Shown here piece by piece: positions 1 through 64,000 of a stretch of 64,000 nucleotides of DNA. Within the stretch, counting starts at the first letter, position 1. Every line of letters begins with the position of its first letter. Source of the stretch: an uncultured bacterium. GTDB taxonomy: Bacteria; Joyebacterota; Joyebacteria; Joyebacterales; Joyebacteraceae. The stretch spans positions 124,665-188,664 of the forward strand of contig CAZEXP010000001.1 in assembly GCA_964516845.1 (NCBI GenBank), read 5' to 3'. A program made the position numbers and the translations under genes. The notes under the pieces are model-generated. The model was not told the origin of the DNA. It saw only the letters and a list, made by a program, of their open reading frames with translations, and searched no databases.

Positions 1-1
1 G

Positions 2-553
2 GAGCTGTCGGAACACGATCTCGCGGCGCTTGGTGAGTTTCGCTTTCTGACCGCCCTCGACGCTCTCTACGTGGCCAACATCAGCGAGAGCCATGTGGGG
101 GAGCGGGAGAGCGAGTGGGTGGAACGCATCGCGCGCGTGACCGGCGAACCACCATGGAAGGTCGTGGCGCTCGCCGGCGGTCTCGAGAGCGAGCTCGCGG
201 CGCTCGATGAGGACGACCGGGGCGAGTTCCTCGCCGGCTGGGGGCTCTCGGAACCGGGACTCGCGAAGCTCGTCCGGGTCGGATACAGGCTGATGGACCT
301 CGTGACGTTCTTCACGATCAAGGGCGTCGAGGTGCGGGCCTGGACGGTCCCGGCGGGGACGGGAGCTGCTGCCGCCGCGGGACGGATCCACACGGACATG
401 GAGAAGGGATTCATCAAGGCTGAGGTTGTCACGTACGAGCATCTCGTGGAGACGGGCTCGATGCACGCGGCCCGGGACGCGGGGCACGTGCGCACGGAAG
501 GACGGGACTCGATCATTCTCGATGGTGACGTGGTTCTCGTGCACTTCCATTGA
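2..553 (+). CDS. ychF: Ribosome-binding ATPase YchF, C-terminal part (5' truncated by window edge)
   Basis: Frame continuous from position 2. Translation ...LYVANISES...FFTIKGVEVRAWTVPAGT...IHTDMEKGFIKAEVV...ILDGDVVLVHFH matches the YchF TGS C-terminal domain. Confidence 0.85.
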   Translation, partial: ELSEHDLAALGEFRFLTALDALYVANISESHVGERESEWVERIARVTGEPPWKVVALAGGLESELAALDEDDRGEFLAGWGLSEPGLAKLVRVGYRLMDLVTFFTIKGVEVRAWTVPAGTGAAAAAGRIHTDMEKGFIKAEVVTYEHLVETGSMHAARDAGHVRTEGRDSIILDGDVVLVHFH

Positions 554-729
554 AGGAGTGATGCGGAGCAATGCTCCGACGTCACGAGTCTGGCAATCGG
601 TCAGACCGAGCCGCCCGACGGCGGCCGCAGTACGAGTGTTTGTGGAGGAAGGTCCCCGGTCGGTGTGCCGGGACTCCTCACCCCGTCCGCATGACGGGGT
701 CGAAGTTCGACCGAGAGGAGGTTGAAGCA

Positions 730-1020
730 ATGGCAAGGTCGTACGAGACCGCCTTCATCTTCAGTCCGACGCTCGACGATTCGACCATCGAACAGCAGAT
801 GGCCAAGATCGAGGAGCTCGTGAAGAGAGAGGGCGGAACCGTGGAGAAGTGGGATCGTTGGACGAAGCGCAGGCTTTCGTTCCCGATCAAGAAGCAGACG
901 GATGGCCACTACGCATTTCTGGCCTTCCAGGGCGAGCCGGCGTCGATCAAGACGCTCGGCGCGGCCTATCGGCTCGACGAGGCGATCCTGAGGCACATGA
1001 CCATCAACCTGGAGGAGTAG
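730..1020 (+). CDS. rpsF: 30S ribosomal protein S6
   Basis: [17 protein letters not shown]...[14 protein letters not shown] is S6. ATG at 730 lies inside the longer track ORF 571..1020. Confidence 0.9.
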
Positions 1021-1072
1021 GCGGCCGCCCCCGCAAAGGGGCGTCGCTCTCTCGCGCAGTACGGAGGAAAGA

Positions 1073-1309
1073 ATGCCGAGACGAGAGGGGCACTCGAAGG
1101 TCTGCCGCTTCTGCCAGGACAAGGTGGTGCGGATAGACTACAAGGACGAGAAGCGGCTGTCGCGTTACATCAGCGAGCACGGGAAGATCATCCCGCGTCG
1201 CGTGACTGGAACGTGCGGTCGTCACCAGCGGCAGCTTGCGGAGGCCATCAAGCGCGCGCGACACATCGCGCTGCTTCCGTACATCGGCCGCCATCACAAG
1301 CACAGCTAG
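1073..1309 (+). CDS. rpsR: 30S ribosomal protein S18
   Basis: [53 protein letters not shown] is canonical S18. Confidence 0.9.
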
Positions 1310-1346
1310 AGTCCCTGGACGACTCAGTCTCAAGGAGAACTGACGC

Positions 1347-1790
1347 ATGAAGGTCATTCTGATGGAGGATGTCCAGAGACTCGGATCCCAGGGTGACGTA
1401 GTCACCGTGAAGGACGGCTACGGGCGGAACTATCTGATTCCCCAGGGAAAGGCCCTTCCGGCCAACGCGGGGAATCTGGAGAGGCTCAAGGCCACGGTTC
1501 GTGTCAAGGACATGCAGGTCAAGAAGGACACCCGGCAGGCGGAGATCATGGCGGAGAAGCTCTCCGGCGTCTCCTGCACGGTTCGGGTTCAGGCTGACGA
1601 GAACGACAAGTTGTACGGTTCGGTCGGGCCGCGCGAGATCGCGACGGCTCTCGAGGAGCAGGGCGTGGAGCTCGATGCATCGAGTCTCGTCATGGAAGAG
1701 CACATCAAGATGCTCGGTGTGTTCCCGATACCCGTCAGACTGTTCAAGGGTGTCGAGGCCGAGATCAAGGTTTGGGTGATCAGGGAGTAG
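1347..1790 (+). CDS. rplI: 50S ribosomal protein L9
   Basis: MKVILMEDVQRLGSQGDVVTVKDGYGRNYLIPQGKAL is the L9 N-domain. Sits in a conserved rpsF-rpsR-rplI arrangement. Confidence 0.9.
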   Translation: MKVILMEDVQRLGSQGDVVTVKDGYGRNYLIPQGKALPANAGNLERLKATVRVKDMQVKKDTRQAEIMAEKLSGVSCTVRVQADENDKLYGSVGPREIATALEEQGVELDASSLVMEEHIKMLGVFPIPVRLFKGVEAEIKVWVIRE

Positions 1791-1800
1791 GAAAACCATT

Positions 1801-1828
1801 CCGCCGGGGGACCTCGGTTCCCCGGCGG
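1801..1828 (+). other. Perfect 9-bp GC stem-loop (CCGCCGGGG/CCCCGGCGG) between rplI and the downstream PPIase gene
   Basis: Inverted repeat read directly at 1801-1809 and 1820-1828. No U-tract follows. Confidence 0.3.
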
Positions 1829-1846
1829 AGACGCACAGGAGTCCGT

Positions 1847-3016
1847 ATGCTGAGGAAGACCACAGAAGTGTGCGCGGTCGTCATCCTCGCCCTGACGCTG
1901 CTGGCGACTGGATGCGGCGACAGCGGGCGTGGACAGACCGTCGCGCGCGTAGGCGGGACGAACATCACTGAAGCCGAACTCTCGAGAAAGCTCTCCGAGC
2001 TTCCGCCGTTCACGAGGCAGCAGTTCGCGGGGCCCGAGGGAATGCGCGAGTTCCTCGATCGCGTCATCGAGGAAGAGGTGCTGTTCCAGGCGGCGCAGCG
2101 CGCCGGATACGAGAACAGCGCCGAGGTGCGTGACATGGTCGCGGCAGTGACGCGACGGGCCATGATCCAGGCGTACTACCGGGACGAGATCGAGGGCGCA
2201 ACCCTCGTGCCGGAAGCCGATATCGTGGCGTACTACAACGAACATCCCGAGCAGTTCCAGCAGCGCGCGCGGATCAAGTTCCGGCACATCATGACCGCAG
2301 CGCGTCCGGGCGCTGATGCTGCAAGACAACGTCTGCTCGCCGGCGAAGACTTCGCCAGCGTAGCGCGTGATGTCTCGGAGGATACGGGAACGAGCCAGGC
2401 CGGAGGCCTCGTGAGAACGCTCTACAAGGGAGACGCGCTGATGACATCCGGGATGTCGGCGGTCTTCGTTGAGAGCCTGTTCGACGGCGAGGTCGGAGAA
2501 ATCTCGCAGCCGCTCAGGTCTGACCGCGGATGGCACATCATCCGGATAGAGGAGCTGTCGCCTGAGGGCGTCAAGCCACTCGAACAGGTCCGTGAGATAA
2601 TCGAGCAGAGCCTCAAGCCCGCTGCGACACGCAAGTACTACGAGGGGCAGCTCGAGGTGCTCAAGAGTGATCTGAATACGACCATCAATGAAGAGGTCCT
2701 GACTCCGCGCACGCGTTCGGAGGAGGAGCTGTTCTCGCTCGCGCAGGACACCGACGACCCGCTCCAGCGCATGGGCTACTACACGGAGCTCGTGTACAGC
2801 TATCCGAAGGGCGAGCACGCCGACGAGGCCCAGTTCATGATCGGCTTCATTCAGGCGGAGGAGCTCAACAACTACGAGGCTGCGAGGAACGCGCTGAATC
2901 GGATGCTGGATCACTATCCGGACTCCGAGCTTGCAGAGTCGGCGCGGTGGATGCTCGAGAACATGGGCAGCGCAGCTCCGCCCTTCGAGGAGAGCGACAT
3001 TCTGTCGGGTGAATAG
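1847..3016 (+). CDS. Parvulin-type peptidyl-prolyl cis-trans isomerase lipoprotein (PpiC/SurA/PrsA-like)
   Basis: ATG at 1847 with RBS caggag. Signal peptide with lipobox LLATGC. PpiC-type rotamase region (IKFRHIM...GGLVRTLYKGDALM...GWHIIRIEEL). Confidence 0.7.
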   Translation: MLRKTTEVCAVVILALTLLATGCGDSGRGQTVARVGGTNITEAELSRKLSELPPFTRQQFAGPEGMREFLDRVIEEEVLFQAAQRAGYENSAEVRDMVAAVTRRAMIQAYYRDEIEGATLVPEADIVAYYNEHPEQFQQRARIKFRHIMTAARPGADAARQRLLAGEDFASVARDVSEDTGTSQAGGLVRTLYKGDALMTSGMSAVFVESLFDGEVGEISQPLRSDRGWHIIRIEELSPEGVKPLEQVREIIEQSLKPAATRKYYEGQLEVLKSDLNTTINEEVLTPRTRSEEELFSLAQDTDDPLQRMGYYTELVYSYPKGEHADEAQFMIGFIQAEELNNYEAARNALNRMLDHYPDSELAESARWMLENMGSAAPPFEESDILSGE

Positions 3017-3047
3017 CGGCCCGGGCGGCGTCTAAGGGAAACCGATC

Positions 3048-4361
3048 ATGTACGCGGTCACCGCAGTGGCGGCTATCTTCGTTGTCACGTACTACTTCAT
3101 CGTCACGGAACGCGTCAACCGTACGACCATAGCCCTGGCAGGAGCCCTCGCCGTGCTGCTCCTGCCGGGGCTTCATATCACCCAGCCACAAGCGGTCGCG
3201 TTCATCGACTTCAATACGCTCGGGCTGCTGGTCGGCATGATGCTCGTTGTCGCTATCCTCAAGCGCACGGGTCTGTTCCGCTACCTGGCGCTTCGCGTCG
3301 CCCATCAGGGGCGCGGGCGTATCTTCCTCATCTTCGCGGGATTCGGTGCCATCACAGCCGTTGCCTCGGCGTTCGTCGACAATGTCACCACGGTCCTGAT
3401 GATCGTCCCCGTCATCTATCTCATAGCTGATCTCCTCGGGAAGAGCGCCATCCCGTTCCTCGTGATGGAGATCATGATGGCCAATATCGGCGGGATGGCG
3501 ACGATGATCGGTGATCCGCCGAACATCCTCATCGGGAGCCGCGCGATACTGCCGGCGACCGGCGGACACATCTCGTTCCTCGACTTCATGATCCACCTTG
3601 GCCCGCTCGCGCTGATCTGTCTTGTGGCGGCTTTGGTCTATCTGCGGTTCTGGAACGGCAGGGAGTTCTTCGCGCCGCCCGATGATGCGCAGATGAAGAT
3701 CCTCAACGCAGTTGATGCCTCGCAGGCGATCAAGGACCGTCCGCTGCTGGCCCGGTCGCTCGGCGTGCTCGGACTGGTTCTCGTTGGATTCCTGTTCCAC
3801 CATGAGCTCGGACTGCAGCCTGCCACGGTCGCCATGTCCGGGGCCGCGCTGCTGCTGATCGTCACACGCATCGACCCGGAGACGGTTCTCGTCGACGTGG
3901 AATGGGCTGTCCTGTTCTTCTTCATCGGGCTCTTCGTGCTCGTCGGTGCGCTCGAGAGCGTGGGCATCGTGGACTTCCTTGCGAAACACTTCCTCACGAT
4001 CTCGCCTGACCCGCGGGTTCTCATGGTGGTCCTGCTGTGGGCGACGGCGATCACCGGCGCGTTCCTGTCGGCAGTCCCGACGGTGACGGTGCTGATCCCC
4101 CTGGTTCAGGTGGTCGTCGATCACCACGCCGGCGCCGGGGCTCCGGAAGTGGCCATGGGGTTCTGGTGGGCGCTCGCCGCGGGAGCCTGTCTCGGTGGTA
4201 ACGCCACGGTGGTCGGCGCGGCGGCGAACATCGCCGTGCTTGGGATGTCGCAGAAGGAACGGGAGCCACTGAGGTTCGCGGAGTTCGCGAAGGTGGGTGT
4301 TCCCGTCACGGCGATCTGCCTGGCGATCGCGAGCGGATACGTTCTGCTCAGGTACGCATAG
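3048..4361 (+). CDS. ArsB/NhaD-superfamily (CitMHS-like) anion permease
   Basis: Polytopic membrane protein. Motifs IGGMATMIGDPPNILIGS and GGNATVVGAAANI are typical of this permease family. Confidence 0.75.
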   Translation: MYAVTAVAAIFVVTYYFIVTERVNRTTIALAGALAVLLLPGLHITQPQAVAFIDFNTLGLLVGMMLVVAILKRTGLFRYLALRVAHQGRGRIFLIFAGFGAITAVASAFVDNVTTVLMIVPVIYLIADLLGKSAIPFLVMEIMMANIGGMATMIGDPPNILIGSRAILPATGGHISFLDFMIHLGPLALICLVAALVYLRFWNGREFFAPPDDAQMKILNAVDASQAIKDRPLLARSLGVLGLVLVGFLFHHELGLQPATVAMSGAALLLIVTRIDPETVLVDVEWAVLFFFIGLFVLVGALESVGIVDFLAKHFLTISPDPRVLMVVLLWATAITGAFLSAVPTVTVLIPLVQVVVDHHAGAGAPEVAMGFWWALAAGACLGGNATVVGAAANIAVLGMSQKEREPLRFAEFAKVGVPVTAICLAIASGYVLLRYA

Positions 4362-4436
4362 GGGACAGGCGTGAGGGCGGCCGCTCGTACGCGGCTCTCG
4401 CCTGAGGCGCTCGGAGAACCGGGGATCAAGAGAGAG

Positions 4437-4458
4437 GGCAGCGGCTGGCGCCGCTGCC
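4437..4458. terminator. Putative bidirectional hairpin between convergent genes (GGCAGCGGC-tggc-GCCGCTGCC)
   Basis: Perfect 9-bp inverted repeat read in sequence between the permease (+) and the secreted protein (-). Confidence 0.35.
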
Positions 4459-4505
4459 CTCGTGTCTTCCGATGACCGGTCGTGAGGCCGGATGTTCCCG
4501 GAACG

Positions 4506-5732
4506 CTACCGGTACATGGCCTTGAGCTTGCCCCAGGTCGTGGCCTCGACCGGCGATCCGGTCCAGTCTTCGACCCAGGTGTCGTCGAGCATGATACCGG
4601 CTCCACCAGCGGTGCCGGGACCACAACCGTTCTCGGTCGTGAAGAAGGTGAGACGGAACTGGAAGATCGAGCCCGGCAGATACGGCGTCAGATCGAAGCC
4701 GCCGATTCCGGCCGTGCCCCATCCGTCACACTGTCCGAAGTCGCCCCAGTACGCGCCGGCGAGATACCAGTTCGAGCCGCCGTCCGTCGTGATCTCCTCG
4801 GTCCAGTAGTCGTTGTCGATGGTCGGGACCTCGGCATGGAGCAGGAAGCGGAGCGTGCAGACCGCGCTGCCGGCGATATTGATCTGCGGCGAGATCAGCG
4901 AGTTGTTGAGACCCGGTGGGATCAGCGACGTGTCTGCATCGTCACCACACCACCATGACGTCGGATCGCTGTACGCGGGACATGCACGGGTGATCTGGTG
5001 CCAGTAGTCACCGGCCGAAGCTGGGATCGCCGGCGTGCAGAGAGCCCCGCCCTCGGCATCATCGTAGAAGTACACGCTGCCGCCGTAGAAATCGAAGATC
5101 TTGATGTTGTCTACGTGGAAGGCGCCGCCGTCCGAATCGTAGAGACCGTCCGCGTCCGAGTAGGCGCCGTCGGCGATGAATCGGAAGCGTGCCTGGATCG
5201 GGTTGTCGTAGCTCGACATGATGAAGCCGTAGTCGCCGTAGTCCTGCCACCCGGCGCTCGAGCCGTTGTACCCGGAGTTCATGTTGACGTAGCTTCCGAG
5301 GCTCTCGGCCTGGACGTACGTGAAGTCGTAGCCGCCCTCCGAGTCGTAGCGGTAGGCGAACGTCAGAACGGGGTAGGTGGCGCCCGTCACGTCCGTCGCG
5401 GGGATGACGAGCATCTGGTCCCAGCCGTTGGCGTAGCCGTCGCCGCCGGCGAAGGCCGCATTCATCTCACCACACCAGTACGAGTAGCTGCCCTGGTATG
5501 CGTAGTAGGAGTCGAGATGGAATTTCGGCGTGGCCGAGGTCGTGTTGTCCGTCGAGGTCCAGCCGTTCGTCCCGCCCTCCATGTCGTCGAAGAACAGAAT
5601 GATCGGGCTGCGCGCCCCATGCTGGGGGACGTACGTCGAGTAATCGGCCTCCTGGAGCCTGGCGCCGGCGGTGGCGGCGAGGCCGAGGACGATCAGAGTC
5701 AGCGTGATCATAGCAATTGTACGCGTAAACAT
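4506..5732 (-). CDS. Secreted hypothetical protein, Gly/Tyr/Trp/Asp-rich
   Basis: ATG at 5732 with RBS aggagcgg. N-terminal signal peptide (MFTRTIAMITLTLIVLGLAATAGA). Non-repetitive composition, in contrast to the Ala/Arg/Val-rich + strand antisense ORFs over the same span. Confidence 0.65.
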   Translation of the reverse strand: MFTRTIAMITLTLIVLGLAATAGARLQEADYSTYVPQHGARSPIILFFDDMEGGTNGWTSTDNTTSATPKFHLDSYYAYQGSYSYWCGEMNAAFAGGDGYANGWDQMLVIPATDVTGATYPVLTFAYRYDSEGGYDFTYVQAESLGSYVNMNSGYNGSSAGWQDYGDYGFIMSSYDNPIQARFRFIADGAYSDADGLYDSDGGAFHVDNIKIFDFYGGSVYFYDDAEGGALCTPAIPASAGDYWHQITRACPAYSDPTSWWCGDDADTSLIPPGLNNSLISPQINIAGSAVCTLRFLLHAEVPTIDNDYWTEEITTDGGSNWYLAGAYWGDFGQCDGWGTAGIGGFDLTPYLPGSIFQFRLTFFTTENGCGPGTAGGAGIMLDDTWVEDWTGSPVEATTWGKLKAMYR

Positions 5733-6118
5733 TTTCCGCTCCTGGTTGAGTCGTTGAACACGAGATCCGGAGACCCGGGAGTCACTGTGGGCAGTCCTGC
5801 TGGTTTCCGGGGTGTACCACCTGTTCCGGTCGAAGCCGGAGCCCGGCGGAGAGCCGAGCGTCGCCGTTAGCTGTCTTCCCTGCACCTCCTTGTCGACAGG
5901 CCCGCACTGTGATTGCTACTTCGGATGCCGCTCAGTGCCCATCTCATGCAAACCACGTGCCAATGAAGGCCGTCTCAAGGTACTGATTCCGCTATTGTTG
6001 ATGTAGGGCAGGAGCGGATGCGGCGCTGAAAGCGTGGCGAGCGGGAACGGGGCGGGAGGGGCCGGGTGCATGAGCCTCGGATGCCCGCCGGAAGCCGGGC
6101 CGGACGGGCCGAAATCAC

Positions 6119-6148
6119 TTGACCCGTGGGGAGATACGGGGATAAGCT
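6119..6148 (+). promoter_or_regulatory. Possible sigma70-type promoter for selA (TTGACC-N18-TAAGCT)
   Basis: Hexamers read in sequence about 70 nt upstream of the selA ATG. Confidence 0.3.
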
Positions 6149-6217
6149 GACCCGTCTTCGGGCCGTAGCGCGGCCTCGGATTCATGTCAATCACGCCACA
6201 GCTGACCGGGATACACT

Positions 6218-7645
6218 ATGTCGTCAGAGAACACACGAGAGGACGCGTTCCGCTCGATTCCCTCCGTGGACCTCGCAATGCGCCACATCGAAGACCGGGG
6301 GCTGGCCGTTGTTGCGCCGAGACCCCTCGTGGTTCGGGCGGTTCGCCGGGCGCTGGAGCGCGCGCGGGACGGCATCGTGGCGGGTCGTCGCGAGGGCTCC
6401 GATTCGCGCGATGCGATCCTCGGACAGGTCGAGCGCGAGGTCGCTGGACTGAGGTTGGCCGGCCTGATCCCGGTGATCAACGCTACGGGCATTCTCATTC
6501 ACACGAACCTCGGCCGATCCCCTCTCGCACCGGAGGCCATCGAGGCATCGAGGCGGATCGGGAGCGCGAGTTCGAATCTGGAATTCGACCTCGTCACCGG
6601 CGAGCGAGGTCACCGCGACGCGCTCGTGCGGGACTCGCTGCGCGAACTGACGGGGGCAGAGGACGCGCTCGTCGTCAACAACAATGCGGCGGCGGTCCTG
6701 CTGGCGCTCAACACACTGGCCGTCGGGCGGGATGTCGTGGTGTCTCGGGGTGAGCTGATCGAGATCGGCGGATCGTTTCGTCTGCCGGAGGTCTTCGGTC
6801 GCGCCGGAGCCCGAATGATCGAGGTCGGAACGACCAACCGAACGACGATCGCGGACTTCGAACGTGCGTACAGTTCGCGGACAGGCGCGTTCATGAAGGC
6901 GCATTGGAGCAATTACTCGATCGAGGGATTCGTGGAGCGGGTGAGCGTTGCTGAACTCGCTGCGCTCGCGAACCGATACGGTGTTCCGGTCGTCAATGAC
7001 CTTGGCAGCGGAGCGCTGATCGATTCGGCGGAACTGGGCATCCCGCATGAGGAGACGGTAGCGGAGAGTGTGGCGGCCGGAGTGGCGGTCTCGACGTTCA
7101 GCGGCGACAAGCTCATTGGCGGTCCCCAGTGCGGGATCGCCGTGGGCGGAGTCCGAGAGATCGAGCGGATGCGAAACAACCCGCTGATGCGCGCGCTGCG
7201 TCCCGGCAAGCTCACGTTGGCGGCGCTCCAGGCGACGCTGGAGTTGTTCCTCGAGGGCGTCGCGCTGCGCCGGGTGCCCGTGCTCGCGATGGCGTCGTCG
7301 TCAGCTGATGAGATACGGACGCGTGCCGAGCGCCTCATCGAGCGCGGCGGGACGCAATTGCGGGAGTACGGAACTGCGGACGTTGTCGAGACCAGCGCGC
7401 TGATGGGTGGCGGGACGGCTCCGGAGGCGCGGATCCCGAGTTTCGCGGTCCGCTTCAGACCCGCGGCGATCTCGGCCGCACGACTGGCTGCACGGTTGAG
7501 GACAGGAGGGCGTCCCGTGGTTCCACGAACTGCGGATGACGCGGTCATCCTGGACATGCGAACGGTGCCCGCCGGGGATGAAGGGGCGCTACTCGAGGCG
7601 CTGCTCGCGGCGCTTGGGGAGAGGAACGACGATGACGGCGTCTGA
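6218..7645 (+). CDS. selA: L-seryl-tRNA(Sec) selenium transferase
   Basis: VINATGILIHTNLGRSPL, ALVVNNNAAAVLL, FMKAHWSNYSIEGF and the PLP-lysine motif STFSGDKLIGGPQCGI are all diagnostic SelA motifs. Confidence 0.85.
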   Translation: MSSENTREDAFRSIPSVDLAMRHIEDRGLAVVAPRPLVVRAVRRALERARDGIVAGRREGSDSRDAILGQVEREVAGLRLAGLIPVINATGILIHTNLGRSPLAPEAIEASRRIGSASSNLEFDLVTGERGHRDALVRDSLRELTGAEDALVVNNNAAAVLLALNTLAVGRDVVVSRGELIEIGGSFRLPEVFGRAGARMIEVGTTNRTTIADFERAYSSRTGAFMKAHWSNYSIEGFVERVSVAELAALANRYGVPVVNDLGSGALIDSAELGIPHEETVAESVAAGVAVSTFSGDKLIGGPQCGIAVGGVREIERMRNNPLMRALRPGKLTLAALQATLELFLEGVALRRVPVLAMASSSADEIRTRAERLIERGGTQLREYGTADVVETSALMGGGTAPEARIPSFAVRFRPAAISAARLAARLRTGGRPVVPRTADDAVILDMRTVPAGDEGALLEALLAALGERNDDDGV

Positions 7646-9290
7646 CGCTGCGCGAAGCGGAACGGGGTCTCACCCCGACGCGATCCAGGGACTTGCCGGG
7701 ATCGTGTCCCGAGGTCACGCGGCCGTGACCGTGCTGATGAGCGAACTCCGCGACGGGTTCAACAGCCCCATGGAGGTCCGTCCGGTCGCAGAGGCATCCG
7801 GGGATGAGTGGGCACTGCAGATCACGCACGCGTTGGGAGAGGTTCGGGGGCGGGTCCTGGCGGTGACGGCCGAACGACCGGCACTGGCAGCTCACATCGC
7901 TCTCGGGCTGGCGGGGCGGCTCGTTGAGATGGGCGCCCCGGTGACGGTCGTGGATGGTTCGATCGAAGAACCAATCTTCGCCAAGGGGCTTCCGGAGGAC
8001 GGTGACGAAGGGCTGGTCGACGCGGTGCTCTTCGGCGTCTCGAGTTCGACCGTGGCGAGACGCACGCTCATGCACGGTGTGCGTCTCGTGACGGCCGGCT
8101 CATACCCAATCTCCGTCCCGGCAGTTCTGGGCGCCGAGGCCTACCGCACCACGCTCCAGAAGCTCGCTCGCGAGGATGCGACGGTACTCGTGGTGCTGCC
8201 GGCATCATATGCGCCCGTCGCCGCTGCCGCGGCTTCACAGCTGATCATCGTCGAACGCGACCTTCCGCGTCTGGAACGCCTCACGCGGACCCTTCGCCAG
8301 GAAGATGATCTCAGGGAGGTCCGGTTCGTCGCCGTGCTGTCGGCCTCCGAGGAAGCCCCGATCGAGGATGCTCCCGTGCCCGAGGAAGCCCCGATCGAGG
8401 ATGCTCCCGTGCCCGAGGAAGCCCCGATCGAGGATGCTCCCGTCACCCGGGTCGTTCCTCCGGATGGTGTGCGTGTCGAGGAGCGGGAAGGGCGGAGGAA
8501 CGCTGAGACCGCGAGCGTGGCGGACGGAGTCGCGGACGAGGACGTGAGTCGCGAACCCGCGCTCGTCACAGCGAACAACGCTTTTGCAGCGGACGTCCGG
8601 TCCGCTGTCGACGACGAGACCCCACCCGACGGAGAGGGACCGAGCGGTCGGAGGTGGGGAGGATGGATCGCGGCGATCGTGGTACTGCTCATCGCGGGTG
8701 TGATCTGGCGCACGGGCATCCTGGAGACGGTGTTCGGAGATGAGGATGCGGGTCCGGTTGAGGTCGCGACATCTGAGGAGGCTCCGCTTCCCACTGTCGA
8801 GGCAGCGGCGCTCGAGGATTCCGCGATGGTGACCGCTGGCACCCCGGACGCCCCCGCGTCAGCCGTTCAGGAACCGGCGGCGTTGGTCACGGAGGACGGT
8901 CGCGACGAACAGCCGGTGGACACCGGCGCAGCGGCGGCGCGCGACTGGCGCGCGGCGGCGGTCTCAGCCGCGGTGCCGGGGCGTTACGTCGTCTTCACGA
9001 GTTCCCACAGATACGCGAGCGCGGCGGAACAGGATGCAGCGGCGCTCGAAAGGAGAGGGTTCCCGTCCGTCGTGGTGGATGTTGACATCTCGGAACGCGG
9101 GAAGTGGCATCGCGTGGCGGTCGATGCCGGATTCAGAACACTTGACGACACGCGAGAACTGCTTGACATCATGAAGGAAGTCGGTTACGAAGGGGCATGG
9201 ATAGAGCGTCTTCGTGAGCCGGCACCTCCGGTGGTCGCGCCCCCGGATACGTCCGATCAATGGATGGATGAGGGCGGCGCGGCACGGTAA
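7632..9290 (+). CDS. Membrane protein: degenerate MinD/ParA-like N-domain, acidic EEAPIEDAPVP repeats, one TM helix, C-terminal SPOR domain
   Basis: ATG at 7632 with RBS gggagagga, overlapping the selA stop by 14 nt. N-domain aligns to MinD/ParA but the Walker A GKGGxGKT is replaced by AERPAL. TM helix WGGWIAAIVVLLIAGVIW. C-terminus (RYVVFTSSHRYASAAEQDAAALERRGF...WHRVAVDAGF) is a SPOR fold. Confidence 0.7.
   Translation: MTASDAARSGTGSHPDAIQGLAGIVSRGHAAVTVLMSELRDGFNSPMEVRPVAEASGDEWALQITHALGEVRGRVLAVTAERPALAAHIALGLAGRLVEMGAPVTVVDGSIEEPIFAKGLPEDGDEGLVDAVLFGVSSSTVARRTLMHGVRLVTAGSYPISVPAVLGAEAYRTTLQKLAREDATVLVVLPASYAPVAAAAASQLIIVERDLPRLERLTRTLRQEDDLREVRFVAVLSASEEAPIEDAPVPEEAPIEDAPVPEEAPIEDAPVTRVVPPDGVRVEEREGRRNAETASVADGVADEDVSREPALVTANNAFAADVRSAVDDETPPDGEGPSGRRWGGWIAAIVVLLIAGVIWRTGILETVFGDEDAGPVEVATSEEAPLPTVEAAALEDSAMVTAGTPDAPASAVQEPAALVTEDGRDEQPVDTGAAAARDWRAAAVSAAVPGRYVVFTSSHRYASAAEQDAAALERRGFPSVVVDVDISERGKWHRVAVDAGFRTLDDTRELLDIMKEVGYEGAWIERLREPAPPVVAPPDTSDQWMDEGGAAR
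8349..8447 (+). repeat. 3 x 33-bp perfect in-frame tandem repeat (gaggaagccccgatcgaggatgctcccgtgccc) encoding EEAPIEDAPVP x3
   Basis: Read directly in sequence. Lies inside the CDS 7632..9290. Confidence 0.9.
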
Positions 9291-9323
9291 CGACGGTCCA
9301 ATCGAACAGAGCCAGGGGGAGCA

Positions 9324-12300
9324 GTGTACCTCGATAAGCTCGAGATCTACGGTTTCAAGTCGTTCGCACACAAGCTGACGCTCGAGTTCGGCCCCGGGAT
9401 CACCGGTGTCGTCGGACCAAACGGCTGCGGCAAGACGAATGTGGCGGACGCCATCCGGTGGGTCCTCGGTGAGCAGAGCGCGTCCGAGCTGAGAGGCTCC
9501 AGCATGGCCGATGTGGTCTTCAACGGCACGAAGAAGCGGCGTCGCCTGGGGCGTGCGGAGGTCAATCTGACCATCGACAACTCGGGCGGATATCTGCCGA
9601 CGGACTACTCGAGCGTGGTCATCGGTCGCAAGGTGTACCGCTCCGGGGAGAGCGAGTATCTCATCAACAAGACCCCGTGCCGCCTCCGCGACATCAACGA
9701 CCTCTTTCTCGACACCGGCATCGGGACGCGAACGTATTCACTGATCGAACGGAAGATGGTCGACTCGGTCCTCTCGGACTCCGCCGGGCACAGGCGGTTC
9801 ATGTTCGAGGAGGCGGCCGGCATCATGAAGTACAAGGTGCGGAAGCGGTCGACCCTCAACAAGCTCGCTGCGACCGAAGCGGACATGCAGCGGGTCGCTG
9901 ACATCATTAGCGAGGTCGAGAAGCAGGTACGCTCGCTCAAGCGTCAGCTCGCGCAGGCGCGACGGCACCGCCGATACACCGACGAACTGACGCATCTTGA
10001 GGTGGGACTGGCCAGACGCGACTACGGGGAATGGGACGAGCAGCGGGGTGTGGCGCTGGGACGCGCGGCGGAGCTGCGTTCGAGCATCGCCGCCTTCGGG
10101 GAACTGCTGCAGCGTGATGACAGCGCGACACGCGAGGCGCGCGCCGCGCTCACGTCGCACGAGGAGACGCTCGCCGCCCTCGACGAAGATGTTGCGAAGG
10201 TCGACGGGGAGGCGCGGAACTTCGCGGACGGACTGCTGGTCGCGCGTGAGCGGAAGCATGCCGCGGAGCGGCGAGTCGAAGCCCTGACCCCGGAGATCAC
10301 CGGACTGCGAGCGGAACTGGAGCAAGCGCGCCAGCAGATCCAGCTCATCGAGGAATCACTGGCTGCAGCCGCGACCGCGGCGACGGAGCGCGATGCGGGA
10401 CTGACCGAACGCCGCTCCGAGCTCAGGCGTATCGATAGCGAATACTGGGACGTCAAGAAGGCGCTCGCAGGGCAGAAGCAGACGAGACTTGAGGGTCTCG
10501 AAAGCTCGGCCGGTCTGAAAGGCGAACTCGAGAGTTACCGCGCGCGTCTTGACGATCTGATCCAGGAGCACACCGGGATCGAAACGGCCCTGGCCGAAGC
10601 GAGGGCTGACTTCTCCTCGCGCGATTCGGGCGTCGTCAACGCGCTCGACGAAGAGAAGCGCTTTATGACCGCCGCGCGTGACTCACGCGACGCGGAGAAA
10701 TCGACCGAGAACGATCTCGACATCGCGCGCGAGGCGCTGCTGGCGTCACGCGAGGGAAAGACGCGCGCCGGGGGCGAACTCCAAGCGGCGAAGCACAAGC
10801 TGGTCCTCCTCAAGGAGATGCGCGACGGGTACGGCGGGTTCGCGGCAGGCGTACGCGCGCTGTTGACCGATCCGTCGCACGAGCTTGAAGGACTGCGCGG
10901 TACGGTCGCCGACGTCATCGATGTCGACCCGATGGCCGCGACGGCCGTGGAGTCGGCTCTGGCCGGCGCCGCTCAGTACGTGGTCGTGAATACTCGATCC
11001 GACGCTCGCAAGGCGCTCGAGCATCTGGGGGCCGGCGATCGCGGTCGCGCGACCTTCGTCCCGCTTGACGAGGTCACGAAGGTGATCGTCCGGCGGACGC
11101 CGGAGTCCATCCTTGCGCTGCCGGACGTTCTCGGGACCGCGTCCTCGTTCATACGCTGCGAGGATGCGCTCAGACCGGTCGTCGAGCTTCTTCTCGAGGG
11201 AACCGTCGTGGTCCGCGATCTCGACACGGCCGTCGAGCTTGCGACGCGTCACCAGGACCGCGGCGTGACCTTCGTGACGAACGCGGGCGAGGCCGTGAGC
11301 GTCGAAGGCCTCATCACCGGTGGCGGTGGGGGCAACGCCGAAGCAGGCCTGCTGCGCAGGAAGGAACGCGTGGCGGAGGCGCAGCGGGAGGTTGCCAGAC
11401 TGGAGCAGCTTCTGGTCGACACCACCCGCCTCGAGGGGGAGGCGAAGGAAGCCCTGACCCGGCTTACGTCGCGCTCACGGGAGTGCGGCGAGCAGACCGA
11501 ACAGGCCGAGGCCGACCTCTGGGAGGCCAAGAGACGCCTGACGGAACTCGAGCTTGCGAAGACGAGCGCGGGCGAACGCATGGAGGAACTCAGCCTGCGG
11601 CGCGACGCGCTGGGTGAGCGAATGCGCGGCGCGCGCGGCGAGATCGAGTCACTCGCAGAGAGGCTGGCGCAGCTCTCGAAGGGCGAGGACGAGATCGGTG
11701 AGCGCGTCGAGGACCTGCAGCGGCGCTACACGGAGCTCGAGACCGCGCGGGAGACGGCGATCGAAGCGCAGCGGATCGCCGAACTCGAGGCGGCGTCGAC
11801 GGACGCGACATTCAAGCAGCAGCAGAAGGAGCACGCGCAGCTTGCCGAACGCGTTGCGGCGGCGGAAGCGGCCATCGAACGCAAGGCCCGCGAGAACACG
11901 GATCACGGCGATGCAATAGCGGACCTCGCCGCGAAGCTCGAGGAGGACGGCCGACGTCTCGAGGAGGTGACGGCGCGACAGAGCGAGCTCAAGACCCGAC
12001 ACAGTGCAGTGCGCGACGAGACCCGGCGTCTCCGTTCGCAGCTCGATGAGGTTGAGAACACCAGCCGCACGGCCCGCGAGGAGCGTGACGGCATTCAGCG
12101 CGAGCTGCACGAGATCGAGATCCGCGACACCGAGCTGCGGGGACGCGCCGAGGCCCTCCGGGACCGCATGCTGGAGGACTATTCGATCGATGTCGCGGTC
12201 AAGGTCGCAGCGCTCCCACGAGCCTCGACGCATGTTTCAGAGGACGGTTCGTCGTCCATCGAGGAGGACTCGACATGGCGCGACGATGAGCCCAGGGCCT

Positions 12301-13094
12301 ACGACGACATGGATGATGACGACGCGGGTGACGCCGACGACGGTGCCGCCCATCATCATCACATCGCGCTGATGATGGACGAGAGCGACGAACCGGTCGA
12401 CTGGAATCAGACACGGCAGGAGGTCGAACGCATCAAGGCGCGGCTTCGCTCGATGGGGCCTGTGAACCTGCTGGCGCTCGACGAATACGACGAGGAGAGC
12501 AAGCGTCTCGAATTCCTCCAGGCGCAGTTCGAGGATCTGGAGCGGTCGAAGGCAACCCTCATCGAGGCGATAGAGCACATCAACAAGGCAGCCCGCCAGA
12601 TGTTCGTCGACACCTTCGAACTGGTGCGTGAGAACTTCGTCAACATGTTCCAGCGCCTGTTCGAGGGAGGCGAGGCGGACCTGCGGCTGCTCGAGCCGGA
12701 AGACCCTCTCGAGTCACCGATCGAGATCGTGGCGAGCCCGCGCGAGAAGAAACTGGGCAGGCTCAGTCTGCTCTCCGGCGGCGAGCGGGCGCTGACGGCG
12801 ATCGCGTTGCTCTTCGCGATCTACCTGGTGAAGCCTTCGCCCTTCTGTATCCTTGACGAGGTCGACGCGCCGCTGGATGACGCGAATGTGCGCCGGTTTA
12901 TCAAGATGCTGAAGGAGTTCTCGGAGCGGACCCAGTTCATCATCATCACACACAACAAGGTTACGATGGCGGCCACGGACAGGCTCTACGGCGTTACGAT
13001 GGAAGAGTCCGGTGTCTCGAAGGTCGTCTCCGTCCGACTGGACGCGATGGGGAACGAGGTGGAGCGTGAGGAGATCGCTTACGAAGCTGTTTAG
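9324..13094 (+). CDS. smc: Chromosome partition protein SMC
   Basis: N-terminal Walker A FGPGITGVVGPNGCGKTN, long coiled coils, C-terminal LSGGERALTAIALLFAI...ILDEVDAPLD signature. 1256 aa. Confidence 0.9.
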   Translation: MYLDKLEIYGFKSFAHKLTLEFGPGITGVVGPNGCGKTNVADAIRWVLGEQSASELRGSSMADVVFNGTKKRRRLGRAEVNLTIDNSGGYLPTDYSSVVIGRKVYRSGESEYLINKTPCRLRDINDLFLDTGIGTRTYSLIERKMVDSVLSDSAGHRRFMFEEAAGIMKYKVRKRSTLNKLAATEADMQRVADIISEVEKQVRSLKRQLAQARRHRRYTDELTHLEVGLARRDYGEWDEQRGVALGRAAELRSSIAAFGELLQRDDSATREARAALTSHEETLAALDEDVAKVDGEARNFADGLLVARERKHAAERRVEALTPEITGLRAELEQARQQIQLIEESLAAAATAATERDAGLTERRSELRRIDSEYWDVKKALAGQKQTRLEGLESSAGLKGELESYRARLDDLIQEHTGIETALAEARADFSSRDSGVVNALDEEKRFMTAARDSRDAEKSTENDLDIAREALLASREGKTRAGGELQAAKHKLVLLKEMRDGYGGFAAGVRALLTDPSHELEGLRGTVADVIDVDPMAATAVESALAGAAQYVVVNTRSDARKALEHLGAGDRGRATFVPLDEVTKVIVRRTPESILALPDVLGTASSFIRCEDALRPVVELLLEGTVVVRDLDTAVELATRHQDRGVTFVTNAGEAVSVEGLITGGGGGNAEAGLLRRKERVAEAQREVARLEQLLVDTTRLEGEAKEALTRLTSRSRECGEQTEQAEADLWEAKRRLTELELAKTSAGERMEELSLRRDALGERMRGARGEIESLAERLAQLSKGEDEIGERVEDLQRRYTELETARETAIEAQRIAELEAASTDATFKQQQKEHAQLAERVAAAEAAIERKARENTDHGDAIADLAAKLEEDGRRLEEVTARQSELKTRHSAVRDETRRLRSQLDEVENTSRTAREERDGIQRELHEIEIRDTELRGRAEALRDRMLEDYSIDVAVKVAALPRASTHVSEDGSSSIEEDSTWRDDEPRAYDDMDDDDAGDADDGAAHHHHIALMMDESDEPVDWNQTRQEVERIKARLRSMGPVNLLALDEYDEESKRLEFLQAQFEDLERSKATLIEAIEHINKAARQMFVDTFELVRENFVNMFQRLFEGGEADLRLLEPEDPLESPIEIVASPREKKLGRLSLLSGGERALTAIALLFAIYLVKPSPFCILDEVDAPLDDANVRRFIKMLKEFSERTQFIIITHNKVTMAATDRLYGVTMEESGVSKVVSVRLDAMGNEVEREEIAYEAV

Positions 13095-14064
13095 CGGTCT
13101 GTCCAGAACACGGGAAGCGATCGTCGACGGGATCCAGCGCGCGCTCCATGGTGGGCGCGCGCTTGACGATGAGGCCCTGGCGGGCATCGAGGAGACGCTG
13201 ATCGCGGCAGACGTGGGGGTCGACACCTCGCTCTATCTGGTGGAACGGCTCCGGGACGCCGCCCCTCGAATGGAGTCCACGGACGCGGATGCGATCGTGC
13301 GGTTTCTCGCCGATGAGATCCGGAGTCTCTTCGCGGGAGGCGCCGATGCGGTGGCGGACCCGATGTCCGGACGGAACGGGCACCGGACGGATGGCGAACC
13401 ACCCGACGACAGCCGGCGACCGCGCGTGACCATGATCGTGGGCGTGAACGGCGCGGGGAAGACGACAACGATAGGGAAACTGGCGGGACTGCTTCAGCGA
13501 GAGGGAGAGACGGTTCTTCTCGCGGCGGCGGACACGTTTCGCGCGGCCGCGGGTGAACAGCTCCAGATCTGGGCGGAGCGAACGGGCGCCGGTTTCGTCT
13601 TTGGTCAGCGGGGTGGCGACCCGGCCTCAGTGGCGTTTGACGCGCTCGAGGCCGCTGTCTCGCGAGACGTCGATCATCTCCTGATCGACACGGCCGGGCG
13701 TCTGCACACGCAGAAGAACCTGATCGCGGAGCTCGCCAAGATACGGCGTGTCGTCGAGAGCCGTCTCCCTGGAGCCCCGGATGACGTTCTGCTTGTCGTT
13801 GACGCGAACACGGGGCAGAACGCGCTGTCCCAGGCGCGGCTCTTCGATGAGGCGGTCGGCCTGACGGGGATCGTGCTGACGAAGCTCGACGGGACCGCGC
13901 GGGGCGGCATCGTCGTGGCGATCGCGAGAGAGCTGGCCATACCGGTCCGCTTCGTGGGGGTCGGCGAGGCGCTCGATGATATCGCCCGCTTTGACGCCGA
14001 GGAGTTCGCGAGGGGCCTTCTGCCTGCCGGGGAGGTGTCCGCGATGGGAGATGTCGGGACCTGA
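13066..14064 (+). CDS. ftsY: Signal recognition particle receptor FtsY (short form; start GTG 13066, alternative GTG 13012)
   Basis: MIVGVNGAGKTTTIGKLA, AADTFRAAAGEQL, DTAGRLH, LTKLDGTARGG. RBS GGAACGAGG lies 6 nt before GTG 13066. Overlaps the smc 3' end. Confidence 0.8.
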   Translation: MRRSLTKLFSGLSRTREAIVDGIQRALHGGRALDDEALAGIEETLIAADVGVDTSLYLVERLRDAAPRMESTDADAIVRFLADEIRSLFAGGADAVADPMSGRNGHRTDGEPPDDSRRPRVTMIVGVNGAGKTTTIGKLAGLLQREGETVLLAAADTFRAAAGEQLQIWAERTGAGFVFGQRGGDPASVAFDALEAAVSRDVDHLLIDTAGRLHTQKNLIAELAKIRRVVESRLPGAPDDVLLVVDANTGQNALSQARLFDEAVGLTGIVLTKLDGTARGGIVVAIARELAIPVRFVGVGEALDDIARFDAEEFARGLLPAGEVSAMGDVGT

Positions 14065-14082
14065 GTCGTCATTCACCCCGGG

Positions 14083-14111
14083 TTGACAGTCCGGCCCGGG
14101 CGTGGTAGATT
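14083..14111 (+). promoter_or_regulatory. Sigma70-type promoter TTGACA-N17-TAGATT for the riboflavin operon
   Basis: Consensus -35 and good -10 read in sequence immediately upstream of the FMN riboswitch. Confidence 0.5.
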
Positions 14112-14120
14112 AGACTTGTT

Positions 14121-14245
14121 ACAGTCGTTCCTTCGGGGCGGGGTGCAACTCCCCACCGGCGGTCAAAGCCCGCGAGCGGGTCCTCCCGCAGAGCCTGTGG
14201 AATCCAGGCGCCGACAGTGAAAGTCTGGATGGGAGAAGGAACCGT
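14121..14245 (+). promoter_or_regulatory. FMN riboswitch (RFN element) aptamer
   Basis: cttcggggcggggtgcaactccccaccggcggtcaaagcccgcgagc ... ccgacagtgaaagtctggatgggagaagga matches the conserved RFN core nearly position for position. Confidence 0.85.
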
Positions 14246-14276
14246 GAGCGGGGCCACCGACGCCTCGTTCCCGTGC

Positions 14277-14304
14277 GCCCCGAGGTCTCGGGGCGTTTTC
14301 TTAT
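14277..14304 (+). terminator. Intrinsic terminator/attenuator of the FMN riboswitch expression platform (GCCCCGAG-gtct-CTCGGGGC + GTTTTCTT)
   Basis: 8-bp GC stem followed by a T-tract, placed between the aptamer and the ribD start. Confidence 0.6.
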
Positions 14305-14339
14305 GGCGGGCGGGAGTGCATCTGGTGGCGAGAGGTTCG

Positions 14340-15518
14340 ATGGAAGACGGCGCGACACGCGACGAGCGGTTCATGCGCGAGGCGATCTCGCTGGCTGAGC
14401 GCGGGCGCGGATACACGAGTCCGAACCCGCGGGTCGGCGCTCTGCTCGTCCGTGACGGCGAGATCGTCGGGCGCGGCTACCATGAGTCGTACGGAGGAGC
14501 GCATGCCGAGGTCAACGCCATCGCGGACGCCGGTGATGCGGCACGCGGCGCGGACCTCTACGTAACGCTCGAGCCCTGCTGTGTCTGGGGCAACACACCT
14601 CCCTGCACGGACGCCATCCGGCAAGCCGGGATCCGGCGCGTCGTCATGCCGATCGACGACCCGAACCCCGACGTGGCCGGGCGAGGCGCGACCATGCTGA
14701 GGGAGGCCGGGGTCATCGTCGATATCGGGTGTCTCGACGATGAAGCTCGAAGACTCAATGAGGCGTACATCCGGTTCCGCGCCACGGGGTTGCCGCTGGT
14801 CACGCTCAAGCTGGCGGTGACGCTCGACGGTCGGATCACATCATGGAGGGCGAAGGACCGGTGGATCAGCGGTGAGCAGTCCCGTCGTCGGGTGCATGCG
14901 ATGCGCGGGGCAAGCGACGCGGTCCTCGTCGGCATCGGGACGGTTCTGGCGGATGATCCGGACCTGACGGATCGGCGTGGAGACGGCACAGAGCGGCAGC
15001 CCGTGCGTATCGTTGCGGATTCTCATCTCAGGATCCCGGTCGACGCGCGGCTCGTGTCCACGGCGGGAGCCGTGCGCACCGTGGTCGCGTGTATCGACGA
15101 GGAGGGGCTTGCAGCGCGCGCCGCGACGCTCGAGAAGGAGAATGTGACGGTGTGGCGTCTCCCCGTCGCGAGCGATGGACGACTCGATGCTGTCGCGTTG
15201 ATGCGCCGGCTCGCCGCCGAGGGCATGACGGACGTCCTGTGCGAGGGGGGATCCACCCTGGGGACGGCGCTGCTCGACCGGAACCTGGCCACGCGCCTCG
15301 CCGTCTTCGTCGCGCCGAAGGTGGCCGGAGCGGGCGAACTGCCGGCGCTCCGTGAGCTGGGGAGGCATATCCGCCTGGAGAACGCCACGTGGGAACGCAT
15401 GGGCGACGACATGCTCCTCATCGCATCGGTGGACGCCGCGCGGGATGGATCCAACACAGTGGCCGGGAGCCGAGGGGTTCTCCAGACCGAGGGTGCGACG
15501 ACGTGTTCACAGGACTGA
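14340..15518 (+). CDS. ribD: Bifunctional diaminohydroxyphosphoribosylaminopyrimidine deaminase / 5-amino-6-(5-phosphoribosylamino)uracil reductase
   Basis: ATG 14340 with RBS gagagg. The track ORF start at 14217 would overlap the riboswitch. Deaminase motif HAEVNAI...TLEPCC, then the reductase domain. Confidence 0.9.
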   Translation: MEDGATRDERFMREAISLAERGRGYTSPNPRVGALLVRDGEIVGRGYHESYGGAHAEVNAIADAGDAARGADLYVTLEPCCVWGNTPPCTDAIRQAGIRRVVMPIDDPNPDVAGRGATMLREAGVIVDIGCLDDEARRLNEAYIRFRATGLPLVTLKLAVTLDGRITSWRAKDRWISGEQSRRRVHAMRGASDAVLVGIGTVLADDPDLTDRRGDGTERQPVRIVADSHLRIPVDARLVSTAGAVRTVVACIDEEGLAARAATLEKENVTVWRLPVASDGRLDAVALMRRLAAEGMTDVLCEGGSTLGTALLDRNLATRLAVFVAPKVAGAGELPALRELGRHIRLENATWERMGDDMLLIASVDAARDGSNTVAGSRGVLQTEGATTCSQD

Positions 15519-16186
15519 TCGAGACGACGGGACGCGTACGGGCGATGGTCCGCACCGGTGACGGCGCGAGGCTGTCGGTCGAGACCGGGATCGCGCGCGA
15601 GCTGGCGGCCGGTGAGAGCGTCAGCGTCAACGGCGTGTGTCTCACGGTCACCGTGACGAACGGAGACCGGTTCGAGGCGGACGCCGTCGCCGAGACCTTG
15701 CGGGCCTCAACGCTCGGCGCCCTCGCGCCGGGGGACCGGGTCAATCTGGAACGCGCGCTCAGGCTCGGCGACCGGGTCGGGGGACACATCGTCACGGGAC
15801 ACGTGGATGCGGTCGCGACGGTCCTGGAAAGGCGCGAGCGGGGTCGCGGAGTGGAGATGGCATTCGAGATCCCGGCGCAGCTTGTCGCGGAGGTGGTCTC
15901 GAAGGGGTCCGTGGCTCTTGATGGAACGAGCCTGACGGTGGCGTCCGTGGAGGGGCGCCGCGTCACCGTGGCGTTCATCCCGGAGACACTCACGGCGACC
16001 ATTGCCGGGACCTACCGGCGGGGGATGCGGGTCAACGTCGAGACCGACGTTCTGGCCAAACATCTGAGGAAGCTCCTCAGCGAACGGAGTTCCACGAGCC
16101 TGGGTTCGGAAGAGAACGGCGAGGCCGACGAGCGGGCCTCAACGAAGGGACTGACGATCGAGCGGCTGCGCGAACTGGGATTCTGA
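15503..16186 (+). CDS. ribE: Riboflavin synthase alpha subunit
   Basis: GTG 15503 with RBS gagggtg. (V)FTGLIETTGRV...SVNGVCLTV and a second lumazine-binding repeat GTSLTV. Confidence 0.85.
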   Translation: MFTGLIETTGRVRAMVRTGDGARLSVETGIARELAAGESVSVNGVCLTVTVTNGDRFEADAVAETLRASTLGALAPGDRVNLERALRLGDRVGGHIVTGHVDAVATVLERRERGRGVEMAFEIPAQLVAEVVSKGSVALDGTSLTVASVEGRRVTVAFIPETLTATIAGTYRRGMRVNVETDVLAKHLRKLLSERSSTSLGSEENGEADERASTKGLTIERLRELGF

Positions 16187-16246
16187 GCGACGCAGCGATT
16201 CCGACACGACGGAACGGACACGGGGTTCCAAACGGAGCGAGACATC

Positions 16247-17536
16247 ATGACGGGACAGAACGTCGAGCGGGCTATCCGGGAGATCCGCGAAGGACGGATG
16301 GTGATCGTCGTCGACGACGAGACGCGGGAGAACGAGGGCGACCTCATCATGGCCGCGGAGAAGATCACTCCTGAGGCCGTCAACTTCATCGCGAAGGAGG
16401 GGCGGGGGCTCATCTGTGTGCCCATGACCGGCGAGGATCTCGACGAGCTGGATCTCCATCCGATGGTGGCCGACAACACATCACGAATGAGCACGGCGTT
16501 CGCGGTCTCCGTCGACGCGATCGAGGGAACGACGACCGGAATCTCCGCCCACGACCGGTCGACGACGATACGAGCCCTGGTCGATCCCGCCACGAAGCCG
16601 CGCGATCTGGCGCGGCCCGGGCACATCTTCCCGCTGCGGGCCGCCGACGGTGGTGTGCTCAGGCGGGCCGGCCACACCGAGGCCGCGGTCGACCTGGCGC
16701 GTCTGGCCGGCCTCCAGCCGGCAGGCGTGCTCTGCGAGATCATGAGCGATGACGGGAGCATGGCGCGGCTGCCCGAACTCCGGGAACTGTCGGAGCGGCA
16801 CGGACTGGCGCTCGTGAGCATCAAGGACCTCATCGCGTACCGACAGCGCACGGAGCGACTGGTGCGACGCGTGGCCGAGACGAAACTCCCGACGCGCTGG
16901 GGGGAGTTTCGACTGTACCTCTACGAGAACGATGTCGACGATCAGGAGCACATCGCCCTCGTCAAGGGAGACCCGAAGCCGGACCAGGACGTGCTCGTCC
17001 GCGTGCACTCCGAGTGTCTGACGGGCGACGTATTCGGTTCACGCCGCTGTGACTGCGGCACCCAGCTGGCGCACGCGTTGGCGATGATCGACCGTGAAGG
17101 CACCGGCGTGTTCCTCTACATGCGACAGGAAGGCCGTGGCATCGGTCTCGGGAACAAGCTGAGGGCCTACGCGCTCCAGGACGATGGTCGCGACACGGTC
17201 GAGGCGAACGAGGACCTCGGGTTCCCCGCCGACCTCCGGGACTACGGCGTGGGGGCGCAGATGCTCGCCGACCTCGGCGTGCGCCGCATCCGCCTGCTGA
17301 CCAACAACCCGCGGAAGATCATCGGTCTCGAGGGACACGGTCTGGCGATCGTCGAACGCGTCCCGATCCAGATCGCTCCGAACGAGCGCAACAAGCAGTA
17401 TCTGGCGACGAAACGCGACAAACTGGGACACTATCTGGACCTGGAGCCGTGTGACGTGGGCGCCGACGAGAACGTGGAAGCGACCGGCGAGCCGTCCGAG
17501 GACGAGGTCATCAACACGCAGGGAGGCAAGCGATGA
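16247..17536 (+). CDS. ribBA: Bifunctional 3,4-dihydroxy-2-butanone-4-phosphate synthase / GTP cyclohydrolase II
   Basis: [16 protein letters not shown] (DHBP synthase) and CDCGTQL...GRGIGL (GTP cyclohydrolase II). Confidence 0.9.
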
Positions 17537-18000
17537 GCAAGGTGTACGAAGGACACATCACGGGAGAGGGACGGTCGTTCGGGATCGTGGTCTCGCGCTT
17601 CAACGAATTCATCTCACTCAAGCTGCTCGAAGGGGCGATGGACTGTCTCAGGCGCCACGGCGTTGACGACTCCGACATCACGATCGTCTGGGTCCCGGGC
17701 GCCTTTGATGTGCCGCTCCTGGCCAAGAGAATGGGTGACTCCGGTTCGCATGATGCGGTACTATGCCTCGGTGCGGTCATCCGTGGCGGGACGCCGCACT
17801 TCGACTATGTGGCGGCGGAAGTCGCGAAGGGTGTTGCACATGCGGGGATGGAGACCGGCGTTCCGACGGTCTTCGGTGTCCTCACGGCCGACAGTATCGA
17901 GCAGGCGATCGAACGCGCGGGCACCAAGGCCGGAAACCGGGGGTGGGATGCCGCCATGGCCGCCATGGAGCTCGCCGACCTCTACGCAAGGATGGAGTAG
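17533..18000 (+). CDS. ribH: 6,7-dimethyl-8-ribityllumazine synthase
   Basis: [12 protein letters not shown]...[10 protein letters not shown]...GTPHFDYV. Confidence 0.9.
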
Positions 18001-18001
18001 C

Positions 18002-18466
18002 TTGCCGCAAGACAGGAAGGGCGGGACCGGCACACGGCGGGAGGGCAGGGAGCTGGCGCTCAAGCTGCTCTATCGCGAGGAGGTGACCGGGGTGACGGAG
18101 GGTCCGATTCCGGAGATTGACGAAGCCCGCGAGGACGCCCTGGTGTTCGCCGAAGAGATCGTCGATGGCGTGCGCGAACATCACGACGAGATCGATCGTC
18201 TGATCGGAGCCGCCAGCGAGCACTGGGATATCCCGCGCATGGGCGCCGTCGACAGGACCGTGCTGCGTATCGGCGCATACGAGCTGCTGTGTGTCCCCGA
18301 CACCCCTGTTGGCGTTGTGATCAACGAAGCCGTCGAGATCGCGAGGAAGTACTCATCGAATGAGGGCGCGCGCTTTGTCAACGGCGTGCTCGACCACGTT
18401 GCGCGCGACGCGCGCGATGCCTCCGGGACGGACAGCCCGGAGGCCGAGGACGTGCAGGCCGGCTGA
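18002..18466 (+). CDS. nusB: Transcription antitermination factor NusB (TTG start)
   Basis: RELALKLLY...RIGAYELL...INEAVEIARKY...RFVNGVLD. TTG at 18002 is preceded by aaggatggag inside the ribH 3' end. Confidence 0.8.
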   Translation: MPQDRKGGTGTRREGRELALKLLYREEVTGVTEGPIPEIDEAREDALVFAEEIVDGVREHHDEIDRLIGAASEHWDIPRMGAVDRTVLRIGAYELLCVPDTPVGVVINEAVEIARKYSSNEGARFVNGVLDHVARDARDASGTDSPEAEDVQAG

Positions 18467-18490
18467 GCAACAGCATCGCCAGGAGGCATC

Positions 18491-19216
18491 GTGCGCTGTC
18501 TCATCGCGACGGATATCCACAGCAATATCGAAGCGCTTGAAGCAGTCCTCGAGGATGCCTCGGAACTCGGCTGTGACACGTATCTCTGCCTCGGCGACAT
18601 CGTCGGGTACGGAGCGAGCCCGGGCGAGACTCTCGCAGTCGTACGTGACCGGTTCGACACGGTCGTTCGGGGGAACCACGACGCCGCCGTCATCGATGTG
18701 GCGGAGAGCTTTCGCTTCAACGAGCATGCACGCGCCGCCATCGAGTGGACACGCACCGAGCTGACATCCGCCGATCAAGAGTACATCAAGGGGCTTCCCC
18801 TGACGGAGCACGTCGACGGTGTCCGGCTCGTTCACGCGAGTCCCGAGGACCCGGCGGCGTGGAATTACGTCAAGGACACGATGGGCGCGTCGTACCAGTT
18901 CGAGGCGTTCGAGGAGCAGTTCTGTCTGATAGGGCACACGCACATCCCGCTCGTGGTCTCGCTCGCGGGCGGCACGCTCCGCGCGGAGACAGGGTCACTC
19001 ATCCGGCTGCGCCCGAACATCCGCTACCTCGTCAACGTGGGCAGCGTCGGACAGCCGCGTGACGGCGACCCGCATGCGGCGTACGGGGTTCTCGATCTCG
19101 AGGCGGGGAGTCTCGAGCTGAGGCGGGTGAAGTACCGCGTGAAGCGCGCCCGGCGGAAGATCCTCAACGCCGGGCTGCCGGAGTTTCTCGGGGAGAGGCT
19201 CCTGGACGGGGTCTGA
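18491..19216 (+). CDS. Calcineurin-like metallophosphoesterase (YfcE/MJ0936 family)
   Basis: DIHSN...GDIVGYG...GNHD...GHTH motifs. Confidence 0.75.
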   Translation: MRCLIATDIHSNIEALEAVLEDASELGCDTYLCLGDIVGYGASPGETLAVVRDRFDTVVRGNHDAAVIDVAESFRFNEHARAAIEWTRTELTSADQEYIKGLPLTEHVDGVRLVHASPEDPAAWNYVKDTMGASYQFEAFEEQFCLIGHTHIPLVVSLAGGTLRAETGSLIRLRPNIRYLVNVGSVGQPRDGDPHAAYGVLDLEAGSLELRRVKYRVKRARRKILNAGLPEFLGERLLDGV

Positions 19217-19292
19217 TCAGCGCACGACCAGGCGATTGCTTGGGACGCTGCACCTCGGGTCGCGCCGCGTCCGGCGACCCCACGGAGGTTCG

Positions 19293-20225
19293 ATGATTCG
19301 AGTGAGCGCCGGAGTGATGGCGTACAACGAGGAGAAGAACATCGAGCGGCTGCTCGAGGCCCTCTCCGCACAGAACCTCAAGACGGTGGAGATCCGCGAG
19401 ATCATCGTGGTCTCGAGCGGTTCGACCGACGCGACCGACGGGATCGTGAGACGCTGGTCGTCCCGTGACGGGCGTGTGCGGCTGATCCGCCAGGAGGAGC
19501 GTCGCGGGAAATCATCCGCCATCAATCTTTTCCTTGCGGAGGCCCGCAAGGACACCGATGTCTACGTGCTCGAGAGCGGGGACACCGTGCCCCATCCGGA
19601 CTGCGTCGAGAACATGGTCGCGCCGTTCGCCGATGAGACGGTCGGGATGACCGGAGGACGGCCGACGCCGGTCGATGACGCCGACACGTTCATGGGATTC
19701 GTCGTTCACATGCTCTGGCGGCTGCACCACCGGTTGGCTCTGAAGACGCCGAAGCTCGGGGAGATGGTCGCGTTTCGCTCGTTCGTCACGAGGATCCCGC
19801 CCGAGAGCGCCGTCGATGAAGCATCTATCGAGGCCATCGTCGTCGAGCGCGGCAAGAGACTGCTCTACGCTCCCGAGGCCATCGTGTACAACAAGGGTGC
19901 CGCCACCGTGCGTGACTTCCTCAAGCAGCGCCGCAGGATCTATGCAGGACATCTCTGGCTCGAACGGGAACAGTCGTATGAGGTCTCGACCAAGAAGGTC
20001 GGCGGCATCCTCTCGGTACTCGTCGAGGACTTCCGGTTCTCGCCGAGGAATCTCGCATGGACGCTGAGCGGCGTCTGGCTCGAGTTCGTCGGCCGGCTTC
20101 TCGGGCTGTTCGATTTCCACGTCCTGGGCAGGAACCCTTTCACGTGGGACGTCTCCGAGACCACGAAGGACCTCAGCGACGTGCCGCCCGCCCACGCTCA
20201 CACCCGCACATCCGGAGACTCATGA
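19293..20225 (+). CDS. Glycosyltransferase family 2
   Basis: ATG 19293 with RBS ggagg. GT-A N-terminus (GVMAYNEEKNIERLLEAL) and acidic sugar-binding segment (SGSTDATD). Confidence 0.75.
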   Translation: MIRVSAGVMAYNEEKNIERLLEALSAQNLKTVEIREIIVVSSGSTDATDGIVRRWSSRDGRVRLIRQEERRGKSSAINLFLAEARKDTDVYVLESGDTVPHPDCVENMVAPFADETVGMTGGRPTPVDDADTFMGFVVHMLWRLHHRLALKTPKLGEMVAFRSFVTRIPPESAVDEASIEAIVVERGKRLLYAPEAIVYNKGAATVRDFLKQRRRIYAGHLWLEREQSYEVSTKKVGGILSVLVEDFRFSPRNLAWTLSGVWLEFVGRLLGLFDFHVLGRNPFTWDVSETTKDLSDVPPAHAHTRTSGDS

Positions 20226-21331
20226 TGCTGGGCGTCCTCGCTCGCATACCGCTCTACGGGGCGATGCGCACCTTCGGCCGGCCGCGGATGCTGCCGCTCA
20301 ACCTTACGGTGAGCGTGACCTACCGGTGCAACTCGCGTTGCCGCACCTGCAATGTCTACGAGCGGGAGGCGGTGGAGTTCACGTCAGAGGAGTTCGCGCG
20401 GGTGTTCCGCTCGCTGGGTCGCGCTCCGTACTGGTACACCATGAGCGGCGGAGAGCCGTTCCTCAGAAAGGATCTGCCCGAGATCTGCGCGAGCGCAGCC
20501 GAGGCCGGGGCGCCGGGCATCATCAACATCCCGACCAACGGCATCCTCAGCGATCGGATCCCGGACATGGTGCGGGAGATCGCGAGGGCGTGCCCGCGGA
20601 CTCAGATCATCATCAACCTGTCGATCGACGAGATCGGGGAACGGCACGACGAGATCCGGGGCGTCCCGGGCAACTTCGAGCGCGCGATGCGGACGTACGA
20701 GGGGCTCCGGGCGATCGACGCGTCCAACCTGACGGTCGGCGTGCACACGGTCATCTCGGTGCACAATGTCGCCCGCATCCCGGAGATCTACCGTCACGTC
20801 ATGCGTGACCTCGCGCCGGACTCCCTCATCACCGAAATCGCTGAGGAGCGCGTGGAACTCGGGACGCTGAACAGCGGCGTCACGCCGGCGCCGGGCGACT
20901 ACGCCGCCGCTGTCGACTTCCTCTCGGCCCGCCTGAAGGAGGAGGAGTTCCACGGGATCAGCCGCATCACGCAGTCGTTCCGCATCCGCTACTACGAGAT
21001 GGTCAAGCGCTACCTGCGGGAGCGGCGGCAGATCATCCCGTGCTACGCGGGAATCGCCTCGGCGCAGATCGCTCCCGACGGCGACGTCTGGTTCTGCTGC
21101 ATCGAGGCGACGTCCGTGGGCAACCTGCGAGACAGCGGATACGATTTCGGGGCCGTCTGGTTCGGCGAGGCGGCGGGCGAGCTCCGGCAGCGCGTGCGCG
21201 ACGGCCTCTGTTCTTGTCCGCTTGCCAACGCCGGATACACCAACATGCTGATGCACCCACCGACGCTGGCGTCCGTCGCCGCGCGGCTGGCGGTCCCGCA
21301 TCGCGCTCAGCGCGCGGGGGGCAAGCGATGA
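20222..21331 (+). CDS. Radical SAM enzyme with C-terminal SPASM/twitch-like Cys cluster
   Basis: CNSRCRTC (CxxxCxxC). C-terminal Cys-rich region CYAG...FCC...CSC. ATGA overlap with the upstream GT2. Confidence 0.8.
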   Translation: MMLGVLARIPLYGAMRTFGRPRMLPLNLTVSVTYRCNSRCRTCNVYEREAVEFTSEEFARVFRSLGRAPYWYTMSGGEPFLRKDLPEICASAAEAGAPGIINIPTNGILSDRIPDMVREIARACPRTQIIINLSIDEIGERHDEIRGVPGNFERAMRTYEGLRAIDASNLTVGVHTVISVHNVARIPEIYRHVMRDLAPDSLITEIAEERVELGTLNSGVTPAPGDYAAAVDFLSARLKEEEFHGISRITQSFRIRYYEMVKRYLRERRQIIPCYAGIASAQIAPDGDVWFCCIEATSVGNLRDSGYDFGAVWFGEAAGELRQRVRDGLCSCPLANAGYTNMLMHPPTLASVAARLAVPHRAQRAGGKR

Positions 21332-22467
21332 GGGTCGTGCTCGGCGAGGTCCGCTCGTACGACGTTGCCGCCATCCGGAGTATGGTGGAGCGCGCTCTGG
21401 CCGACCTCGACATGTCCTTCGCGGGGGCGCGGACGGCGATCGTCAAGCCGAACATCGTGACGGGACGCCGTCCGGACTCGGGTGTCGTGACACATCCGGC
21501 CGTCGTCGAGGCGATCGTGCAGATGCTCCGGGACGCCGGGGTGTCGCGTATCACTCTGGCGGACGGCCCCGGCGTCGGGCTCGACAGCGACTGGGTCTTC
21601 GAGAAATCCGGGTACCGGGCGCTGGCCGACAGGCTCGGCGTCGAGCTGGTGACGTTCAACGGGATTGCGCGGCGGAAGCGGGAGTGGAAGTACGGTGAGG
21701 TCGGGATCCCCGAGATACTCGAGGACGCCGATCTCTACATCAACGTGCCGAAGATGAAGACGCACGGCTACACGACCGTGACGCTCTCGATGAAGAATCA
21801 CAAGGGCATGCTCTCGCAGGCCGACAAGAAGCTCGATCATCACCTCGGGCTGCACGAGCCGCTGGCCGAACAGGCCCGTCTGCGTCCGCCCGACCTCATC
21901 GTGCTCGACGGGATCGTCGGGATCGAGGGAGACGGCCCTCTCAACGGCAAGCGCGTTCATGCGAACCTCCTGGCGGTCGGGACCAACATGCTCGCGGTCG
22001 ACGCGACCGTGGCAAGACACATGGGGATCGAACCGACCGAGATCAAGCATCTCGTGTTCGCGGCGGAGAAAGGCCTCGGGACGCTCGACCCGGACGTCAC
22101 AGGGACGGCTCCGACGCGCCGCTTCGCCAGGGCGAACGAGGAGTATGGACGGGTCGGCAACATCTACTCGTGGCGCGACTGCACGGCGTGCTCGATGTGC
22201 ATCGACTCGTTCGGCGGGGCGGTCTCACTGGCCCTCAAGGAGCCGCGGTACTGGTTCACGCTGGTTCCGAAGCTGGCATGGTGGGGGCTTATCGGAGGGC
22301 TGCACATCGTTCAGGGCCGCGAGGGTCGACTGCCGAACCGGCCGGGCAAGGTGATCTGCTTCGGGAAATGCACCGGCGAACTCGCCGCCCGAGAGGGTCT
22401 CACGCACCTGGCGGGATGTCCGCCGACGGCTCGTGAAGTGGCCGAGGCTCTCAGGAAAGGACTCTGA
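21328..22467 (+). CDS. DUF362-family protein with C-terminal Cys-rich (ferredoxin-like) region
   Basis: ATG 21328 in ATGA overlap. DUF362-like core (IVKPNIV...HPAVVEAIV...INVPKMKTH). C-terminal CTACSMC / CFGKC / GC motifs. Confidence 0.7.
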   Translation: MRVVLGEVRSYDVAAIRSMVERALADLDMSFAGARTAIVKPNIVTGRRPDSGVVTHPAVVEAIVQMLRDAGVSRITLADGPGVGLDSDWVFEKSGYRALADRLGVELVTFNGIARRKREWKYGEVGIPEILEDADLYINVPKMKTHGYTTVTLSMKNHKGMLSQADKKLDHHLGLHEPLAEQARLRPPDLIVLDGIVGIEGDGPLNGKRVHANLLAVGTNMLAVDATVARHMGIEPTEIKHLVFAAEKGLGTLDPDVTGTAPTRRFARANEEYGRVGNIYSWRDCTACSMCIDSFGGAVSLALKEPRYWFTLVPKLAWWGLIGGLHIVQGREGRLPNRPGKVICFGKCTGELAAREGLTHLAGCPPTAREVAEALRKGL

Positions 22468-22470
22468 CGG

Positions 22471-23310
22471 ATGGCCGTAGTCGACCGCGACACCGGTCTG
22501 GGGACCACGTACGAGCGCATCGCAGTGGCCTTGATGCTCGAGCGTTTCGCGGCGCGGCACGACGTGTCGCGCGTGCTCGAGGGGCCGGTGGACGGCATCA
22601 CGGGCATCGCCGGACTCAACAGCATTCCGCTCGCGCAGCGGGGAGCGCGGGTCGATCTTCTCCTTGGAGACAGCGGTCAGCGCGAACTCGCAGGGCGGAT
22701 CTGGCACGGTCTGGGGCTCGCGGACCGATCGAGCATCCGGGTGAGCGAGAACGGGATGCTGTCCGTCCCCGAGCGGTCATACGACCTGGTGTGGAACTTC
22801 AATGCGTTGCCGCAGTCGAAGGACCCCGCGCGCCTGGTCGCGGAGATGTGTGACGCCAGCAACCGCTACGTGATGATCTTCGTCTCGAACACGTGGAACT
22901 ACGGATTCCCGGTGCACCGTCTCCATCACCACGCGGCGCATGAGGACTGGACCCACGGCGACATCGCGTCGATGAACGTGCCCAAGATCGAACGGATGCT
23001 CCGGGACCGTGGATTCGCATCGCGAGAGCGCCTGGTCGTCGACACACCGTGGTGGCCCGACATCGACTCGCCGATCGAGGAGGTCATAGCGACCTTCCTT
23101 CCGTTCCTCAGGCGCCGGGTATCGGGTTCTAAGCGGCTCGAGCACTACACATGGACATGGGATGCCCTCCCGTATTTCGACATGGACAAGCGGAAGCGGC
23201 TGATGGACGAGATCGGAAAGCACTTCGTCATCGAACGTTCGGCTCCGGGCGCGCTGAAGATCCTGTTCGCACATCACCGCGGCGTGCTGGCCGAGAGGAC
23301 GAACGAGTGA
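22471..23310 (+). CDS. Putative class I SAM-dependent methyltransferase-like protein
   Basis: Glycine-rich loop VLEGPVDGITGIAG and acidic segment YDLVWNFNAL. Weak family assignment. Confidence 0.5.
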   Translation: MAVVDRDTGLGTTYERIAVALMLERFAARHDVSRVLEGPVDGITGIAGLNSIPLAQRGARVDLLLGDSGQRELAGRIWHGLGLADRSSIRVSENGMLSVPERSYDLVWNFNALPQSKDPARLVAEMCDASNRYVMIFVSNTWNYGFPVHRLHHHAAHEDWTHGDIASMNVPKIERMLRDRGFASRERLVVDTPWWPDIDSPIEEVIATFLPFLRRRVSGSKRLEHYTWTWDALPYFDMDKRKRLMDEIGKHFVIERSAPGALKILFAHHRGVLAERTNE

Positions 23311-24377
23311 GTCGTAGAAACCGCATACTGATCGCCCTCGTGGTCGGCTGCGTCCTGCTGGCCGTCGCCCTGAGGGGGCTTGATCTCAGGAGCATCGGCG
23401 CGCGCATCGGGAGCGCCGACCCGCGGTGGCTTGCGCTCGCAGCGTTGGTCTATCTCTCGGCCTACTTCGTGCGGAGCCTCAGGTGGCGTCTCATCCTGCG
23501 TCCGATCGAACGCGTCACCGTGCGTGAGAGCTTCGCGATGCTCATGGCCGGGTACTTTCTCAACTACCTCATCCCGATCCGTGCCGGCGAGGTTGCGAAG
23601 TCGTTCTTCCTGAAGCGCATGAAGGGCGTGCCGATCGCCACGAGCCTGCCGACCGTCTTCGTCGACAAGCTGCTCGAGCTCTTCTCGATACTGCTCGTCA
23701 TCGTGATGGTGCCGGTCCTGTCGGTTCGGCTCTCAGGATCACTCGCGTCTCTGATCGTTGCAGTCCTCGTTGTCTTCGTCATGGCTGTCGGGCTGCTGCT
23801 TCTCGCGATCCGGAAGCGCGAAGCTACGGTGCGGCTGATCTGCAGGCTCCTCTCGTGGCTTCCCCGCCGGGCGTACGATCGCATCTCTTCATGGCTGGGG
23901 TTGTTCATCAACGGACTGTCGATGTCGGCCTCGACGGTGCGTGGTCTGTGGGGACTGCTGGCGCTCACCGGCTGCGCGGTCCTGCTCGACGCCGTCTACT
24001 TCCGGCTGATGTTCCTGGCTTTCGACATTCCCGTGAGCTACCCGATCGTGCTCTTCGGCTATACACTGATATCCCTGTCGTATATTCTCCCGACACCGCC
24101 CGCGCAGATAGGCTACAACGAGATGATCATGGAGCTGATCTTCGCTGCCGGACTCGGAATGTCCCGTCCCGACGTGATGGTCGTCATGCTCCTCGCGCAC
24201 CCGCTGACGGGCATTCTCATCACATTGGTCGGGCTCTGGTCGTTCTCATCGATGAGCATTCGCCTGACGGAGAGCTTTCGGCAGATCGAGGAAGAAGGAG
24301 CACTCGCGGGAGCGTCCGCGGACGCGTGTCCGTCACCGGGACCACCGCGCATTGACCAGCAGGGGAGGAATCAGTGA
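23307..24377 (+). CDS. UPF0104 / lysylphosphatidylglycerol-synthase-TM-like (flippase-like) membrane protein
   Basis: GTG 23307 in GTGA overlap. N-terminus RILIALVVGCVLLAVALRGLDL...WLALAALVYLSAYFVRSLRW typical of the family. Eight predicted TM segments. Confidence 0.7.
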   Translation: MSRRNRILIALVVGCVLLAVALRGLDLRSIGARIGSADPRWLALAALVYLSAYFVRSLRWRLILRPIERVTVRESFAMLMAGYFLNYLIPIRAGEVAKSFFLKRMKGVPIATSLPTVFVDKLLELFSILLVIVMVPVLSVRLSGSLASLIVAVLVVFVMAVGLLLLAIRKREATVRLICRLLSWLPRRAYDRISSWLGLFINGLSMSASTVRGLWGLLALTGCAVLLDAVYFRLMFLAFDIPVSYPIVLFGYTLISLSYILPTPPAQIGYNEMIMELIFAAGLGMSRPDVMVVMLLAHPLTGILITLVGLWSFSSMSIRLTESFRQIEEEGALAGASADACPSPGPPRIDQQGRNQ

Positions 24378-25330
24378 AGCGCTATCTCGTGACCGGCGCG
24401 GCGGGCTTCATCGGCTCGCACCTGGCGGAACGTCTCATCGGTACCGGGGCCGAGGTCGTCGGGGTCGACTGCTTCACCGACTACTACAGGAGAGAGATCA
24501 AGGAGTCGAATCTCGAGAGTCTTCGGGGATCCGACCGCTTCCAAATCATTGAGGCGGACCTGGCGACCGCGGAACTCGAACCACTCCTCGACGGCGTCGA
24601 CGGGGTGCTTCACATGGCGGCCCAGGCGGGAGTACGCGCGAGCTGGGGCAGCAGCTTCCAGACCTACCTCGACTGCAACGTCCGCTCGACCCAGCGTCTC
24701 CTCGAGGCCGTCAAGGACCGGCCGCTGGACCGCTTCGTCTACGCCTCGTCCTCATCGGTCTACGGCCAGACGGACGATCTCCCCATGCGCGAACGCGGTC
24801 TGACCTGCCCGGTCTCGCCGTACGGGGTGACGAAGCTGGCCGGCGAACACCTGGCGGTTCTCTACCACCGGAACTACGGGGTCCCCACGGTCTCGCTGCG
24901 GTTCTTCACGGTCTACGGACCGCGGCAGCGCCCGGACATGGCGTTCCATCGCTTCCTCAGGGCGGGCATGCTTGGTCAGCCCGTCGAGATATACGGCGAC
25001 GGCCGCCAGACGCGCGATTTCACGTATGTCGATGATACCGTCAGCGGCATCGTGGCCGCTCTGGAGCAGGGGCCGCCCGGAGAGGTCTTCAATCTCGGAG
25101 GCGGGGGAAGCGTCACGCTCAACCATGCCGTCGACCTCATAGAGGGATTGGTCGGTCGAAGCCTCGACAGGAAATACGGCGACCAGCAGATGGGCGACGT
25201 CAGCGACACCCGCGCGGACAACTCGAAGGCGCGCGAGATTCTCGGATTCAAGCCAGCCTCGAGTCTCGAAGCGGGTCTTGCGAGAGAGTTCGAGTGGGTT
25301 GCCGGGCTTTATCGGAACGAATCGGTCTGA
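24374..25330 (+). CDS. NAD-dependent nucleotide-sugar epimerase/dehydratase
   Basis: VTGAAGFIGSHL Rossmann motif and SDR catalytic YxxxK segment (PYGVTK). Confidence 0.85.
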   Translation: MKRYLVTGAAGFIGSHLAERLIGTGAEVVGVDCFTDYYRREIKESNLESLRGSDRFQIIEADLATAELEPLLDGVDGVLHMAAQAGVRASWGSSFQTYLDCNVRSTQRLLEAVKDRPLDRFVYASSSSVYGQTDDLPMRERGLTCPVSPYGVTKLAGEHLAVLYHRNYGVPTVSLRFFTVYGPRQRPDMAFHRFLRAGMLGQPVEIYGDGRQTRDFTYVDDTVSGIVAALEQGPPGEVFNLGGGGSVTLNHAVDLIEGLVGRSLDRKYGDQQMGDVSDTRADNSKAREILGFKPASSLEAGLAREFEWVAGLYRNESV

Positions 25331-25346
25331 CGAAGGAGTGACACAC

Positions 25347-26291
25347 ATGACGGTGACGATACTGATCCCGCTCTACAACGAAGAGGGGAGTCTCCGGGAA
25401 CTCGTGGAGGCCATCTCGGCGGCGATGTCGCCAACGGGCTGGGCCTGGGAGATCCTCTTCATCAATGACGGGAGCACGGACGGGTCCCTCGATATACTTC
25501 GTGAGCTGTACGACTCGCGGGACAACATCGAGGTCATCTCTTTCGGACGGAACAGCGGGAAGGCGGCCGGCCTGGCCGTCGGGTTCGCCGAGGCGCGGGG
25601 CGACGTGGTCATCACGATGGACGCGGACCTTCAGGACGATCCCGCCGAGATCCCCGGAATGATCCGGATGCTCGATGAGGGATACGACCTCGTCTCCGGC
25701 TGGAAGAAGGAGCGGCACGACCCACTGTCGAAGCGCATCCCGTCGAAGCTCTTCAACGGCGTCACACGGATGGTCAGCGGGCTGACGCTTCATGACATGA
25801 ACTGCGGCCTGAAGGCCTACCGGCGAGACGTCGTCAAGACCATCAGGGTCTACGGCGAGCTCCACCGGTACACGCCGGTCCTCGCACACTTTGCGGGTTT
25901 CCGTGTGACCGAGACCGTGGTCCGTCACCACGCAAGGAAGTTCGGTCAGTCGAAGTACGGCATCGAGCGGTTCGCGCGAGGCGGCTTCGATCTTCTCACG
26001 GTGCTCTTCCTGCGGCGCTATCTCACACGACCTCTCCACCTGTTCGGGATGCTCGGTTCCATCCTTTTCGCGGGCGGGTTCGGTATCGGCGTCTATCTCA
26101 CGGTCGTGAAGATCATGGGCGGAGCGATCGGCAGACGCCCGCTCCTGACCCTCGGCATCCTGCTGATGGTCGTCGGTGTCCAGTTCGTGTCGCTCGGGCT
26201 CCTCGGCGAGATGATCGCCAATCTCAGGAGCACCGGGATCACGTATCCTATCCTCGAGCACCTCAAGCCGCGCGGAGGGAGTCGTGGTTGA
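25347..26291 (+). CDS. Polyprenyl-phosphate sugar synthase, GT2 (GtrB/ArnC/DPM1-like) with C-terminal TM helices
   Basis: ILIPLYNEEGSL...INDGSTDGS...DADLQDDP...KYGIERF plus two C-terminal TM segments, the typical GtrB architecture. Confidence 0.8.
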   Translation: MTVTILIPLYNEEGSLRELVEAISAAMSPTGWAWEILFINDGSTDGSLDILRELYDSRDNIEVISFGRNSGKAAGLAVGFAEARGDVVITMDADLQDDPAEIPGMIRMLDEGYDLVSGWKKERHDPLSKRIPSKLFNGVTRMVSGLTLHDMNCGLKAYRRDVVKTIRVYGELHRYTPVLAHFAGFRVTETVVRHHARKFGQSKYGIERFARGGFDLLTVLFLRRYLTRPLHLFGMLGSILFAGGFGIGVYLTVVKIMGGAIGRRPLLTLGILLMVVGVQFVSLGLLGEMIANLRSTGITYPILEHLKPRGGSRG

Positions 26292-27474
26292 TGCGCCGAC
26301 CTCCGAGACCAGGGGTCTGACGGACGAGGCCGCTCGAATCGCGATCGTCGGGCCGGCCTATCCGCTGCGCGGCGGAAACGCGCTCTTCGTGGCGCATCTG
26401 CTCGATGCGCTACGGCAGGACCACGACGTGTACGTCGTCTCCTACAGCCGTCTCTACCCGGGGCTGCTCTTTCCCGGCAAGACGCAGATGAACGTCAGCC
26501 GTGACCCGGTGAAGACGACGCCATCGCGGCAGCTGGTTGACTCGATCAATCCCATCAGCTGGTTTCGGACAGCCCGATGGATCTGCGCGCCGAAACGTCG
26601 TCCCGACCTCGTCGTGTTCACGTGGTGGAACCCGTTCTTCGGACCGGCTCTCGGCGCGATCGCGCGACTTGTGAAGCGTGGATGCGGAGCCGGAGTGGTG
26701 TTCGTCGCTGAGAACGTGGTGTCACACGAGAACCGTTTCGTCGATCGCTTCCTGACTCGGTACGCTCTGGCGTCCGCCGACTACTTCCTCGTTCTCTCCG
26801 GGGTCGTGGCCCGGCGGATTCAGTCGCTCTTTCCGGGCGTCCCGGTGCGGCAGGCAGCGCTTCCCATCTATGACTGCTATCGCGCCGATGAGATCGACCG
26901 TGATGCGGTCCGGTCCAGACTCGGGCTGACGAAACCGACGATCCTCTTCTTCGGATACGTCCGAGCCTACAAGGGGCTTCAGTATCTGCTCGAAGCCATG
27001 CCGGCCGTTCTCGAGAAGCACGATGTCCAGCTTCTGGTCGTCGGCGAGTTCTACGATGAACAGCAGCGCTACGAACGGCTGATCGCCGCGCTTGATATCG
27101 GCGAGGCGGTCACCGTCGTCGCGGAGCACGTTCCCGATGAGGCTGTCGGCGAGTACTTCGTGGCGTCGGACGTCGTGGCACTCCCGTATCTCTCCGCGAC
27201 CCAGAGCGGGATCACCCAGATAGCGTACGCCTTCGGACTTCCCGTCATCAGCACGAACGTCGGCGGTCTTCCCGAGGTAGTCAAGGACGGGAGAACGGGC
27301 TATGTTGTAGAGTCGGGCAGCGCTGCGGCGCTCTCGGCCGCCATCGTCCGCTTCTTCGAGGGCGACGAGCAGGCGAAGCTGACACGCGGCGTCGCCGAAG
27401 AGGCGCGGGCCGACCAGGCGGGGGAACTCATGCGTCGCTCGATCGAGGACTTCCTCGAACTCAACAGGGGGTAG
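26284..27474 (+). CDS. Glycosyltransferase family 4 (GT-B)
   Basis: C-terminal GT4 block (YLSATQSGITQIAYAFGLPVISTNVGGLPEVV). Confidence 0.8.
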   Translation: MVDAPTSETRGLTDEAARIAIVGPAYPLRGGNALFVAHLLDALRQDHDVYVVSYSRLYPGLLFPGKTQMNVSRDPVKTTPSRQLVDSINPISWFRTARWICAPKRRPDLVVFTWWNPFFGPALGAIARLVKRGCGAGVVFVAENVVSHENRFVDRFLTRYALASADYFLVLSGVVARRIQSLFPGVPVRQAALPIYDCYRADEIDRDAVRSRLGLTKPTILFFGYVRAYKGLQYLLEAMPAVLEKHDVQLLVVGEFYDEQQRYERLIAALDIGEAVTVVAEHVPDEAVGEYFVASDVVALPYLSATQSGITQIAYAFGLPVISTNVGGLPEVVKDGRTGYVVESGSAAALSAAIVRFFEGDEQAKLTRGVAEEARADQAGELMRRSIEDFLELNRG

Positions 27475-27475
27475 C

Positions 27476-28384
27476 ATGCCGGACCCGGCGGTCACTGCGG
27501 TTGTGATCAACTGGAACGGGATACCCGTGATCGAGGCATGTCTCGCGTCGCTTCTCGACTCGACGTATGAGCGGCTCTCGGTTCTGGTGGTCGACAACGC
27601 CTCCGAGGACGATTCGGTCTCCGTCATCCGAGAACGCTACCCGGCCGTCCGCATCGAAAGTACAGGGAGGAATCTCGGCTACGCCGGGGGCGCGAATCAC
27701 GGCCTCAGGGCCGCGCGCGCTTCCGGGGCGGCGTATGTTCTCCTGATGAATAACGACGTGGAGATCGCGCCGGATGCCGTTGGGGAGCTGGTTCGGGCCG
27801 CCGAGGAACACCCGGACGCCATGCTGCTCGGTCCGAAGATCTACTACTTCGACCGGCCGGACGTCATCTGGTCCGCCGGTGGGGTCGTGTCGTTCTGGAC
27901 CGGCAACATCCGGCACCTGGGGATCCGGGAGCAGGACCACGGGCAGTTCGACGAACTCCGCGAGGTCGACTATCTGACGGGGTGCGCCGTGCTGCTCCCG
28001 GCGCGGACGCTCGAGACGGTCGGCGAGCTCGATGAGACGTACTACATGTACAACGAGGACACCGACTGGTCGACCCGCGTCATACGGTCGGGCGGAAAGG
28101 TCCTCTACGTGCCGTCGGCCCGGCTCTGGCACAAGGTGTCGTCGAGTTCGGGAGGGGGCCTGACGAGCTACAAGATCTATCACCGGATACGCAGCACGCT
28201 GGCGTATTTCAGACGATATGCGGCGTGGTACCAGTGGTTCGGCATCCTGCCCGCGACAGCGGCGCGGACGATCACGTTCGCCTTTGCGCAGATAGCGCAC
28301 GGCGAGGGGGGGCGCGTCTCAGCGCTCATTCGCGGGATAGCCGACGGCGCCACGGGGAGGCGGAGGGGCTACACGAATGACTAG
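27476..28384 (+). CDS. Glycosyltransferase family 2 (rhamnosyltransferase-like)
   Basis: VVINWNGIPVIEACLASL...VVDNASEDDS...LLMNNDV...TGCAVLL. Confidence 0.8.
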   Translation: MPDPAVTAVVINWNGIPVIEACLASLLDSTYERLSVLVVDNASEDDSVSVIRERYPAVRIESTGRNLGYAGGANHGLRAARASGAAYVLLMNNDVEIAPDAVGELVRAAEEHPDAMLLGPKIYYFDRPDVIWSAGGVVSFWTGNIRHLGIREQDHGQFDELREVDYLTGCAVLLPARTLETVGELDETYYMYNEDTDWSTRVIRSGGKVLYVPSARLWHKVSSSSGGGLTSYKIYHRIRSTLAYFRRYAAWYQWFGILPATAARTITFAFAQIAHGEGGRVSALIRGIADGATGRRRGYTND

Positions 28385-29783
28385 GCAAACGAGGAAACGT
28401 ATCAGATGGGCACGACCGTGGACACGCGTGCTTTCGGCGCTGCTGCTCGTCGTCGCGATCGCGGGACCGGGACTGCTCTCCGGATGCGCGAGCGACGGTG
28501 GAGGAGACGGACGACCACGAGTCATCATCTTCGGGGTCGACTCCGCGAACTGGAACGTGATGACGCCGATGCTCGAGGCGGGAGAGCTCCCGAATATCGC
28601 GCGACTCGTGCGTCGGGGCTCGTACGGCGTGCTCAAGAGCGGAATACCGATCCAGTCACCCCAGATGTGGACCTCGATCGCCACGGGCGTCGTGCCCGAG
28701 CGGCACGGGATCACCGGGTTCACGGCGGAGATACCAGGGACTGACAACGAGCTTCCGGTGACCAACAACATGCGTCGGGTCAAGGCCTTCTGGAACATTC
28801 TCACCGACGAGGATGTCTCGGTGGGCATTGTGGGGTGGTGGCCCAGCTGGCCGGTCGATGAGGTGAACGGCTTCATGATCGCGCAGCGTGCGTGGCCGAT
28901 GAACTGGTCCGTGCACGGCGTGCCCTTCGGCGCGGCGCGGGACCGGGACGGACGGTTGATCGTCCAGGATTTCCCCGGCCGGACGTATCCCGAAGGCCTC
29001 TACAAGGACTTCGAGCAGTTCGTGATGACCGAGGAGGACGTGACCCTCGATGAACTCAACCGCTTCTTCGCCGACTCGCGTTTCACGGATCACAGGAAGC
29101 AGTTCCACGCGCGGTGGGTCTACGCCAAGGACAGGACCTTCGCGGATGCGGGTCTCCACTACTACACACAGGAGAGACCCGAGGTCTTCGCGGTCTATCT
29201 CCAGGGAACCGACGTGGTCTCACACTACTACTGGGGCTACCAGACGGCGGAGGGCTTCACCGTGTCGCCGGAGGACGAGCGCATGTACGGCGCCGTCGTA
29301 CGCAACTACTACGCGTTCATCGACGACGTCATCGGCGCGTTCCTCGACGTGGCGCCGGAAGAGACCGCCGTACTGGTGATCTCGGACCACGGGTTCGAGA
29401 CGAAGCGTGATCTGAAGGTGCTGTGGGAGCGCGGCGAGGCCATCAGGACCCTTGAGGGCAACAAGGATGTTCCGTGGGACCACGCGATCGACGGCGCCAT
29501 CATCTTCGCAGGACCGGGCATCAAGCGCGGCGTGCCGACGCCCGATATGTCGGTCGTCGACGTCATGCCGACGCTGATGGCCTACCTCGGTCTGCCTGTG
29601 GCGGAGGATCTCGACGGCCGTCCCGCTCTTGCGCTCTTCGAGGACGACTATCTCAGCGCTCACCCGATCCAGTGGGTCGCGTCATACGAGACGGGGGAGG
29701 CGCGCGGCGAGGACGGCCCGATAGCCTCGCCGATGGATGAAGGCATCAAGGAGAAGCTGCGGTCGCTGGGCTACATCGAGTGA
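28377..29783 (+). CDS. Alkaline-phosphatase-superfamily / type I phosphodiesterase-nucleotide pyrophosphatase-like lipoprotein
   Basis: Lipobox LLSGC. VIIFGVDSANWNVM...LPNIARL N-terminus and VISDHGFE metal-site motif. Confidence 0.7.
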   Translation: MTRQTRKRIRWARPWTRVLSALLLVVAIAGPGLLSGCASDGGGDGRPRVIIFGVDSANWNVMTPMLEAGELPNIARLVRRGSYGVLKSGIPIQSPQMWTSIATGVVPERHGITGFTAEIPGTDNELPVTNNMRRVKAFWNILTDEDVSVGIVGWWPSWPVDEVNGFMIAQRAWPMNWSVHGVPFGAARDRDGRLIVQDFPGRTYPEGLYKDFEQFVMTEEDVTLDELNRFFADSRFTDHRKQFHARWVYAKDRTFADAGLHYYTQERPEVFAVYLQGTDVVSHYYWGYQTAEGFTVSPEDERMYGAVVRNYYAFIDDVIGAFLDVAPEETAVLVISDHGFETKRDLKVLWERGEAIRTLEGNKDVPWDHAIDGAIIFAGPGIKRGVPTPDMSVVDVMPTLMAYLGLPVAEDLDGRPALALFEDDYLSAHPIQWVASYETGEARGEDGPIASPMDEGIKEKLRSLGYIE

Positions 29784-29806
29784 TCGTGTTCCAACCCGGG
29801 AGAGAC

Positions 29807-30916
29807 ATGGACACGAGCGTACGATTCGATTGCAGGCACTATGTCGGCGACCGCCCCTGCGTGTGGGGCGGACGCTGCGACGGATGCGCGCATTACAGCG
29901 GCATGGGGACACGGATCCTCGTCATCAAGCTCGCCGCGGCCGGTGACGTCCTGCGCGCAACAGCCGTGTTGCCACCGCTGAAGCGCAAGCATCCGGAGTC
30001 TCACATCACGTGGGTGACGGACTCCGTTGCGATGCCGTTCCTCGAGCACAACCCGTACGTGGACCGCGTCATGCCCTTCGGCTTCGCGTCCCACGTGGAA
30101 CTCGCGGCACAACGTTTCGATGAGGTCATTTGTCTCGACAAGGAACCCCGCGCCGCAGCGTTCGCCGGAGATGTCGCCGCCGACCGCCGCCTCGGCTACG
30201 GACTGACGGAGTGCGGTACTGTCACGCCGATAGACGAAGGGGCGCGGTACGACTTCGATCTGGGTCTCTCGAACGAACGCAAGTTCCGGGAGAACACGCG
30301 GAGCGCCCCGGACATCTACTGCGAGGTGGCGGGTGTCGAGTATGAGGGCGAGCCCTACCTGCTCGCGCTTCCGGACGCGTCGCTCTCCCATGCTCGTGAC
30401 TTTCTCGCCGGGCTAGCGGTCGCGGACCCGCTCGTCGGACTCAATGTCGGCGCCGGCGGTGTGTTCGCCAACAAGGCATGGACGGCCGAGGGATACGCCG
30501 AGCTTGCGCAACGAGTCGTCTCCGAACTCGGCGGCGTCTGTGTGGCGCTGGGCGGTCCCGATGATCGCGAGCGGATGACGCGCGTCGTGGAGTTGTCGGA
30601 CGGGGCGGCGCTCGACGGAGGCATCCACTCTCTTCTGGACTTCGCCGCGATCGTGGCGCACCTGGATGCGCTGGTCACGGGAGACACGATGGCCCTCCAC
30701 ATCGCGGTCGCCGTCGGCGTCCCGGTCGTCGCTCTGTTCGGCCCGACGGTCCCCCAGGAGATCGAGGTCTACGGCAGAGGACGCAAGGTGGTCTCGCCGG
30801 CCGATTGCGCGCCCTGCTACCTGCGCAGCTGTGACCGAAGTCCCAGCTGCATGGAACAGCTTCCCACTGACGCCGTAATGGATTCGCTGCGCGAGGTTCT
30901 GGCGGAGGACGTCTAG
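29807..30916 (+). CDS. ADP-heptose:LPS heptosyltransferase-like glycosyltransferase family 9
   Basis: ILVIKLAAAGDVLRATAVLPPLKRKHP...ITWV GT9 N-terminus and C-terminal GxTGDTMALHIAVAVGVP. Confidence 0.8.
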   Translation: MDTSVRFDCRHYVGDRPCVWGGRCDGCAHYSGMGTRILVIKLAAAGDVLRATAVLPPLKRKHPESHITWVTDSVAMPFLEHNPYVDRVMPFGFASHVELAAQRFDEVICLDKEPRAAAFAGDVAADRRLGYGLTECGTVTPIDEGARYDFDLGLSNERKFRENTRSAPDIYCEVAGVEYEGEPYLLALPDASLSHARDFLAGLAVADPLVGLNVGAGGVFANKAWTAEGYAELAQRVVSELGGVCVALGGPDDRERMTRVVELSDGAALDGGIHSLLDFAAIVAHLDALVTGDTMALHIAVAVGVPVVALFGPTVPQEIEVYGRGRKVVSPADCAPCYLRSCDRSPSCMEQLPTDAVMDSLREVLAEDV

Positions 30917-30941
30917 AGCCGCGCTGAGCAGAGAGAGGGCT

Positions 30942-32729
30942 ATGAACCCGACCGCACGATCAACACAGGCTCCCCGGAAGGCCGCCGCACTCGATGTGGC
31001 CGTGTTCGCCGCGGCGTACGCGCTTCTCGTGGCCGCCGTGCTGGGAGCGCTCGGACTCCGCACGAGCGGTTTCGCATTCACGCTCGCGCTTCCTCAACTG
31101 CTGCCTCTCGTGCTCTCGAGCTTCCTGGCATATCTTCTCGTCGGGTTCGTGGTTCTGGCCCCCTCGCTGCTGAGGCGCACCCGTGGGACGAGCAGGCGGA
31201 CCGGGTTCCGCCTCGCGTTCGCCATGACGACGGTGACGGTCTGGGTATCTCTCACCGTGAGCTTCCTTCCCGTGAAGGGGTCGGAGACATTCGTGCGCGC
31301 TGGAACCCTGACGACGTTCCAGCTCAACATGCTGGGGCTCGCCGCCGTGTTCGCCGCCGGACTCCTGGCAGGATGGATCACATCGTTTCTCCTGCTGAGA
31401 CTGCTGCGCGCCCTCAACGCTTCGCTGACGCCGAACGGCACGCGGATGATCGGATTCGGGCTTGCCGGATTGGCCCTGGTCGCGCTGCTGGTCGGCCCCT
31501 CGGTACGGGCCCGGAGCTTCTCGCATCTGGCGCTGCCCGACGGCGGAACATGGAACGAGCGTCCCAGAGTCGCGGTGGTCGGCGTGGACGGGTGTGATTG
31601 GGAGATGCTCGGTCCGCTTGTCGAGGCGGGGGAACTCCCGAACTTCGCGCGTCTGATGGAGCATGGCTCGTACGGCCCGCTGCTCTCGATGGACCCGATG
31701 ATCTCTCCGAGGATATGGACGACCATTGCGACCGGCGAGACGCCGGAGGAGCACGGCATCATCGGTTTCACCAACGCCGCGGGTGTCCCGGTCAACGCGC
31801 GGATGCGACGCTCCCCGGCGGTATGGGAGATCGTCTCTGCATACGGCGGTGTGTCCGCTGTGAACGGCTGGTACGTGACCTGGCCGACCGACGACGTGCG
31901 CGGCTACATGGTCTCGGACCGCGTTCACAGCCTTCTGCGAGGCGCCACACAGATCTGGCACTCCATCGAGGGCGAACCGACGAACGAACGTCTCGCCCGG
32001 TTCGGGCAATTCACATTCGACAGCGGGTACAAGCGGTTTCAGAGAACGGAGACCGCCTATCAGCAGAACCGCATCGTCGACGAACCGCTCCGCTGGGGAT
32101 ATCTCAGGGATACGATCTACGGTCGCCTTTCCCACGAGCTCCTGCCGCGCTACGAGCCGGATCTCTCGATGGTCTACTTCCGCGGCATCGATTTCGTCCA
32201 GCACTTCTTCTGGCAGTACACGGATCGGGCTGATTTTCCCGGGGTCACGGATGCTGAGGCGCGTGAGTACGGGGAGGTCATCGCGAACTACTACCGGTAT
32301 CAGGACGGGCTTCTCGGGCGTCTGTTGGACGATCTCGGGGATGACGTGAGCGTTCTCCTCGTATCGGACCACGGCTTCACCGCGCGCGTTCTCCTCGACC
32401 CGAACATGCCGGAGCTGACGGGCATGCACGATCGCCGCGGAGTCATCATCGCATCGGGTCCGGCCTTCGCCGACGCGGGCTACGTGGAGGGAGCGACGAT
32501 TCTCGATGTGGCTCCGACGACGCTGGCCGTGCTCGGCCTTCCGATAACCCGGACGATGGATGGTCGGGTCCTGACGGAGCTCCTCGCTCCGGAAGATCTT
32601 GAACGCTACCCCGTGCAGCTTGTCGAGAGCTACGGCACGGCTCTGGGCCGCTCGGTCGAGACCGGGACGGGTTCCAGCATGGATGAGTCCATCAAGGAAC
32701 AGCTCAGGTCGCTCGGCTACATCCAGTGA
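30942..32729 (+). CDS. Alkaline-phosphatase-superfamily / phosphodiesterase-like protein with N-terminal ~5-TM domain (paralog of 28377..29783)
   Basis: Hydrophobic N-terminal ~200 aa. Then VAVVGVDGCDWEML...LPNFARL, VSDHGF, and the same C-terminal tail (IKEQLRSLGYIQ vs IKEKLRSLGYIE). Confidence 0.7.
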   Translation: MNPTARSTQAPRKAAALDVAVFAAAYALLVAAVLGALGLRTSGFAFTLALPQLLPLVLSSFLAYLLVGFVVLAPSLLRRTRGTSRRTGFRLAFAMTTVTVWVSLTVSFLPVKGSETFVRAGTLTTFQLNMLGLAAVFAAGLLAGWITSFLLLRLLRALNASLTPNGTRMIGFGLAGLALVALLVGPSVRARSFSHLALPDGGTWNERPRVAVVGVDGCDWEMLGPLVEAGELPNFARLMEHGSYGPLLSMDPMISPRIWTTIATGETPEEHGIIGFTNAAGVPVNARMRRSPAVWEIVSAYGGVSAVNGWYVTWPTDDVRGYMVSDRVHSLLRGATQIWHSIEGEPTNERLARFGQFTFDSGYKRFQRTETAYQQNRIVDEPLRWGYLRDTIYGRLSHELLPRYEPDLSMVYFRGIDFVQHFFWQYTDRADFPGVTDAEAREYGEVIANYYRYQDGLLGRLLDDLGDDVSVLLVSDHGFTARVLLDPNMPELTGMHDRRGVIIASGPAFADAGYVEGATILDVAPTTLAVLGLPITRTMDGRVLTELLAPEDLERYPVQLVESYGTALGRSVETGTGSSMDESIKEQLRSLGYIQ

Positions 32730-32799
32730 CCGGCCTGATCGGAACCGTGATCCCCCTGGAGGGAAATTGACCTCACGCGTCGCACTGCATCGCGCCGGA

Positions 32800-34047
32800 A
32801 TGCATGTCCGGGTCGGCAACGTCTTTGCGGTCATCGTTGTCGGCGCGCTCCTCCAGGTGCTCACGCAAACGGTCCTCGCTCGCGGACTCACGAAAGAGGA
32901 TGTGGGTCTCATCTCCCTGATTCTGGGAGCCCTGCCGCTCTTCTCCACGCTGACGCTTCTTGGGCAGGACACGTCCATCGTGAGATACCTCTCTCGAGAT
33001 GGTCGAGCGGAGTACGATCTGACGGGGCACGCGAGGCGTGTTCTGATGATCGTCGTTCCGCTTGGGGCAGCGCTGGGACTGGTCGGCGGCCTCTTCTATG
33101 CTCTCCCACGGCTTCCCCTCGCCACCATCATCACCCTCGTCGCGACGCAGAACGTGGTGCTGGTGCTGACCGCATTTCTGCGAGCCAGACACCGCTATGA
33201 AGCTGCCATCATGCTGCGGCATCTTCCGGTCATCGGAAGCGCCGCTGCTCTCGCGGTGCTCTTCGCCACCGGAACCCTCAGCCTGACCACCGCGCTCGTG
33301 GCGCTTCTCGCCGCGTACGCAGTTTCGGCCGTCGTGACGGTCGCACTCCCGTGGAACCGCTCGCCGGAGAGCGCGCTGTCCACTCCCGCGGCCCGCGTTC
33401 CCACGCGGGTGATCAGAGAAGGCCTGCTGTTTCTGGGATTGGGCGTCTCGCTGTCCGTAATGGTGAGCATCGACAGACTCGTCATCAGCCGACTGATGAC
33501 CCTCTCAGACCTTGCGGTCTACTCAACGATCTTCGCGACCACGAAGGGATTCGACTTCCTGTTCTACGCTGTCGGCTATGTGCTCATGCCCGCGATCGGT
33601 CGCGGCGGCAACATGAGCCTGCGGAAACCCGCGCTGGTGGTCGGGGGAGTCACGGCGCTTGCGGTCGTCGGATACCTCCTGCTGGGCGACGAACTCGTGC
33701 ATCTGCTCTTCTCAGGGCGCTACGACGAGGGCACGTACCTGATCCCCGCTTTCGTGTTGTCCGGCGCGTTGAAGCTGTTCTACTCTATCCCGTCAAGCTA
33801 TATCAGCGGGGGCGCCCCGACACGGGCCGTCCGCCAGTTCATGGTGACCAATCTCCTGACCATGGCACTGAACGTCGTACTCGACATCGTGTTCGTGCTC
33901 AGGATGGGACTCATCGGGGCGGCTCTGGCGACTGCGATCGCCTGGGCGCTGCGCCTGATCGCGGGCCTGATCATCATGCAAATGCACAAGGGACGGGCAC
34001 GGCCCCGGCACGTGACGCCTATGCCCGACGAACTGACCGAGCCCTGA
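32800..34047 (+). CDS. Wzx/MOP-superfamily polysaccharide flippase-like membrane protein
   Basis: About 12 predicted TM helices with polysaccharide-biosynthesis-protein architecture. ATG 32800. Confidence 0.7.
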   Translation: MHVRVGNVFAVIVVGALLQVLTQTVLARGLTKEDVGLISLILGALPLFSTLTLLGQDTSIVRYLSRDGRAEYDLTGHARRVLMIVVPLGAALGLVGGLFYALPRLPLATIITLVATQNVVLVLTAFLRARHRYEAAIMLRHLPVIGSAAALAVLFATGTLSLTTALVALLAAYAVSAVVTVALPWNRSPESALSTPAARVPTRVIREGLLFLGLGVSLSVMVSIDRLVISRLMTLSDLAVYSTIFATTKGFDFLFYAVGYVLMPAIGRGGNMSLRKPALVVGGVTALAVVGYLLLGDELVHLLFSGRYDEGTYLIPAFVLSGALKLFYSIPSSYISGGAPTRAVRQFMVTNLLTMALNVVLDIVFVLRMGLIGAALATAIAWALRLIAGLIIMQMHKGRARPRHVTPMPDELTEP

Positions 34048-34084
34048 CGGGGCTCGCGCAAACCCAACGACGAGAGAGGAACCC

Positions 34085-36499
34085 ATGGTGACGCCCCGAG
34101 TCCGCGCGTCGAAGAGGTCCGCGACCGGACCGCGAACAAACGAGTCCCAGCGCCTTGAGCAGGAGCCGATCCTGGGACGTCATGGAACGGCTTTCTGCGT
34201 GACCGTGATCGTTGTTGTGGCGCTCATCTTCTTCTACCGGGTTCTCTTTCTCGGCGAGATCCTGGCCGGGGGAGACGTTCTCGCCGCCGCGGCGATCTTC
34301 GATGACTACGCCCGGGAACGGATCGCTGGTGGATCGCTCCCCTTGTGGAACCCGTACATCTTCTCGGGAATGCCGTTCTTCGAGAGCATGACGTGGAACG
34401 GCGTGGTCTACCCGAGCTACTGGATCAGACACTTCATCGAGGCCATCCCCGGAGTCGAGCTTCCGCGCCTCACGTTCATCGTCCTGCACTACATGCTCGC
34501 CGGGATCGGCACGTTCGCCTATCTCAGGTCGAGGCGTGTGGGACACATCGGCGCGCTCGCGGGGGGACTGGCGTTCATGCTGTCGCCGCACCTCATCGGA
34601 CTGGCGGGCATCGGTCACGGCGGGAAGGTGCTCACCGGCGCCTACATCCCGCTGGTCCTCATGGCGGCCCATCGGGTCCTGGACACGGGGCAGCGACGCT
34701 GGCTGGGCCTGCTCGGACTCTTCGGAGGGCTGCAGTTCCTGGCGCGCCACGTTCAGGTGAGCTACTACACCTGGCTCGCTGTGGGCATCCTCATCGTCTG
34801 CTTCGCGGTGTCGGCGGCGAGAGAGAAGCGCGGCTGGGGCTTCATCGGAGGCAGAGCCGCCATGGTCATCGGCGGCGGCGTCCTCGCGGCCGCGGTCGCC
34901 GGGATCCTGCTCATTCCGCTCCAGAGCTACTCGCTGCTCTCGACGAGAGTCGCTGAATCGGGTGGCATGGGCTTCGAACAGGCCACGATGTGGTCGTTCC
35001 ATCCGAAGGAGCTTCTGACGTTCCTCGTCCCGTCGGCGTTCGGGATGGCCAACGAGACATACTGGGGACCGATGCCCTTCAACCAGGTCTCGCACTACGC
35101 GGGGTTCGTGGCTCTCGCTCTGGCGGTGGTCGCTCTCGGGACCAGACGGACGCGAACCGTTCGCTATCTCGGGATTCTCGCCGCGGTCTGTCTGGTGCTG
35201 AGCTTCGGGAAGTACGTCACGCCGCTCTACCGCGTCCTCTACACGGTGCTCCCCGGATTCAGTCGCTTCCGCGTGCCGGCGCTGTTCCTCCTGTTCGCCC
35301 AGTTCGCCATCGCCGCGCTTGCCGGACACGGCGTCTCCGCCATTCTTGGCGAGACCCGCGCGAGGATCGGGAACTGGAAGATATGGGCGGCGGCGGTGGC
35401 GGGCGTCGGGATACTGGTCGGCATCATCGTTGCAGCTTCCCGGGCCGGCGTCGAACAGAGCGCGACCGCGGCTCTGCTGTCGAAGCACGCGGGCGTGGCC
35501 CCCTCGGTGCTGAGACCGATCGCCGCGCAGGCCGCCCGCATCGCCGTCCGTGACACGGGGATCCTCATTACCTTCGCCGCAGCCACGGGGGTGGCGATCT
35601 TCGTGGCGTCGACAAGAAGGCTCGCCGGCTGGATCGGAGCACTGCTCCTCGTCGGTGTTCTCGTCTGGGACATCTGGCTCGTGGACGCGCGCTTCATGAA
35701 TCCGGAGCGAATGAGGCCGCTCGACAGCTACTACCCGCAGACGACGGCGGTACGATACCTCAAGCAGCAGGAGGGGTACTTCCGCATCGCGCCCCTGGGA
35801 GCCGATTTCGGCTCGAATGCGTGGATGTACCACCGGATCCAATCGATGGGCGGATACCATCCCGCGAAGCTCGGCTCGTACAACATGCTTCTCGACATCA
35901 TCGGCATCGCCGATCTGCGCTTGCTGGCAATCGCGAACGTCCGGTACGTTGTAGGACCCGAGCAGGAGCTCGGCCACCCCGCGTTCCGTATGGTCGCGCC
36001 CGGTGTCCACGAGTTCCTCGGGGTTCTCCCGCGGACGTTCCTGATCGGTGAGGCCCGGGAGGTCATGCCCGACGGCCGCGTGCTCGGGGAGATGCGAACG
36101 GACGGGTTCAATCCGGGCGCATACGCCATTGTCCAGGGCGAACTCCCGGGGCCGGTCCAATCGGCCGAGGGAGGAACGGCGGAGATCGTCTCCTACGAAG
36201 CCGAGAGGATCGTGATCGAGGCGAACGCCCCGCGACCTTGTCTTCTCTATCTCTCGGAGGTATACTATCCGAACGGCTGGAAGGCCTACGTAGATGGTGA
36301 GGAGACCGCCATTTACCGCACCAACTTCGCGTTCCGGTCAGTCTATCTCGCGTCCGGCGAGCATACGGTGGAGTTCGTCTATGAGCCGCCCTCGGTACGC
36401 GCCGGGCTCATCGTCACGCTGATGGGTCTCGCCGCCGTCACTCTGTTGATCATCCTCCCGAGGCGCAAGGGGAGAGAGCCGCAAGGAGCCGCTGCATGA
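34085..36499 (+). CDS. YfhO-family membrane glycosyltransferase (GT-C like)
   Basis: PLWNPYIFSGMPFF and LHYMLAGIGTFAYL are hallmark YfhO motifs. Large polytopic protein with a C-terminal periplasmic domain. Confidence 0.8.
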   Translation: MVTPRVRASKRSATGPRTNESQRLEQEPILGRHGTAFCVTVIVVVALIFFYRVLFLGEILAGGDVLAAAAIFDDYARERIAGGSLPLWNPYIFSGMPFFESMTWNGVVYPSYWIRHFIEAIPGVELPRLTFIVLHYMLAGIGTFAYLRSRRVGHIGALAGGLAFMLSPHLIGLAGIGHGGKVLTGAYIPLVLMAAHRVLDTGQRRWLGLLGLFGGLQFLARHVQVSYYTWLAVGILIVCFAVSAAREKRGWGFIGGRAAMVIGGGVLAAAVAGILLIPLQSYSLLSTRVAESGGMGFEQATMWSFHPKELLTFLVPSAFGMANETYWGPMPFNQVSHYAGFVALALAVVALGTRRTRTVRYLGILAAVCLVLSFGKYVTPLYRVLYTVLPGFSRFRVPALFLLFAQFAIAALAGHGVSAILGETRARIGNWKIWAAAVAGVGILVGIIVAASRAGVEQSATAALLSKHAGVAPSVLRPIAAQAARIAVRDTGILITFAAATGVAIFVASTRRLAGWIGALLLVGVLVWDIWLVDARFMNPERMRPLDSYYPQTTAVRYLKQQEGYFRIAPLGADFGSNAWMYHRIQSMGGYHPAKLGSYNMLLDIIGIADLRLLAIANVRYVVGPEQELGHPAFRMVAPGVHEFLGVLPRTFLIGEAREVMPDGRVLGEMRTDGFNPGAYAIVQGELPGPVQSAEGGTAEIVSYEAERIVIEANAPRPCLLYLSEVYYPNGWKAYVDGEETAIYRTNFAFRSVYLASGEHTVEFVYEPPSVRAGLIVTLMGLAAVTLLIILPRRKGREPQGAAA

Positions 36500-37209
36500 A
36501 GGTGATGGTCGTCGTCCCGACCTACAACGAGCGTGAGAACATCTCGAATCTGGTTCCCAGACTCCTTGGTCACGGTGAGCACATCAACCTGCTCGTCGTC
36601 GACGACGGATCGCCCGATGGCACCGGCCGGTATGCCGACGAGCTCGCGGCCGCGAATCCGCGCGTCCGGGTTCTTCACAGGCCGTCGAAGATGGGGCTTG
36701 GGTCCGCCTACGTCGCGGGCTTCAAGCTCGCGCTGACCACGGACGTGGACCGCATCGTCCAGATGGACGCCGATTTCTCGCATGACCCCGAGGTCATCCC
36801 GGACCTGCTCCACGAATCGGAGAGATACGATGTCGTTCTCGGGTCCCGCTACATCACCGGCGCGAACGTCGTCAACTGGCCGCTGCAGCGACTCTTCCTG
36901 AGCTATTTCGCCAACGTATACACACATCTGATCACGGGCCTGCCGCTCAGGGACTCCACGGGCGGGTTCAAATGCTTCCGGCGCGAGGTGCTCGAGGCGA
37001 TCGACCTCGATACGATCCGCTCCGACGGCTACTCGTTCCAGATCGAGGTCAACTTCAGGTGCTGGAGGCGAGGCTTCTCGATCCACGAGATCCCGATCGT
37101 GTTCGTCGACCGCCACTCCGGCACATCCAAGATGTCCCGCCGAATCGTCTGGGAGGCGACGTGGCTGGTGTGGCGACTGAGGCTCGAGCGCATCCTGCGA
37201 AGAAGATAG
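36496..37209 (+). CDS. Polyprenol/dolichol-phosphate mannosyltransferase-like GT2 (DPM1/Ppm1-like, soluble type)
   Basis: VVVPTYNERENI...VVDDGSPDGT...DADFSHDP...GFKCFRREVL. ATGA overlap with yfhO. Confidence 0.85.
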   Translation: MKVMVVVPTYNERENISNLVPRLLGHGEHINLLVVDDGSPDGTGRYADELAAANPRVRVLHRPSKMGLGSAYVAGFKLALTTDVDRIVQMDADFSHDPEVIPDLLHESERYDVVLGSRYITGANVVNWPLQRLFLSYFANVYTHLITGLPLRDSTGGFKCFRREVLEAIDLDTIRSDGYSFQIEVNFRCWRRGFSIHEIPIVFVDRHSGTSKMSRRIVWEATWLVWRLRLERILRRR

Positions 37210-39365
37210 CGGGGGACGGAGCGGAGCTCGATCTCTCGATCATCATCGTCGGGTACAACAGCGCCGAGCCGCTGGCGGCGTGCCTGCGATCGCTCGCGGA
37301 GTGCCGGGACATCGTGTCTCGAGAAGTCCTCGTCGTCGACAACGCATCGGCCGACGACACAGGAGAGATGGTCCGGCGCGACTTTCCCTGGGCTGAGTAC
37401 CACGAGAATGCGGCGAACGTCGGCCTGTCGCGCGCGGTCAACCGCGGCATCAGGGCATCGCGCGGACGGCACATCCTCGTTCTGAACCCGGACATCGAGG
37501 CGCGGCCCGGCTCGCTCGACGCACTGGTGGGATTCATGGATGCCACGCCCGGGGCGGGACTCGCGGGTGCGAAACTGATCAACACGGACGGCTCGCTTCA
37601 ACTCTCGTGCAGGGCGTTCTACACGTTCTGGACGCTGCTGCTGCGGAGGACGTTCCTCGGGAAGCTGTTCCGGAGGAGCGGGGCGATCCGACGACATCTG
37701 ATGCTCGACTACGACCACGAGTCCCCGCGTGAGGTGGACTGGGTTCTCGGAGCCTGCATGCTCGTTCGGCGGGCGGCCATGGCCGACGTCGGGGCGATGG
37801 ACGAGCGGTTCTTCCTGTACTTCGAGGACGTGGACTGGTGCTACCGGATGTGGCGCGGAGGTTGGAAGGTCTGGTACGTGCCGGACGCCGTGATGGACCA
37901 TCGCCACGCGCGCGCCAGCGCTCGGCCGGGCTTGAACAAGCTGCTGATCGCGCACCTCATCTCGCTCCTGCACTTCTATGAGAAGTGGGGAGGGGTCATC
38001 TACCGGATGAAGAAACACCGACGCATCCTCTTGACGGCGTTAAGCCTTCTGGCCGACCTCGTGGCTGTCAACGCCGGGTTCATTCTCGCCTATGCGCTGC
38101 GTTCGAGTCTGCGCGGCCTGCTTACGAAACCGCTCTTCGGTCTCGGGGTCTACGACACCTTTCTTATCTTCGCGAACATCGTGTTCATCCTCGTGTTCGC
38201 ATTCTTCGGTCTCTACGGCGGTCGGCGCGACCGCGAGACGGGCGCGGATGTCGCCTTCCGCGTGACACGGGCCGCCGTCGTGGCGGGCGTCGTGCTGATG
38301 GCGAGTACGTTCCTGACCTCCACAACGGTCTACTCGCGGCTTCTCGTCGGGGCTTTCTGCGTGATCGTCGTCCTGCTCGACATGGCCCTTCGGGGGGTTA
38401 TCCGGTGGGTACAGAACCAGGCCCGCGCGGGCAGGTTTGACCTCACGCGCGTGGCTGTCGTCGGCACCGGCCCCACGGCAACGCTCCTCGCCGAGCGTAT
38501 CGCCGCCGCCCCCGAGCTCGGGTACGATCTGGCGGGTCTGGTCTCCGAGCGTCCACGGGACCCGGGAGCGGGTGACCGGCTGGCGATCCCTGTCATCGGA
38601 AGTCTCGATGAACTGCCGGACCTCATCGAGCGACAGAGGATCGAGGAAATCATCTTCGCGGAGCCGGAGCTGTCGAGCACCGAGATCGCCGATTTCCTCA
38701 TTCGCGCCCGCCGGAGCACGGTCGACGTGAAGATGGTCTCCGACCTCACGAATCTGCTGACGCAACGCGCGCGCGTCGAGGAGTTCCTCGATGTTCCGAT
38801 CGTCGCCTTCGAGCGCGAGGCGCTCCTCGGAGCGCAAGCGGGTGTCAAGCGGGTCGCCGACCTGGTCGGAGCAGCGGCCCTGCTCGTGGTGTCGAGTCCC
38901 GTGCTCGCCGTGGCGGCGCTTGTCGCCGGAGCGGGCTCGCGGCGGAGTCTGTTCTCACGCGGACAGCGTGTCGGACTTGCGGAGCGGTCATTCGCCAAGT
39001 GGGGACTTCGGGAACAGGAGCCTCCCGGCGCGCTCCGTCGCTACGTCGAGCGGCACGGCCTCTCCCGGATGCCCGAACTCCTCAACGTCATCACGGGTGA
39101 GATGAGTCTCGTCGGCCCTGCACCCCTGACGGCGTCGGAGGCAACCGGGTGTACTGCGCGCGAGCGCGTGCGCTTCGACGCACGCCCCGGCGTCACCGGA
39201 CTGGCTCAGGTCGCATCAGCGGCCCACGCGGTGGGTGACGGCGGGATGGCGCTTGACGCCTACTACGTACAGAACTGGTCGCTGGGCGGAGATGTGCGGA
39301 TCATCATGCGGTGGTGGCTTCTGTGTCTGGGTGGCCGCTGCGCTCGGCGACACGAGGATGTGTGA
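37161..39365 (+). CDS. Fusion protein: N-terminal GT2 glycosyltransferase + C-terminal polyprenyl glycosylphosphotransferase (WbaP/PglC-type bacterial sugar transferase)
   Basis: GTG 37161 after RBS gggagg. GT2 block (IIIVGYNSAEPL...VVDNASADDT...LNPDIE). Then 4-5 TM helices (MKKHRRILLTALSLLADL...). C-terminal Bac_transf motif (PELLNVITGEMSLVGPAPL). One uninterrupted reading frame. Confidence 0.75.
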   Translation: MAGVATEARAHPAKKIAGDGAELDLSIIIVGYNSAEPLAACLRSLAECRDIVSREVLVVDNASADDTGEMVRRDFPWAEYHENAANVGLSRAVNRGIRASRGRHILVLNPDIEARPGSLDALVGFMDATPGAGLAGAKLINTDGSLQLSCRAFYTFWTLLLRRTFLGKLFRRSGAIRRHLMLDYDHESPREVDWVLGACMLVRRAAMADVGAMDERFFLYFEDVDWCYRMWRGGWKVWYVPDAVMDHRHARASARPGLNKLLIAHLISLLHFYEKWGGVIYRMKKHRRILLTALSLLADLVAVNAGFILAYALRSSLRGLLTKPLFGLGVYDTFLIFANIVFILVFAFFGLYGGRRDRETGADVAFRVTRAAVVAGVVLMASTFLTSTTVYSRLLVGAFCVIVVLLDMALRGVIRWVQNQARAGRFDLTRVAVVGTGPTATLLAERIAAAPELGYDLAGLVSERPRDPGAGDRLAIPVIGSLDELPDLIERQRIEEIIFAEPELSSTEIADFLIRARRSTVDVKMVSDLTNLLTQRARVEEFLDVPIVAFEREALLGAQAGVKRVADLVGAAALLVVSSPVLAVAALVAGAGSRRSLFSRGQRVGLAERSFAKWGLREQEPPGALRRYVERHGLSRMPELLNVITGEMSLVGPAPLTASEATGCTARERVRFDARPGVTGLAQVASAAHAVGDGGMALDAYYVQNWSLGGDVRIIMRWWLLCLGGRCARRHEDV

Positions 39366-39385
39366 GCCTGACAGGAGGTACTGAT

Positions 39386-40729
39386 ATGCACCGAGGGACT
39401 ATCGCGCTCATCGCCATCATCTTGTGTCTCGCGGGCTCCGCGTCCTCCGCGGACTGGACGTCTGTGAGCTTCCCTAACAATGCCAAGATCTGGGATATGG
39501 GGATAGACGGGAGCGTTCTCTGGTTCTCCACGCAGGGACAGGGGCTGGTCGGGTACGATGACGGGAGCTGGGTGACGCACACGCACAGCGACGGAGGGAT
39601 ACGGAGCGACAGCTGGAACTACGGGCTGCTCGTGAGCTCTTCCGGCGACAAATGGGTAACCCGCGACGGGAGCGAGACGGTCGACCGTGTCAGTGACAAC
39701 GGAACCTTCTCGTACAAGGACGACGACGTCTGGACCTACTACAGCTACCCGGAGCAGCTGGCGAACAGGCGCGTCTTCTCGTCCGCCGAGGACTCCGAGG
39801 GACGAGCGTGGTTCGGCATGCGAGATGAGAATCTGAGCCGGACCGGTATCCTCGAGCTGTTCATCGACAATTCGGACACGACCTCGGCCGACGATGAGTG
39901 GTTCCACTACGACAACGTGTGGACGCCCGACTCGACGAGCTTCGGCGGCGACGACGTTCGCACGCTCATGGTCGACGATCAGGACCGGCTCTGGATCGGA
40001 TACTACGGTTCGGGGATCGACCTCTGGGAGTACGGGAACCCGCGCGTCTTCGCGGACGACAGCTGGACGCACTTCGCCGAGGAGGACGGTCTGCCCGAGG
40101 ACGACATCCACACGTTCTGGCAGGGAAGCGACGGAACGATCTGGGCCGGGACGCTTGGCGGACTGGCAGCATATGATGAGCAGAGCGGCACCTGGACGGT
40201 CGTGTCCGGCCTTCCGGGGAGCCAGGCGCGCGCCGTCTCGGAGGACGCCCAGGGCCACATCTGGGTCGGAACGAACGACGGCGTCGCGATGCTCTACGCG
40301 AACCGGGCGGTCGCCTTCACCTACACGACCGAGGACGGTCTCGCGGACGAGCAGGTTGACCACATCGCTATCGACGTGTCCTCGGGCAACGTCTGGGCCG
40401 TCACGAAGGACAACGTGGCGGATGAAACGACGTTGAACGTGTTCCACTCGGGGATCGTCGAGGGAACGGGAAAGCTGTTCGTCTATCCGAACCCCTGGCG
40501 TGAGGGAGTTTCCGAGAATCAGATACAGCTCTACGGCGCGCCCGAGGGATCGCTCGTCGAGGTCTTCGATGTGACCGGTCAGAAGATGGTCGAACTCCCG
40601 CCGTCGGAACCGTACATCTGGGATTCGCTGGACGAGTCACTCAACGAGGTTCCGAGTGGTGTCTATCTGATCCGCGTCGAAGTACCGGGAGGCGAGGCGC
40701 AGATCGTCAAGCTGGCCATCATCAGATAG
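39386..40729 (+). CDS. Secreted beta-propeller (Reg_prop-like repeats) protein with T9SS-type C-terminal sorting domain
   Basis: RBS aggagg. Signal peptide. Repeated G-x-LW/IW-x-GT-x-GL-x-YD units. C-terminus LFVYPNPW...GVYLIRVEV...IVKLAIIR resembles the Por secretion-tail domain. Confidence 0.7.
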   Translation: MHRGTIALIAIILCLAGSASSADWTSVSFPNNAKIWDMGIDGSVLWFSTQGQGLVGYDDGSWVTHTHSDGGIRSDSWNYGLLVSSSGDKWVTRDGSETVDRVSDNGTFSYKDDDVWTYYSYPEQLANRRVFSSAEDSEGRAWFGMRDENLSRTGILELFIDNSDTTSADDEWFHYDNVWTPDSTSFGGDDVRTLMVDDQDRLWIGYYGSGIDLWEYGNPRVFADDSWTHFAEEDGLPEDDIHTFWQGSDGTIWAGTLGGLAAYDEQSGTWTVVSGLPGSQARAVSEDAQGHIWVGTNDGVAMLYANRAVAFTYTTEDGLADEQVDHIAIDVSSGNVWAVTKDNVADETTLNVFHSGIVEGTGKLFVYPNPWREGVSENQIQLYGAPEGSLVEVFDVTGQKMVELPPSEPYIWDSLDESLNEVPSGVYLIRVEVPGGEAQIVKLAIIR

Positions 40730-40784
40730 GCGCGGTGGAACAAGCGATCGAGCGTTGATACCCTGGACAACACGAGGATGATCC

Positions 40785-42248
40785 ATGAGCAACGAGGCTG
40801 GGAAGACACGAACACTGATCGTTGGCGCGGGCTCGGCCGGTGGAATGGTCGCGGAGGAGATGCGCCTCAGGCCCGAGCAGGGCTACGCTGCGGTCGGGTT
40901 CCTGGATGACGATACCGCGAAGATCGGGACGCAGGTCGCAGGACTTCCCGTACTCGGCAAGACCTCCGACCTCGTCCGGATCGTCAGGGACTCCGGGATC
41001 GATCAGGTCGTCATAGCGATCCCGTCCGCATCGGGATCCTCCATTCGGAGCGTGGTGGAGCTGTGTGAGGAAGCCGGAACGCCGGCGAAGATCGTTCCGG
41101 GGGTCTGGGAGATCATCCTCGGCGACGTCACGATCAGCCAGCTTCGGCAGGTGGTTCCCGAGGACCTGCTCGGGCGCGAGACGGTGGTGCTCGACTGCGA
41201 GGAGATGACCGGGTACCTGAGCGGTCGCACCGTCCTTATCACGGGAGCGGGGGGATCGATCGGATCGGAACTCGCGCGGCAGGTCGCCTCGTTCGGTCCC
41301 GCCAAGCTGATCATGATGGGTCGTGGTGAGAACAGCATCTACGAGATCGACCAGGAGATCGGCCAGGACTACCCGGACGTCGATCGTCACCTCGTCATCA
41401 GCAGCATCTCCGACCCGATGGCGGTCGAGGTGCTCTTCCGGGACGAGCATCCGGAGATCGTTCTCCACGCCGCGGCGCACAAGCATGTCCATCTGATGGA
41501 GGCCTTCCCGGACGAGGCCGTGAAGAACAACGTGATGGGAACGCGGATCCTCATCGACGCCGCCGTCCGCTACGGCGCCGACCGCGTCGTCATGCTGTCC
41601 ACGGACAAGGCCGTGCGACCCAGAGGCGTCATGGGCGCTTCGAAGCGTGTCGCGGAGTCGATCATGATCGAACGGGCCTCGCGGGGGAGCGCGACCAAGC
41701 TCATCGCCGTCCGGTTCGGCAACGTCCTGGGCAGCCGCGGGAGCGTCGTCCCGCTCTTCCGTCAGCAGATCAGTCACGGAGGTCCGGTGACCGTGACTCA
41801 CCCGGACGTCACACGGTACTTCATGACGATCCGCGAGGCCGCGATGCTCGTTCTCGAGGCGGGTCTCACGGGCCGGGGTGGGGAAATCTTCGTGCTCGAT
41901 ATGGGCGAACCCATGCGCATCGCGGACCTCGCCACGCACCTGATACGGCTCTCCGGGCTCGAGCCCGGCAGGGATATTGCTATTGAGTTCACGGGCCTGC
42001 GGCCGGGGGAGAAGCTCCATGAGGAGCTGTGGTACTCGGACGAGACCCTCCTTGAGACAGGCAGAAAGAAGGTGATGGTCGTCCAGTCTCCGAAGGACGC
42101 CGTCGTCCCGGACCTCTGGGACCGCGTCAGGCGGCTCGAGGAGTTCGCAGAGCACTGCGACCGGGTCGGCGTCATCCGGGAGCTTGCCGACATCTTCCCC
42201 GACATGAAGGTAAGGACGGGCCATGACGACGAAGACGCCGGCCGCTGA
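40785..42248 (+). CDS. UDP-sugar 4,6-dehydratase (CapD/PglF/WbpM family)
   Basis: Two Rossmann regions. VLITGAGGSIGSELARQ and downstream SDR catalytic motifs. Confidence 0.85.
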   Translation: MSNEAGKTRTLIVGAGSAGGMVAEEMRLRPEQGYAAVGFLDDDTAKIGTQVAGLPVLGKTSDLVRIVRDSGIDQVVIAIPSASGSSIRSVVELCEEAGTPAKIVPGVWEIILGDVTISQLRQVVPEDLLGRETVVLDCEEMTGYLSGRTVLITGAGGSIGSELARQVASFGPAKLIMMGRGENSIYEIDQEIGQDYPDVDRHLVISSISDPMAVEVLFRDEHPEIVLHAAAHKHVHLMEAFPDEAVKNNVMGTRILIDAAVRYGADRVVMLSTDKAVRPRGVMGASKRVAESIMIERASRGSATKLIAVRFGNVLGSRGSVVPLFRQQISHGGPVTVTHPDVTRYFMTIREAAMLVLEAGLTGRGGEIFVLDMGEPMRIADLATHLIRLSGLEPGRDIAIEFTGLRPGEKLHEELWYSDETLLETGRKKVMVVQSPKDAVVPDLWDRVRRLEEFAEHCDRVGVIRELADIFPDMKVRTGHDDEDAGR

Positions 42249-43422
42249 GGGCGGCACGCCGGTCAGAGACAACTTCCTGGCGTTCGCGCGCCCTTGCATC
42301 GAGGCGGCGGACATTGAGCTCGTGGTCGAGACGCTGCGGTCCGGGTGGCTCACCGTAGGACCCAGGACACACGACTTCCAGCGCCGAGTAGCCGAGTACG
42401 TCGGCGTCGAGTCCGCGGCCGCGCTGAACTCCTGCACCGCAGGGCTGCATCTCGCCATGGTGGCGCTGGGCATCGGTCCCGGTGATGAGGTCATCCTGCC
42501 GACGATCGACTTCGTGTCCGGAGCGAACACGGTCTGCCATCTTGGGGCCACACCGGTACTCGTCGACGTTGACGCCGAGACGATCTGCGTCACTCCGAAC
42601 ATATTCGAAGCCGCCATCACGGACCGGACGCGTCTGCTGATGCCGGTCCACTTCGCCGGAAGACCGTGCGACATGGACGGCATCATGGAGCTCGCCCGGA
42701 CCCGCGGCATCAAAGTGCTCGGAGACGCCGCGCACGCCATCGGCGCCGACATCGGCGGACGACGCATCGGGAGCATGGCCGACGCGACGTCCTTCAGCTT
42801 CTACGTCACCAAGGGGATCACGACTGGTGAGGGCGGCGCCGTCACATCGACGGACCCGGACCTCACGGCGCGGATCGCGCTACTCGGGCTCCATGGCATG
42901 AGCAGCGACGCCTGGAAGCGCTACAGCGAGAGAGGGCCGTGGTACTACGAAGTGCTCGAAGCAGGGTATAAGTGCAACATGAGCGACATGCAGGCAGCGC
43001 TGGGCCTGTCGCAGATCGATCGCGTGGACACGTTCCGTGAGCGTCGTCGCGAGATCGCCGACGCCTACACCGCCGCGTTCGCGCAGGACCCGAGCATCAC
43101 GCCGCCCGCCGCGTACCTCGACGGACATCACGCGTGGCATCTCTATCCGATCCAGATCGACGTGGACGCTCTCTCGATCGACCGCGACCAGTTCATCAAA
43201 CAGCTGGTCGAGGAAGGTATCGGGGTCAGCGTTCACTTCATTCCGGTTCACTACCATCCGTACTACCGCAAGCTGCTCGGCCTGGAGCGTGGCAGCTTCC
43301 CTGTGGCGGAACACTACTTCGAACGCGCCGTCTCGCTCCCCATCTATCCCTCGATGACTTCGGGCGATGTGGACGACGTGATCGAGGCGGTGCGCAAGCT
43401 GACCTCGTATCACAGGAGGTAG
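42223..43422 (+). CDS. DegT/DnrJ/EryC1/StrS-family PLP-dependent sugar aminotransferase
   Basis: GDEVILPTIDFVS and the PLP-lysine region SFSFYVTKGITTGEGG. Confidence 0.85.
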   Translation: MTTKTPAAEGGTPVRDNFLAFARPCIEAADIELVVETLRSGWLTVGPRTHDFQRRVAEYVGVESAAALNSCTAGLHLAMVALGIGPGDEVILPTIDFVSGANTVCHLGATPVLVDVDAETICVTPNIFEAAITDRTRLLMPVHFAGRPCDMDGIMELARTRGIKVLGDAAHAIGADIGGRRIGSMADATSFSFYVTKGITTGEGGAVTSTDPDLTARIALLGLHGMSSDAWKRYSERGPWYYEVLEAGYKCNMSDMQAALGLSQIDRVDTFRERRREIADAYTAAFAQDPSITPPAAYLDGHHAWHLYPIQIDVDALSIDRDQFIKQLVEEGIGVSVHFIPVHYHPYYRKLLGLERGSFPVAEHYFERAVSLPIYPSMTSGDVDDVIEAVRKLTSYHRR

Positions 43423-43427
43423 CCGTC

Positions 43428-44408
43428 GTGGAGTACACGGTCACCTCACATGTGGATGCAAGGTCGTGGGACGACCTCGTCGCGGGGGACCGTTCAGCGA
43501 GCTTCTTCCAGAGCCGCGTCTGGTCCGAGGTGCTCTCGAGCACACTCCCGGACCACGAGCCGCTCTTCGTCGCGGCGCATCGTGGTGACGAACTCGTCGC
43601 CGGGATTCCCGTCATCCGGCGCAGCCGCGGTCCCGTGATGGTCGTCGAATCGATGCCGTTCGGAACCTACGGCGGCGTGCTCACCACCGACAGGGCGCCG
43701 TCGCAGGCCGCCGCGGAGCTCGTCCTTGCGTTGCTGGACGCCGTCGACGGGATCACGGTCGGGCAGATCCGCATCGTGGATTTCAACGGACGACTCGCGG
43801 ACGCTTGCGACGGATTCGAGCCCGTGACAAGCGAGGCGCAGGTGCTCGATCTCGACCGCCCGTACGATGATGTCTGGGCGGGATTCCGCTCGTCGGTGCG
43901 CAACAAGGTCCGCAAGGCCGAGAAGGCCGGCGTGACGATTCGCGAGGCGCGCGGGACGGATGACTTTCATGCGTATCATCGGCTCCTCGAGGAATGCTCC
44001 GAACGTTGGGGAACGACCAACTCGTTTGATGAGGACTTCTTCGCCGCCCTCGCCGAGAGCGGCAGCGACGCGGTCCAGATGTGGCTCGCGGAGTACGATG
44101 GAGAGATCATAGGCGGAGATCTGAACTTCGTCACTGCTACCTCGGTGTTCAACTGGGGCAATGTCTCGCACCGGGAGTCCGCCAGCCTCGGCACGGTCCC
44201 GCTCCTTCATGCGAACGCCATCGAGGACGGTTGTCGCCGCGGACTGACGACGTACAATCTCGGCGGAAGCGGCGGGATCGACGCCGTCGCCAGGTTCAAG
44301 TCGGCATTTGGAACGAGGTGTGTTCCGTACACCGAGTACGTGCTCGAGAAGGGATGGATGAAGCTCGGGAAGCGTCTCAGGGGACGCATCGAAGGAGACG
44401 CAGCGTGA
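43428..44408 (+). CDS. FemAB/BioF2-like GNAT-fold acyltransferase
   Basis: GTG 43428 with RBS aggagg 8 nt upstream. FemAB-family-like length and pattern (NKVRKAEKAGV...YHRLL...YNLGGSGG). Family call is tentative. Confidence 0.55.
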   Translation: MEYTVTSHVDARSWDDLVAGDRSASFFQSRVWSEVLSSTLPDHEPLFVAAHRGDELVAGIPVIRRSRGPVMVVESMPFGTYGGVLTTDRAPSQAAAELVLALLDAVDGITVGQIRIVDFNGRLADACDGFEPVTSEAQVLDLDRPYDDVWAGFRSSVRNKVRKAEKAGVTIREARGTDDFHAYHRLLEECSERWGTTNSFDEDFFAALAESGSDAVQMWLAEYDGEIIGGDLNFVTATSVFNWGNVSHRESASLGTVPLLHANAIEDGCRRGLTTYNLGGSGGIDAVARFKSAFGTRCVPYTEYVLEKGWMKLGKRLRGRIEGDAA

Positions 44409-45727
44409 ACAGCCGAGCCAGAACGCTCCTCATCATCGCGGTCGCCATCCACGCCGTCATGCTCGCGTCGCTCGTCCACCCTGGACACTTCCTCAACCCG
44501 CTCTTCCCGGAGGCCGTGCACACCATCGCGACGGTCTACGATGAAGGAGTGGCGGTCGGCACACTGGAGGGCGGCGGCCTCGGCGCCGATTTCTTCGCGT
44601 TCTACCAGGCCGGCAGGTATGTCCTCAATGGTGATGACATCTACCGACGCCCGATGGACGATCCCGAGCGCGTCGTGCCGTATGGCTATTTCTATCGCTA
44701 CCTCCCCTTCGTCGCGTACACGCTCGGGGTCGCGTCCAACGCGGTTCCCCCGTGGACGGCGTACTGGCTCTGGGTGCTCCTTGTCGAACTCGTGCTCCTC
44801 TGGTGCATCCTGCTGACGTATCGCGCCGTGCGGGACGGTTGGCTCTTCGCGATGCTGGCGACGATGTGGCTCGTCTTCACGCCGTTCTACATGGAGCAGT
44901 ACATGGGTCAGCTCTCGTTCGTAATGGGCGCGCTGATCTTCGCCATGGTACTGGCCCACGGCCGCGGTCGGGTGAAGCGGTTCGACTGGCTCTGGATCGC
45001 GAGCGTGGTCATCAAGCACATGACCGTCCTGTTCATCCCGATCATGGTCCGCCTGAGGAGATTCGGGACCGTCGCGCTTGCGGGGCTCCTTCTCGGACTG
45101 ACCGCCGTGCCGTATCTGCTGCTTCGCGACAGCGGTGTCGGCGACTTCACGCATGACAATTTCAATCTGACACTCTACCCGTACTCCGGGAATCTCGGCG
45201 CTCTCGCGCTGGTGATGGTGCTCAAGGCGCGCCTCTTGCCGATGGCGTCGGAGATCGGTTTCCAGCTGGGGCCGATCCGCATGACGATCACGCGGATGGC
45301 GATACTCGGGACGATGGCGGTTCCGACACTCGCGGCCCTCTGGGCGACGTTCCGAAGGCGTCCGTTCGATCTCGTGGAGTCGGTCAGCCTCTGGACGATG
45401 GTCTACTTCTTCGTGTTCCGGGAGATATGGGAGTACCACTATGTGCTCCTGATACCGATCTTCGTGCTGCTCTACATGAAGACACGCGCGCGCGTCCTCT
45501 GGTGGATGTACGCGCTGGCGGCGATGCCGACGCTGTTCATTCTCTACGACGTCCCGGCCGCCAAGAGTCCTGAGGTGTACTGGAGCGCGTGGGAACACAT
45601 CCTGAACCACGGCATGAAGGTTGCACCGCTGGTCTGGCTGTTCGTCTGGGTCGCGTGGGGCTTCTACCGGCGCCATGTCACACGGACGGAGCGAGGATCG
45701 ACCAACGATCTGGCGGTCGTTCTCTAG
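44405..45727 (+). CDS. DUF2029 / GT87-like polytopic membrane glycosyltransferase (polyprenyl-P-sugar dependent, GT-C fold)
   Basis: GTG 44405 in GTGA overlap. Periplasmic-loop motif DFFAFYQAGR and about 10 TM helices. Confidence 0.6.
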   Translation: MNSRARTLLIIAVAIHAVMLASLVHPGHFLNPLFPEAVHTIATVYDEGVAVGTLEGGGLGADFFAFYQAGRYVLNGDDIYRRPMDDPERVVPYGYFYRYLPFVAYTLGVASNAVPPWTAYWLWVLLVELVLLWCILLTYRAVRDGWLFAMLATMWLVFTPFYMEQYMGQLSFVMGALIFAMVLAHGRGRVKRFDWLWIASVVIKHMTVLFIPIMVRLRRFGTVALAGLLLGLTAVPYLLLRDSGVGDFTHDNFNLTLYPYSGNLGALALVMVLKARLLPMASEIGFQLGPIRMTITRMAILGTMAVPTLAALWATFRRRPFDLVESVSLWTMVYFFVFREIWEYHYVLLIPIFVLLYMKTRARVLWWMYALAAMPTLFILYDVPAAKSPEVYWSAWEHILNHGMKVAPLVWLFVWVAWGFYRRHVTRTERGSTNDLAVVL

Positions 45728-45758
45728 CACGTCGCCGTGAAACGACTGGAGTCGAGTG

Positions 45759-46871
45759 ATGCGGATCGCGTATCTCTCCATCGGGGGACACATTCACACC
45801 GAGAGGTGGCTGAGACACTTCGTCAACGCGGGACACGACGTCCACCTGATGACGGTCCAGCCCGCGCCGATCGACGGTGTCACCGTTCACGACATCCGGA
45901 CCGGTATTCCGATCAAACCGCTCCACTATGCCGTCGCGCTCGCCAGGGTCAAACGGATCCTGCGAACGATCAAGCCCGATCTGCTCCACACGCACTTCCT
46001 TACCGGATACGGGTACTGGGGAGCCTTCTCGGGCTTCCATCCGTTCATCATGACCGTCTGGGGCGACGATGTGTACGTCACACCGCACGAGACGAAGCTC
46101 AAGGGCTCGCTGGCGAGAGCCGTGCTCGGTCGCGCCGATCTCATCACGGGGGATTCCGAGGACATCCTGACTCACGTCGTGCGGATGGGCGCCGACCCGG
46201 ATATCTGCCGCGTGGTTCAGTGGGGCGTCGATCTCGACCGCTTCCGGCCCGACGCGGACGGCGGGGTCAGGAGGATGCTGGGCATCCCCGAGGACGCGCC
46301 CGTGGTGATCAGTATCAGGAGCTTCACGCAGGCCTACTACAACATCGACACCATCGTTCGCACTGCTCCCGGTGTTCTCGAGAAGCGCCCCGACACGCAC
46401 TACATCATCGCGGGGAACGAGGGAGACGACTCGGAGCTCCGCGCGCTCGCAGATTCTCTCGGCCTCGATGATCGCATCCACTTCGTAGGACGCATCCCGC
46501 ACGAGGAGCTTCCCGGATACCTGGCGACATCCGACGTGTTCCTGACGGTTCCATCGGTCGATGCCACACCGGTCTCTCTGCTCGAGGCCATGGCGTGCGG
46601 CGTGGCGGTGATCATCTCCAACCTCGAGTCCGCCATGGAGTGGGTGACCGACGGCGAGAACGGTCTCGTCGTCAGGCCCGCCGAACGGCGGGAGCTCGAA
46701 GACGCGATTCTGAAGCTCATCGGCGACCCCGCGGCCCGCGAGCGCTTCGCCGCCATCGGCGTCCGGAAGGTGCGCGAGGGCGCCGACCACGCCCGGCACA
46801 TGGACCGGATGGAGCGGCTCTGCGAGGAACTCATCGCCGGGGGAAAGCCGCGAGCCGGAGGAACATCGTGA
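45759..46871 (+). CDS. Glycosyltransferase family 4 (GT-B)
   Basis: C-terminal GT4 signature (VSLLEAMACGVAVIISNLESAMEWVTDGENGL). GTG 45756 or ATG 45759 are both possible starts. Confidence 0.8.
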   Translation: MRIAYLSIGGHIHTERWLRHFVNAGHDVHLMTVQPAPIDGVTVHDIRTGIPIKPLHYAVALARVKRILRTIKPDLLHTHFLTGYGYWGAFSGFHPFIMTVWGDDVYVTPHETKLKGSLARAVLGRADLITGDSEDILTHVVRMGADPDICRVVQWGVDLDRFRPDADGGVRRMLGIPEDAPVVISIRSFTQAYYNIDTIVRTAPGVLEKRPDTHYIIAGNEGDDSELRALADSLGLDDRIHFVGRIPHEELPGYLATSDVFLTVPSVDATPVSLLEAMACGVAVIISNLESAMEWVTDGENGLVVRPAERRELEDAILKLIGDPAARERFAAIGVRKVREGADHARHMDRMERLCEELIAGGKPRAGGTS

Positions 46872-47818
46872 CGACCGTCAGCGTGGTCATTCCCACGTTT
46901 GGCAAGCGTCCGGTCCTCGAACGCACGCTGGAGTCCCTGCGTGTCCAGACGTACCCGACCGAGCTGACAGAGATCGTCGTGGTTGACGACCACTCGGACG
47001 ACGATACGTCGGAGTACCTCCGGAGCCTCTCGCTTCCGCAGCGCCTTGTCGCGATCCGGCACGATGAGAATCTCGGGCGCGCGGCGGCGCGCAACACGGG
47101 CGTCCGCTCGGCCACGGGAGAGCTGATCGTGTTCGTGGATGACGACATGCTCTGCGAGCCCGATCTCATCGAACAGCACGTGGTCTTCCACCAGGATCAC
47201 CCACGGTCTGTCGCTATCGGCGACGCGGTGCAGGCCCCCGAACTCGGCCACTCGACGGCGCTTTCGTACCTCGATGAGATGGGCGTCCACAAACACGAGT
47301 CCGGCTCGCGGGTGCCGGCGCGGTACTTCGTCACGAACAACAGCTCCGTCGAACGCCAATCCATACTCGACGTCGGTCTCTTCGACGAGAGCTTCCGCAA
47401 CTACGGATTCGAGGATACGGAGCTGGCTTTCCGGCTCGAGGACAACGCGGGTCTCTCGACCTGGTACTGCGGGGAGGCGCGCGCCCTCCACGTGCATCCG
47501 CAGTCGTTCGACGACATCCTCGACAAGAGGATCGAGAACGCGCCGCCGCTGCGACACCTCCTCGCGAAGCACCCGGATCGGGCGGGGGAGATGATGGTGG
47601 ACGTCCTGCTGCCCGTTGCCGCCGGTGACTCGGCCGCGCTCAGGGTTCGGAAGCTCCTGGTGGCCGTCGCCACGAACCGGCTCTTCTACCGGACGGTCCG
47701 CGCCGTTGCCAGGACCATCTGGCTTCGTGGACTCTCGCTCAAGGTGATGACCTACCTGATCGCCTGCCAGTACCGCGCGGGGCTCGCGCGGCCCCCACAT
47801 ACTCAGGAACGCCCCTGA
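46868..47818 (+). CDS. Glycosyltransferase family 2
   Basis: GTG 46868 with RBS ggaggaa in GTGA overlap. VSVVIPTFGKRPVLERTLESL...VVDDHSDDDT...VFVDDDM. Confidence 0.75.
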   Translation: MTTVSVVIPTFGKRPVLERTLESLRVQTYPTELTEIVVVDDHSDDDTSEYLRSLSLPQRLVAIRHDENLGRAAARNTGVRSATGELIVFVDDDMLCEPDLIEQHVVFHQDHPRSVAIGDAVQAPELGHSTALSYLDEMGVHKHESGSRVPARYFVTNNSSVERQSILDVGLFDESFRNYGFEDTELAFRLEDNAGLSTWYCGEARALHVHPQSFDDILDKRIENAPPLRHLLAKHPDRAGEMMVDVLLPVAAGDSAALRVRKLLVAVATNRLFYRTVRAVARTIWLRGLSLKVMTYLIACQYRAGLARPPHTQERP

Positions 47819-48055
47819 AAGCGGCCCCTTCGCGGCGTTTCAACACGTGCGCGACGGTTGGGGCGCGCGATCGACGATTGTAACAACCCCGGTGGCACAC
47901 TTCCTGCTTCCTACAGGGAACTGCACAGCAGATGACACGCATACGTTCCCTGCAGTGCGCGTGAGCAGTCACCAGGTCGTGGGCTGATCCCCAATACCCA
48001 GGTCATGAGTCGTACGCCACCTGTTGCACGCCTCAGCGGGGAACGCTTTTTCTCA

Positions 48056-48091
48056 GCCGCCCCCGGCTCTCTACGAGAGCCGGGGGCGGCC
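48056..48091 (+). terminator. 16-bp perfect GC hairpin (GCCGCCCCCGGCTCTC-tacg-GAGAGCCGGGGGCGGC), putative terminator of the glycan operon
   Basis: Read in sequence. Followed by cTTTCC and then directly by the BMC promoter. Confidence 0.45.
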
Positions 48092-48098
48092 CTTTCCA

Positions 48099-48128
48099 TT
48101 GACAGTCGTCACAAGCCTCTGATAGACT
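48099..48128 (+). promoter_or_regulatory. Sigma70-type promoter TTGACA-N18-(TGa)TAGACT upstream of the BMC operon
   Basis: Consensus -35, extended -10 TG and a TAGACT -10. The same cTGATAGACTGC motif recurs at 59317. Confidence 0.45.
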
Positions 48129-48205
48129 GCCCGGGTTCGCGGCAGGTGCCCATGCCGGTGGTGTTTACGCATACCCCGGGGGGGCGATTCCGGCGCTGTG
48201 GAGGC

Positions 48206-48880
48206 ATGTTCGTGAGCGACGTCACACGGATCGCGGATGAGGTGTTGAGGCGGCTTCAGCGGGAGGCGGGCAACCCGCCTCGCGCGCAGGAGCGTCTCGG
48301 GGAAGCGGGAGTCTCGATCCCCGTCGCAGTCAGCGCCCGTCACGCCCACGTCTCGCGGACCGTACTCGATCGTCTCTACGGGGAGGGCTACGCGCTCTCG
48401 AAGAAGAGCGACCTCGGACAGCCCGGGCAGTTCTCAGCCGAGGAGACGGTCACGGTCGTCGGACGCTCCCTGCGCGCCATCGAGGGCGTCCGCATCCTGG
48501 GTCCCGTGAGAACGTACACGCAGGTCGAGATGTCGCGTGCGGACGCCGTCCGTCTGGGCATCGACCCGCCGATCCGCCGCTCCGGTGATCTCGCGGGGAG
48601 TGCGCCGTTGACGCTGGTCGGCCCGCACGGCGCCGTCACCCTCAAGGAGGGTGGTATCCGCGCGACGCGCCATCTCCACATGACCCCGCGCGACGCGGAG
48701 GTTCATCGCGTAGCCGGCGGCGAGCTGGTCCGCGTCCGGTTCAGCGGCCCCGCGGCGCTCGTCCTCGAGAACGTGATGGTCAACATTTCCGAGGACGGGG
48801 CTCTCGAGCTTCATCTTGACACGGACAATGCGGGCGCGGCGGACGTGCGCGGCCCGATGATGGTGAGCATTCTGAAGTAA
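48206..48880 (+). CDS. pduL: Phosphate propanoyl/acyltransferase PduL-type (PTAC) with N-terminal amphipathic extension
   Basis: Two PduL repeats with VSARHAHVS and [11 protein letters not shown] histidine motifs. Start ATG 48206 or GTG 48212; the upstream part of the track ORF contains the terminator and promoter. Confidence 0.8.
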
Positions 48881-48995
48881 CGAAAGGCGTCACCACCCGC
48901 GCGGGTGGAGCGTCCCAGAGACGAGTGGGTCAGGGACGCCGGCAGCGAGACGCAAACGAGAGGCCCGCAACCGGGCCGGACGAGGGGGTGCGCAA

Positions 48996-49265
48996 TTGCC
49001 GGGTACGGCACTTGGAATGGTCGAGACCCGAGGTGTGATCGGTCTCATTGAGGCAGCCGACGCGATGGTGAAGACCGCCAACGTGACCCTCACGCGCTAT
49101 GAGCGGACAGGTGGCGGGTACGTCGCCATCTTCGTTCGGGGTGACGTGGGCGCTGTGAAGGCGGCGGTCGCCGCCGGAGTCGCTGCCGCGACCAAGGTCG
49201 GGGAACTGGTGTCACAGCACATCATCCCGGCCCCGCACGAATCGCTCGAGGAGATTCTGCTGTAG
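48996..49265 (+). CDS. BMC-H shell protein (PduA/EutM/CcmK-type)
   Basis: [28 protein letters not shown]...[12 protein letters not shown] is the canonical Pfam BMC domain. TTG start with RBS gaggggg. Confidence 0.85.
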
Positions 49266-49360
49266 TCTGACGGGAAGAACACAACGGCACTGGAAACGTG
49301 TGTCGCCATGGGTCCGCAACGGAGCCCGGGGCGACCGAACGCGAGACGCGGGAGGAGAAC

Positions 49361-49651
49361 ATGGGCGAGGCCCTCGGAATGATCGAGACCAGAGGTTTCG
49401 TCGGGATGGTCGAAGCATCCGACGCCATGGTCAAGGCTGCCAAGGTCAAGCTGGTTGGATACGAGAAGGTCGGAGGCGGCTACGTGACCGCCATGGTGCG
49501 CGGTGATGTGGCCGCGGTGCGCGCTGCGGTCGACGCGGGAACCGCGGCGGCCAGCAAGGTCGGGGAACTCATCTCCACGCACGTCATCCCCAGTCCGCAC
49601 ACGAGCCTTGAAGACGTCCTGCCGATCGGCAAGACCGCGAAGTCGAAGTAG
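49361..49651 (+). CDS. BMC-H shell protein, second paralog
   Basis: ATG 49361 with RBS gggaggag. [31 protein letters not shown]...[12 protein letters not shown]. Confidence 0.85.
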
Positions 49652-49652
49652 C

Positions 49653-49943
49653 ATGAACATCGGCCGCGTGGTCGGGACGGTTGTCTCGACACAGAAGGAC
49701 GAGAAGCTGGTCGGTACGAAGCTTCAGATCGTCAAGCAGCTGGGGCTCGACTGCGGCGAGACCGGTTCGTTCGTTGTCGCGATCGACGCCGTGGGCGCAG
49801 GACAGGGCGAGGTGGTCCTGTACGCAAGCGGCAGCTCGGCGCGGCAGACGCCGATCACCAAGGACCGGCCGGCTGACGCCGTGATCATGGCCATCGTGGA
49901 CTCGATCGAGGTCGACGGCGCCACCACGTACGAGAAGAAGTAG
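49653..49943 (+). CDS. BMC-P vertex protein (EutN/PduN/CcmL family), copy 1
   Basis: MNIGRVVGTVVSTQKDEKLVGTKLQIV...AVGAGQGEVVL. 96 aa. Confidence 0.85.
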   Translation: MNIGRVVGTVVSTQKDEKLVGTKLQIVKQLGLDCGETGSFVVAIDAVGAGQGEVVLYASGSSARQTPITKDRPADAVIMAIVDSIEVDGATTYEKK

Positions 49944-49993
49944 CGCGCGACGCATCGGGAGCCACCGACGCCTCCTCGGGGAGTTCTTCGCTC

Positions 49994-51418
49994 ATGCCCA
50001 TCGACAGGATAGGGATCGAGTCAATCGTCGAACGCGTCCTCGGAGAGATTGAGGGGGAACGCGCCGCGAGCCCTCCGCCGAAGGCCTTCGACGGGCGTGG
50101 GATACTGCCCGACATCGATGCGGCGACGCTGGCGGCGCTGAGCGCGTTCCGCGAGTTCTCGGAGATACCGCTCGAGGAGCGGCGCGACTTCATCTCCGCA
50201 ATGAGGGCGACGATCCTCGAGCACATCGACGAGCTCTCACAGCTCGCCGTCCAGGAGACCGGGCTCGGGCGCGTGGAGGACAAGGTACGGAAGAACCGGC
50301 TTGCGGCCCGCGCGACCCCCGGGGTCGAGGATCTGAGGGCACACGCCTTCTCCGGCGATCACGGTCTGACGCTCGTCGAGCGGGCGCCCTACGGCGTCAT
50401 CGGCTCGATCACTCCGTCCACCAATCCGTCCGAGACCATTATCAACAACGCCATCAGCATGGTGGCGGCCGGCAACACGGTCGTCTTCAACCCGCACCCG
50501 AGCGCGCGGGTGGTCTCGCTGACCACGATCGACCTGCTCAATCGAGCCATCGCGCAGGCGGGCGGCCCCAGGGCTCTCCTTTTCGCGCCGGTCGATCCAT
50601 CGGTGACATCGGCGCAGGAGCTCATGGCGCATCCGAGTATCCGACTGCTCGTCGTGACGGGCGGACCGGGCGTGGTGAGGGCCGCCATGCAGTCGGGAAA
50701 GCGCGTCGTCGCCGCCGGGCCGGGCAACCCGCCCGTCGTCGTCGATTCGACAGCCGACATCGAGAAGGCCGGCCGCGACATCGTCGCGGGGGCGACTCTC
50801 GACAACAACATCGTCTGCATCGCCGAGAAGGAGATCATCGTCGAGCGCGACGTGGCGGCGCTTCTCAAGCAGTCGCTCGCCGGGGCGGGAGGCGTCGAGA
50901 TCAAGGGACAGTCGCTCGCCCGGCTCATGGACGTTCTCATCGCGGAGGAACACGGTCCGCGACAGCCCGCAACGATGAATCGTGCGTTCATCGGCAAAAA
51001 CATCGAGATCATCCTCGACGCCGCCGGACTCTCATGCCCGCAGGGCGCCCGGATGGCGTTCTTCGAGGCGGACGAGGATCATCCGCTGGTCTGGACGGAA
51101 CAGATGCTCCCGGTGCTTCCCCTCGTCACCGCGCCGAGCGCGAAGGCGGCCATCGAGATGGCAAGGCGCTATGAGCGCGATTGTCGCCACACGGCCGTCA
51201 TGCACTCGAAGAACATCGAGCACATGTCGCTCATGGCGCGGGTGATGGACTGCTCCATCTTCGTGAAGAACGGGCCCTCGTACGCCGGGCTGGGGTTTGG
51301 CGGCGAGGGATTCACGACGTTCACGATCGCGAGCCCGACGGGCGAGGGGCTGACGTCGGCACGCACCTTTACGCGCGAGCGCAGGTGCACACTTGTCGAC
51401 TACTTCAGAATCGTCTAG
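49994..51418 (+). CDS. CoA-acylating aldehyde dehydrogenase (PduP/EutE-like) with N-terminal extension
   Basis: ALDH fold with the catalytic Cys region LDNNIVCIAEKE. N-terminal 40 aa precede the ALDH core. Confidence 0.85.
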   Translation: MPIDRIGIESIVERVLGEIEGERAASPPPKAFDGRGILPDIDAATLAALSAFREFSEIPLEERRDFISAMRATILEHIDELSQLAVQETGLGRVEDKVRKNRLAARATPGVEDLRAHAFSGDHGLTLVERAPYGVIGSITPSTNPSETIINNAISMVAAGNTVVFNPHPSARVVSLTTIDLLNRAIAQAGGPRALLFAPVDPSVTSAQELMAHPSIRLLVVTGGPGVVRAAMQSGKRVVAAGPGNPPVVVDSTADIEKAGRDIVAGATLDNNIVCIAEKEIIVERDVAALLKQSLAGAGGVEIKGQSLARLMDVLIAEEHGPRQPATMNRAFIGKNIEIILDAAGLSCPQGARMAFFEADEDHPLVWTEQMLPVLPLVTAPSAKAAIEMARRYERDCRHTAVMHSKNIEHMSLMARVMDCSIFVKNGPSYAGLGFGGEGFTTFTIASPTGEGLTSARTFTRERRCTLVDYFRIV

Positions 51419-51431
51419 GGGACATGCGACC

Positions 51432-52760
51432 GTGAGCGCGAACCTCAGTGATGCGATACGGGCGGCAGGTGTCGTGGGAGCCGGAGGCGGCGGTTTCCCG
51501 ACCCACGTCAAGGCCGAGGGCAAGGCCGATACGCTCCTCGCCAACGGAGCCGAGTGCGAGCCGCTCCTGAAGGCCGACAGCGCGATGATGAGGGCGGAGC
51601 CCGCGCGCGTGCTCGCCGGTCTTACGCTCATGCGGGACGCCGTCGGCGCCGAGCGCGCCGTCCTCGCCGTGAAACGCAAGAACCTCGACGCTCTTTCCGG
51701 ACTCCGGGAGGCGGCCGAGGCGGCGGAGGGCGTCGAACTCCTCGTCCTGGACAATGTCTATCCCGCGGGCGACGAGTTTCTGCTGGTCTTCGAGGCGACG
51801 GGACGCGTTGTCCCCGAGGGCGGGCTCCCGCTCGATGTCGGTGTCGTCGTGAACAACGTCACCACGCTGGCGCAGGTCGCTGACGCTCGCGAGGGACGCC
51901 CCGTCACGCACCGGTTCGTCACGGTGCAGGGCGAGGTGAACAGTCCCGTGACCTTGTGGGCGCCCGTCGGAACGCAGCTCTCGGCACTGCTCGATGCTGC
52001 CGGGGGACCGAAACTCGACGAGTTCTCGGTCATCGCCGGCGGTCCGATGATGGGACGCCTGGCCGACCTGACCGAACCAACCGACAAGATGCTGGCCGGG
52101 ATCATCGTGCTCCGAAACTCGCATCATCTCATCACGGTGAGGAAGGAGACCGCCGGTCACGCCCTGAAGATCGCTCGGGCCGCGTGCTGCCAGTGCATGG
52201 CGTGCACGGAGCTGTGCCCGAGGGCGCTTCTCGGCCACGACCTCCAGCCGCATCGAACCGTGCGCGCGATCCAGTACTCGATGGAGGCCTCCGAGCACGC
52301 GCACGTCACATCGGCGTATCTCTGTTGCGAATGCGGCATGTGCGAGCTCTTCGCGTGCCCGCTCGAGATCAGGCCGAGGAGGATCCTCTCGGAGCTCAAG
52401 GCCGAGCTCAAGCGGCGGGGAGTCGAGAACCCGCATCGGAGACGGGAACTCGACGCCGACGCGGTCCGGCAGTACCGACAGATCCCTTCGGCGCGGCTGG
52501 TCCAGCGTCTCGGCCTGTCTCAGTATGACGGTCCCGCCGAGGCCATCGGCGACGCGCTCCAGGCGCGGCGAGTGCGCCTGCTGATGCGCCAGCACATCGG
52601 CGCGCCGGCGGTGCCCGTCGTCGAACAGGGAGCGAGCGTGCTCGCCGGCGATGTCGTGGGTGAGATTCCTGCAGGAGCCCTTGGCGCACGCGTACACGCC
52701 AGTATCAGCGGCGAGGTGACGCGAGTCAGCACAACGGAAGTGGTCGTCGAGCGTCGATAG
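51432..52760 (+). CDS. PduS/RnfC-family Fe-S flavoprotein (Complex1_51K-like NAD(H)/FMN module + two 4Fe-4S motifs + C-terminal barrel-sandwich domain)
   Basis: GAGGGGFPTHVK...ANGAECEPLLKAD, CCQCMACTELCP and CCECGMCELFACP. GTG 51432 is 9 nt after RBS aggggac. Confidence 0.75.
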   Translation: MSANLSDAIRAAGVVGAGGGGFPTHVKAEGKADTLLANGAECEPLLKADSAMMRAEPARVLAGLTLMRDAVGAERAVLAVKRKNLDALSGLREAAEAAEGVELLVLDNVYPAGDEFLLVFEATGRVVPEGGLPLDVGVVVNNVTTLAQVADAREGRPVTHRFVTVQGEVNSPVTLWAPVGTQLSALLDAAGGPKLDEFSVIAGGPMMGRLADLTEPTDKMLAGIIVLRNSHHLITVRKETAGHALKIARAACCQCMACTELCPRALLGHDLQPHRTVRAIQYSMEASEHAHVTSAYLCCECGMCELFACPLEIRPRRILSELKAELKRRGVENPHRRRELDADAVRQYRQIPSARLVQRLGLSQYDGPAEAIGDALQARRVRLLMRQHIGAPAVPVVEQGASVLAGDVVGEIPAGALGARVHASISGEVTRVSTTEVVVERR

Positions 52761-52832
52761 CGCGCACCGCACGCGTCGACCTCGTAGAGGACACGACGTC
52801 ATGGATGACGCGACGTCGGAGAGGATGAACGA

Positions 52833-53423
52833 TTGGCGAAGAAGCGTTCTCAAATGGACGCCCCGAAGCGCGGACGACTCGAGGCGATCGCGATCATAGA
52901 GACCATCAGCATCGCCGTCGGGATCCAGATCACCGACGCGATGGCCAAGATGGCCAGCGTCGAGATCCTCGAATCGACTCCGATCTGTCCCGGCAAGTAC
53001 ATGGTGCTGGTGGCAGGCGGCGTCTCCGATGTGGAGTCCTCGCTGAAGCGTGGCATCGAGATCGGCGGGGACGTCATCGCCGACACCCTGTCGATACCTC
53101 ACGTCCATCCGGACATCTTCCCGGCCATCCTCGGCGCCGTCGACGTGGGCGAGCTGGGGGCGCTCGGCGTTGTCGAGACGTTCACGGTCGCCTCCTCGAT
53201 CCTCGCGGCTGATGCCGCGGCGAAGGCCGCACGCGTTCGTATCCTCGAGATTCGTGTCGCGAAGGGACTCGGCGGCAAGGGCTTCTTCACGATGACGGGC
53301 GAGGTGCACGAGGTGGAGGCCGCTATGGAGGCGGCTCTTCAGGTCACGAAGGAATCCGGGACGCTCGTGCGCAGCGTCGTCATCCCACGACCGCACCCGA
53401 GTCTAGCGGCGACGGTCCTGTAG
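52833..53423 (+). CDS. Tandem-domain BMC shell protein (BMC-T)
   Basis: 196 aa with two successive BMC-fold halves (AIAIIETISIAVGI... and LGALGVVETFTVASSILAADAAAKAARV...). TTG start with RBS ggagagga. Confidence 0.75.
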   Translation: MAKKRSQMDAPKRGRLEAIAIIETISIAVGIQITDAMAKMASVEILESTPICPGKYMVLVAGGVSDVESSLKRGIEIGGDVIADTLSIPHVHPDIFPAILGAVDVGELGALGVVETFTVASSILAADAAAKAARVRILEIRVAKGLGGKGFFTMTGEVHEVEAAMEAALQVTKESGTLVRSVVIPRPHPSLAATVL

Positions 53424-53455
53424 CGCGTCGCCACGCCTGCGGCGAAGGAGGAGCG

Positions 53456-53749
53456 GTGCATTTCGGCAGGGTCATCGGCTCGGTCTGGGCGACTCAGAAG
53501 GTCCCGACGCTCAAGGGCGCGCGGATGCTGATCGTCCAGCCTCTGACGCATACGCTCGAGGAGAAAGGGCAACCGCTCGTAGCCGTCGACACCGTCGAGG
53601 CTGCGCCCGGACAGATCATCTACTTCGTGATGTCGCGCGAGGCGTGCAAGGCGATGGAGGAGCGCTTCAACCCGGTCGACGCGGCGATCGTCGGCATCGT
53701 CGATGAGATATCACTGGCCGATGCAGCGATCGACGGGGGGGACGTCTGA
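53456..53749 (+). CDS. BMC-P vertex protein (EutN/CcmL family), copy 2
   Basis: GTG start with RBS ggaggag. (M)HFGRVIGSVWATQKVPTLKGARMLIV. Confidence 0.8.
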   Translation: MHFGRVIGSVWATQKVPTLKGARMLIVQPLTHTLEEKGQPLVAVDTVEAAPGQIIYFVMSREACKAMEERFNPVDAAIVGIVDEISLADAAIDGGDV

Positions 53750-53750
53750 C

Positions 53751-54023
53751 ATGTTTCTCGCACGCGTGATAGGGGAACTCGTCTCGACGATCAAGCATGA
53801 GTCGCTCCACGCCCAAACGCTGCTGATCATCGACCGGATCGATCTCGAGGACCATCAGACCGGCGCCACCCTGATAGCAGTCGATTCGGTGTCCGCGGGC
53901 GTAGGGGACACCGTGCTCGTCGTGGACGAGGGCGGCTCCGCGGCCATCGTCACCGGGCTTGCCGACCCGCCGATCAGAACGGTCATCGTCGGCATCGTCG
54001 ATCACTTCGACGTGGAGGTGTGA
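53751..54023 (+). CDS. BMC-P vertex protein (EutN/CcmL family), copy 3
   Basis: MFLARVIGELVSTIKHESLHAQTLLII...AVDSVSAGVGDTVLV. Confidence 0.8.
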   Translation: MFLARVIGELVSTIKHESLHAQTLLIIDRIDLEDHQTGATLIAVDSVSAGVGDTVLVVDEGGSAAIVTGLADPPIRTVIVGIVDHFDVEV

Positions 54024-54027
54024 CGTC

Positions 54028-54828
54028 GTGCTGAGCGAGTTCGAAGCGCGCCGCGATATCGTCGAGATCGGCCGTCGGCTCTGGCAACGCGGATACGTTG
54101 CCTCGAACGACGGCAACATCAGCGCGCGCCTCGACGGCGAACGGATACTCGTGACGCCCTCGGGCCTTTCGAAAGGCTTTCTCTCCACGACCGATCTCGT
54201 CGTTGTCACGCCCGAAGGCAGGAAGCTCTCGGGAGAGCGCGAGCCCACCTCGGAACTCCCGCTTCACCTCTCGGTCTACTCCCGTCGCGCCGACGTCGCC
54301 GGTATCGTGCACGCCCATCCACCGGTCGCGACCGGGTACGCCGTTGCTCGTGTCCCACTTGCGCAGTGCATTCTTCCCGAGGTCGTGCTGACGCTCGGGT
54401 CGGTTCCGACCGCGGACTACGCGACGCCTTCTACCTCCGCGGTTGCCGAGAGCATCGCGCGCTACGTCGACGACTACAGCGCCATACTGCTGGCGAACCA
54501 CGGGGCGCTCGCGCTCGGCAAGACTCTCTACGAAGCGTATTTCCGGATGGAGACGATCGAACACTTCGCTCAGATCGCCCTCACCGCGCGTCAGCTGGGA
54601 GGAGCATCGCCGCTGACACCGGGTGAGATCGAGGACCTCGCGGTGATCCGGGAGAAACTCGGCGTGCGAGTGCCGGAGGACAGCTGTCTGAGCTGTGGCG
54701 CGTGCACCGGCTCCGACGGCGCCGATGCCGGAACAGCGCCGTCCCGGACCGCGTCCGGCCAGGCCAGCCTCGACGAATCGCTGGTTCAGGAGGTCATGGC
54801 GGAGATCGCCCGACGTCGTTCCGGCTGA
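54028..54828 (+). CDS. Class II aldolase/adducin-family enzyme (fuculose/rhamnulose-phosphate aldolase-like) with C-terminal extension
   Basis: GTG 54028 with RBS ggagg 9 nt upstream. GNISAR, VHAHPP and LLANHGAL are class II aldolase metal and active-site motifs. About 50 extra C-terminal residues. Confidence 0.8.
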   Translation: MLSEFEARRDIVEIGRRLWQRGYVASNDGNISARLDGERILVTPSGLSKGFLSTTDLVVVTPEGRKLSGEREPTSELPLHLSVYSRRADVAGIVHAHPPVATGYAVARVPLAQCILPEVVLTLGSVPTADYATPSTSAVAESIARYVDDYSAILLANHGALALGKTLYEAYFRMETIEHFAQIALTARQLGGASPLTPGEIEDLAVIREKLGVRVPEDSCLSCGACTGSDGADAGTAPSRTASGQASLDESLVQEVMAEIARRRSG

Positions 54829-54866
54829 AAAAGGACCCGCTCCGAGCGGGCCCGGGAGGATGACGA

Positions 54867-55763
54867 ATGACAAAGCGCGGATGTCTCTGGGGATGGTTGG
54901 CGGGAGCGGTGACGCTGCTCCTGATATTCCTCGTCACGATGATCATGATAGAAGCACTGCTCGGAGGAGACGGTGTGCGTCTGCCCTCGTACGGCGCGCA
55001 CGTCGGCCTCGTCCGGATCGAAGGCGTCATCAGCGACTCGAGGAGCGTCATCGACGACCTGCGATTCTTTGAGAAGGCCGGCGGGATCAAGGCTCTGGTG
55101 ATCCGAATCGACAGTCCGGGTGGTGGGGTGGCGGCAACGCAGGAGATCGTCGCCGAGATCGACCGCATCCGAGAGAATGGGATGCCGGTGGTGGCCTCGA
55201 TGGGATCTGTCGCGGCATCAGGCGGATACTACATCGCGTGCTCGGCCGACAGCATCTTCGCCAACGCAGGGACGCTGACTGGCAGCATCGGTGTCATCAT
55301 GAGCTTCACGAATCTTGAGAGCCTGTTCGCCAAACTGGGTATGTCTTTTGACGTTGTCAAGAGCGGTGAGTACAAGGACATCGGCTCCTGGAGCCGCGAG
55401 ATGACCCCGGCGGAACGGGCGCTCCTCCAGGCCACGGTTGACGATATCCACGCGCAGTTCGTCGAGGCGGTCTCCCAGGGACGCGACCTTTCCCTCGAGG
55501 AGGTTGCATCCTTCTCCGATGGCCGCATCTTCTCGGGCCGTGAAGCTCTGTCCCGGAAGCTCGTCGACGGGCTCGGAACGCTCGACGACGCTGTGACGGC
55601 AGCCGGCAGAATGGGGGGTATCGGGGGAGAACCGCGTATCCTGGAGCCGGTCAAGCGCGAACGGTTGACGTTTTTTGACCTGCTGACGGGGAGCCTGGAG
55701 CGCATCCTCCCTGAGACGGCGGTCCCGAGCGGCGCCCTCTACCTGTACAGACCCTCCAAGTGA
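54867..55763 (+). CDS. sppA: Signal peptide peptidase SppA (36K type)
   Basis: N-terminal TM helix. LVIRIDSPGGGV and catalytic GSVAASGGYYIAC / KSGEYKD motifs. Confidence 0.85.
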   Translation: MTKRGCLWGWLAGAVTLLLIFLVTMIMIEALLGGDGVRLPSYGAHVGLVRIEGVISDSRSVIDDLRFFEKAGGIKALVIRIDSPGGGVAATQEIVAEIDRIRENGMPVVASMGSVAASGGYYIACSADSIFANAGTLTGSIGVIMSFTNLESLFAKLGMSFDVVKSGEYKDIGSWSREMTPAERALLQATVDDIHAQFVEAVSQGRDLSLEEVASFSDGRIFSGREALSRKLVDGLGTLDDAVTAAGRMGGIGGEPRILEPVKRERLTFFDLLTGSLERILPETAVPSGALYLYRPSK

Positions 55764-55778
55764 CCTTCAGAAAAGCAT

Positions 55779-55807
55779 TTGACAGCCTCGGGCCGGCTTG
55801 CTAGGAT
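55779..55807 (+). promoter_or_regulatory. Sigma70-type promoter TTGACA-N17-TAGGAT
   Basis: Hexamers read in sequence. The next start codon is about 340 nt downstream. Confidence 0.45.
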
Positions 55808-55814
55808 GTGTCTT

Positions 55815-56150
55815 GAGGTTGTCGGCCTCGCGCCGGCAGTGCAGTCTCCGCAGCGACGCTCGAACAGCCGCCGTACCCGGTAAGGTGCGGGCGGCGACCG
55901 ACTTCGGCCGATGCATCTGCTGGTCGGCACCAGGAGAGGCGATCGCGCGGAAAGACGAGGCAAGATTCTGCAATCCGACAGCTCTCCAGGAGCGAAAGCC
56001 GGGGAAACCTGAGCGGCCTCCCGCATGCAGGCGAGGAGGCTCCGTACGGAGAGCAACCGATGACGCGAAGCACCGCGACGATGCACGACGGCGCAGCACA
56101 CAGCGTTGGAGCGCGATCGCGTGCGGGCTCCACGACGGAGGTTGTGGGTT
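55815..56150 (+). other. Long (~335 nt) GC-rich, structured 5' leader or unassigned ncRNA upstream of the HU-like gene
   Basis: No credible CDS. ORFs here on both strands are Arg/Ala-rich artefacts. Several local hairpins. Confidence 0.25.
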
Positions 56151-56507
56151 ATGACGAAAGCGGACCTTGTCGATCGCGTTGCCAGCACAACCGGACTGAC
56201 GAAGCGTGACGTCGCCGTTGTCGTTGAGGCGCTCCTTGACTCGATCAAAGACGCGCTCGCCGATCACCGGCACATCGAGATTCGGGAGTTCGGGACGTTC
56301 AAAGTGAAGCAACGCAAAGCCAGCATGAAGTACAACCCGAGAGACCGCTCGCAGAAGGTAGTCGTACCTGCGAAGATGGTCCCGGTGTTCAAGCCGAGCA
56401 AGTTCCTGAAGGAGAAGGTTAACTGGCCTGATGAGCGGGGGATCAATCCCCCCGAAGGGGGAGCAGCATCCCCGGAACCGGCCGTCGATAGCAATCCGGC
56501 GGCATGA
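56151..56507 (+). CDS. HU/IHF-family DNA-binding protein with ~25-aa C-terminal tail
   Basis: MTKADLVDRVASTTGLTKRDVAVVVEALLDSI...IREFGTFKVKQRKA...NPRD is the HU/IHF fold. ATG 56151. Confidence 0.85.
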   Translation: MTKADLVDRVASTTGLTKRDVAVVVEALLDSIKDALADHRHIEIREFGTFKVKQRKASMKYNPRDRSQKVVVPAKMVPVFKPSKFLKEKVNWPDERGINPPEGGAASPEPAVDSNPAA

Positions 56508-56515
56508 GGAGGAGT

Positions 56516-56611
56516 ATGCCGAGTCTGAAGAAGAAACGCCGCAAGAAGATGGCGAAGCACAAGCTCAAGAAGAGGCGCAGGAAGGACCGTCACAAGAAGC
56601 GTGTGCGCTAG
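56516..56611 (+). CDS. Unannotated 31-aa highly basic protein, candidate ribosomal protein bS22 (AURKAIP1/mS38-like family)
   Basis: atgccgagtctgaagaagaaacgccgc... encodes MPSLKKKRRKKMAKHKLKKRRRKDRHKKRVR. Preceded by aggagg. Not in the ORF track (below length cutoff). Resembles mycobacterial bS22 [33 protein letters not shown]. Confidence 0.55.
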   Translation: MPSLKKKRRKKMAKHKLKKRRRKDRHKKRVR

Positions 56612-56644
56612 TCCCGCCGGCGGGAATCACCGTCTGGAGGTTCC

Positions 56645-57046
56645 ATGACTGACAAGAAGCAAGGCAGCTGGGAGGGGCGGGAACGCAGGCAGTCGGCTCG
56701 CGTCAGTGCCCAGGTCGCGCTGCAGCTCGGCGGGCTTGACGATTCGATCCCGGGTGAGTCTCTGACGACCGAGAGCATCAATGTCGGCGCCGAAGGTGTG
56801 TACTGTCACGTCAGTCACTTCATCGCACCGCTGACGAAGCTCCAGCTGACGATGGTCCTCCCGATCAGGGACAAGAAGGGACAGTCGCGCAGCGAGGTCC
56901 TCAAGACGGATGCAGTGGTGGTCCGTTGCCAGCCTGCCGGGAGCGAGAGCAGTGGCTACCGGATCGCGTGTTTCTTCACGGGCCTCGAGCCCGCGGCACG
57001 CGAGGTTCTGCAGGACTACGTGCGGCAGCACGTGGCCCCCGCCTAG
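56645..57046 (+). CDS. PilZ-domain (c-di-GMP-binding) protein
   Basis: RBS ggagg. RxxxR motif (RERRQSAR) and D/NxSxxG-like motif (ESINVGAEG). Confidence 0.65.
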   Translation: MTDKKQGSWEGRERRQSARVSAQVALQLGGLDDSIPGESLTTESINVGAEGVYCHVSHFIAPLTKLQLTMVLPIRDKKGQSRSEVLKTDAVVVRCQPAGSESSGYRIACFFTGLEPAAREVLQDYVRQHVAPA

Positions 57047-57095
57047 GGGCACATACTTCGGCCGCGCGAGCGACCTCTCAAACGAAGAACAAAGA

Positions 57096-57125
57096 GAAGG
57101 CCCGACAGATTTCTGTCGGGCCTTC
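57096..57125. terminator. Bidirectional intrinsic terminator (GAAGGCCCGACAG-attt-CTGTCGGGCCTTC); T-rich tail on the minus strand
   Basis: 13-bp perfect stem between the convergent PilZ (+) and OMP (-) genes. Minus-strand reading gives the hairpin followed by tctctttgttcttcgtttg. Confidence 0.55.
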
Positions 57126-57192
57126 TTCCGTATGAGCGATGTCAGCGGCGGCACTGCCGATGTCGGCGGCGATCGACGCGACGGGGACCGCG

Positions 57193-58524
57193 TTAGAAGC
57201 GGTAGGCCGCCTCGATGATAAGGGCCGTCTCATCAACGGACTCGGTGAAATCGTAATCCTCTGCCGACCGTTCGTATGCCGCGGAAAGCCAGGCGACGTC
57301 TATCGCGAGCACGGTGTCGATCAGAATGCCCGCGCCGACCGTCCAGTACGCCCGGTCCTGATCGACCGTCAACCCGCGATACGAGATCGGCCGCGTCATG
57401 AATCCTCCGCGCACACGAATCGGCATTTCCGGTATCGTCACTTCGACGCCCGCGTTGAGATCGTGAGTCGCCTCGTACGCGTCGCGACGGTCAGCCTGGT
57501 CACCCAGGTAGACCCTTCCCTCGTACTCCATCTCGGACCAGTTGGTGTAGCGGTAGTCGCAGCCGACGATCACCAGGTCCACCGGCGACCAGCTCGCGCC
57601 CACACCGAACGTGAACGGAAGCGTCAGCTTGTCCTCGAAACTCACGACCTCGGTCTCGATGCCCCCCGAAGGACCGGTGAGTTCGTCGGTCCTGCGCTCC
57701 GTTCCGGAGAACGTCAGCGTCGTCGGGAGCGTCACCGTCGCACCGGCCGCGAGCTGATCGGTCAGATAGAAGAGCGCGCCAAGCTTGAACCCGAGACCCG
57801 CAACATCGGCTTCGCTGTCGATCGCGAGGTTGTACGTCTCGTAGTCGGCCGACACACCGTGGTCATCACGTGCCGTGTAGAGGAAGGTCCGTTCGTACGT
57901 CCCTCCAATGATCGAGACCGCCGCGCCGATCGAGACGTTCTCCGAGGCATCGAACGCCGCGGCAAGCGTCCCCGCATACATGTCGCCGTTGCTCAGCAGG
58001 TCCTCGGTCTGGCCCCAGGCTGACGTGTAGTAGAGGCTGTCGGACGGCTCGTACCAGGTCAGCGAGTCATCGTACGTCGCGAGGAAATCGGCATCCAGCC
58101 CGTACACCCTCTCGAACCCCAACCCGACCACGAGCGAACCGCGGAAAGTGGGGAACGGGTAGGCGAAGCGGAGCGCGGAAAGGCTCGTGCTCGTGATGTC
58201 GGTCTCGTATTCGCTCCCGAGCGCGTCGCCGGAACGGCCCCGCCCATCGAAGACGAAGCCGCCGGAGAGCTCCACTCGCCGCAACCGGGCGAGCGCCGCC
58301 GGGTTCGTGAGCATCGCCGAGCCGTCGTCCGCCGTTGCCAGCGCCACGCCACCCATCCCGAGCGACCTGGCCCCGGTCATCGTTGCGTTCGCGAACGGTA
58401 TCTCCGTGAGCGGCGCGACGTATCCGTCGTACGCGGACGCCGGCAGCGATCCGGTCGTGAGAGCGGCCGTGACGATGAGGGCTGCCAGGGCCGTGCGCAT
58501 CGTGCGGTCCATGAGAGTCATCAT
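57193..58524 (-). CDS. Outer-membrane beta-barrel protein (FadL/PorV-like), C-terminal aromatic residue
   Basis: Signal peptide. Alternating amphipathic beta-strand pattern. Ends ...IIEAAYRF, the typical OMP C-terminal Phe. Confidence 0.7.
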   Translation of the reverse strand: MMTLMDRTMRTALAALIVTAALTTGSLPASAYDGYVAPLTEIPFANATMTGARSLGMGGVALATADDGSAMLTNPAALARLRRVELSGGFVFDGRGRSGDALGSEYETDITSTSLSALRFAYPFPTFRGSLVVGLGFERVYGLDADFLATYDDSLTWYEPSDSLYYTSAWGQTEDLLSNGDMYAGTLAAAFDASENVSIGAAVSIIGGTYERTFLYTARDDHGVSADYETYNLAIDSEADVAGLGFKLGALFYLTDQLAAGATVTLPTTLTFSGTERRTDELTGPSGGIETEVVSFEDKLTLPFTFGVGASWSPVDLVIVGCDYRYTNWSEMEYEGRVYLGDQADRRDAYEATHDLNAGVEVTIPEMPIRVRGGFMTRPISYRGLTVDQDRAYWTVGAGILIDTVLAIDVAWLSAAYERSAEDYDFTESVDETALIIEAAYRF

Positions 58525-59090
58525 CAGAATCCCTTCTTCCGCTCTTTCCAGAGCCCGCTGTCATCGGTGCCGCTGTCGTCATCGTCATCCGTGTCCGGCT
58601 TCTTTGGTGTCTCATCCTTGCTGCCGGTCGAAGGCTGGCTCGGCTGCTGCGCGGGAGGCGGAGGTGTTCGTGTCCCGCTCTCCGGTGCGCCAGAGGAACC
58701 GAATCCCCATCCCTTCGTCGGCCAACCGCCGGCTCCCCACAGGTGTCGAACGCCGGTCTCGGGCTCGGGTCCCGGCTCGCCGGGGTCGTCGTAGTAGCCG
58801 TCGTCGTGCCACCACGAGTCGTTGTCATACCACCACGGAGAACCGTAGTAGTCGTTCCAGCGGTAGTGACTCGACCCGTAGCGATAATACGGATGGTAGT
58901 AGGCCGCATCCGAGTGACAGTCGGCGCAGCTCCTGTAGCCCTGGGAATGGTACCCGACGTCCCCGCGCGTATAGTCGGCGCCCGTCGTCAGGTCGTTCCC
59001 GGTCGGGTGCCTGAGAACCGTGTAACACCCGGCCAGAGATACCAGGAGCGCGGCTGCCACCGCGATGAGTAGCACTCTTGTTCGATTCAT
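58524..59090 (-). CDS. Small Tyr/Trp/His-rich lipoprotein with a single CxxCH motif
   Basis: ATG 59090 with RBS ggaggag. Lipobox LAGC. YRSCADCHSDAAYYHPYYRY. Acidic Pro-rich tail. Stop overlaps the OMP start by 1 nt (TGATG). Confidence 0.65.
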   Translation of the reverse strand: MNRTRVLLIAVAAALLVSLAGCYTVLRHPTGNDLTTGADYTRGDVGYHSQGYRSCADCHSDAAYYHPYYRYGSSHYRWNDYYGSPWWYDNDSWWHDDGYYDDPGEPGPEPETGVRHLWGAGGWPTKGWGFGSSGAPESGTRTPPPPAQQPSQPSTGSKDETPKKPDTDDDDDSGTDDSGLWKERKKGF

Positions 59091-59295
59091 GGTCGTTGCT
59101 CCTCCGGGACGCCGGCACCCCGACCCGGCGCGTTCGCCTGAGCGCGAGAGCGTCGTGGCCGCGGGCGATCGTTGTGAGCATCGAACGATTCGACGCCCTG
59201 TACGTCCTGTCATTCAAGGTAGCACAGGAAGAGCCCCCGGGCAATCAGGCTTCGCTCCACGCAAGCCTGCGCCGCGGTCGCCCGGCCGGGCCCGC

Positions 59296-59324
59296 TTGTG
59301 AACGCCCGAGGCCCGTGATAGACT
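59296..59324 (+). promoter_or_regulatory. Sigma70-type promoter TTGTGA-N17-(TGa)TAGACT upstream of the TPR gene
   Basis: Shares the cTGATAGACTGC motif with the BMC promoter at 48118. Confidence 0.4.
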
Positions 59325-59351
59325 GCTGAAGAACCTTTCCCTGGAGCCATA

Positions 59352-60725
59352 ATGATGCGCAGTTCCGAACGCAATACCGCACCACCGAGACCACGCCGGA
59401 TCCCGGCGGCACGGAGGGCTCACACTCTGACGGCCGTTCTGGCCGTAATCCTGATCGCGATCGCGGTCACCCCGTCTTTCGGTTTCGTCCCATCGACGGT
59501 CCGTGAGATCGACGCGGCGGCCGAGGGATACCTCCACTACAGCCTGGGTCGTCTGATGGAGGTGGAGGGACTTCTCGCCGAAGCGCTGGTCCAGTACCGG
59601 CGTGCCCACTCCCTCAACCCGGGCGACTGCGAGCTTCCGACGGCGACGGCCCGGGTGCTCCTCGAGATGGGCAGACTTGAGGAGGCTCTCGAGCGAGCGC
59701 GCGTGGCGCGCAACGGGTGCCCGGACGCGGAGGAACCGCTCGCGGTCGAGGCCGACGCGCTGCTTCTCCTCGAGCGTCCCGAAGAGGCCGAGGCAATCCT
59801 CACGCGCGCATTCGAGGAGGCCGGCGTTGCAATCGACCACGCCGCGGGTCTCTCCACACATCTCGTCGTCCTGCTCGGGCGCTCTCTCGAAGCGCAGGGC
59901 AGGATGGAGGAAGCTCGCACGCTCTATGCCGGCGTGGCCGTGGCGGACACGCTCGAACCGGAGATGGCTTTCCTCTACGCGCGCGCGTCCCTGCTGCTCG
60001 GCGATACGGATACGGCCCTGCGCGAGCTCTGGCGCTCCCACACGCTCCAGCCGTCCAACAGACAGGCGGCGGCGATGCTCGCTCGTCTGCTCGACTCCCT
60101 CGACCGGCACGAGGAGGCTCTGCCGGTCCTTGAGAGACTCGTTGAGCGTGGCGACGCAACGACGGCCGAGTACTTCGCTCTGGCCCGCGCCCACGCGCTC
60201 AGCGGCGACCTCGACCGCTCACAGGCGGTGCTCGATGACGCGACGCGGATATGGGGAGAGACGCCTCCGCTTCTCAGGGCTCGCGCGTCCATCTACTTCG
60301 CGGCGGGACAAAGCGACAGCGCCGTGGCGGTCCACCGAAGACTCATCGAACAGGACCCCGGCGCGGTGACATCGCTGAACTTCCTCGCGTATGAACTCGC
60401 CGACAAGGGAGAGAGCCTCGAAGAGGCGCTCGCTCTGGCCACCCGCGCTCGTGAGCTGTCACCCGAGAGCCCGCTCGTGCGCGACACTCTCGGATGGACC
60501 TATTTCAGACTTGCTCGATACGACGAGGCCGTTCAGGAACTTGAGCTGGCCGTCTCGTTGGGCGCTGACAGCGCGGTCGTGCTCGAACATCTTGGCGACG
60601 CGTACGATGCCCTCGGTCGAACGGACGACGCCAGAGATGCGTGGACGCGTGCCCTGGAGCTCGACCCGGAGCGGAACACGACCCTGCAGAGGCTCACCGG
60701 CGGAGCGCCACATGGCGAACGATAG
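59352..60725 (+). CDS. Secreted/anchored TPR-repeat protein
   Basis: N-terminal hydrophobic segment, then at least 8 TPR-like helical pairs. Confidence 0.75.
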   Translation: MMRSSERNTAPPRPRRIPAARRAHTLTAVLAVILIAIAVTPSFGFVPSTVREIDAAAEGYLHYSLGRLMEVEGLLAEALVQYRRAHSLNPGDCELPTATARVLLEMGRLEEALERARVARNGCPDAEEPLAVEADALLLLERPEEAEAILTRAFEEAGVAIDHAAGLSTHLVVLLGRSLEAQGRMEEARTLYAGVAVADTLEPEMAFLYARASLLLGDTDTALRELWRSHTLQPSNRQAAAMLARLLDSLDRHEEALPVLERLVERGDATTAEYFALARAHALSGDLDRSQAVLDDATRIWGETPPLLRARASIYFAAGQSDSAVAVHRRLIEQDPGAVTSLNFLAYELADKGESLEEALALATRARELSPESPLVRDTLGWTYFRLARYDEAVQELELAVSLGADSAVVLEHLGDAYDALGRTDDARDAWTRALELDPERNTTLQRLTGGAPHGER

Positions 60726-61524
60726 ACCGATGCGCATCTCGATCCGTCTTGCCGTCACGCTCGTCGCGCTCGCACTCGTGGCCGGGTGCGGGGGAATGCG
60801 CGTGCCGACGGAATCATTGACCGCGTCGGACCTCGACCGGATCGCGGCCGAGGTCGACGCGACGGCCCGGGATCTCACCGCGCTCCGCGGCACGGGCAGC
60901 GGCCTGCTCTCATCGGACGATCACAGGACTCCGTTCGCCTTCGCCGTCGTCTACGATCGCGCGGGCTGGCTTCGAGCCGACATTCGTCCCTCGTCGCCGG
61001 CCGCCCCGAGCGGCTTCACGGCCCAGATCCTCGTCGAACAGGAGTGTGCCGACATGCTCTTCCCTTCGAGTCTCGTCATCGTCACAGGGTGTCTCGACAC
61101 CGTTCCGTTCGCGGACCCCGCGCTCCTGCTGTTCGGCGCTGTCAGGGGTGAAGACATTCTCGGGCTCGAAGATCCCGTCGCCGCCGAAGATCACGAATCG
61201 ATGCGGCTCACGGGGCGGCGCGGCGAGACGCGGATCGACCTGACGCTCGACCGCGATACACACCGGCTCACGAGCATTGAGGTCCGCAGCGATGATGACG
61301 ACTGGCTCTCCATCGAGTACGATGGTCACGGGTGGAAGGATTCGCTGCCGCTTCCGCGGACCACGATCATCAGGTTTGGTCGGAAGGGGCGCACGCAGGC
61401 CAGACTCCGGTTTGAGTTCGACCGATTGCGGGCCATCGACCCCGTCGACCGAACCGCACTCGATCTTGTCGTTCCACCCGGCACAACGGTTTCCGGTTGG
61501 GAAGACCTCGCTCTCTGGAGGTAG
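60712..61524 (+). CDS. Lipoprotein, LolB/DUF4292-like
   Basis: ATG 60712 overlaps the TPR gene end. Lipobox LVAGC. Confidence 0.55.
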   Translation: MANDRPMRISIRLAVTLVALALVAGCGGMRVPTESLTASDLDRIAAEVDATARDLTALRGTGSGLLSSDDHRTPFAFAVVYDRAGWLRADIRPSSPAAPSGFTAQILVEQECADMLFPSSLVIVTGCLDTVPFADPALLLFGAVRGEDILGLEDPVAAEDHESMRLTGRRGETRIDLTLDRDTHRLTSIEVRSDDDDWLSIEYDGHGWKDSLPLPRTTIIRFGRKGRTQARLRFEFDRLRAIDPVDRTALDLVVPPGTTVSGWEDLALWR

Positions 61525-61527
61525 CTC

Positions 61528-62514
61528 ATGAGATCAGTAGTCTGCACACTTGTCGCCCTCGCAGCGCTCACGACGGGCTGCACCGGGCCGACGATGCCGG
61601 CCTTCGGCGAGACCGACGATCTGGTGATCATCATCGACGCGTCAGCGAGCGCTGCGCTCCGGGACGGGCTGTCCTCCGTCTTCGAGGCGGTGGACACGTG
61701 GCTCGTCCGCGAGCCCTGTTTCGACGTTGTGTTCGCAACACCCCGGCAGCTCGGCGACTACACCAGCTGGCGCAACATACTTCTCTGCGGCACGTGGAAC
61801 GGGGGAGAGACGGCGGACGTCGTGCGGAGCAGGGTTCCGGGCGTCCCGCTCACCGACGATGCGACCCTGACGACGTCGACCGATGTCTGGGCCGGCCGTC
61901 AGGTCGTTGCCGCGCTCATGGCGGGCTCTGAGGAGCAGCTCCTGTCCTTCCTCGCAACGGAGGGAGACGCTCTCAGGTCCGAGCTGACGAACGACATCAG
62001 GGAGCGCCTCGTCACCGCGCTCTGCCAGGACACCCGAACTTCGGGGCGCCGCGACGCGCTCGAAGAAAGGTTCGGCTGGACGATCTGCGTACCCGAGGAC
62101 TACGAGCTCGACACCGGCGCGGAGCGCGACGGATTCGTCAGGTTCGACCGACGGCAGCCCGACCGCTACGTGTTCATCTCGTGGCGTCCCGGAACGCCCG
62201 GCGACGTCACCCGCGAGTACGCGACATCGGAGCGCGACCGTCTCTGTTCGCTCTACCACAACGGCGACACCCTCCAGGACCGCAGACCGGTCCTCGCGGA
62301 CACGGTCCAGCTGGCCGACGAGCCGGCGCTGAGGTTGCGCGGCTGGTGGGGGAACAGAGAGCTCTCCGGAGGCGGCCCCTTCATCTCGTACTGCCTCTAC
62401 GCGCCGGACGACGGGCTCGTCTACTTCATCGACGCCAGTCTCTTTGCGCCGGGACAGGACAAGACACCACTGATGCGGCATCTCGACGGCGTCCTGATGA
62501 CGTTCCGTCCGTAG
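61528..62514 (+). CDS. Hypothetical lipoprotein
   Basis: Lipobox LTTGC. No recognisable domain. Confidence 0.6.
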   Translation: MRSVVCTLVALAALTTGCTGPTMPAFGETDDLVIIIDASASAALRDGLSSVFEAVDTWLVREPCFDVVFATPRQLGDYTSWRNILLCGTWNGGETADVVRSRVPGVPLTDDATLTTSTDVWAGRQVVAALMAGSEEQLLSFLATEGDALRSELTNDIRERLVTALCQDTRTSGRRDALEERFGWTICVPEDYELDTGAERDGFVRFDRRQPDRYVFISWRPGTPGDVTREYATSERDRLCSLYHNGDTLQDRRPVLADTVQLADEPALRLRGWWGNRELSGGGPFISYCLYAPDDGLVYFIDASLFAPGQDKTPLMRHLDGVLMTFRP

Positions 62515-62589
62515 CCGATCGCGCCCGACCTCGCGCGCCGCGTTCTCCTCCGCCGCGCACTGCGGCTCCATCAGCGGACTCGGGCGGGG

Positions 62590-62618
62590 TTGACAGAGGA
62601 GGCACGCTCTGATAGCGT
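62590..62618 (+). promoter_or_regulatory. Possible promoter TTGACA-N17-TAGCGT (motif ctcTGATAGcgt related to the 48118 and 59317 elements)
   Basis: The TTG that the ORF track uses as a start at 62590 is the -35 hexamer. Confidence 0.35.
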
Positions 62619-62688
62619 TCCCGCGTCGGATAGAGAATGTGATCAGGATCTAACATGGCGTTCTCAGGCGGCAGATGAGGCTTCCACG

Positions 62689-63438
62689 ATGAGAGAGCTG
62701 CGACCCCTCGAGGACGCGATATCCAGACTTGAACGCGTGTTCGCCACGCAGCGCAGCGTGCGCGTCGTTGCGCCGCTCGCCGAGGCGTACCGCATCGAGC
62801 GCCGGCTTGGTGAGGCCGAGGCGACGGCGCGGGACGGCATCCGCGACTACCCGGACAGCATATCGATTCGTGTCGTGCTGGCCCGGTCGCTCCGCGACCA
62901 GGGACGCGACACGGATGCCCGGGAGGCCTTCCGTGAGGTCGTGCGCCTGGACCCCGAGAACATGGAGGCGCTGGTGTTCGTGGGTTCCACGCCGGATCCC
63001 AGGTGGGAGAACCCGCTCGAACCCGTGGAACACGCCACCGGGCGGGAGGCGCCGCGGCCGCAGGAGGAGATCGATGCCGCGCCGAAGGCTGAGCTTTCGG
63101 CTGAGTCACCGCGTGGCGCGCCCGAAGACGACGGGCTTCCCCGCTCGGAGAAACCAGCCGCCGCGGTGGAACCGACATCAGAGCCCGTCTCCCTGACAAG
63201 CGAACTGGCGCATCTCTCGGACCTCTTCGGTCCGTCGCCCCCGAACCCTGCGGACCGCGATGGTGCGGGGGAGTTGAGCGGGATCGCGACGCTCACGCTC
63301 GCTGAGATCTACGCGAGGCAGGGCCTGCCCGACAAGGCCGTCGAGGTCTGCCAGCAGATCCTCGCGAAGGACCCGGAGAACGCGAACGCTCTTCGTCGTC
63401 TTGAGGAATACGAGCGCGCCCTGGCCGAGTCGCGCTGA
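62689..63438 (+). CDS. TPR-repeat protein
   Basis: ATG 62689 (MRELRPLEDAI...). Two TPR-like blocks flank a low-complexity acidic/Pro linker. Confidence 0.6.
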   Translation: MRELRPLEDAISRLERVFATQRSVRVVAPLAEAYRIERRLGEAEATARDGIRDYPDSISIRVVLARSLRDQGRDTDAREAFREVVRLDPENMEALVFVGSTPDPRWENPLEPVEHATGREAPRPQEEIDAAPKAELSAESPRGAPEDDGLPRSEKPAAAVEPTSEPVSLTSELAHLSDLFGPSPPNPADRDGAGELSGIATLTLAEIYARQGLPDKAVEVCQQILAKDPENANALRRLEEYERALAESR

Positions 63439-63626
63439 ACTGCGTCACACGTTTTCGGCCACGCAATACCCCGCATCCCGGCGACGAACTCGCCGGGACG
63501 CGCGCACCTGAAGCCCTCGGGCCGACTTCGTGCGGGACACGCGGGCCACGCCGACCGTCCGACGGACGTCCGATCAGACCCCGCAACCGGCGGGCAGGAG
63601 CGAAGTTGCGGCCGGGAACATACCGG

Positions 63627-63655
63627 TTGACGGGTGGTGGTGGCGGATGTATTCT
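63627..63655 (+). promoter_or_regulatory. Sigma70-type promoter TTGACG-N17-TATTCT upstream of efp
   Basis: Read in sequence about 70 nt upstream of the efp ATG. Confidence 0.4.
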
Positions 63656-63727
63656 GCATGGGTTCCATCGGGATCAATGCATAATAGCCGACAGGCAGAA
63701 CGATTCACTCTCTACACAGGTGATGCG

Positions 63728-64000
63728 ATGGCAACGACGAGCAATGATTTCCGCAACGGAATGGTCATCCGGAAGGACGGCAAGCTCTACTCGATCGTCG
63801 AGTTTCTGCACGTCAAGCCCGGCAAGGGCGGCGCCTTTGTCAGAAGCAAGCTCAAGGACGTCAAGTCGGGGAAGGTGCTCGATATCACGTGGCGCGCCGG
63901 GGAGAAGGTCGAGAGCGTTCGGCTGGAGCGTGTCACCGCACAGTTCCTTTACCGGGACGAGCATCTCAATTTCATGAAGATGGACAACTTCGAGCAGATA
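63728..64000 (+). CDS. efp: Elongation factor P, N-terminal 91 codons (3' truncated by window edge; absent from ORF track)
   Basis: [45 protein letters not shown] is the conserved EF-P KOW domain including the KPGKG loop. Confidence 0.85.

Follow-up and report, generated by a model that had tools for sequence, protein, structure and literature searches.

The question raised by this locus is whether one bacterial polypeptide both starts a lipid-linked glycan and adds its second sugar. Within the window, which is the whole stretch of DNA analysed (64,000 nucleotides), the initial annotation had described one uninterrupted frame encoding a GT2 glycosyltransferase fused to a WbaP/PglC-type polyprenyl phosphoglycosyltransferase (PGT), and had called the C-terminal domain catalytic. 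That word is its sole descriptive error, because the residues that define the active site of monoPGTs are absent. With a probability of roughly 0.6, the membrane protein would be a working GT2 on a non-catalytic large-PGT (Lg-PGT) scaffold that acts together with a YfhO-like and a Dpm1-like protein, and the glycan would be initiated by another enzyme.

The fusion gene is the third of a block of three genes.

34085-36499, forward strand: YfhO-like GT-C membrane glycosyltransferase, first gene of the triad (Pfam PF09586, 52.7 bits; conserved position)
36496-37209, forward strand: Dpm1-type polyprenyl-phosphate glycosyltransferase catalytic domain, 237 residues, without TM helices (Pfam; PDB 5MLZ)
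37151-37156, forward strand: Shine-Dalgarno-like motif GGGAGG, 4 nt before GTG 37161 and inside the upstream gene (sequence)
37161-37209, forward strand: overlap of 49 nt between the Dpm1-like gene and the fusion gene (gene coordinates)
37161-39365, forward strand: whole fusion gene, 734 residues with GT2, four-TM-helix, DUF and PGT-like parts (ORF, Pfam)

The open frame begins at 36972 and ends with the TGA at 39363-39365, and GTG 37161 is the first plausible start of the gene, the sole alternative being GTG 37170. Because the Dpm1-like gene ends at 37209, the overlap, earlier put at about 49 nt after an internal GGGAGG, is exactly 49 nt. The same start site and overlap are present in the gene-caller models of relatives (loci L004, L005 and L006), and the overlap suggests translational coupling. 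The stop of the YfhO-like gene overlaps the start of the Dpm1-like gene as well. The preceding gene had correctly been called dpm1-like: its product matches PDB 5MLZ with an E-value of 3e-35, although in the catalytic part only (residues 23-246 of 374). The peptide quoted in the initial annotation, PELLNVITGEMSLVGPAPL, is part of the translated 734-residue frame.

The protein itself is built from the following parts.

37233-37916, forward strand: GT2 (GT-A) domain, residues 25-252 (Pfam PF00535 and PF13641; invariant motifs; Foldseek)
38019-38429, forward strand: bundle of four transmembrane helices, residues 287-423 (AF2 helices; hydropathy; dN/dS 0.054)
38445-38738, forward strand: Rossmann-like DUF of large PGTs (CoA_binding_3), residues 429-526 (Pfam PF13727; AF2 beta-alpha pattern)
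38763-38825, forward strand: beta-hairpin and linker, residues 535-555 (matches the hairpin of the domain-swapped WbaP dimer)
38826-39332, forward strand: PGT-like (Bac_transf) domain, residues 556-724 (Pfam, 91.7 bits; pLDDT 85-97; fold of WbaP 8T53)
38895-38900, forward strand: retained Ser579-Pro580 helix-break of the re-entrant membrane helix, S23-P24 of PglC (Pro in 65/65 clade A members)

Pfam places GT2 at residues 25-252, CoA_binding_3 at 348-526 and Bac_transf at 563-717. Hydropathy and AF2 agree on four TM helices (287-316, 328-348, 361-385 and 393-423), which begin right after Met283 of the internal MKKHRR, where the multi-TM segment had been expected, followed by a Rossmann domain at 429-525. 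The proposed order of GT-A, multi-TM, Rossmann-like and Bac_transf domains is therefore borne out by Pfam, hydropathy and AF2. A four-helix bundle and a PF13727 DUF (dN/dS 0.053) ahead of the PGT core are the layout of the Lg-PGTs, and the best PDB match of the predicted fold is WbaP 8T53, with a TM score of 0.72 over 454 columns in Foldseek. In the AF2 model the re-entrant helix is a long helix from 556 to 592, hydropathy gives a hydrophobic segment at 564-593, and pLDDT across the PGT-like domain is 85-97. The hairpin has low pLDDT in the AF2 monomer, which was likewise reported for the dimer hairpin of WbaP (PMC10942596).

Residue conservation was read from the column statistics of MAFFT alignments in PglC numbering, with alignment to the WbaP and PglC structures. 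Clade A comprises 65 Candidatus Eisenbacteria fusions, clade B the Krumholzibacteriota-type fusions, and group C 11 canonical fusions. In the full alignment of clade A, 13 positions of the hairpin are conserved to at least 97%. The GT2 half has the HMM matches (64.9 bits for PF00535 and 63.3 bits for PF13641, both above threshold), the DXD-type motif, the catalytic-base region and the fold of the GT2/GT-A family. Its catalytic motifs D60, D65, N109-P-D111, E222-D223-V-D225 and R229 are invariant in 115/115 homologues, Foldseek finds the GT-A enzymes WrtF, GalNAc-T2 and 6P61 with probability 1.0, and dN/dS is 0.093. With its glycosyltransferase motifs intact, the N-terminal domain is predicted to be a working enzyme, and it is plausible that it acts early, on a lipid-linked acceptor.

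The picture is different at the other end of the protein. In monoPGTs, D93 and E94 form the catalytic dyad, of which the Asp forms the covalent phosphoglycosyl-enzyme intermediate (PMC10186338, PMC12802240). K59, R88 and the Arg of the PRP motif orient substrates or bind the nucleotide, and R88 and R145 bind undecaprenyl phosphate (Und-P) (PMC12802240, PMC10186338, PMC10519829).

39063-39068, forward strand: Ser635-Arg636 (codons TCC CGG) where monoPGTs carry the catalytic Asp-Glu dyad (WbaP/PglC alignments, column statistics)
39120-39122, forward strand: Ala654 (codon GCA) in place of the PRP Arg (alignments, column statistics)

The nucleotide-binding motif thus reads PAP, K59, R88 and R145 are replaced by G615, E630 and A687, and a deletion of about 27 residues has removed part of the catalytic core between the KFR(S/T)M region and the position of the dyad. 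Altogether 32 of the 54 canonical invariant positions are lost. The active-site positions are not conserved across the 65 members of clade A, the nucleophile column being occupied by Ser in 33, Asp in 13, Ala in 10, Thr in three and His in three sequences besides other residues, whereas all six are invariant in 11/11 group C fusions. Bac_transf (PF02397) matches residues 563-717 with 91.7 bits, which is above the cut-off of 27 but a low score within this family, and the scores for TIGR03025 (224.8), TIGR03023 (196.6) and TIGR03022 (141.2) are below the cut-offs of 295.55, 410.75 and 403, each model matching as two separated stretches. No clade-specific conserved acidic residue that could indicate a relocated active site was found among the conserved positions of the domain; the only clade-specific gains are Arg, His and Gly (R626, H632, G633 and R675). 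Because the catalytic residues are all gone, the fused PGT domain is probably not the initiating enzyme, contrary to the initial annotation, which had placed this function on the fusion. Six arginines near the former active site (R603, R626, R627, R631, R671 and R675) are conserved, and given these some ligand binding may persist there.

In the favoured scheme, the C-terminal two-thirds would be a complete WbaP-type module that has lost its phosphoglycosyltransferase chemistry and has been kept as a scaffold. By analogy to WbaP, this scaffold would anchor the GT2 domain on the cytoplasmic side of the membrane, near polyprenyl-linked intermediates, and it is probably a hairpin-swapped dimer. 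The fusion would cooperate with the YfhO-like GT-C and the TM-less Dpm1-like polyprenyl-phosphate sugar synthase, and initiation of the lipid-linked glycan would be left to some other enzyme. Several observations do not fit easily. An Asp is kept at the nucleophile position in 13/65 clade A members, the conserved arginines lie close to the old active site, and the sequence leaves room for PGT activity by an unrecognised mechanism. In addition, the cluster encodes bacillosamine-type UDP-sugar enzymes (PglF, PglE and acyltransferase) and a Wzx-type flippase, which normally call for a cognate PGT, and with none nearby the fused domain could still initiate.

The search for another PGT covered the window and related loci. 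A six-frame hmmsearch of the 64-kb window with a canonical PGT HMM returned the fusion alone, Pfam scans of about 55 window ORFs gave no further Bac_transf and no Glycos_transf_4, and no separate PGT was found within 10 kb on either side of the clade A and B loci. A gap at 43.4-44.4 kb, which has the right size for a PglC, holds a FemAB/GNAT-like gene. Beside a half-degenerate group D fusion there is a stand-alone small Bac_transf protein that was considered as supplier of the activity, but it reads L-VE-TLQ and has no Asp. Pfam scans of the window ORFs, of which the very small ones were covered in part, gave no match to the GtrA flippase family. The order YfhO-like, Dpm1-like, fusion was found in 9/9 loci of clade A and 48/49 of clade B, thus in 57/58 degenerate but in 0/5 canonical or intermediate loci. 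According to the tree this association is essentially one evolutionary event and not 58 independent ones, which limits its weight for the scaffold.

These data also bear on another possibility, namely that the TM-less Dpm1-like enzyme has replaced the PGT as initiator by making a monophosphate-linked Pren-P-sugar. The dead PGT module would then dock the Dpm1-like enzyme, hold the Pren-P-linked acceptor for the GT2 domain, or both, and the YfhO-like GT-C would use the flipped product. Coupling of the Dpm1-like and YfhO-like genes to the degenerate fusions, the translational link of the fusion to a Dpm1-like protein that, unlike its nearest homologue of solved structure, has no membrane domain, the lack of a PGT of either superfamily in the window or in the flanks of related loci, and the lack of a GtrA-type flippase among the scanned ORFs all speak for it. 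However, R88 and R145, the arginines that bind Und-P, have been lost as well, the evidence is gene context that goes back to a single phylogenetic event, and an unlinked WecA- or PglC-type gene could lie elsewhere in the genome. Such a switch of initiation is rather unlikely, although it is the best of the alternatives. Some archaeal N-glycosylation routes build the glycan on polyprenyl monophosphate. In evolutionary terms, a bifunctional GT2-LgPGT in the common ancestor of the Eisenbacteria and Krumholzibacteriota-type clades would have lost its PGT function when the Dpm1-like enzyme took over initiation on polyprenyl monophosphate, its dead module being repurposed for docking that enzyme, for holding the acceptor, or for both, and the YfhO-like GT-C completing the pathway outside the membrane; this history is similarly unlikely.

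It is very improbable that the protein is a bifunctional enzyme, whose C-terminal domain moves a sugar-1-phosphate to undecaprenyl phosphate and whose GT2 domain adds the second sugar. The architecture fits the known BiPGT class (PMC11626204), group C relatives of the same architecture have an intact active site, and the cluster offers PglF/PglE-type enzymes and a Wzx-type flippase but no other PGT. Against this, other residues stand in place of the nucleophile Asp and its Glu partner, in a column that is hypervariable in clade A, K59, R88, the PRP Arg and R145 have gone along with the deleted core residues, and the clade-specific positions provide no alternative conserved acidic residue.

If the PGT chemistry is gone, the domain might also be a functionless remnant that decays neutrally, with only the GT2 domain and the TM anchor being important. 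Constraint is indeed weaker on this domain than on the remainder of the protein (identities within clade A of 0.52 versus 0.64, compared with 0.75 versus 0.72 in the canonical clade), and the GxMSxVGP and RPGxTG motifs fade in the Krumholzibacteriota-type relatives. However, its dN/dS of 0.107 (about 0.11-0.19) is that of a domain under purifying selection, against 0.093 for GT2, and 31 of 165 positions are at least 95% conserved in clade A. K563, R564, D567, P580, GxMSxVGP, RPG, YY and D711 are conserved. The residues corresponding to D11, P24 and D168 of PglC, which belong to the re-entrant helix, are kept, the Pro and the Asp in 65/65 members each. The domain has preserved its length, with no truncations, in about 70 species-level genomes of two phyla, and the AF2 model predicts with confidence that its fold is retained. 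Neutral decay is therefore very improbable. That an error of sequencing or assembly ahead of the MKKHRR methionine falsely fused two genes, a GT2 and a WbaP-like one, can practically be dismissed: the GGGGAGGGG stretch 12-20 nt 5' of ATG 38007 could resemble an internal ribosome-binding site, but this G-rich stretch is coding sequence for the invariant K275-W276-G-G motif, the uninterrupted ORF with neither frameshift nor stop between the domains gives an identical 734-residue protein in three independent run assemblies (SRR8943083, SRR8943090 and SRR8943091), Met283 is Met in only 23/65 clade A members and Leu, Val or Ala in 42/65, so that there is no conserved internal start, and the fusion looked for in relatives is continuous in more than 100 homologue clusters of several phyla, nearly all of the best 120 having the same domain architecture.

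Returning to the non-catalytic scaffold, its significance lies in the way PGTs are usually treated, as the committed and pathway-defining step, and in annotation pipelines that name any Bac_transf match "sugar transferase". A widely distributed clade of such matches is predicted from its residues to be unable to perform the PGT reaction and is nevertheless under purifying selection. As no recognisable initiating enzyme is near these clusters, predictions assuming that the fusion initiates are likely wrong. A description of a non-catalytic PGT was not found in the searchable literature, in a search that did not reach the primary SSN survey of the family. What the non-catalytic Lg-PGT modules do is a question that the field has yet to answer (PMC10942596), and the fusion family is a natural experiment on the role of the four-helix bundle, the DUF and the hairpin dimer. 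The strict coupling of the fusion to a YfhO-like GT-C and a soluble Dpm1-like synthase is in addition a lead that could connect two branches of envelope glycosylation, Pren-PP (PGT) and Pren-P (Dpm1/GT-C), in phyla of the FCB group about which little is known.

Compared with known systems, the C-terminal 450 residues have the architecture and the predicted fold of the Lg-PGT WbaP of Salmonella enterica (8T53). Both share the four-helix bundle, the PF13727 DUF, the inter-domain beta-hairpin, the re-entrant helix with its Ser-Pro break and the Bac_transf core, and the helix-stabilising D11, P24 and D168 (PglC numbering) are likewise conserved. Unlike WbaP, the fusion has neither the Asp-Glu dyad nor K59, R88, the PRP Arg and R145, misses about 27 core residues, scores below the NCBIfam cut-offs and bears the additional N-terminal GT2. 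Three-component extracytoplasmic glycosylation combines a GtrB/CsbB-type Pren-P-sugar synthase, a GtrA/GtcA flippase and a GT-C such as YfhO (PMC7389260, PMC11127046). The locus resembles it in the adjacent Dpm1/GtrB-family and YfhO-family GT-C genes, which form a conserved set with the gene of a third membrane protein, but the synthase has no TM helices, a GtrA-family flippase was not detected among the ORFs scanned, and the third component is a GT2-pseudoPGT fusion instead of a small 4-TM flippase. Soluble Dpm1 catalytic subunits need a membrane partner, as human DPM1 does with DPM3 and the catalytic domain of mycobacterial Ppm1 with its membrane domain. Here, too, judged from the genes, an anchorless Dpm1-type domain is encoded beside a polytopic membrane protein and translationally coupled to it, although the putative partner, a degenerate PGT module, has no relation to either DPM3 or Lnt-like domains. 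A further parallel are the BiPGTs, in which a PGT core is fused to a glycosyltransferase or an acetyltransferase (O'Toole et al. 2021, as cited in PMC11626204 and PMC10942596). Like these, the fusion has a glycosyltransferase and a monoPGT-family domain on one polypeptide, and the group C relatives (e.g. P0074) resemble genuine BiPGTs on an Lg-PGT chassis. Unlike these, its PGT half appears non-catalytic by every sequence criterion; because this core lacks the catalytic residues, the protein would not be bifunctional in the BiPGT sense, though its GT2 domain is intact. On the favoured reading it is a variant of the BiPGT class, and GT-PGT fusions as a class have already been described (PMC11626204).

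The fusion gene is a single uninterrupted reading frame on the forward strand (37161-39365), and this frame contains no stop from 36972 until the TGA at 39363-39365. The GTG at 37161 is the first usable start, with a GGGAGG (37151-37156) four bases upstream, and the sole other candidate before the first conserved β-strand is the GTG at 37170. The upstream Dpm1-like gene has its stop at 37209 and the two genes therefore overlap by 49 nt. Gene callers have chosen the identical start and the identical overlap on related contigs. The overlap of about 49 nt after GGGAGG reported in the initial annotation holds. In the 734-aa product Pfam places GT2 (PF00535/PF13641) at residues 25-252, CoA_binding_3 at 348-526 and Bac_transf at 563-717. 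The following layout comes from hydropathy together with an AlphaFold2 model (mean pLDDT 83.6, pTM 0.76):

residues 287-316, 328-348, 361-385 and 393-423: four TM helices, beginning just after M283-KKHRR (hydropathy and AlphaFold2)
residues 429-525: Rossmann-like domain (hydropathy and AlphaFold2)
residues 535-555: hairpin, low-confidence in the AlphaFold2 model
residues 556-592: long hydrophobic helix (hydropathy and AlphaFold2)
residues 598-724: compact C-terminal domain (AlphaFold2 pLDDT 85-97)

The top solved-structure match of the model is the complete large phosphoglycosyl transferase (PGT) WbaP (8T53; E 2.3e-16, TM 0.72, 454 columns), followed by GT-A enzymes that match the N-terminal domain. 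Because Pfam, the hydropathy/AlphaFold2 layout and the WbaP match agree, the description given before, a GT2 domain, a multi-TM segment from MKKHRR, a Rossmann-like region and a C-terminal Bac_transf domain, is correct. For comparison, 115 full-length fusion proteins were aligned with MAFFT and fall into four groups: the clade of the window protein (A, 65), a Krumholzibacteriota-type clade (B, 36), canonical proteins (C, 11), and half-degenerate proteins (D, 3). The GT2 motifs D60, D65, N86/G88/N94, N109-P-D111, G197, R203, E222-D223-V-D225-W-C and R229 are invariant in 115/115 sequences of all four groups, and the GT2 half is intact at the sequence level.

The PGT-like half is different. Its Bac_transf score is low (91.7 bits, Pfam), and the fusion stays below the cut-offs of the NCBIfam models for the large, WbaP-type monoPGTs (Lg-PGTs), with the match split into two separated pieces. 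In a residue-level alignment to the WbaP and PglC structures the fusion reads rhgL-SR-MPELLNVITGEMSLVGP-A-P where the enzymes read L-DE-LPQLFNVLKGxMSxVGP-R-P, and from the KFR(S/T)M region to the dyad the fusion is shorter by about 27-30 residues.

PglC active-site positions and the corresponding residues of the window protein (PglC literature numbering mapped via the PDB chain, offset 4)
K59: G615
R88: E630
D93: S635
E94: R636
PRP Arg: A654
R145: A687

D93-E94 is the catalytic dyad of PglC, while K59, R88 and the PRP arginine orient the substrate or bind the nucleotide (PMC12802240; PMC10186338), and undecaprenyl phosphate is bound by R88 and R145 (PMC10519829). MonoPGT catalysis proceeds via a covalent enzyme intermediate, according to Das et al. 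2017 as cited in PMC10186338. All six positions are invariant in the fully canonical group C and unconserved in group A, whose nucleophile column reads S33/D13/A10/T3/H3/N/F/V and whose PRP arginine column reads A18/E17/R10/Q9 and others. In group B the deletion is larger, with VN in place of the dyad and with PYP, and group D has the Asp of the dyad but not the Glu. Judged from this alignment, the active-site loss is a property of the clade and not a private mutation of the window protein. There are 54 positions at which group C is invariant and agrees with PglC; of these, group A has kept 22 and lost 32. Among the conserved positions of the group A PGT domain there is no new acidic residue as a stand-in nucleophile. 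The group-A-specific conserved gains are R626, H632, G633, and R675, and a basic cluster (R603, R626, R627, R631, R671, R675) is kept near the former active site. Of the earlier interpretation the fusion itself is real, but the role of initiating phosphotransferase on this polypeptide is unsupported, since the PGT half does not have the active-site residues.

When a neighbour-joining tree is calculated with the PGT part of the fusion proteins left out, A and B are sister clades apart from C, and D is nested within C. The most parsimonious history is a single inactivation in the common ancestor of A and B, after which the ex-catalytic positions drifted, with the partial degeneration in D being independent. 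The group-D fusion P0115 is directly followed by a stand-alone small Bac_transf gene (locus L009, 12205-12879). The dyad reads D-L in the fusion and V-E in the small protein (Asp lost, Glu kept), which also has GNRP in place of GPRP. This is an odd pairing of adjacent, complementary half-degenerate PGT domains.

A single strand encodes the long glycan cluster, which occupies roughly 19-48 kb of the window. It starts with several GT2 and GT4 genes and a GT9, two AlkP-family phosphodiesterase-like genes, a Wzx-type flippase, and a YfhO-like GT-C. These are followed by the 237-aa Dpm1-like GT2, the fusion, and a Reg_prop/T9SS-tail protein, and finally by a PglF-like dehydratase, a PglE-like aminotransferase, a FemAB/GNAT-like acyltransferase, a GT87-like GT-C, a GT4, and a GT2. 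Further features in and around the cluster are:

6206-7645, forward strand: selenocysteine synthase gene SelA, among housekeeping genes (S6, L9, SMC, FtsY-like, riboflavin)
19982-24377, forward strand: radical SAM/SPASM enzyme, DUF362 protein, Pfam-less ORF, and LPG_synthase_TM (MprF-flippase-like) membrane protein
28341-32729, forward strand: two type-I phosphodiesterase/AlkP-family genes flanking the GT9 (heptosyltransferase-family)
34019-36160, reverse strand: 713-aa antisense ORF opposite the YfhO-like gene
39311-40729, forward strand: Reg_prop β-propeller protein with T9SS sorting domain (Por_Secre_tail), between the fusion and the PglF-like gene
40785-42248, forward strand: PglF/CapD-like 4,6-dehydratase with CoA_binding_3 DUF at residues 11-100 and no TM helices
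47936-53423, forward strand: bacterial microcompartment locus (PTAC phosphotransacylase, aldehyde dehydrogenase, Nuo51/RnfC-like, BMC shell proteins)

The Reg_prop protein has the same position in 5/6 clade-A relatives' loci, and a Reg_prop gene is there too in the only clade-B locus annotated (L007). The protein is possibly a secreted glycosylation target or a cluster-specific partner. The dehydratase carries the same DUF that forms the WbaP dimer interface, the N-terminal domains of Lg-PGT and PglF being homologous (PMC10942596), and a docking of the dehydratase on the fusion's DUF is conceivable. The AlkP-family/GT9/AlkP-family arrangement is kept in three relatives' loci (L004-L006), and the pair may add phospho-substituents to the glycan. 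In the same three loci the microcompartment genes also start directly after the glycan cluster. It is unusual for a polysaccharide locus to contain radical SAM/SPASM, DUF362, and LPG_synthase_TM genes. The composition of the antisense ORF is that of a typical spurious long ORF in 65% GC DNA, and ORF length alone is no evidence in this window. The SelA gene implies that this organism uses selenoproteins.

Of the fetched loci whose flanks are long enough, 9/9 in clade A and 48/49 in clade B have the order YfhO-like, Dpm1-like, fusion, with a FemAB-like gene downstream in 46/49. Neither neighbour is present in four group-C loci and the group-D locus, where the fusion stands alone or behind a GT1 gene, in one case with a Wzy_C gene nearby. 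As A and B are one clade, this coupling represents one evolutionary association and not dozens of independent ones. No second Bac_transf domain is present in any frame of the 64-kb window, no Glycos_transf_4 (WecA/MraY) gene among its scanned ORFs, and no canonical monoPGT within 10 kb on either side of the fusion in the fetched clade A/B loci. We favour, with a probability of roughly 60%, that the GT2 is the working enzyme and the remainder a membrane anchor and organising scaffold. The GT2 domain would do the chemistry, and the 4-TMH/DUF/pseudo-PGT module would anchor it at the cytoplasmic membrane face, probably as a dimer through the hairpin as in WbaP. The scaffold would position the GT2 beside lipid-linked intermediates and operon partners, and an enzyme other than the fusion would initiate the glycan. 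In a rival reading, the initiator would be the Dpm1-like enzyme itself, which matches P. furiosus DPMS over its catalytic part (residues 23-246 of 374; E 3e-35) but does not have the membrane domain of DPMS. Having replaced the PGT, it would start a Pren-P-linked glycan, and the dead module would serve to dock this enzyme or to hold the acceptor. Such a replacement, suggested by the gene context, would explain why PGT chemistry was lost as well as the strict coupling to Dpm1/YfhO, but it seems rather unlikely, and the known Und-P-binding arginines are themselves lost from the module. It is considerably harder to imagine that the fusion keeps a cryptic PGT activity given the hypervariable nucleophile column.

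What has been kept in the group A domain is structural, namely K563/R564/D567, P580 (65/65), GxMSxVGP, R-P-G (65/65), Y-Y, and D711. The equivalents of D11, P24, and D168 of PglC, which shape and stabilise the re-entrant helix (PMC12802240), are among the kept positions. Compared to the closest relative, the dN/dS (Nei-Gojobori) is 0.107 for the PGT-like domain, and 0.093, 0.054, and 0.053 for GT2, TM bundle, and DUF, respectively. More distant pairs give 0.18-0.35, but dS is saturating there. The constraint is relaxed, with a within-clade identity of 0.52 versus 0.64 for the rest of the protein (0.75 versus 0.72 in the canonical clade), and 31/165 positions are at least 95% conserved in the clade. 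In about 70 species-level loci the stretch following the GT2 EDxDW motif is still 500-530 residues long, also where GxMSxVGP and RPGxTG have faded. The hairpin (535-555), whose WbaP counterpart is the domain-swapped dimer interface (PMC10942596), is among the best-conserved stretches of the clade with 13 positions at 97% or more. The dead domain is thus under purifying selection, with its predicted fold retained. That the tail is just a functionless remnant is similarly improbable in view of the low dN/dS and the kept domain length. Many of the Krumholzibacteriota-type loci (L021-L089) have neither GxMSxVGP nor RPGxTG and do not match a canonical PGT HMM, and these loci are a graded decay series of the enzyme signature inside a retained domain.

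There is virtually no chance that the fusion is an artefact. Two genes joined by error are excluded because Met283 is not conserved (Met in 23/65 close relatives, Leu, Val or Ala in the others), the G-rich stretch 5' of it codes for the invariant K275-W276-G-G motif, fused homologues exist, and independent assemblies of three runs (SRR8943083, SRR8943090, SRR8943091) gave precisely this 734-aa protein, a result that together with the open frame confirms the single ORF. A database search with E ≤ 1e-10 as the limit gave 952 matches, and the four-domain architecture is shared by almost all of the top 120 clusters (identity 38-88%). The one-genome-per-species scan found 80 fusion loci, those labelled Candidatus Eisenbacteria at 57-88% identity and those labelled Krumholzibacteriota, 'Fibrobacteraceae' or Gemmatimonadales MAGs at 33-43%. 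The same fusion is accordingly present in related genomes.

GT-PGT fusions are already recognised as a class, the BiPGTs (PMC11626204; PMC10942596), and the fusion as such is therefore not new. No description of a conserved, catalytically dead PGT domain was found in the searchable literature, the primary SSN paper excepted, which is not proof of absence. While the fusion alone is routine, a pseudo-PGT kept across two phyla is a specialist test case, and its tie to the Dpm1/YfhO pair, in clusters where no initiator is visible, should be of interest to glycoconjugate specialists. The canonical relatives of group C are ordinary-looking BiPGTs on an Lg-PGT chassis. By sequence and structure the window fusion is a member of the monoPGT/Lg-PGT fold family, but it is missing the defining catalytic features and should thus be classified neither as a PGT nor as a functional BiPGT.

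Follow-up and report, generated by a model that had tools for sequence, protein, structure and literature searches.

A dehydratase, aminotransferase, and Fem-like transferase beside a PorZ-like gene in an uncultured Eisenbacteria-type genome: a predicted route to a 4-N-aminoacyl amino sugar

Introduction

Amino sugars that bear an amino acid provide a chemical handle for the sortase-like joining of secreted proteins to surface glycans. To our knowledge, genetics has resolved a single route to sugars of this kind, the Wbp/Vim pathway, and the donor of its key enzyme VimA has never been established. Published work connects both VimA and the PEP-CTERM FemAB proteins with sugars that carry an amino acid, and in type IX secretion (T9SS) the anchoring lipopolysaccharide is delivered by the protein PorZ.

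In Porphyromonas gingivalis and Tannerella forsythia, the deacetylase VimE exposes an amine on a 2,3-diamino uronic acid supplied by WbpA/B/E/D; VimA, which leaves a free amine through which PorU attaches T9SS cargo, has as partners a GT4 enzyme (VimF) and a WbaP-type initiating transferase (PMC7468200, PMC13086638). Whether the amino sugar receives Ser or Gly depends on VimA, which hits the TIGR03019 model and has the D. vulgaris PEP-CTERM FemAB gene among its relatives (PMC7468200). The T9SS cargo of Prevotella intermedia carries an N-alanyl-deoxyhexose linking sugar. This organism has neither VimA nor VimE, and in 2025 the pathway joining alanine to the deoxyhexose was stated to be unknown (PMC11969387). 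An amino sugar is also modified by Orf11/Sba18, which uses Gly-tRNA to glycylate streptothrisamine (PMC12945691; PDB 9wqy, 9wqx, 9wqw).

Here, we describe a locus in a 64,000-nucleotide stretch of DNA (hereafter, the window) from an uncultured Eisenbacteria-type genome. The locus resembles the Porphyromonas Wbp/Vim linking-sugar pathway but appears to operate on a 4-amino-4,6-dideoxy sugar.

Organization of the Locus

Three same-strand genes, overlapping or abutting, encode a PglF-like dehydratase, a DegT aminotransferase, and a double-GNAT (Fem-like) protein. They span 40785 to 44408 exactly, from the start of the CapD-like gene to the final base of the Fem-like stop codon. This triad lies within a ten-gene envelope-glycan operon, directly 3' of a PorZ-like gene (Table 1).

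Table 1. Features of the glycan operon and its 3' boundary (window coordinates).
Feature	Coordinates	Strand	Evidence or remark
YfhO-like polytopic membrane protein (GT-C type), operon gene 1	34085..36499	+	PF09586 YfhO, E 3.3e-14
GT2, resembles polyprenyl-phosphate sugar synthases (DPM/GtrB/PgfS-like)	36496..37209	+	PF00535, E 9.8e-31
GT2 fused to large WbaP/WcaJ-type polyprenyl-phosphate glycosylphosphotransferase (initiating enzyme)	37170..39365	+	PF00535 + PF13727 + PF02397 Bac_transf
PorZ-like secreted protein	39386..40729	+	TIGR04183, best NCBIfam NF052228, hhalign
PglF/CapD-type UDP-GlcNAc 4,6-dehydratase, 487 aa	40785..42248	+	PF02719 Polysacc_synt_2, E 4.8e-109
DegT-family PLP aminotransferase, 399 aa	42223..43422	+	PF01041, E 1.1e-122
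FemX/VimA-like double-GNAT transferase, predicted amino-sugar aminoacyl transferase, 326 aa	43428..44408	+	Sequence, profile, fold
GT87-like polytopic membrane glycosyltransferase (GT-C), 440 aa	44405..45727	+	PF09594, E 6.4e-9
GT4 glycosyltransferase, conserved partner of the Fem gene	45756..46871	+	PF00534, E 3.3e-33
GT2 glycosyltransferase (EpsD-like), final operon gene	46868..47818	+	PF00535, E 2.1e-31
Terminator-like hairpin, 16-bp stem	48056..48090	+	Between glycan operon and microcompartment locus

The DegT gene overlaps the CapD gene by 26 nt. The Fem gene starts with GTG, 5 nt past the DegT stop, with a ribosome-binding site (caggagg) in front, and the GT87-like gene overlaps its end at a GTGA start/stop. 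We count this coupling of Fem to DegT, with the overlaps among their neighbors, in favor of a common pathway. At the 5' end of the operon, the first GT2 gene overlaps the YfhO-like gene by 4 nt. A weak promoter-like site is present at 40755–40782, just before the CapD-like gene, and a microcompartment locus lies beyond the terminator-like hairpin.

Several of the flanking glycosyltransferases match named models below their cut-offs: the first GT2, whose top NCBIfam matches are AglJ, PgfS, and dolichyl-P hexose transferase; the GT2/WbaP-type fusion (TIGR03025, 225 bits; cut-off 295); and the EpsD-like GT2 (NF041875 EpsD, 171 bits). Synteny of the YfhO-like gene is kept in L001–L003 and many further loci, and the GT87-like gene was called at equal length on a Logan contig.

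The window contains no tRNA gene, none of the Wbp genes (WbpA/B/E/D), and no VimE-type CE4 deacetylase. Among the window ORFs scanned, there was no deacetylase, exosortase, or PEP-CTERM component. The original prediction held that the usual PglD-type left-handed-beta-helix partner had been replaced, and no such (Hexapep) protein was found among these ORFs; their sole PglD_N match is the Rossmann N-domain of the CapD-like protein.

The Dehydratase and the Aminotransferase

Judged by its sequence, the CapD-like enzyme is a PglF-type UDP-GlcNAc 4,6-dehydratase. Its closest solved relative is Campylobacter jejuni PglF (5bju; E 1.3e-77, 265 bits), compared with 135–153 bits for the CapD, CapE, and PseB-type FlaA1 structures. 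The N-terminus forms a CoA_binding_3 Rossmann domain; no predicted transmembrane N-terminus was seen, and, unlike PglF, the protein has no predicted membrane anchor.

Among solved structures, two C4 aminotransferases, ArnB (305 bits) and the perosamine synthase Per (252 bits), come closest to the DegT protein, ahead of PglE and PseC. The equivalog cut-offs of the PseC and ArnB models were not reached (391 bits against a cut-off of 423.5 for PseC). The predicted site of action of the enzyme is C4 in a 4-keto-6-deoxy sugar linked to a nucleotide. The PglF and ArnB matches bear out the earlier assignment of this pair as a 4,6-dehydratase and a DegT aminotransferase. The first two steps would be like those of the PglF-PglE-PglD di-N-acetylbacillosamine pathway of C. 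jejuni, whereas the third enzyme here is a Fem-like double GNAT rather than the left-handed-beta-helix PglD.

The Fem-like Protein

The third protein had been described as a 326-aa, FemAB-like protein of GNAT fold, and both its size and its class stand. Of the two families that the original prediction named for an HMM search, PF13480 Acetyltransf_6 was matched at 68.7 bits (gathering score 22) and PF02388 FemAB at 40.7 bits (gathering score 24); PF04339 FemAB_like was matched at 31.5 bits (gathering score 27). The best NCBIfam match, TIGR03019, is nearly full length (protein 13–309, model 2–290) and, at 71.9 bits, below the cut-off of 260.35. In profile alignment with this XrtA/PEP-CTERM FemAB family (D. 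vulgaris pDV), hhalign gave a probability of 99.6% (E 3e-24) across 279 columns, and the conserved motifs coincide. The likeness to VimA, which is also GNAT-type and also has TIGR03019 (pepcterm_femAB) as its best NCBIfam model, runs through this model and the D. vulgaris gene.

At E ≤ 0.01, every PDB match to a 50-sequence profile of the Fem family was an aminoacyl-tRNA-dependent enzyme: S. aureus FemX (3.9e-23), Sba18 (3.7e-19), Weissella viridescens FemX (about 1e-15), and FemA. Searched as a single sequence, the protein has Sba18/Sbb17 as its best PDB match (E 3.5e-4, 19% identity). Structural prediction, which had also been proposed as a check, agrees: the AlphaFold2 model (pLDDT 93) shows two tandem GNAT domains in one fold, and all of the top 20 Foldseek matches are aminoacyl-tRNA-dependent, with Sba18 and Sbb17 first (best E 2e-18). 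Profile and predicted fold together group the protein only with FemX, FemA, Sba18/Sbb17, and then MprF. It shares 14–18% identity with the peptidoglycan aminoacyl-tRNA transferases FemX (W. viridescens, S. aureus) and FemA, is encoded in a glycan operon rather than in the context of peptidoglycan synthesis, and has no coiled-coil insertion of the FemA/FemB kind.

Across 50 homologues, K291, R158, and R162 are invariant and F290 is conserved in at least 90%. The F290-K291 pair aligns to the catalytic F304-K305 of W. viridescens FemX, as well as to an FK in both Sba18 and S. aureus FemX, and the R158..R162 motif is common to the Fem-like protein, S. aureus FemX, and Sba18. The conserved basic residues gather on two helices; the rest of the protein is acidic.

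Aminoacyl rather than acetyl transfer is supported because the protein groups only with aminoacyl-tRNA-dependent transferases and retains the catalytic Phe-Lys of FemX. Sequence and modeled fold point to an aminoacyl-tRNA as the most likely donor, like that of FemX, Sba18/Orf11, and their relatives. PF13480 takes in proteins whose donor is not established, and we count this against the assignment, together with the low TIGR03019 score and the absence of a tRNA gene from the window. The earlier suggestion that the amino sugar may carry an unusual aminoacyl group gains support from the sequence profile and the predicted fold.

Conservation and Gene Neighborhoods

Chance does not account for the arrangement: CapD, DegT, and Fem stand in this order in 27 independent metagenome-assembled loci, over which Fem identity to the window protein falls from 78% to 29%. 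Eighteen more distant Fem homologues lie directly 3' of a PorZ-like gene with no CapD or DegT gene within 7 kb, and in three Fem loci CapD is present and DegT is missing; a DegT product is therefore no strict requirement for Fem. The closest outgroup orthologues (Krumholzibacteria, 40–42% identity) are stand-alone Fem genes with no sugar genes nearby, which we count against the pathway.

The order PorZ-like, Fem, GT4 is held across Eisenbacteria, Zixibacteria, and Ignavibacteria, down to 21–30% Fem identity. Fem adjoins GT4 in distant loci, and GT4-Fem fusion proteins exist. Within the same loci, Fem diverges faster than its neighbors (about 48% versus 64–75% identity), and we count this against the pathway too. 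DegT-linked Fem genes fall into two clades of a rough tree, which speaks for it.

DegT genes also adjoin Fem-like genes, independently, in Haladaptatus, where a dTDP-glucose dehydratase accompanies them, and in D. vulgaris pDV, where the Fem-like gene has a polysaccharide deacetylase gene on one side and a DegT gene on the other, within a polysaccharide locus. That locus is tied to a protein-sorting system; the sorting system associated with the window locus is T9SS. Overall, gene neighborhoods of the dehydratase/DegT/Fem-like or deacetylase/Fem-like kind are seen in haloarchaea and in this Desulfovibrio PEP-CTERM locus.

The PorZ-like Neighbor

The PorZ-like protein (447 aa) combines a signal peptide with a single Reg_prop beta-propeller and ends in a T9SS type A sorting domain (TIGR04183, 34.7 bits; cut-off 23). 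Its best NCBIfam model is NF052228 T9SS_PorZ, at 64 bits under the cut-off of 260. It aligns with the C-terminal half (columns 357–740) of a syntenic family of ~740 aa (hhalign probability 99.8%, E 1.7e-28), and the profile of that family is colinear end to end with P. gingivalis PorZ (5m11; E 9.6e-53). Where 5m11 has two seven-bladed propellers, the window protein comprises the second propeller and the sorting domain, the first being absent.

The window has no core T9SS genes, PorU and PorV included, and the FadL-like protein encoded there scores weakly against the PorV family. A PorU-like C25 peptidase with a T9SS sorting domain is convergent at the cluster end in only four of the more distant PorZ-like, Fem, GT4 loci (L064, L066, L068, and L055). 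The position beside the PorZ-like gene suggests that the product of the triad may be a sugar handle that anchors type IX-secreted proteins. The window Fem gene has a GT4 gene 3', a WbaP-type transferase 5', and the PorZ-like gene of the T9SS kind nearby, which by family recall the partners of VimA; unlike in Wbp/Vim, the amine would come from a PglF-like dehydratase and DegT acting on a 6-deoxy sugar, and the organism lies outside Bacteroidota.

Proposed Pathway and Alternatives

On the sequence evidence, we see an even chance that CapD-DegT-Fem is a nucleotide-sugar tailoring line making a 4-N-aminoacyl sugar for an envelope glycan. The gene families, the modeled fold, the conservation of the catalytic Lys, and the synteny are what we show; from these we infer the reaction order, the acceptor, the aminoacyl-tRNA donor, the amino acid identity, and the glycan role. 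The PglF-like enzyme would convert UDP-GlcNAc to UDP-2-acetamido-2,6-dideoxy-hexos-4-ulose, C4 amination by the DegT enzyme would give UDP-2-acetamido-4-amino-2,4,6-trideoxyhexose, and the Fem-like enzyme, replacing a PglD-type acetyltransferase, would put an amino acid on the new C4 amine. The resulting 4-N-aminoacyl sugar, its alpha-amino group free, would be built into a conserved cell-envelope glycan by the WbaP-type initiating transferase, GT4, GT2, and GT-C enzymes, the last supplied by the polyprenyl-phosphate sugar synthase. Aminoacylation of the amine of an amino sugar is the reaction of Sba18/Sbb17 and is predicted likewise for the window protein; theirs belongs to Streptomyces antibiotic biosynthesis, and the acceptor is not a nucleotide sugar. 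The predicted product, an N-aminoacyl amino-6-deoxyhexose, is of the same chemical type as the P. intermedia linking sugar and would also bear a 2-acetamido group if derived from UDP-GlcNAc.

More tentatively, the locus could represent an undescribed T9SS linking-sugar route of Eisenbacteria and related FCB candidate phyla, in which 4-N-aminoacyl-2-acetamido-2,4,6-trideoxyhexose is made via PglF-like, DegT, and aminoacyl-tRNA-dependent VimA-like enzymes and used by GT4, a PorZ-like protein, and PorU-type attachment. The GT4 would cap an undecaprenyl-linked oligosaccharide with the aminoacyl sugar, the PorZ-like protein would present this sugar to a PorU-type sortase, and secreted proteins would become amide-linked via the free amine of the amino acid.

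The aminoacylated sugar could instead plausibly play no part in anchoring and be a single building block of an O-antigen, an exopolysaccharide, or a protein glycan, with the PorZ-like adjacency a sign of shared envelope function only. Ordinary O-antigens such as that of E. coli O123 carry aminoacylated 4-amino-4,6-dideoxy sugars (PMC7685785), dehydratase/DegT/Fem-like loci occur in haloarchaea, which are without T9SS, and both the missing first propeller and the window's lack of PorU, PorV, and core T9SS genes, with its FadL-like protein only weakly PorV-like, fit such a role. Against it stand the order of PorZ-like, Fem, and GT4 genes held across Eisenbacteria, Zixibacteria, and Ignavibacteria at low Fem identity, the convergent T9SS-sorted C25 peptidase of the four loci, and VimA, the only functionally studied relative, which makes a T9SS linking sugar (PMC7468200).

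We consider it unlikely that the Fem-like protein takes an acyl-CoA as donor and N-acylates the amine, with acetyl or another group, in place of PglD, which would yield a plain di-N-acylated sugar of the bacillosamine type. In favor of this reading, the Pfam family that the protein matches best bears the name Acetyltransf_6, an earlier report cited in PMC7468200 described VimA as a putative acetyl-CoA transferase, the scanned ORFs offer no PglD-type enzyme to cap the amine, and CoA-using tandem GNATs exist lower down in the fold lists. The features of an ordinary acetyl-CoA GNAT were nevertheless not what we saw: the FemAB thresholds were passed, the PDB profile matches were Fem-only, and F290-K291 fell on FemX F304-K305. 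It is improbable that Fem aminoacylates some acceptor other than the DegT product (another amine of the lipid-linked oligosaccharide, a deacetylated sugar, or a non-glycan), with CapD-DegT a later, functionally independent insertion: the PorZ-like, Fem, GT4 arrangement is indeed older and wider, 18 loci lack CapD/DegT, CapD-only and stand-alone Fem cases occur, and relatives beside polysaccharide deacetylases recall a VimE-like amine supply, but the window lineage has CapD-DegT exactly between the PorZ-like gene and Fem with translational coupling, DegT-linked Fem genes keep to their own clades, no deacetylase was found among the scanned ORFs, and the DegT amine would remain free without a capping enzyme.

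If the triad does make a 4-N-aminoacyl sugar for T9SS attachment, the locus would be a compact three-enzyme alternative (dehydratase, aminotransferase, Fem-like transferase), with substrates accessible via existing PglF/PglE chemistry. It would supply the missing enzymology for P. intermedia-type N-aminoacyl-deoxyhexose linking sugars and make T9SS attachment chemistry older than, and reaching beyond, Bacteroidota. The Fem-like family is very large (16,712 cluster representatives at E ≤ 1e-3), and both bacteria and haloarchaea have members next to DegT or deacetylase genes, so that a single biochemical assignment would annotate many proteins that now carry the label "GNAT family N-acetyltransferase".

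Amino-Sugar Genes of the Module

Three plus-strand genes fill the whole of 40785-44408, exactly the span of the original prediction, in which a 4,6-dehydratase, a DegT aminotransferase, and a FemAB/BioF2-like acyltransferase were proposed to make an N-acylated 4-amino-4,6-dideoxyhexose. The genes, referred to here as CapD, DegT, and Fem, are closely packed. CapD shares 26 nt with DegT, and the GTG start of Fem lies 5 nt past the DegT stop codon, with a caggagg ribosome-binding site ahead of it; this start yields the predicted protein length.

Pfam searches bore out the first two assignments (see table). The nearest solved structure to the CapD product is Campylobacter jejuni PglF (5bju; E = 1.3e-77, 265 bits), whereas CapD, CapE, and PseB-type FlaA1 structures score just 135-153 bits, and we therefore read this protein as a PglF-like UDP-GlcNAc 4,6-dehydratase. 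Its stereochemistry is presumably retaining, by analogy with PglF, and no membrane anchor is predicted. The nearest solved relatives of the DegT product are C4 aminotransferases (ArnB, 305 bits; perosamine synthase, 252 bits). Its scores against the PseC and ArnB equivalog models approach the cut-offs without attaining them.

Features of the module, its operon, and their surroundings. Positions are those of the window unless a related locus is named.
Feature	Position	Strand	Description
SelA	6218-7645		
Radical SAM/SPASM gene	20057-21331		
Second envelope-glycan operon	23151-32729	+	
Ten-gene operon	34085-47818	+	
Operon gene 1		+	YfhO-like GT-C
Operon gene 2		+	GT2, polyprenyl-phosphate sugar synthase-like
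Operon gene 3		+	GT2 fused with WbaP/WcaJ-type initiating phosphotransferase
Operon gene 4		+	Secreted Reg_prop propeller protein with T9SS sorting domain
Operon gene 5, CapD	40785-42248	+	487 aa; Polysacc_synt_2, E = 4.8e-109; N-terminal CoA_binding_3 Rossmann domain
Operon gene 6, DegT	42223-43422	+	399 aa; DegT_DnrJ_EryC1, E = 1.1e-122
Operon gene 7, Fem	43428-44408	+	326 aa; GTG start; PF13480, PF02388, PF04339
Operon gene 8		+	GT87-like GT-C; start overlaps Fem stop codon (GTGA)
Operon gene 9		+	GT4
Operon gene 10		+	GT2
Strong hairpin	48056-48090		Ends operon
Bacterial microcompartment locus	48206-54828	+	Directly downstream of operon
FadL/TodX-family outer-membrane protein	57193-58524	-	BamG 82 bits, PorV/PorQ family 44 bits; both below cut-off
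C25 peptidase	L064 11096-13435	-	779 aa; T9SS sorting domain; best NCBIfam model PorU sortase, 65 bits, below cut-off

The Third Protein Resembles Aminoacyl-tRNA-Dependent Enzymes

Both Pfam families suggested for checking the third protein are matched above their gathering scores (PF13480 Acetyltransf_6, 68.7 bits; PF02388 FemAB, 40.7 bits), as is PF04339 FemAB_like (31.5 bits). In a single-sequence search of the PDB, the best match of Fem was Sba18 (9wqy, "aminoacyl-tRNA-dependent peptide synthase"; E = 3.5e-4). A profile of 50 Fem homologues retrieved aminoacyl-tRNA-dependent Fem enzymes exclusively at E <= 0.01: Staphylococcus aureus FemX (3.9e-23), Sba18 (3.7e-19), Sbb17 (1.3e-18), Weissella viridescens FemX (~1e-15), and FemA (3.5e-7). 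In the profile alignments, invariant K291 and conserved F290 fall on F304-K305 of W. viridescens FemX, and invariant R158 and R162 correspond to the R..vR.A motif of S. aureus FemX and Sba18.

The structural prediction, also proposed earlier as a check, gave a confident AlphaFold2 model (pLDDT 93, pTM 0.89). Foldseek ranked Sba18 and Sbb17 (streptothrisamine complex) first, followed by FemX, FemA, and then aminoacyl-phosphatidylglycerol synthases. The protein is acidic overall (pI 4.9), and its conserved basic residues are concentrated on helix 154-166 and the C-terminal helix 308-315, a distribution that would fit a tRNA-binding helix like the one described in FemX. Reading the Fem sequence by eye, we found no canonical GNAT pyrophosphate-binding motif. 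Profile, motif, fold, and the missing pyrophosphate motif therefore argue against an ordinary acetyl-CoA-dependent GNAT, the alternative raised with the original prediction, whose interpretation of the module is supported. A peptidoglycan role of the FemX type was rejected on account of the operon context.

Close relatives of Fem are few. A word-indexed search returned ~36 proteins of 41-100% identity before a drop to ~26%; at E <= 1e-3, an exhaustive HMM search gave 16,712 cluster representatives, of which 503 reached E <= 1e-30 and only about eleven scored above 330 bits. The subfamily represented in the window therefore has few members, within a very large superfamily. Matches of the exhaustive search include natural fusions (P0189, P0212, P0158, P0203, P0214): GT4-Fem and SAM methyltransferase-Fem, both among the top matches, and tandem Fem-Fem. 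Between the window and related loci L001-L003, Fem identity is 48-51%, compared with 64-74% for CapD, 67-70% for DegT, and 68-75% for GT4. The quicker divergence of Fem could reflect shifting specificity or relaxed constraint.

An Operon with a PorZ-Like Component

The triad sits within a ten-gene operon that, together with the adjoining microcompartment locus, is syntenic in contigs labelled Candidatus Eisenbacteria (Fem identity 42-78%). The window ORFs scanned contain no Hexapep/left-handed-beta-helix domain, in agreement with the predicted lack of a PglD-type enzyme, and no deacetylase, Wbp genes, exosortase, or core T9SS genes; the window also has no tRNA gene. An association with PEP-CTERM was rejected because no Xrt gene was found among the ORFs scanned.

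The best NCBIfam model for the operon propeller protein is NF052228, the T9SS anionic-LPS delivery protein PorZ (64 bits, below cut-off), and its type A sorting domain passes at 34.7 bits against a cut-off of 23. At more distant loci, the product of the gene just ahead of Fem measures ~725-745 aa, and a profile built from ten such products gave one colinear match to 5m11 (residues 33-736 to 13-758; E = 9.6e-53), the Porphyromonas gingivalis "PG93" identified as PorZ (PMC5121618). Hhalign placed the 447-aa window protein on the C-terminal half of this family, comprising the second propeller and the sorting domain (99.8%, E = 1.7e-28). As it aligns with that half alone, we regard it as PorZ-like but truncated rather than as a complete PorZ. 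The family profile alone recovered PorZ; when single sequences of the PorZ-like proteins and of the C25 peptidase were searched against the PDB, neither PorZ nor PorU was found.

PorZ is reported to hand A-LPS to the PorU sortase (PMC8545088). Locus L064, from Zixibacteria, runs Lnt, PorZ-like, Fem, GT4, GT4, and GT2, then the convergent C25 peptidase, which also adjoins the cassette in L066, L068, and L055; the four loci come from Zixibacteria and Ignavibacteria. In the window, the FadL/TodX-family protein may be a shuttle-like barrel of a T9SS, or have nothing to do with one. A literature search for T9SS in Eisenbacteria found nothing.

Gene Order across Related Loci

We sorted loci from a scan of one genome per species, queried with a 30-sequence subfamily alignment, by gene content upstream of Fem. 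CapD-DegT-Fem occurs in 27 loci, and CapD-Fem without DegT in 3. Another 5 carry DegT-Fem with CapD not seen, 2 of them with too little upstream sequence to tell. A PorZ-like gene directly precedes Fem, mostly with GT4 following, in 18 loci (Zixibacteria, Ignavibacteria, and other Eisenbacteria). None of these arrangements is present in 11 loci, Krumholzibacteria orthologues among them, and in 7 the upstream sequence is too short for classification. Amino-sugar genes are absent beside many Fem homologues. Given the 18 PorZ-direct loci and the gene order of the L064 type, CapD-DegT and the GT87-like gene seem to have been inserted into a PorZ-like/Fem/GT4 cassette that predates them.

In a rough neighbour-joining tree without support values, the DegT-linked Fem genes form two clades apart from the PorZ-direct ones, as expected were acceptor specificity to follow the genes that supply the amine.

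The Krumholzibacteria orthologues (L027 4041-5102; L032 ~7013-7942), which at 40-42% identity come nearest to the window subfamily, stand alone. Their neighbours include a methyltransferase and a nucleoside transporter, with no sugar genes nearby in either locus; upstream in L027 is an 827-aa protein with a T9SS sorting domain.

Fem-Like Genes outside the Lineage

A tblastn search of annotated plasmids gave 71 records of 23-31% identity. On the Haladaptatus sp. megaplasmid NZ_CP119783 (L076), a Fem-like "GNAT family N-acetyltransferase" lies beside divergent sugar genes for a dTDP-glucose 4,6-dehydratase, a thymidylyltransferase, a glycosyltransferase, and DegT. Haladaptatus salinisoli NZ_CP085330 (L078) has the order GT2, polysaccharide deacetylase, Fem-like, GT4, the last three mirroring vimE-vimA-vimF. 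The Desulfovibrio vulgaris Hildenborough plasmid pDV (L079, 6112-9615) encodes an XrtA polysaccharide deacetylase, a FemAB family protein, DegT, and GT2; the window Fem subfamily aligns with this FemAB protein at 99.6% probability (E = 3e-24). The pairing of a Fem-like gene with a neighbour that generates an amine, be it DegT or a deacetylase, thus recurs, and the haloarchaeal loci point to amino-acid-bearing sugars in archaeal surface glycans.

A Natronococcus megaplasmid (L077) likewise carries a Fem-like gene annotated "GNAT family N-acetyltransferase". The pDV DegT-family protein is unusually long (538 aa), and an ATP-grasp gene follows GT2 in this XrtA/PEP-CTERM polysaccharide locus.

Proposed Pathway and Relation to Known Linking Sugars

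In the pathway that we propose, the PglF-like enzyme would dehydrate UDP-GlcNAc to a 4-keto-6-deoxy sugar, DegT would aminate C4, and Fem would aminoacylate N4, most likely from aminoacyl-tRNA. The first two steps have strong family evidence; the third draws on fold, motif, and synteny. Taken together, we give these three steps about an even chance of being correct as stated. From context, the product would then be joined, probably by the conserved GT4, onto an undecaprenyl-linked oligosaccharide begun by the WbaP-type enzyme, and the GT-C enzymes may decorate the glycan further in the periplasm from a polyprenyl-phosphate sugar. Context likewise suggests a role in T9SS anchoring; that the module makes a T9SS linking sugar is a tentative proposal, which we consider somewhat improbable.

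In P. gingivalis and Tannerella forsythia, T9SS cargo is amide-linked to 2-N-seryl- or 2-N-glycyl-3-N-acetyl uronic sugars, and exchanging vimA exchanges the amino acid (Veith et al. 2020, PMC7468200). That study noted that VimA matches TIGR03019 and that related genes occur in PEP-CTERM loci, among them the one in D. vulgaris, and left the donor unaddressed. TIGR03019 is also the best NCBIfam model for Fem, with an almost full-length match (72 bits against a cut-off of 260). Through this common model and the pDV FemAB protein, Fem is tied to VimA indirectly; the tie to VimF is likewise indirect. A word-indexed search with an Ignavibacteria Fem returned 6 proteins in all, none from Bacteroidota, and no paper connecting VimA with aminoacyl-tRNA turned up in the literature search. 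The linker pentasaccharide is proposed to be built by WbaP, GtfC, GtfF, and VimF, with the aminoacyl sugar last (Veith et al. 2026, PMC13086638).

A 2025 study described an N-alanyl-deoxyhexose linking sugar in Prevotella intermedia, a species without VimA and VimE, called the route by which alanine reaches a deoxyhexose unknown, and stated that several linking-sugar pathways may exist (PMC11969387). Ordinary O-antigens, that of Escherichia coli O123 for one, can likewise contain aminoacylated 4-amino-4,6-dideoxy sugars, and Lea3, a putative "alanyltransferase", is listed behind a dehydratase and an aminotransferase in a nonulosonic-acid pathway of E. coli (PMC7685785). The description that fits the module best is a variant of VimA/FemAB-type glycan aminoacylation that builds on an amino-sugar line of the PglF/DegT kind and has, outside Bacteroidota, a genomic tie to a PorZ-like T9SS component.

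Other Features of the Window

The microcompartment locus, whose adjacency to the glycan operon is kept in related Eisenbacteria loci, encodes a PduL-like phosphotransacylase, two BMC-H shell proteins, EutN-type vertex proteins, an aldehyde dehydrogenase, an RnfC/Nuo51-like flavoprotein, a tandem-BMC shell protein, and a class II aldolase. The second envelope-glycan operon encodes a flippase-like LPG_synthase_TM protein, an NAD epimerase/dehydratase, GT2, GT4, and GT2 enzymes, two Phosphodiest/sulfatase-like proteins, and a GT9 heptosyltransferase-like enzyme, and may serve lipopolysaccharide-core assembly. Four sizeable ORFs with coding-like GC3 have no Pfam family: 4506-5885 (-), 7536-9290 (+), 21307-22050 (-), and 22225-22707 (-). 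The second shows only a faint resemblance to EpsG-type tyrosine kinases. A riboflavin operon lies elsewhere in the window.

Follow-up and report, generated by a model that had tools for sequence, protein, structure and literature searches.

A bacterial microcompartment operon of Candidatus Eisenbacteria

Ten tightly spaced genes and a promoter on the + strand, at positions 48099-54828 of the window (the whole 64-kb stretch of DNA analysed), probably form a single operon for a catabolic bacterial microcompartment (BMC), or metabolosome, of Candidatus Eisenbacteria, with a class II FucA-like aldolase as its signature enzyme. The genes encode, in order, PduL, two BMC-H proteins, BMC-P, an acylating aldehyde dehydrogenase (AldDh), a PduS-like Fe-S flavoprotein, a PduT-like BMC-T, two further BMC-P proteins and the aldolase. 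All ten open reading frames (ORFs), each on the + strand, passed the Pfam gathering score, with E-values of 1e-23 to 1e-61 that exclude chance matches. A sequence-only reading of this DNA had described such a promoter-led, same-strand BMC block, and we found every ORF where it had been placed and a sigma-70-like site at 48099. Pfam and NCBIfam matches also bore out its grouping of a class II aldolase with a BMC-P triplet, AldDh and PduL.

The promoter (48099-48128, + strand) has the form TTGACA-18-TAGACT with an extended -10 TG and 10 of 12 matches. Its -35 (TTGACAG) and extended -10 (TGnTAGnCT) elements are invariant in five Eisenbacteria loci, in which the flanking sequence varies. Just before it, a hairpin terminator (48056-48090, + strand; 16-bp stem, 14 G-C pairs) closes an upstream glycosyltransferase operon. 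At the other end, a G+C-rich hairpin (54833-54853, + strand) follows the aldolase stop codon and has no T-run on the + strand. The ribosome-binding site and start codon of SppA come after this hairpin, and in two Eisenbacteria loci (L003 and L085) there is a 4-nt overlap between the aldolase stop and the SppA gene; the operon's 3' end is uncertain.

The region from 44 to 64 kb of the window is collinear with metagenome-assembled genomes (MAGs) named Candidatus Eisenbacteria, in agreement with the earlier view that the host lies outside the PVC group. The ten genes recur in this order and between matching flanks in L003, L083/84, L085 and L088, all from such MAGs. This sharing of gene order and flanks argues that the aldolase BMC operon is, as judged by genome comparison, a vertically inherited core feature of the Eisenbacteria lineage and not a recent import. 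By the classical metabolosome paradigm the core is incomplete, with alcohol dehydrogenase, kinase and regulator missing, as might be expected of a decaying or non-functional remnant or of a recently acquired island. However, all ten ORFs are intact with conserved catalytic residues, the promoter is conserved, GC and GC3 of the operon match those of neighbouring genes, and at least five divergent genomes of Eisenbacteria keep both the operon and its flanks, with protein identities of 54-87% where computed, so that a remnant or a recently acquired island is very improbable indeed.

Shell proteins and the PduS-PduT pair

All shell ORFs passed the BMC or EutN models, the check that the sequence-only reading had proposed for them. 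BMC-H 1 (48996-49265; 89 aa; PF00936, 101 bits) and BMC-H 2 (49361-49651; 96 aa; PF00936, 104.4 bits) share 64% identity, and the second exceeds the cutoff of the EutM model (138.7 versus 133 bits). BMC-P 1 (49653-49943; 96 aa; PF03319 (EutN_CcmL), 97.7 bits) is the solitary member of the triplet, with 33% identity to BMC-P 2 (53456-53749; 97 aa; PF03319, 96.3 bits) and 40% to the adjoining BMC-P 3 (53751-54023; 90 aa; PF03319, 82.9 bits). The tandem BMC-T (52854-53423, with the start set at 52854) contains two PF00936 domains (132.5 bits). It aligns end to end with Salmonella/Citrobacter PduT (PDB 3N79, 3PAC) and conserves the cysteine ligand of the 4Fe-4S cluster in the pore (ICPGK). The predicted shell set is thus two BMC-H, one PduT-like BMC-T with a 4Fe-4S pore cysteine and three divergent BMC-P.

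The gene just before that for BMC-T encodes a PduS/RnfC-like flavoprotein (51432-52760; PF01512, 146.5 bits, with PF10531, PF13534 and PF13375), whose GTG start at 51432 was inferred from orthologue alignment and sequence. Its domains (Complex1_51K, SLBB, Fer4_17 and RnfC_N) comprise an NADH/FMN site (GGGGFPT), SLBB, two 4Fe-4S cysteine motifs with cysteines invariant across orthologues, and a C-terminal RnfC_N barrel. Salmonella/Citrobacter PduS has the same domain set. Unlike the system of that pair, the window locus has no B12-dependent enzyme, and the cobalamin-reductase role of PduS is therefore not applicable. PduS and PduT have been hypothesized to conduct electrons in B12-independent BMCs (PMC4207490), and we infer that the pair may export electrons from NADH in this locus.

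Enzymes with predicted encapsulation peptides

PduL (48206-48880; PF06130 (PTAC), 207.9 bits; NF011652, 216.2 bits) is a phosphotransacylase with an N-terminal encapsulation peptide and linker. We moved its putative start from 48005, an earlier call, to 48206 (alternatively GTG 48212), because the first 200 nt of the ORF cover the terminator and promoter. The peptide is kept in orthologues, and its hydrophobic moment (0.94) equals the 99th-percentile background value. AldDh (49994-51418; Aldedh, 126.4 bits; NF011927 (PRK15398), 631.7 bits) is present as an exact protein in the database (P0125), and its N-terminal encapsulation peptide and Cys275 are conserved in 14 orthologues. Hydrophobic moment alone does not set the encapsulation peptides of AldDh and the aldolase apart. 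Across orthologues, the peptides of PduL, AldDh and the aldolase are all conserved beside variable linkers.

The class II aldolase (54028-54828, starting at 54028; PF00596 (Aldolase_II), 163.9 bits) is identical to database protein P0001 (266 aa). Alignment with orthologues and with E. coli FucA showed that the Zn ligands and catalytic Glu are retained (E76, H95, H97 and H158). Beyond the aldolase core come a CxxCGxC motif, a linker of low complexity and, at the C-terminus, an encapsulation peptide (LVQEVMAEIARR); in BMC aldolases, a peptide of ~17 aa follows a linker of 23-81 aa (PMC4594438). The earlier reading had made its case depend on this extension recurring in orthologues and on the aldolase grouping with BMC enzymes; orthologues do retain the extension, and shell genes adjoin the aldolase in about 65 of the best 80 related genome loci.

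Relation to published microcompartment types

The locus is an aldolase-signature metabolosome and no new kind: its type has been catalogued before in this bacterial group. Aldolase loci in FCB-related phyla have already been published, and the taxonomic surprise is therefore small. Its nearest published counterparts are "SPU-like" (Axen 2014, PMC4207490) and MIC7/MIC4 (Sutter 2021, PMC8217296). The SPU-like locus, from single-cell genomes of Latescibacteria, a candidate phylum related to Eisenbacteria, has AldDH, PduL, PduS, a PF00596 aldolase and shell genes, as here; it further encodes an RpiB-like isomerase and acetate kinase, both absent from the window (Axen, Erbilgin & Kerfeld 2014, PMC4207490). 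[quoted passage not shown] A BMC-T with a pore cysteine beside a PduS homologue is found in two of its six catalogued loci; the window has both, and in addition encodes PduL and an aldolase that bears an encapsulation peptide. MIC4 (Sutter 2021), found in several FCB phyla, resembles the window locus in its PF00596 aldolase, PTAC and BMC-P triplet, in an AldDh whose encapsulation peptide is N-terminal, and in a PduS/PduT pair with pore cysteine; unlike the window locus, it includes an acetate kinase. Among related loci, L006 and L014 match the MIC4 description, as does L012 without PduS/PduT. Their gene order differs from that of the window (P-P-P ... PduS-T-PduL-AldDh-H-aldolase-AckA), L006 and L014 also hold a DeoR-like gene, and protein identity to the window is 36-51%, except for the BMC-H proteins (67-69%). 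In Latescibacterota relatives AckA lies downstream of the aldolase, directly so in L007 and L008; the Latescibacterota loci that we fetched have AckA and no PduS/PduT.

The sequence-only reading had assigned the locus to the PVM type of Planctomycetes and Verrucomicrobia. The aldolase signature, BMC-P triplet, AldDh and PduL stood, but "PVM-like" is not the best class. As relayed in PMC4207490 and PMC8217296, Erbilgin 2014 gives acetate kinase, an Ldh-type dehydrogenase and a DeoR regulator as the ancillary PVM features, and the chemistry proposed there, from lactaldehyde by way of lactyl-CoA to lactyl-phosphate, matches that proposed here. Compared with that description, the window locus, which is from a different phylum, lacks acetate kinase, the NAD+-recycling Ldh-type dehydrogenase and DeoR, and has PduS/PduT instead. 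The three pentamer genes had been counted, together with aldolase, aldehyde dehydrogenase and PduL, as a PVM signature; the BMC-P triplet is not specific to PVM and is also common to SPU, HO, FRAG, ACI and MIC types (PMC8217296). A true PVM or PVM-like organelle could draw its acetate kinase, lactaldehyde-reducing dehydrogenase and DeoR from genes in other parts of the genome. We consider this improbable: neither the window nor four other Eisenbacteria loci contain any of the three genes, and the catalogue places Eisenbacteria BMCs in MIC7. Moreover, Planctomycetes and Verrucomicrobia are missing from the named AldDh relatives among the best 120 (Eisenbacteria, Thermoanaerobaculaceae, Aureabacteria and Atribacterota), and no locus of Planctomycetes/Verrucomicrobia type occurs in the best 80 aldolase loci, among the matches listed.

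Proposed sugar substrate and pathway

Acetate kinase, lactaldehyde reductase and a regulator had been reported absent from the block, and our searches agreed and extended this: acetate kinase, alcohol/lactaldehyde dehydrogenase, DeoR regulator, fucI/fucK and rhaA/rhaB were found neither in the block nor in the 64-kb window. The window Pfam scans covered ORFs from a codon-composition filter (ORF 7536-9290 was left out), and in these scans RpiB, DeoC and nucleoside phosphorylase genes were also absent. In addition, E. coli Fuc/Rha proteins and Latescibacterota AckA served as tblastn queries against all six frames of the whole window; no sugar isomerase, kinase, transporter, regulator, acetate kinase or alcohol dehydrogenase was found in the 64 kb. 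The same sugar, transporter, regulator, AckA and dehydrogenase genes were not found within 10 kb in the other Eisenbacteria loci, and the substrate is therefore without local support in this lineage.

The aldolase fell below every NCBIfam equivalog cutoff, with OtnC as its top match (135.9 bits; cutoff, 250), followed by FucA (111.8 bits) and ribulose-1-P aldolase (107.8 bits), and it matched the solved structures 6VOQ/6VOP ("Aldolase") and the fuculose phosphate aldolases 4C24/4C25 and 6BTD about equally (86-97 bits). This equidistance from fuculose phosphate aldolases and other class II aldolases, and from the three family models, would suit a metabolosome of SPU-like function, acting on 5-deoxyribulose-1-P, D-ribulose-1-P or methylthioribulose-1-P supplied by salvage of nucleosides or SAM by-products and yielding acetaldehyde, glycolaldehyde or a related aldehyde in place of lactaldehyde. 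Two facts about AldDh also count against the lactaldehyde reading: the AldDh relatives include Atribacterota, whose BMC loci are filed under SPU types (PMC8217296, PMC4207490), and the MIC7 AldDh is nearest to SPU3, on an acetaldehyde-linked branch (Sutter 2021, PMC8217296). The "SPU-like" label given to the Latescibacteria aldolase locus, with its RpiB-like isomerase (PMC4207490), and the absence of deoxyhexose genes nearby point the same way. By contrast, the closest homologues with informative context (49-50% identity, with no tail or shell genes) lie in rhamnose/fucose operons: a RhaB-like kinase adjoins in L034 and L056, and FucI and an FGGY kinase adjoin in L053. Several BMC-linked relatives also have RhaA/RhaB (L044, L066) or RhaB (L013, L071), and RpiB, DeoC and nucleoside phosphorylase genes were absent from the scanned ORFs of the window. 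We therefore regard another ketose-1-phosphate as possible but rather unlikely; fucose/rhamnose is the most likely substrate, as suggested by the neighbours of homologues.

With such a substrate, a cytosolic ketose-1-phosphate, likeliest L-fuculose-1-P and/or L-rhamnulose-1-P, would enter the shell and be split by the aldolase into DHAP and an aldehyde (L-lactaldehyde). AldDh, with NAD+ and CoA, would convert the aldehyde to an acyl-CoA (lactyl-CoA), and PduL would exchange CoA for phosphate, so that CoA is recycled within the shell and the acyl-phosphate exits. ATP would then be formed by a kinase encoded outside the locus. As the operon encodes no alcohol dehydrogenase, re-oxidation of NADH by PduS is most plausible, and the electrons may exit by way of the Fe-S cluster of the PduT pore, as hypothesized for PduS/PduT pairs (PMC4207490). 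The role of the organelle in Eisenbacteria would thus be cleavage of a sugar phosphate together with detoxification of the resulting aldehyde.

Gene content and boundaries of the operon

Ten ORFs on the forward strand, spanning 48005–54828, encode in order PduL, two BMC-H proteins, a BMC-P protein, an aldehyde dehydrogenase (AldDh), a PduS-like protein, a PduT-like BMC-T protein, two further BMC-P proteins and a class II aldolase. All ten scored above the Pfam gathering threshold for the family that an earlier, sequence-only reading of the block at 48099–54828 had named, which confirms that observation far beyond chance. The shell proteins it listed all stood up to the BMC and EutN models: the two single-domain BMC-H proteins scored 101 and 104.4 bits, the tandem BMC-T protein 132.5 bits and the three EutN/CcmL (BMC-P) proteins 97.7, 96.3 and 82.9 bits. 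PduL, the phosphotransacylase (PTAC), reached 207.9 bits (PF06130), AldDh 631.7 bits on the NCBIfam PduP/EutE-type model PRK15398 and the aldolase 163.9 bits (PF00596), and the PduS-like protein carries Complex1_51K, SLBB and Fer4_17 domains and a C-terminal RnfC_N domain. As expected of a BMC locus, BMC-H (PF00936) and BMC-P (PF03319) shell genes are clustered, and the CoA-acylating AldDh and phosphotransacylase form an enzymatic core bearing encapsulation peptides.

Upstream, the preceding glycosyltransferase gene ends at 47818 and is followed by a G+C-rich 16-bp hairpin with a T-rich tail (48056–48090) and then by a promoter-like site, TTGACA-18-TAGACT with a TG in front (48099–48128), with which the block as originally delimited begins. 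We aligned this intergenic region with those of four Eisenbacteria loci (L003, L083, L085 and L088) and observed that TTGACAG and TGnTAGnCT were invariant while their flanks varied. The sequence CGTTTCC just upstream of the −35 element was likewise conserved (window 48092–48128), and the remaining intergenic sequence was not. An invariant −35 and extended −10 in all five loci give good comparative support for a real promoter at 48099–48128, in keeping with the earlier description of the block as promoter-led. We identified no regulator gene or operator-like repeat, and an Rfam scan of 47700–56700 for regulatory RNA returned no family matches.

Because the terminator hairpin and promoter lie at 48056–48128, PduL cannot start at 48005; its start is likely ATG 48206 (or GTG 48212), behind a GGAGG. 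From orthologue lengths and sequence, GTG 51432 is the most likely start of PduS, and the starts of BMC-T (52854) and the aldolase (54028) agree with database gene calls. Gaps within the block are mostly 1–50 nt; larger ones separate PduL from the first BMC-H gene (115 nt) and PduS from BMC-T (93 nt). Downstream of the aldolase stop we found a hairpin without a T-run, followed by the ribosome-binding site and start codon of a gene for an S49 signal-peptide peptidase, SppA (window 54867–55763; L003 10807–11700; L085 9840–10730). This gene always follows that of the aldolase in Eisenbacteria, and in L003 and L085 the two genes share 4 nt at the aldolase stop, which makes read-through possible. 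Since only the T-run-less hairpin separates the two genes in the window, transcription of the BMC operon may extend into SppA.

Shell and cargo proteins

PduL and AldDh both begin with an amphipathic segment (AldDh: IESIVERVLGEI) followed by a variable linker, and these segments, not the adjoining linkers, were kept across orthologues. We judged the encapsulation peptides on conservation and position because the hydrophobic moment singled out only that of PduL, those of AldDh and the aldolase lying near the background median. AldDh retains its catalytic cysteine. The BMC-T protein aligns end to end with the PduT structures 3PAC and 3N79 and keeps the cysteine of the ICPGK motif, which in PduT is the ligand of the pore 4Fe-4S cluster. 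The PduS homologue has a glycine-rich FMN/NADH motif as well as two ferredoxin motifs of four cysteines each, all invariant among orthologues. The three BMC-P proteins share 29–40% mutual identity, and two of their genes are adjacent and one solitary. Three pentamer genes together with aldolase, ALDH and PduL had been offered as the signature of the Planctomycetes-Verrucomicrobia (PVM) type, but the "BMC-P triplet" has been described for many BMC types (Sutter et al., PMC8217296) and is not specific to PVM.

The core of the aldolase contains invariant residues E76, H95, H97 and H158, which align with the catalytic glutamate and zinc ligands of E. coli FucA (E73, H92, H94 and H155). The core is continued by a C-x2-C-G-x-C motif and a low-complexity linker, and the protein ends in a helix-like peptide, LVQEVMAEIARR. 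This architecture resembles that published for BMC aldolases, in which an encapsulation peptide of about 17 aa follows a linker of 23–81 aa (PMC4594438). The locus thus has the signature enzyme of the PVM type, a class II aldolase (PF00596) whose C-terminus bears an encapsulation peptide.

The cysteine motif (window 54682–54705, about residues 219–226) directly follows the core, and the linker and encapsulation peptide come after it. The motif recurs in L003, L005, L011, L013, L075 and L082–L085, is nearly universal in the closest homologues and turns up in three distinct parts of a rough neighbour-joining tree of the aldolases. Among the first 85 loci we saw it only beside PduS/PduT genes. 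A strict tie to those genes was nevertheless broken by L088, which has PduS/PduT and lacks the motif, and by L090, in which a solitary aldolase carries it and no shell gene lies within 10 kb; we keep the association as an observation only. Other BMC aldolases, including those of loci without PduS, have looser clusters of three cysteines. We found no mention of the motif on the aldolase tail in the papers that we consulted; it may bind a metal or an Fe-S cluster.

A core feature of the Eisenbacteria lineage

Between 44 and 64 kb the window is collinear with L003, from a MAG named Candidatus Eisenbacteria. The shared order runs GT87, GT4, GT2, the ten BMC genes, SppA, HU, PilZ, a FadL-like outer-membrane protein, TPR, DUF4837 and EF-P, and it recurs in L083/L084, L085 (GCA_014728245.1, with proteins named Candidatus Eisenbacteria) and L088. 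Flanking proteins are 35–75% identical to those of L003, and the BMC proteins of relatives, where computed, are 54–87% identical to those of the window. Our assignment of the window to Eisenbacteria, which NCBI ranks as a candidate phylum, rests on this synteny with named MAGs. From the identical operon order and flanks across these loci we conclude that the lineage has inherited the operon vertically, as a core feature, and that it is no island. Horizontal transfer is countered by the conserved flanks and by composition: G+C is about 65% across the whole window, and the block matches its neighbours in composition and in codon-position GC.

Phylogenomics gives Eisenbacteria a shared root with Latescibacterota (PMC11323493), and Latescibacteria have been placed in the FCB superphylum (PMC4454575), so the view of the genome as FCB-type is consistent with this placement. 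One marker cited for it, a T9SS-like sorting domain, is weak: the two-component-regulator propeller repeat protein at 39311–40729 does match Por_Secre_tail, but at 19.9 bits, under the cutoff of 27.

Several neighbouring genes deserve mention. The BMC operon is immediately preceded by a polysaccharide-biosynthesis cluster of about 28 kb (19236–47818) with many GT2, GT4, GT9 and GT87 glycosyltransferases, DegT, FemAB-like, YfhO-like and Polysacc_synt flippase-like proteins and a radical SAM/SPASM and DUF362 pair; its last four genes (FemAB-like, GT87, GT4 and GT2) are syntenic in other Eisenbacteria loci. On the other side, a small, very basic ORF, MRRSMPSLKKKRRKKMAKHKLKKRRRKDRHKKRVR (56504–56611, forward strand), lies between the HU and PilZ genes, and a 31-aa gene is called at the equivalent place in L083, L085 and L088. 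We take the ORF to resemble ribosomal protein bS22, as the sequence-only reading suggested. Between the small ORF and PilZ, three loci carry a flavin reductase gene (PF01613; L083 12349–12924, L085 11353–11904, L088 12317–12868), which is missing from the window and, by its ORF list, from L003. Farther upstream, a gene for the selenocysteine synthase SelA (6218–7645) is followed by an unannotated 584-aa ORF (7536–9290); the lineage probably uses selenocysteine.

Relatives and relation to catalogued BMC types

A scan of species-representative genomes with an aldolase alignment returned at least 80 loci, and we mapped the ten proteins of the window onto the 80 listed. Among these the ten-gene order was identical in L003 and L011. 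Four Latescibacterota loci (L007, L008, L019 and L089) have the order PduL, BMC-H, BMC-P, AldDh, BMC-P, BMC-P, aldolase, AckA and are without PduS/PduT. Loci of KSB1, Acidobacteriota and Ignavibacteriota begin with three BMC-P genes and continue to PduS-T-PduL-AldDh-H-aldolase-AckA, an order that fits the MIC4 description; that of a Moorella locus fits MUF3, and the aldolase-H-P-P-P order of many Vicinamibacterales loci fits ACI. Some Latescibacterota loci also encode, between PduL and BMC-H, a conserved 494-aa protein without Pfam match (L007 3564–5048; L089 5563–7047) that may be a lineage-specific cargo or scaffold, and Latescibacterota PduL ORFs (L019 6085–6897; L007 2700–3365) have a putative N-terminal extension in which a cysteine-rich CxDCxLC segment precedes an encapsulation-peptide-like helix.

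The earlier reading was right that the block contains no acetate kinase, lactaldehyde reductase or regulator. Acetate kinase, Ldh/Mdh-type dehydrogenase and DeoR genes were missing from the block, from the rest of the 64-kb window and, in L003, L083, L085 and L088, from the 10 kb around the operon. Among the ORFs of the window that a codon-composition filter had selected for the Pfam scan, none matched the Fe-ADH, Zn-ADH or Ldh families, PF02502 (RpiB-like) or PF00871 (acetate kinase), and tblastn gave no hit to FucO or AckA anywhere in the window. Incomplete cores are known for many published BMC types (Axen 2014, PMC4207490).

These absences bear on classification. PVM loci combine the aldolase with a DeoR regulator, acetate kinase and an Ldh-type dehydrogenase and are almost confined to Planctomycetes and Verrucomicrobia (Axen 2014, PMC4207490). 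The locus shares with them an aldolase with a C-terminal encapsulation peptide, but because the other three features are absent we do not file it as PVM. Neither phylum appeared among the named AldDh relatives in the best 120 matches, and a tblastn search of plasmids with the aldolase gave no planctomycetal or verrucomicrobial locus. The PVM-like type of the same survey also has the aldolase, but here DeoR is missing and BMC-P genes (three) outnumber BMC-H genes (two), which sets the locus apart from the description of that type. Of the original PVM-like label, the aldolase stands and the assignment probably does not.

Best matched in enzyme set is the SPU-like locus (Axen 2014, PMC4207490), which likewise combines AldDH, PduL, PduS and a class II aldolase with shell genes; its Latescibacteria single-cell representative adds an RpiB-like isomerase and AckA, neither of which is in the window. 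MIC7 (Sutter 2021, PMC8217296) shares the host phylum (Eisenbacteria/Latescibacteria), an AldDh with N-terminal peptide, the BMC-P triplet, two BMC-H genes and an optional pore-cysteine BMC-T beside PduS, which this locus has. MIC7 is, however, described with AldDh only, whereas PduL and the aldolase are also present here. MIC4 shares AldDh, PTAC, a PF00596 aldolase, the BMC-P triplet and PduS/PduT, but its acetate kinase is missing here and the gene order differs from that of the loci fitting its description (L006, L012 and L014). We read the locus as one that would work like a PVM/MIC4-type aldolase metabolosome and whose family is the already catalogued Eisenbacteria/Latescibacteria type.

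Substrate and proposed mechanism

What the substrate may be is best judged from the gene context of relatives, which we probed with the E. coli Fuc and Rha proteins. BMC-linked relatives occur with RhaA and RhaB (L044 and L066) or with RhaB (L013 and L071). Aldolases at 49–50% identity that lack the tail and shell genes adjoin a RhaB-like kinase (L034 and L056) or, in L053, an FGGY kinase and a FucI 67% identical to that of E. coli. In the rough tree, tail-less relatives and BMC aldolases were intermixed, and a long branch separated them from E. coli FucA. On the best available evidence, this aldolase clade would cleave L-rhamnulose-1-phosphate or L-fuculose-1-phosphate. For Latescibacteria, a fucose and rhamnose BMC had been put forward in 2015 (PMC4454575). 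No fucose or rhamnose genes, AckA or DeoR lie in the window or within 10 kb of the operon in any Eisenbacteria locus, and a literature search on Eisenbacteria sugar metabolism gave nothing useful. In the Latescibacterota locus L019 (11870–16699), genes for a sulfatase, an MFS transporter, acetate kinase and an enolase-superfamily (MR_MLE) enzyme come after that of the BMC aldolase, a context that hints at use of sulfated deoxy-sugar polysaccharides.

The main rival to a deoxy-sugar phosphate is another ketose-1-phosphate, giving acetaldehyde or glycolaldehyde. The aldolase scores below every NCBIfam equivalog cutoff: the best FucA model gave 111.8 bits against a cutoff of 264, and the top-scoring model was OtnC. 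Its best solved-structure matches, 6VOQ/6VOP ("Aldolase") and the fuculose phosphate aldolases 4C24/4C25 and 6BTD, score about equally. The named AldDh relatives beyond Eisenbacteria (Thermoanaerobaculaceae, Aureabacteria and Atribacterota, in the best 120 matches) also favour this rival, in agreement with the catalogue, which puts SPU3 nearest to the AldDh of MIC7 (Sutter 2021, PMC8217296). The gene context of the relatives nonetheless points to rhamnulose- or fuculose-1-phosphate.

The locus has the shell gene set, cargo with encapsulation peptides, and intact catalytic and cofactor motifs. In the mechanism we propose, a ketose-1-phosphate would enter the shell and be cleaved by the aldolase to DHAP and an aldehyde, which AldDh would convert to acyl-CoA and NADH. 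PduL would then regenerate CoA and release an acyl-phosphate, from which a kinase encoded elsewhere would harvest ATP outside the shell. PduS would re-oxidise NADH, with electrons leaving through the pore cluster of PduT. Such recycling is plausible because the locus has no alcohol dehydrogenase, yet its PduS adjoins a pore-cysteine PduT. To our knowledge, no BMC has been shown experimentally to recycle NAD+ via PduS/PduT. Electron exit by this route has already been proposed for B12-independent BMCs (Axen et al., PMC4207490). A more far-reaching version, which we consider rather doubtful, is that Eisenbacteria dispense with alcohol dehydrogenase altogether: electrons would pass from NADH through encapsulated PduS and the 4Fe-4S cluster of the PduT pore to a cytosolic acceptor, all of the aldehyde would be oxidised and none lost as diol, and the C-x2-C-G-x-C of the aldolase tail would serve this redox module as an additional site for a metal or an Fe-S cluster.

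The operon is a clean, complete example of an aldolase-type metabolosome in Candidatus Eisenbacteria, bounded by a promoter, and is a conserved, syntenic core feature of this uncultured lineage. It also sharpens the catalogue picture, in that MIC7 is described as AldDh only and these loci carry aldolase, AldDh, PduL and PduS/PduT. Otherwise the annotation is an ordinary result, as such aldolase BMCs have been reported in FCB-related phyla since 2014–2015. Beside the mismatch with the MIC7 description and the conserved cysteine motif on the aldolase tail, what is worth carrying forward is the design without alcohol dehydrogenase and with PduS/PduT that is conserved across Eisenbacteria. If PduS/PduT truly replaces alcohol dehydrogenase, electron export across a protein shell could conveniently be tested with this compact ten-gene operon.
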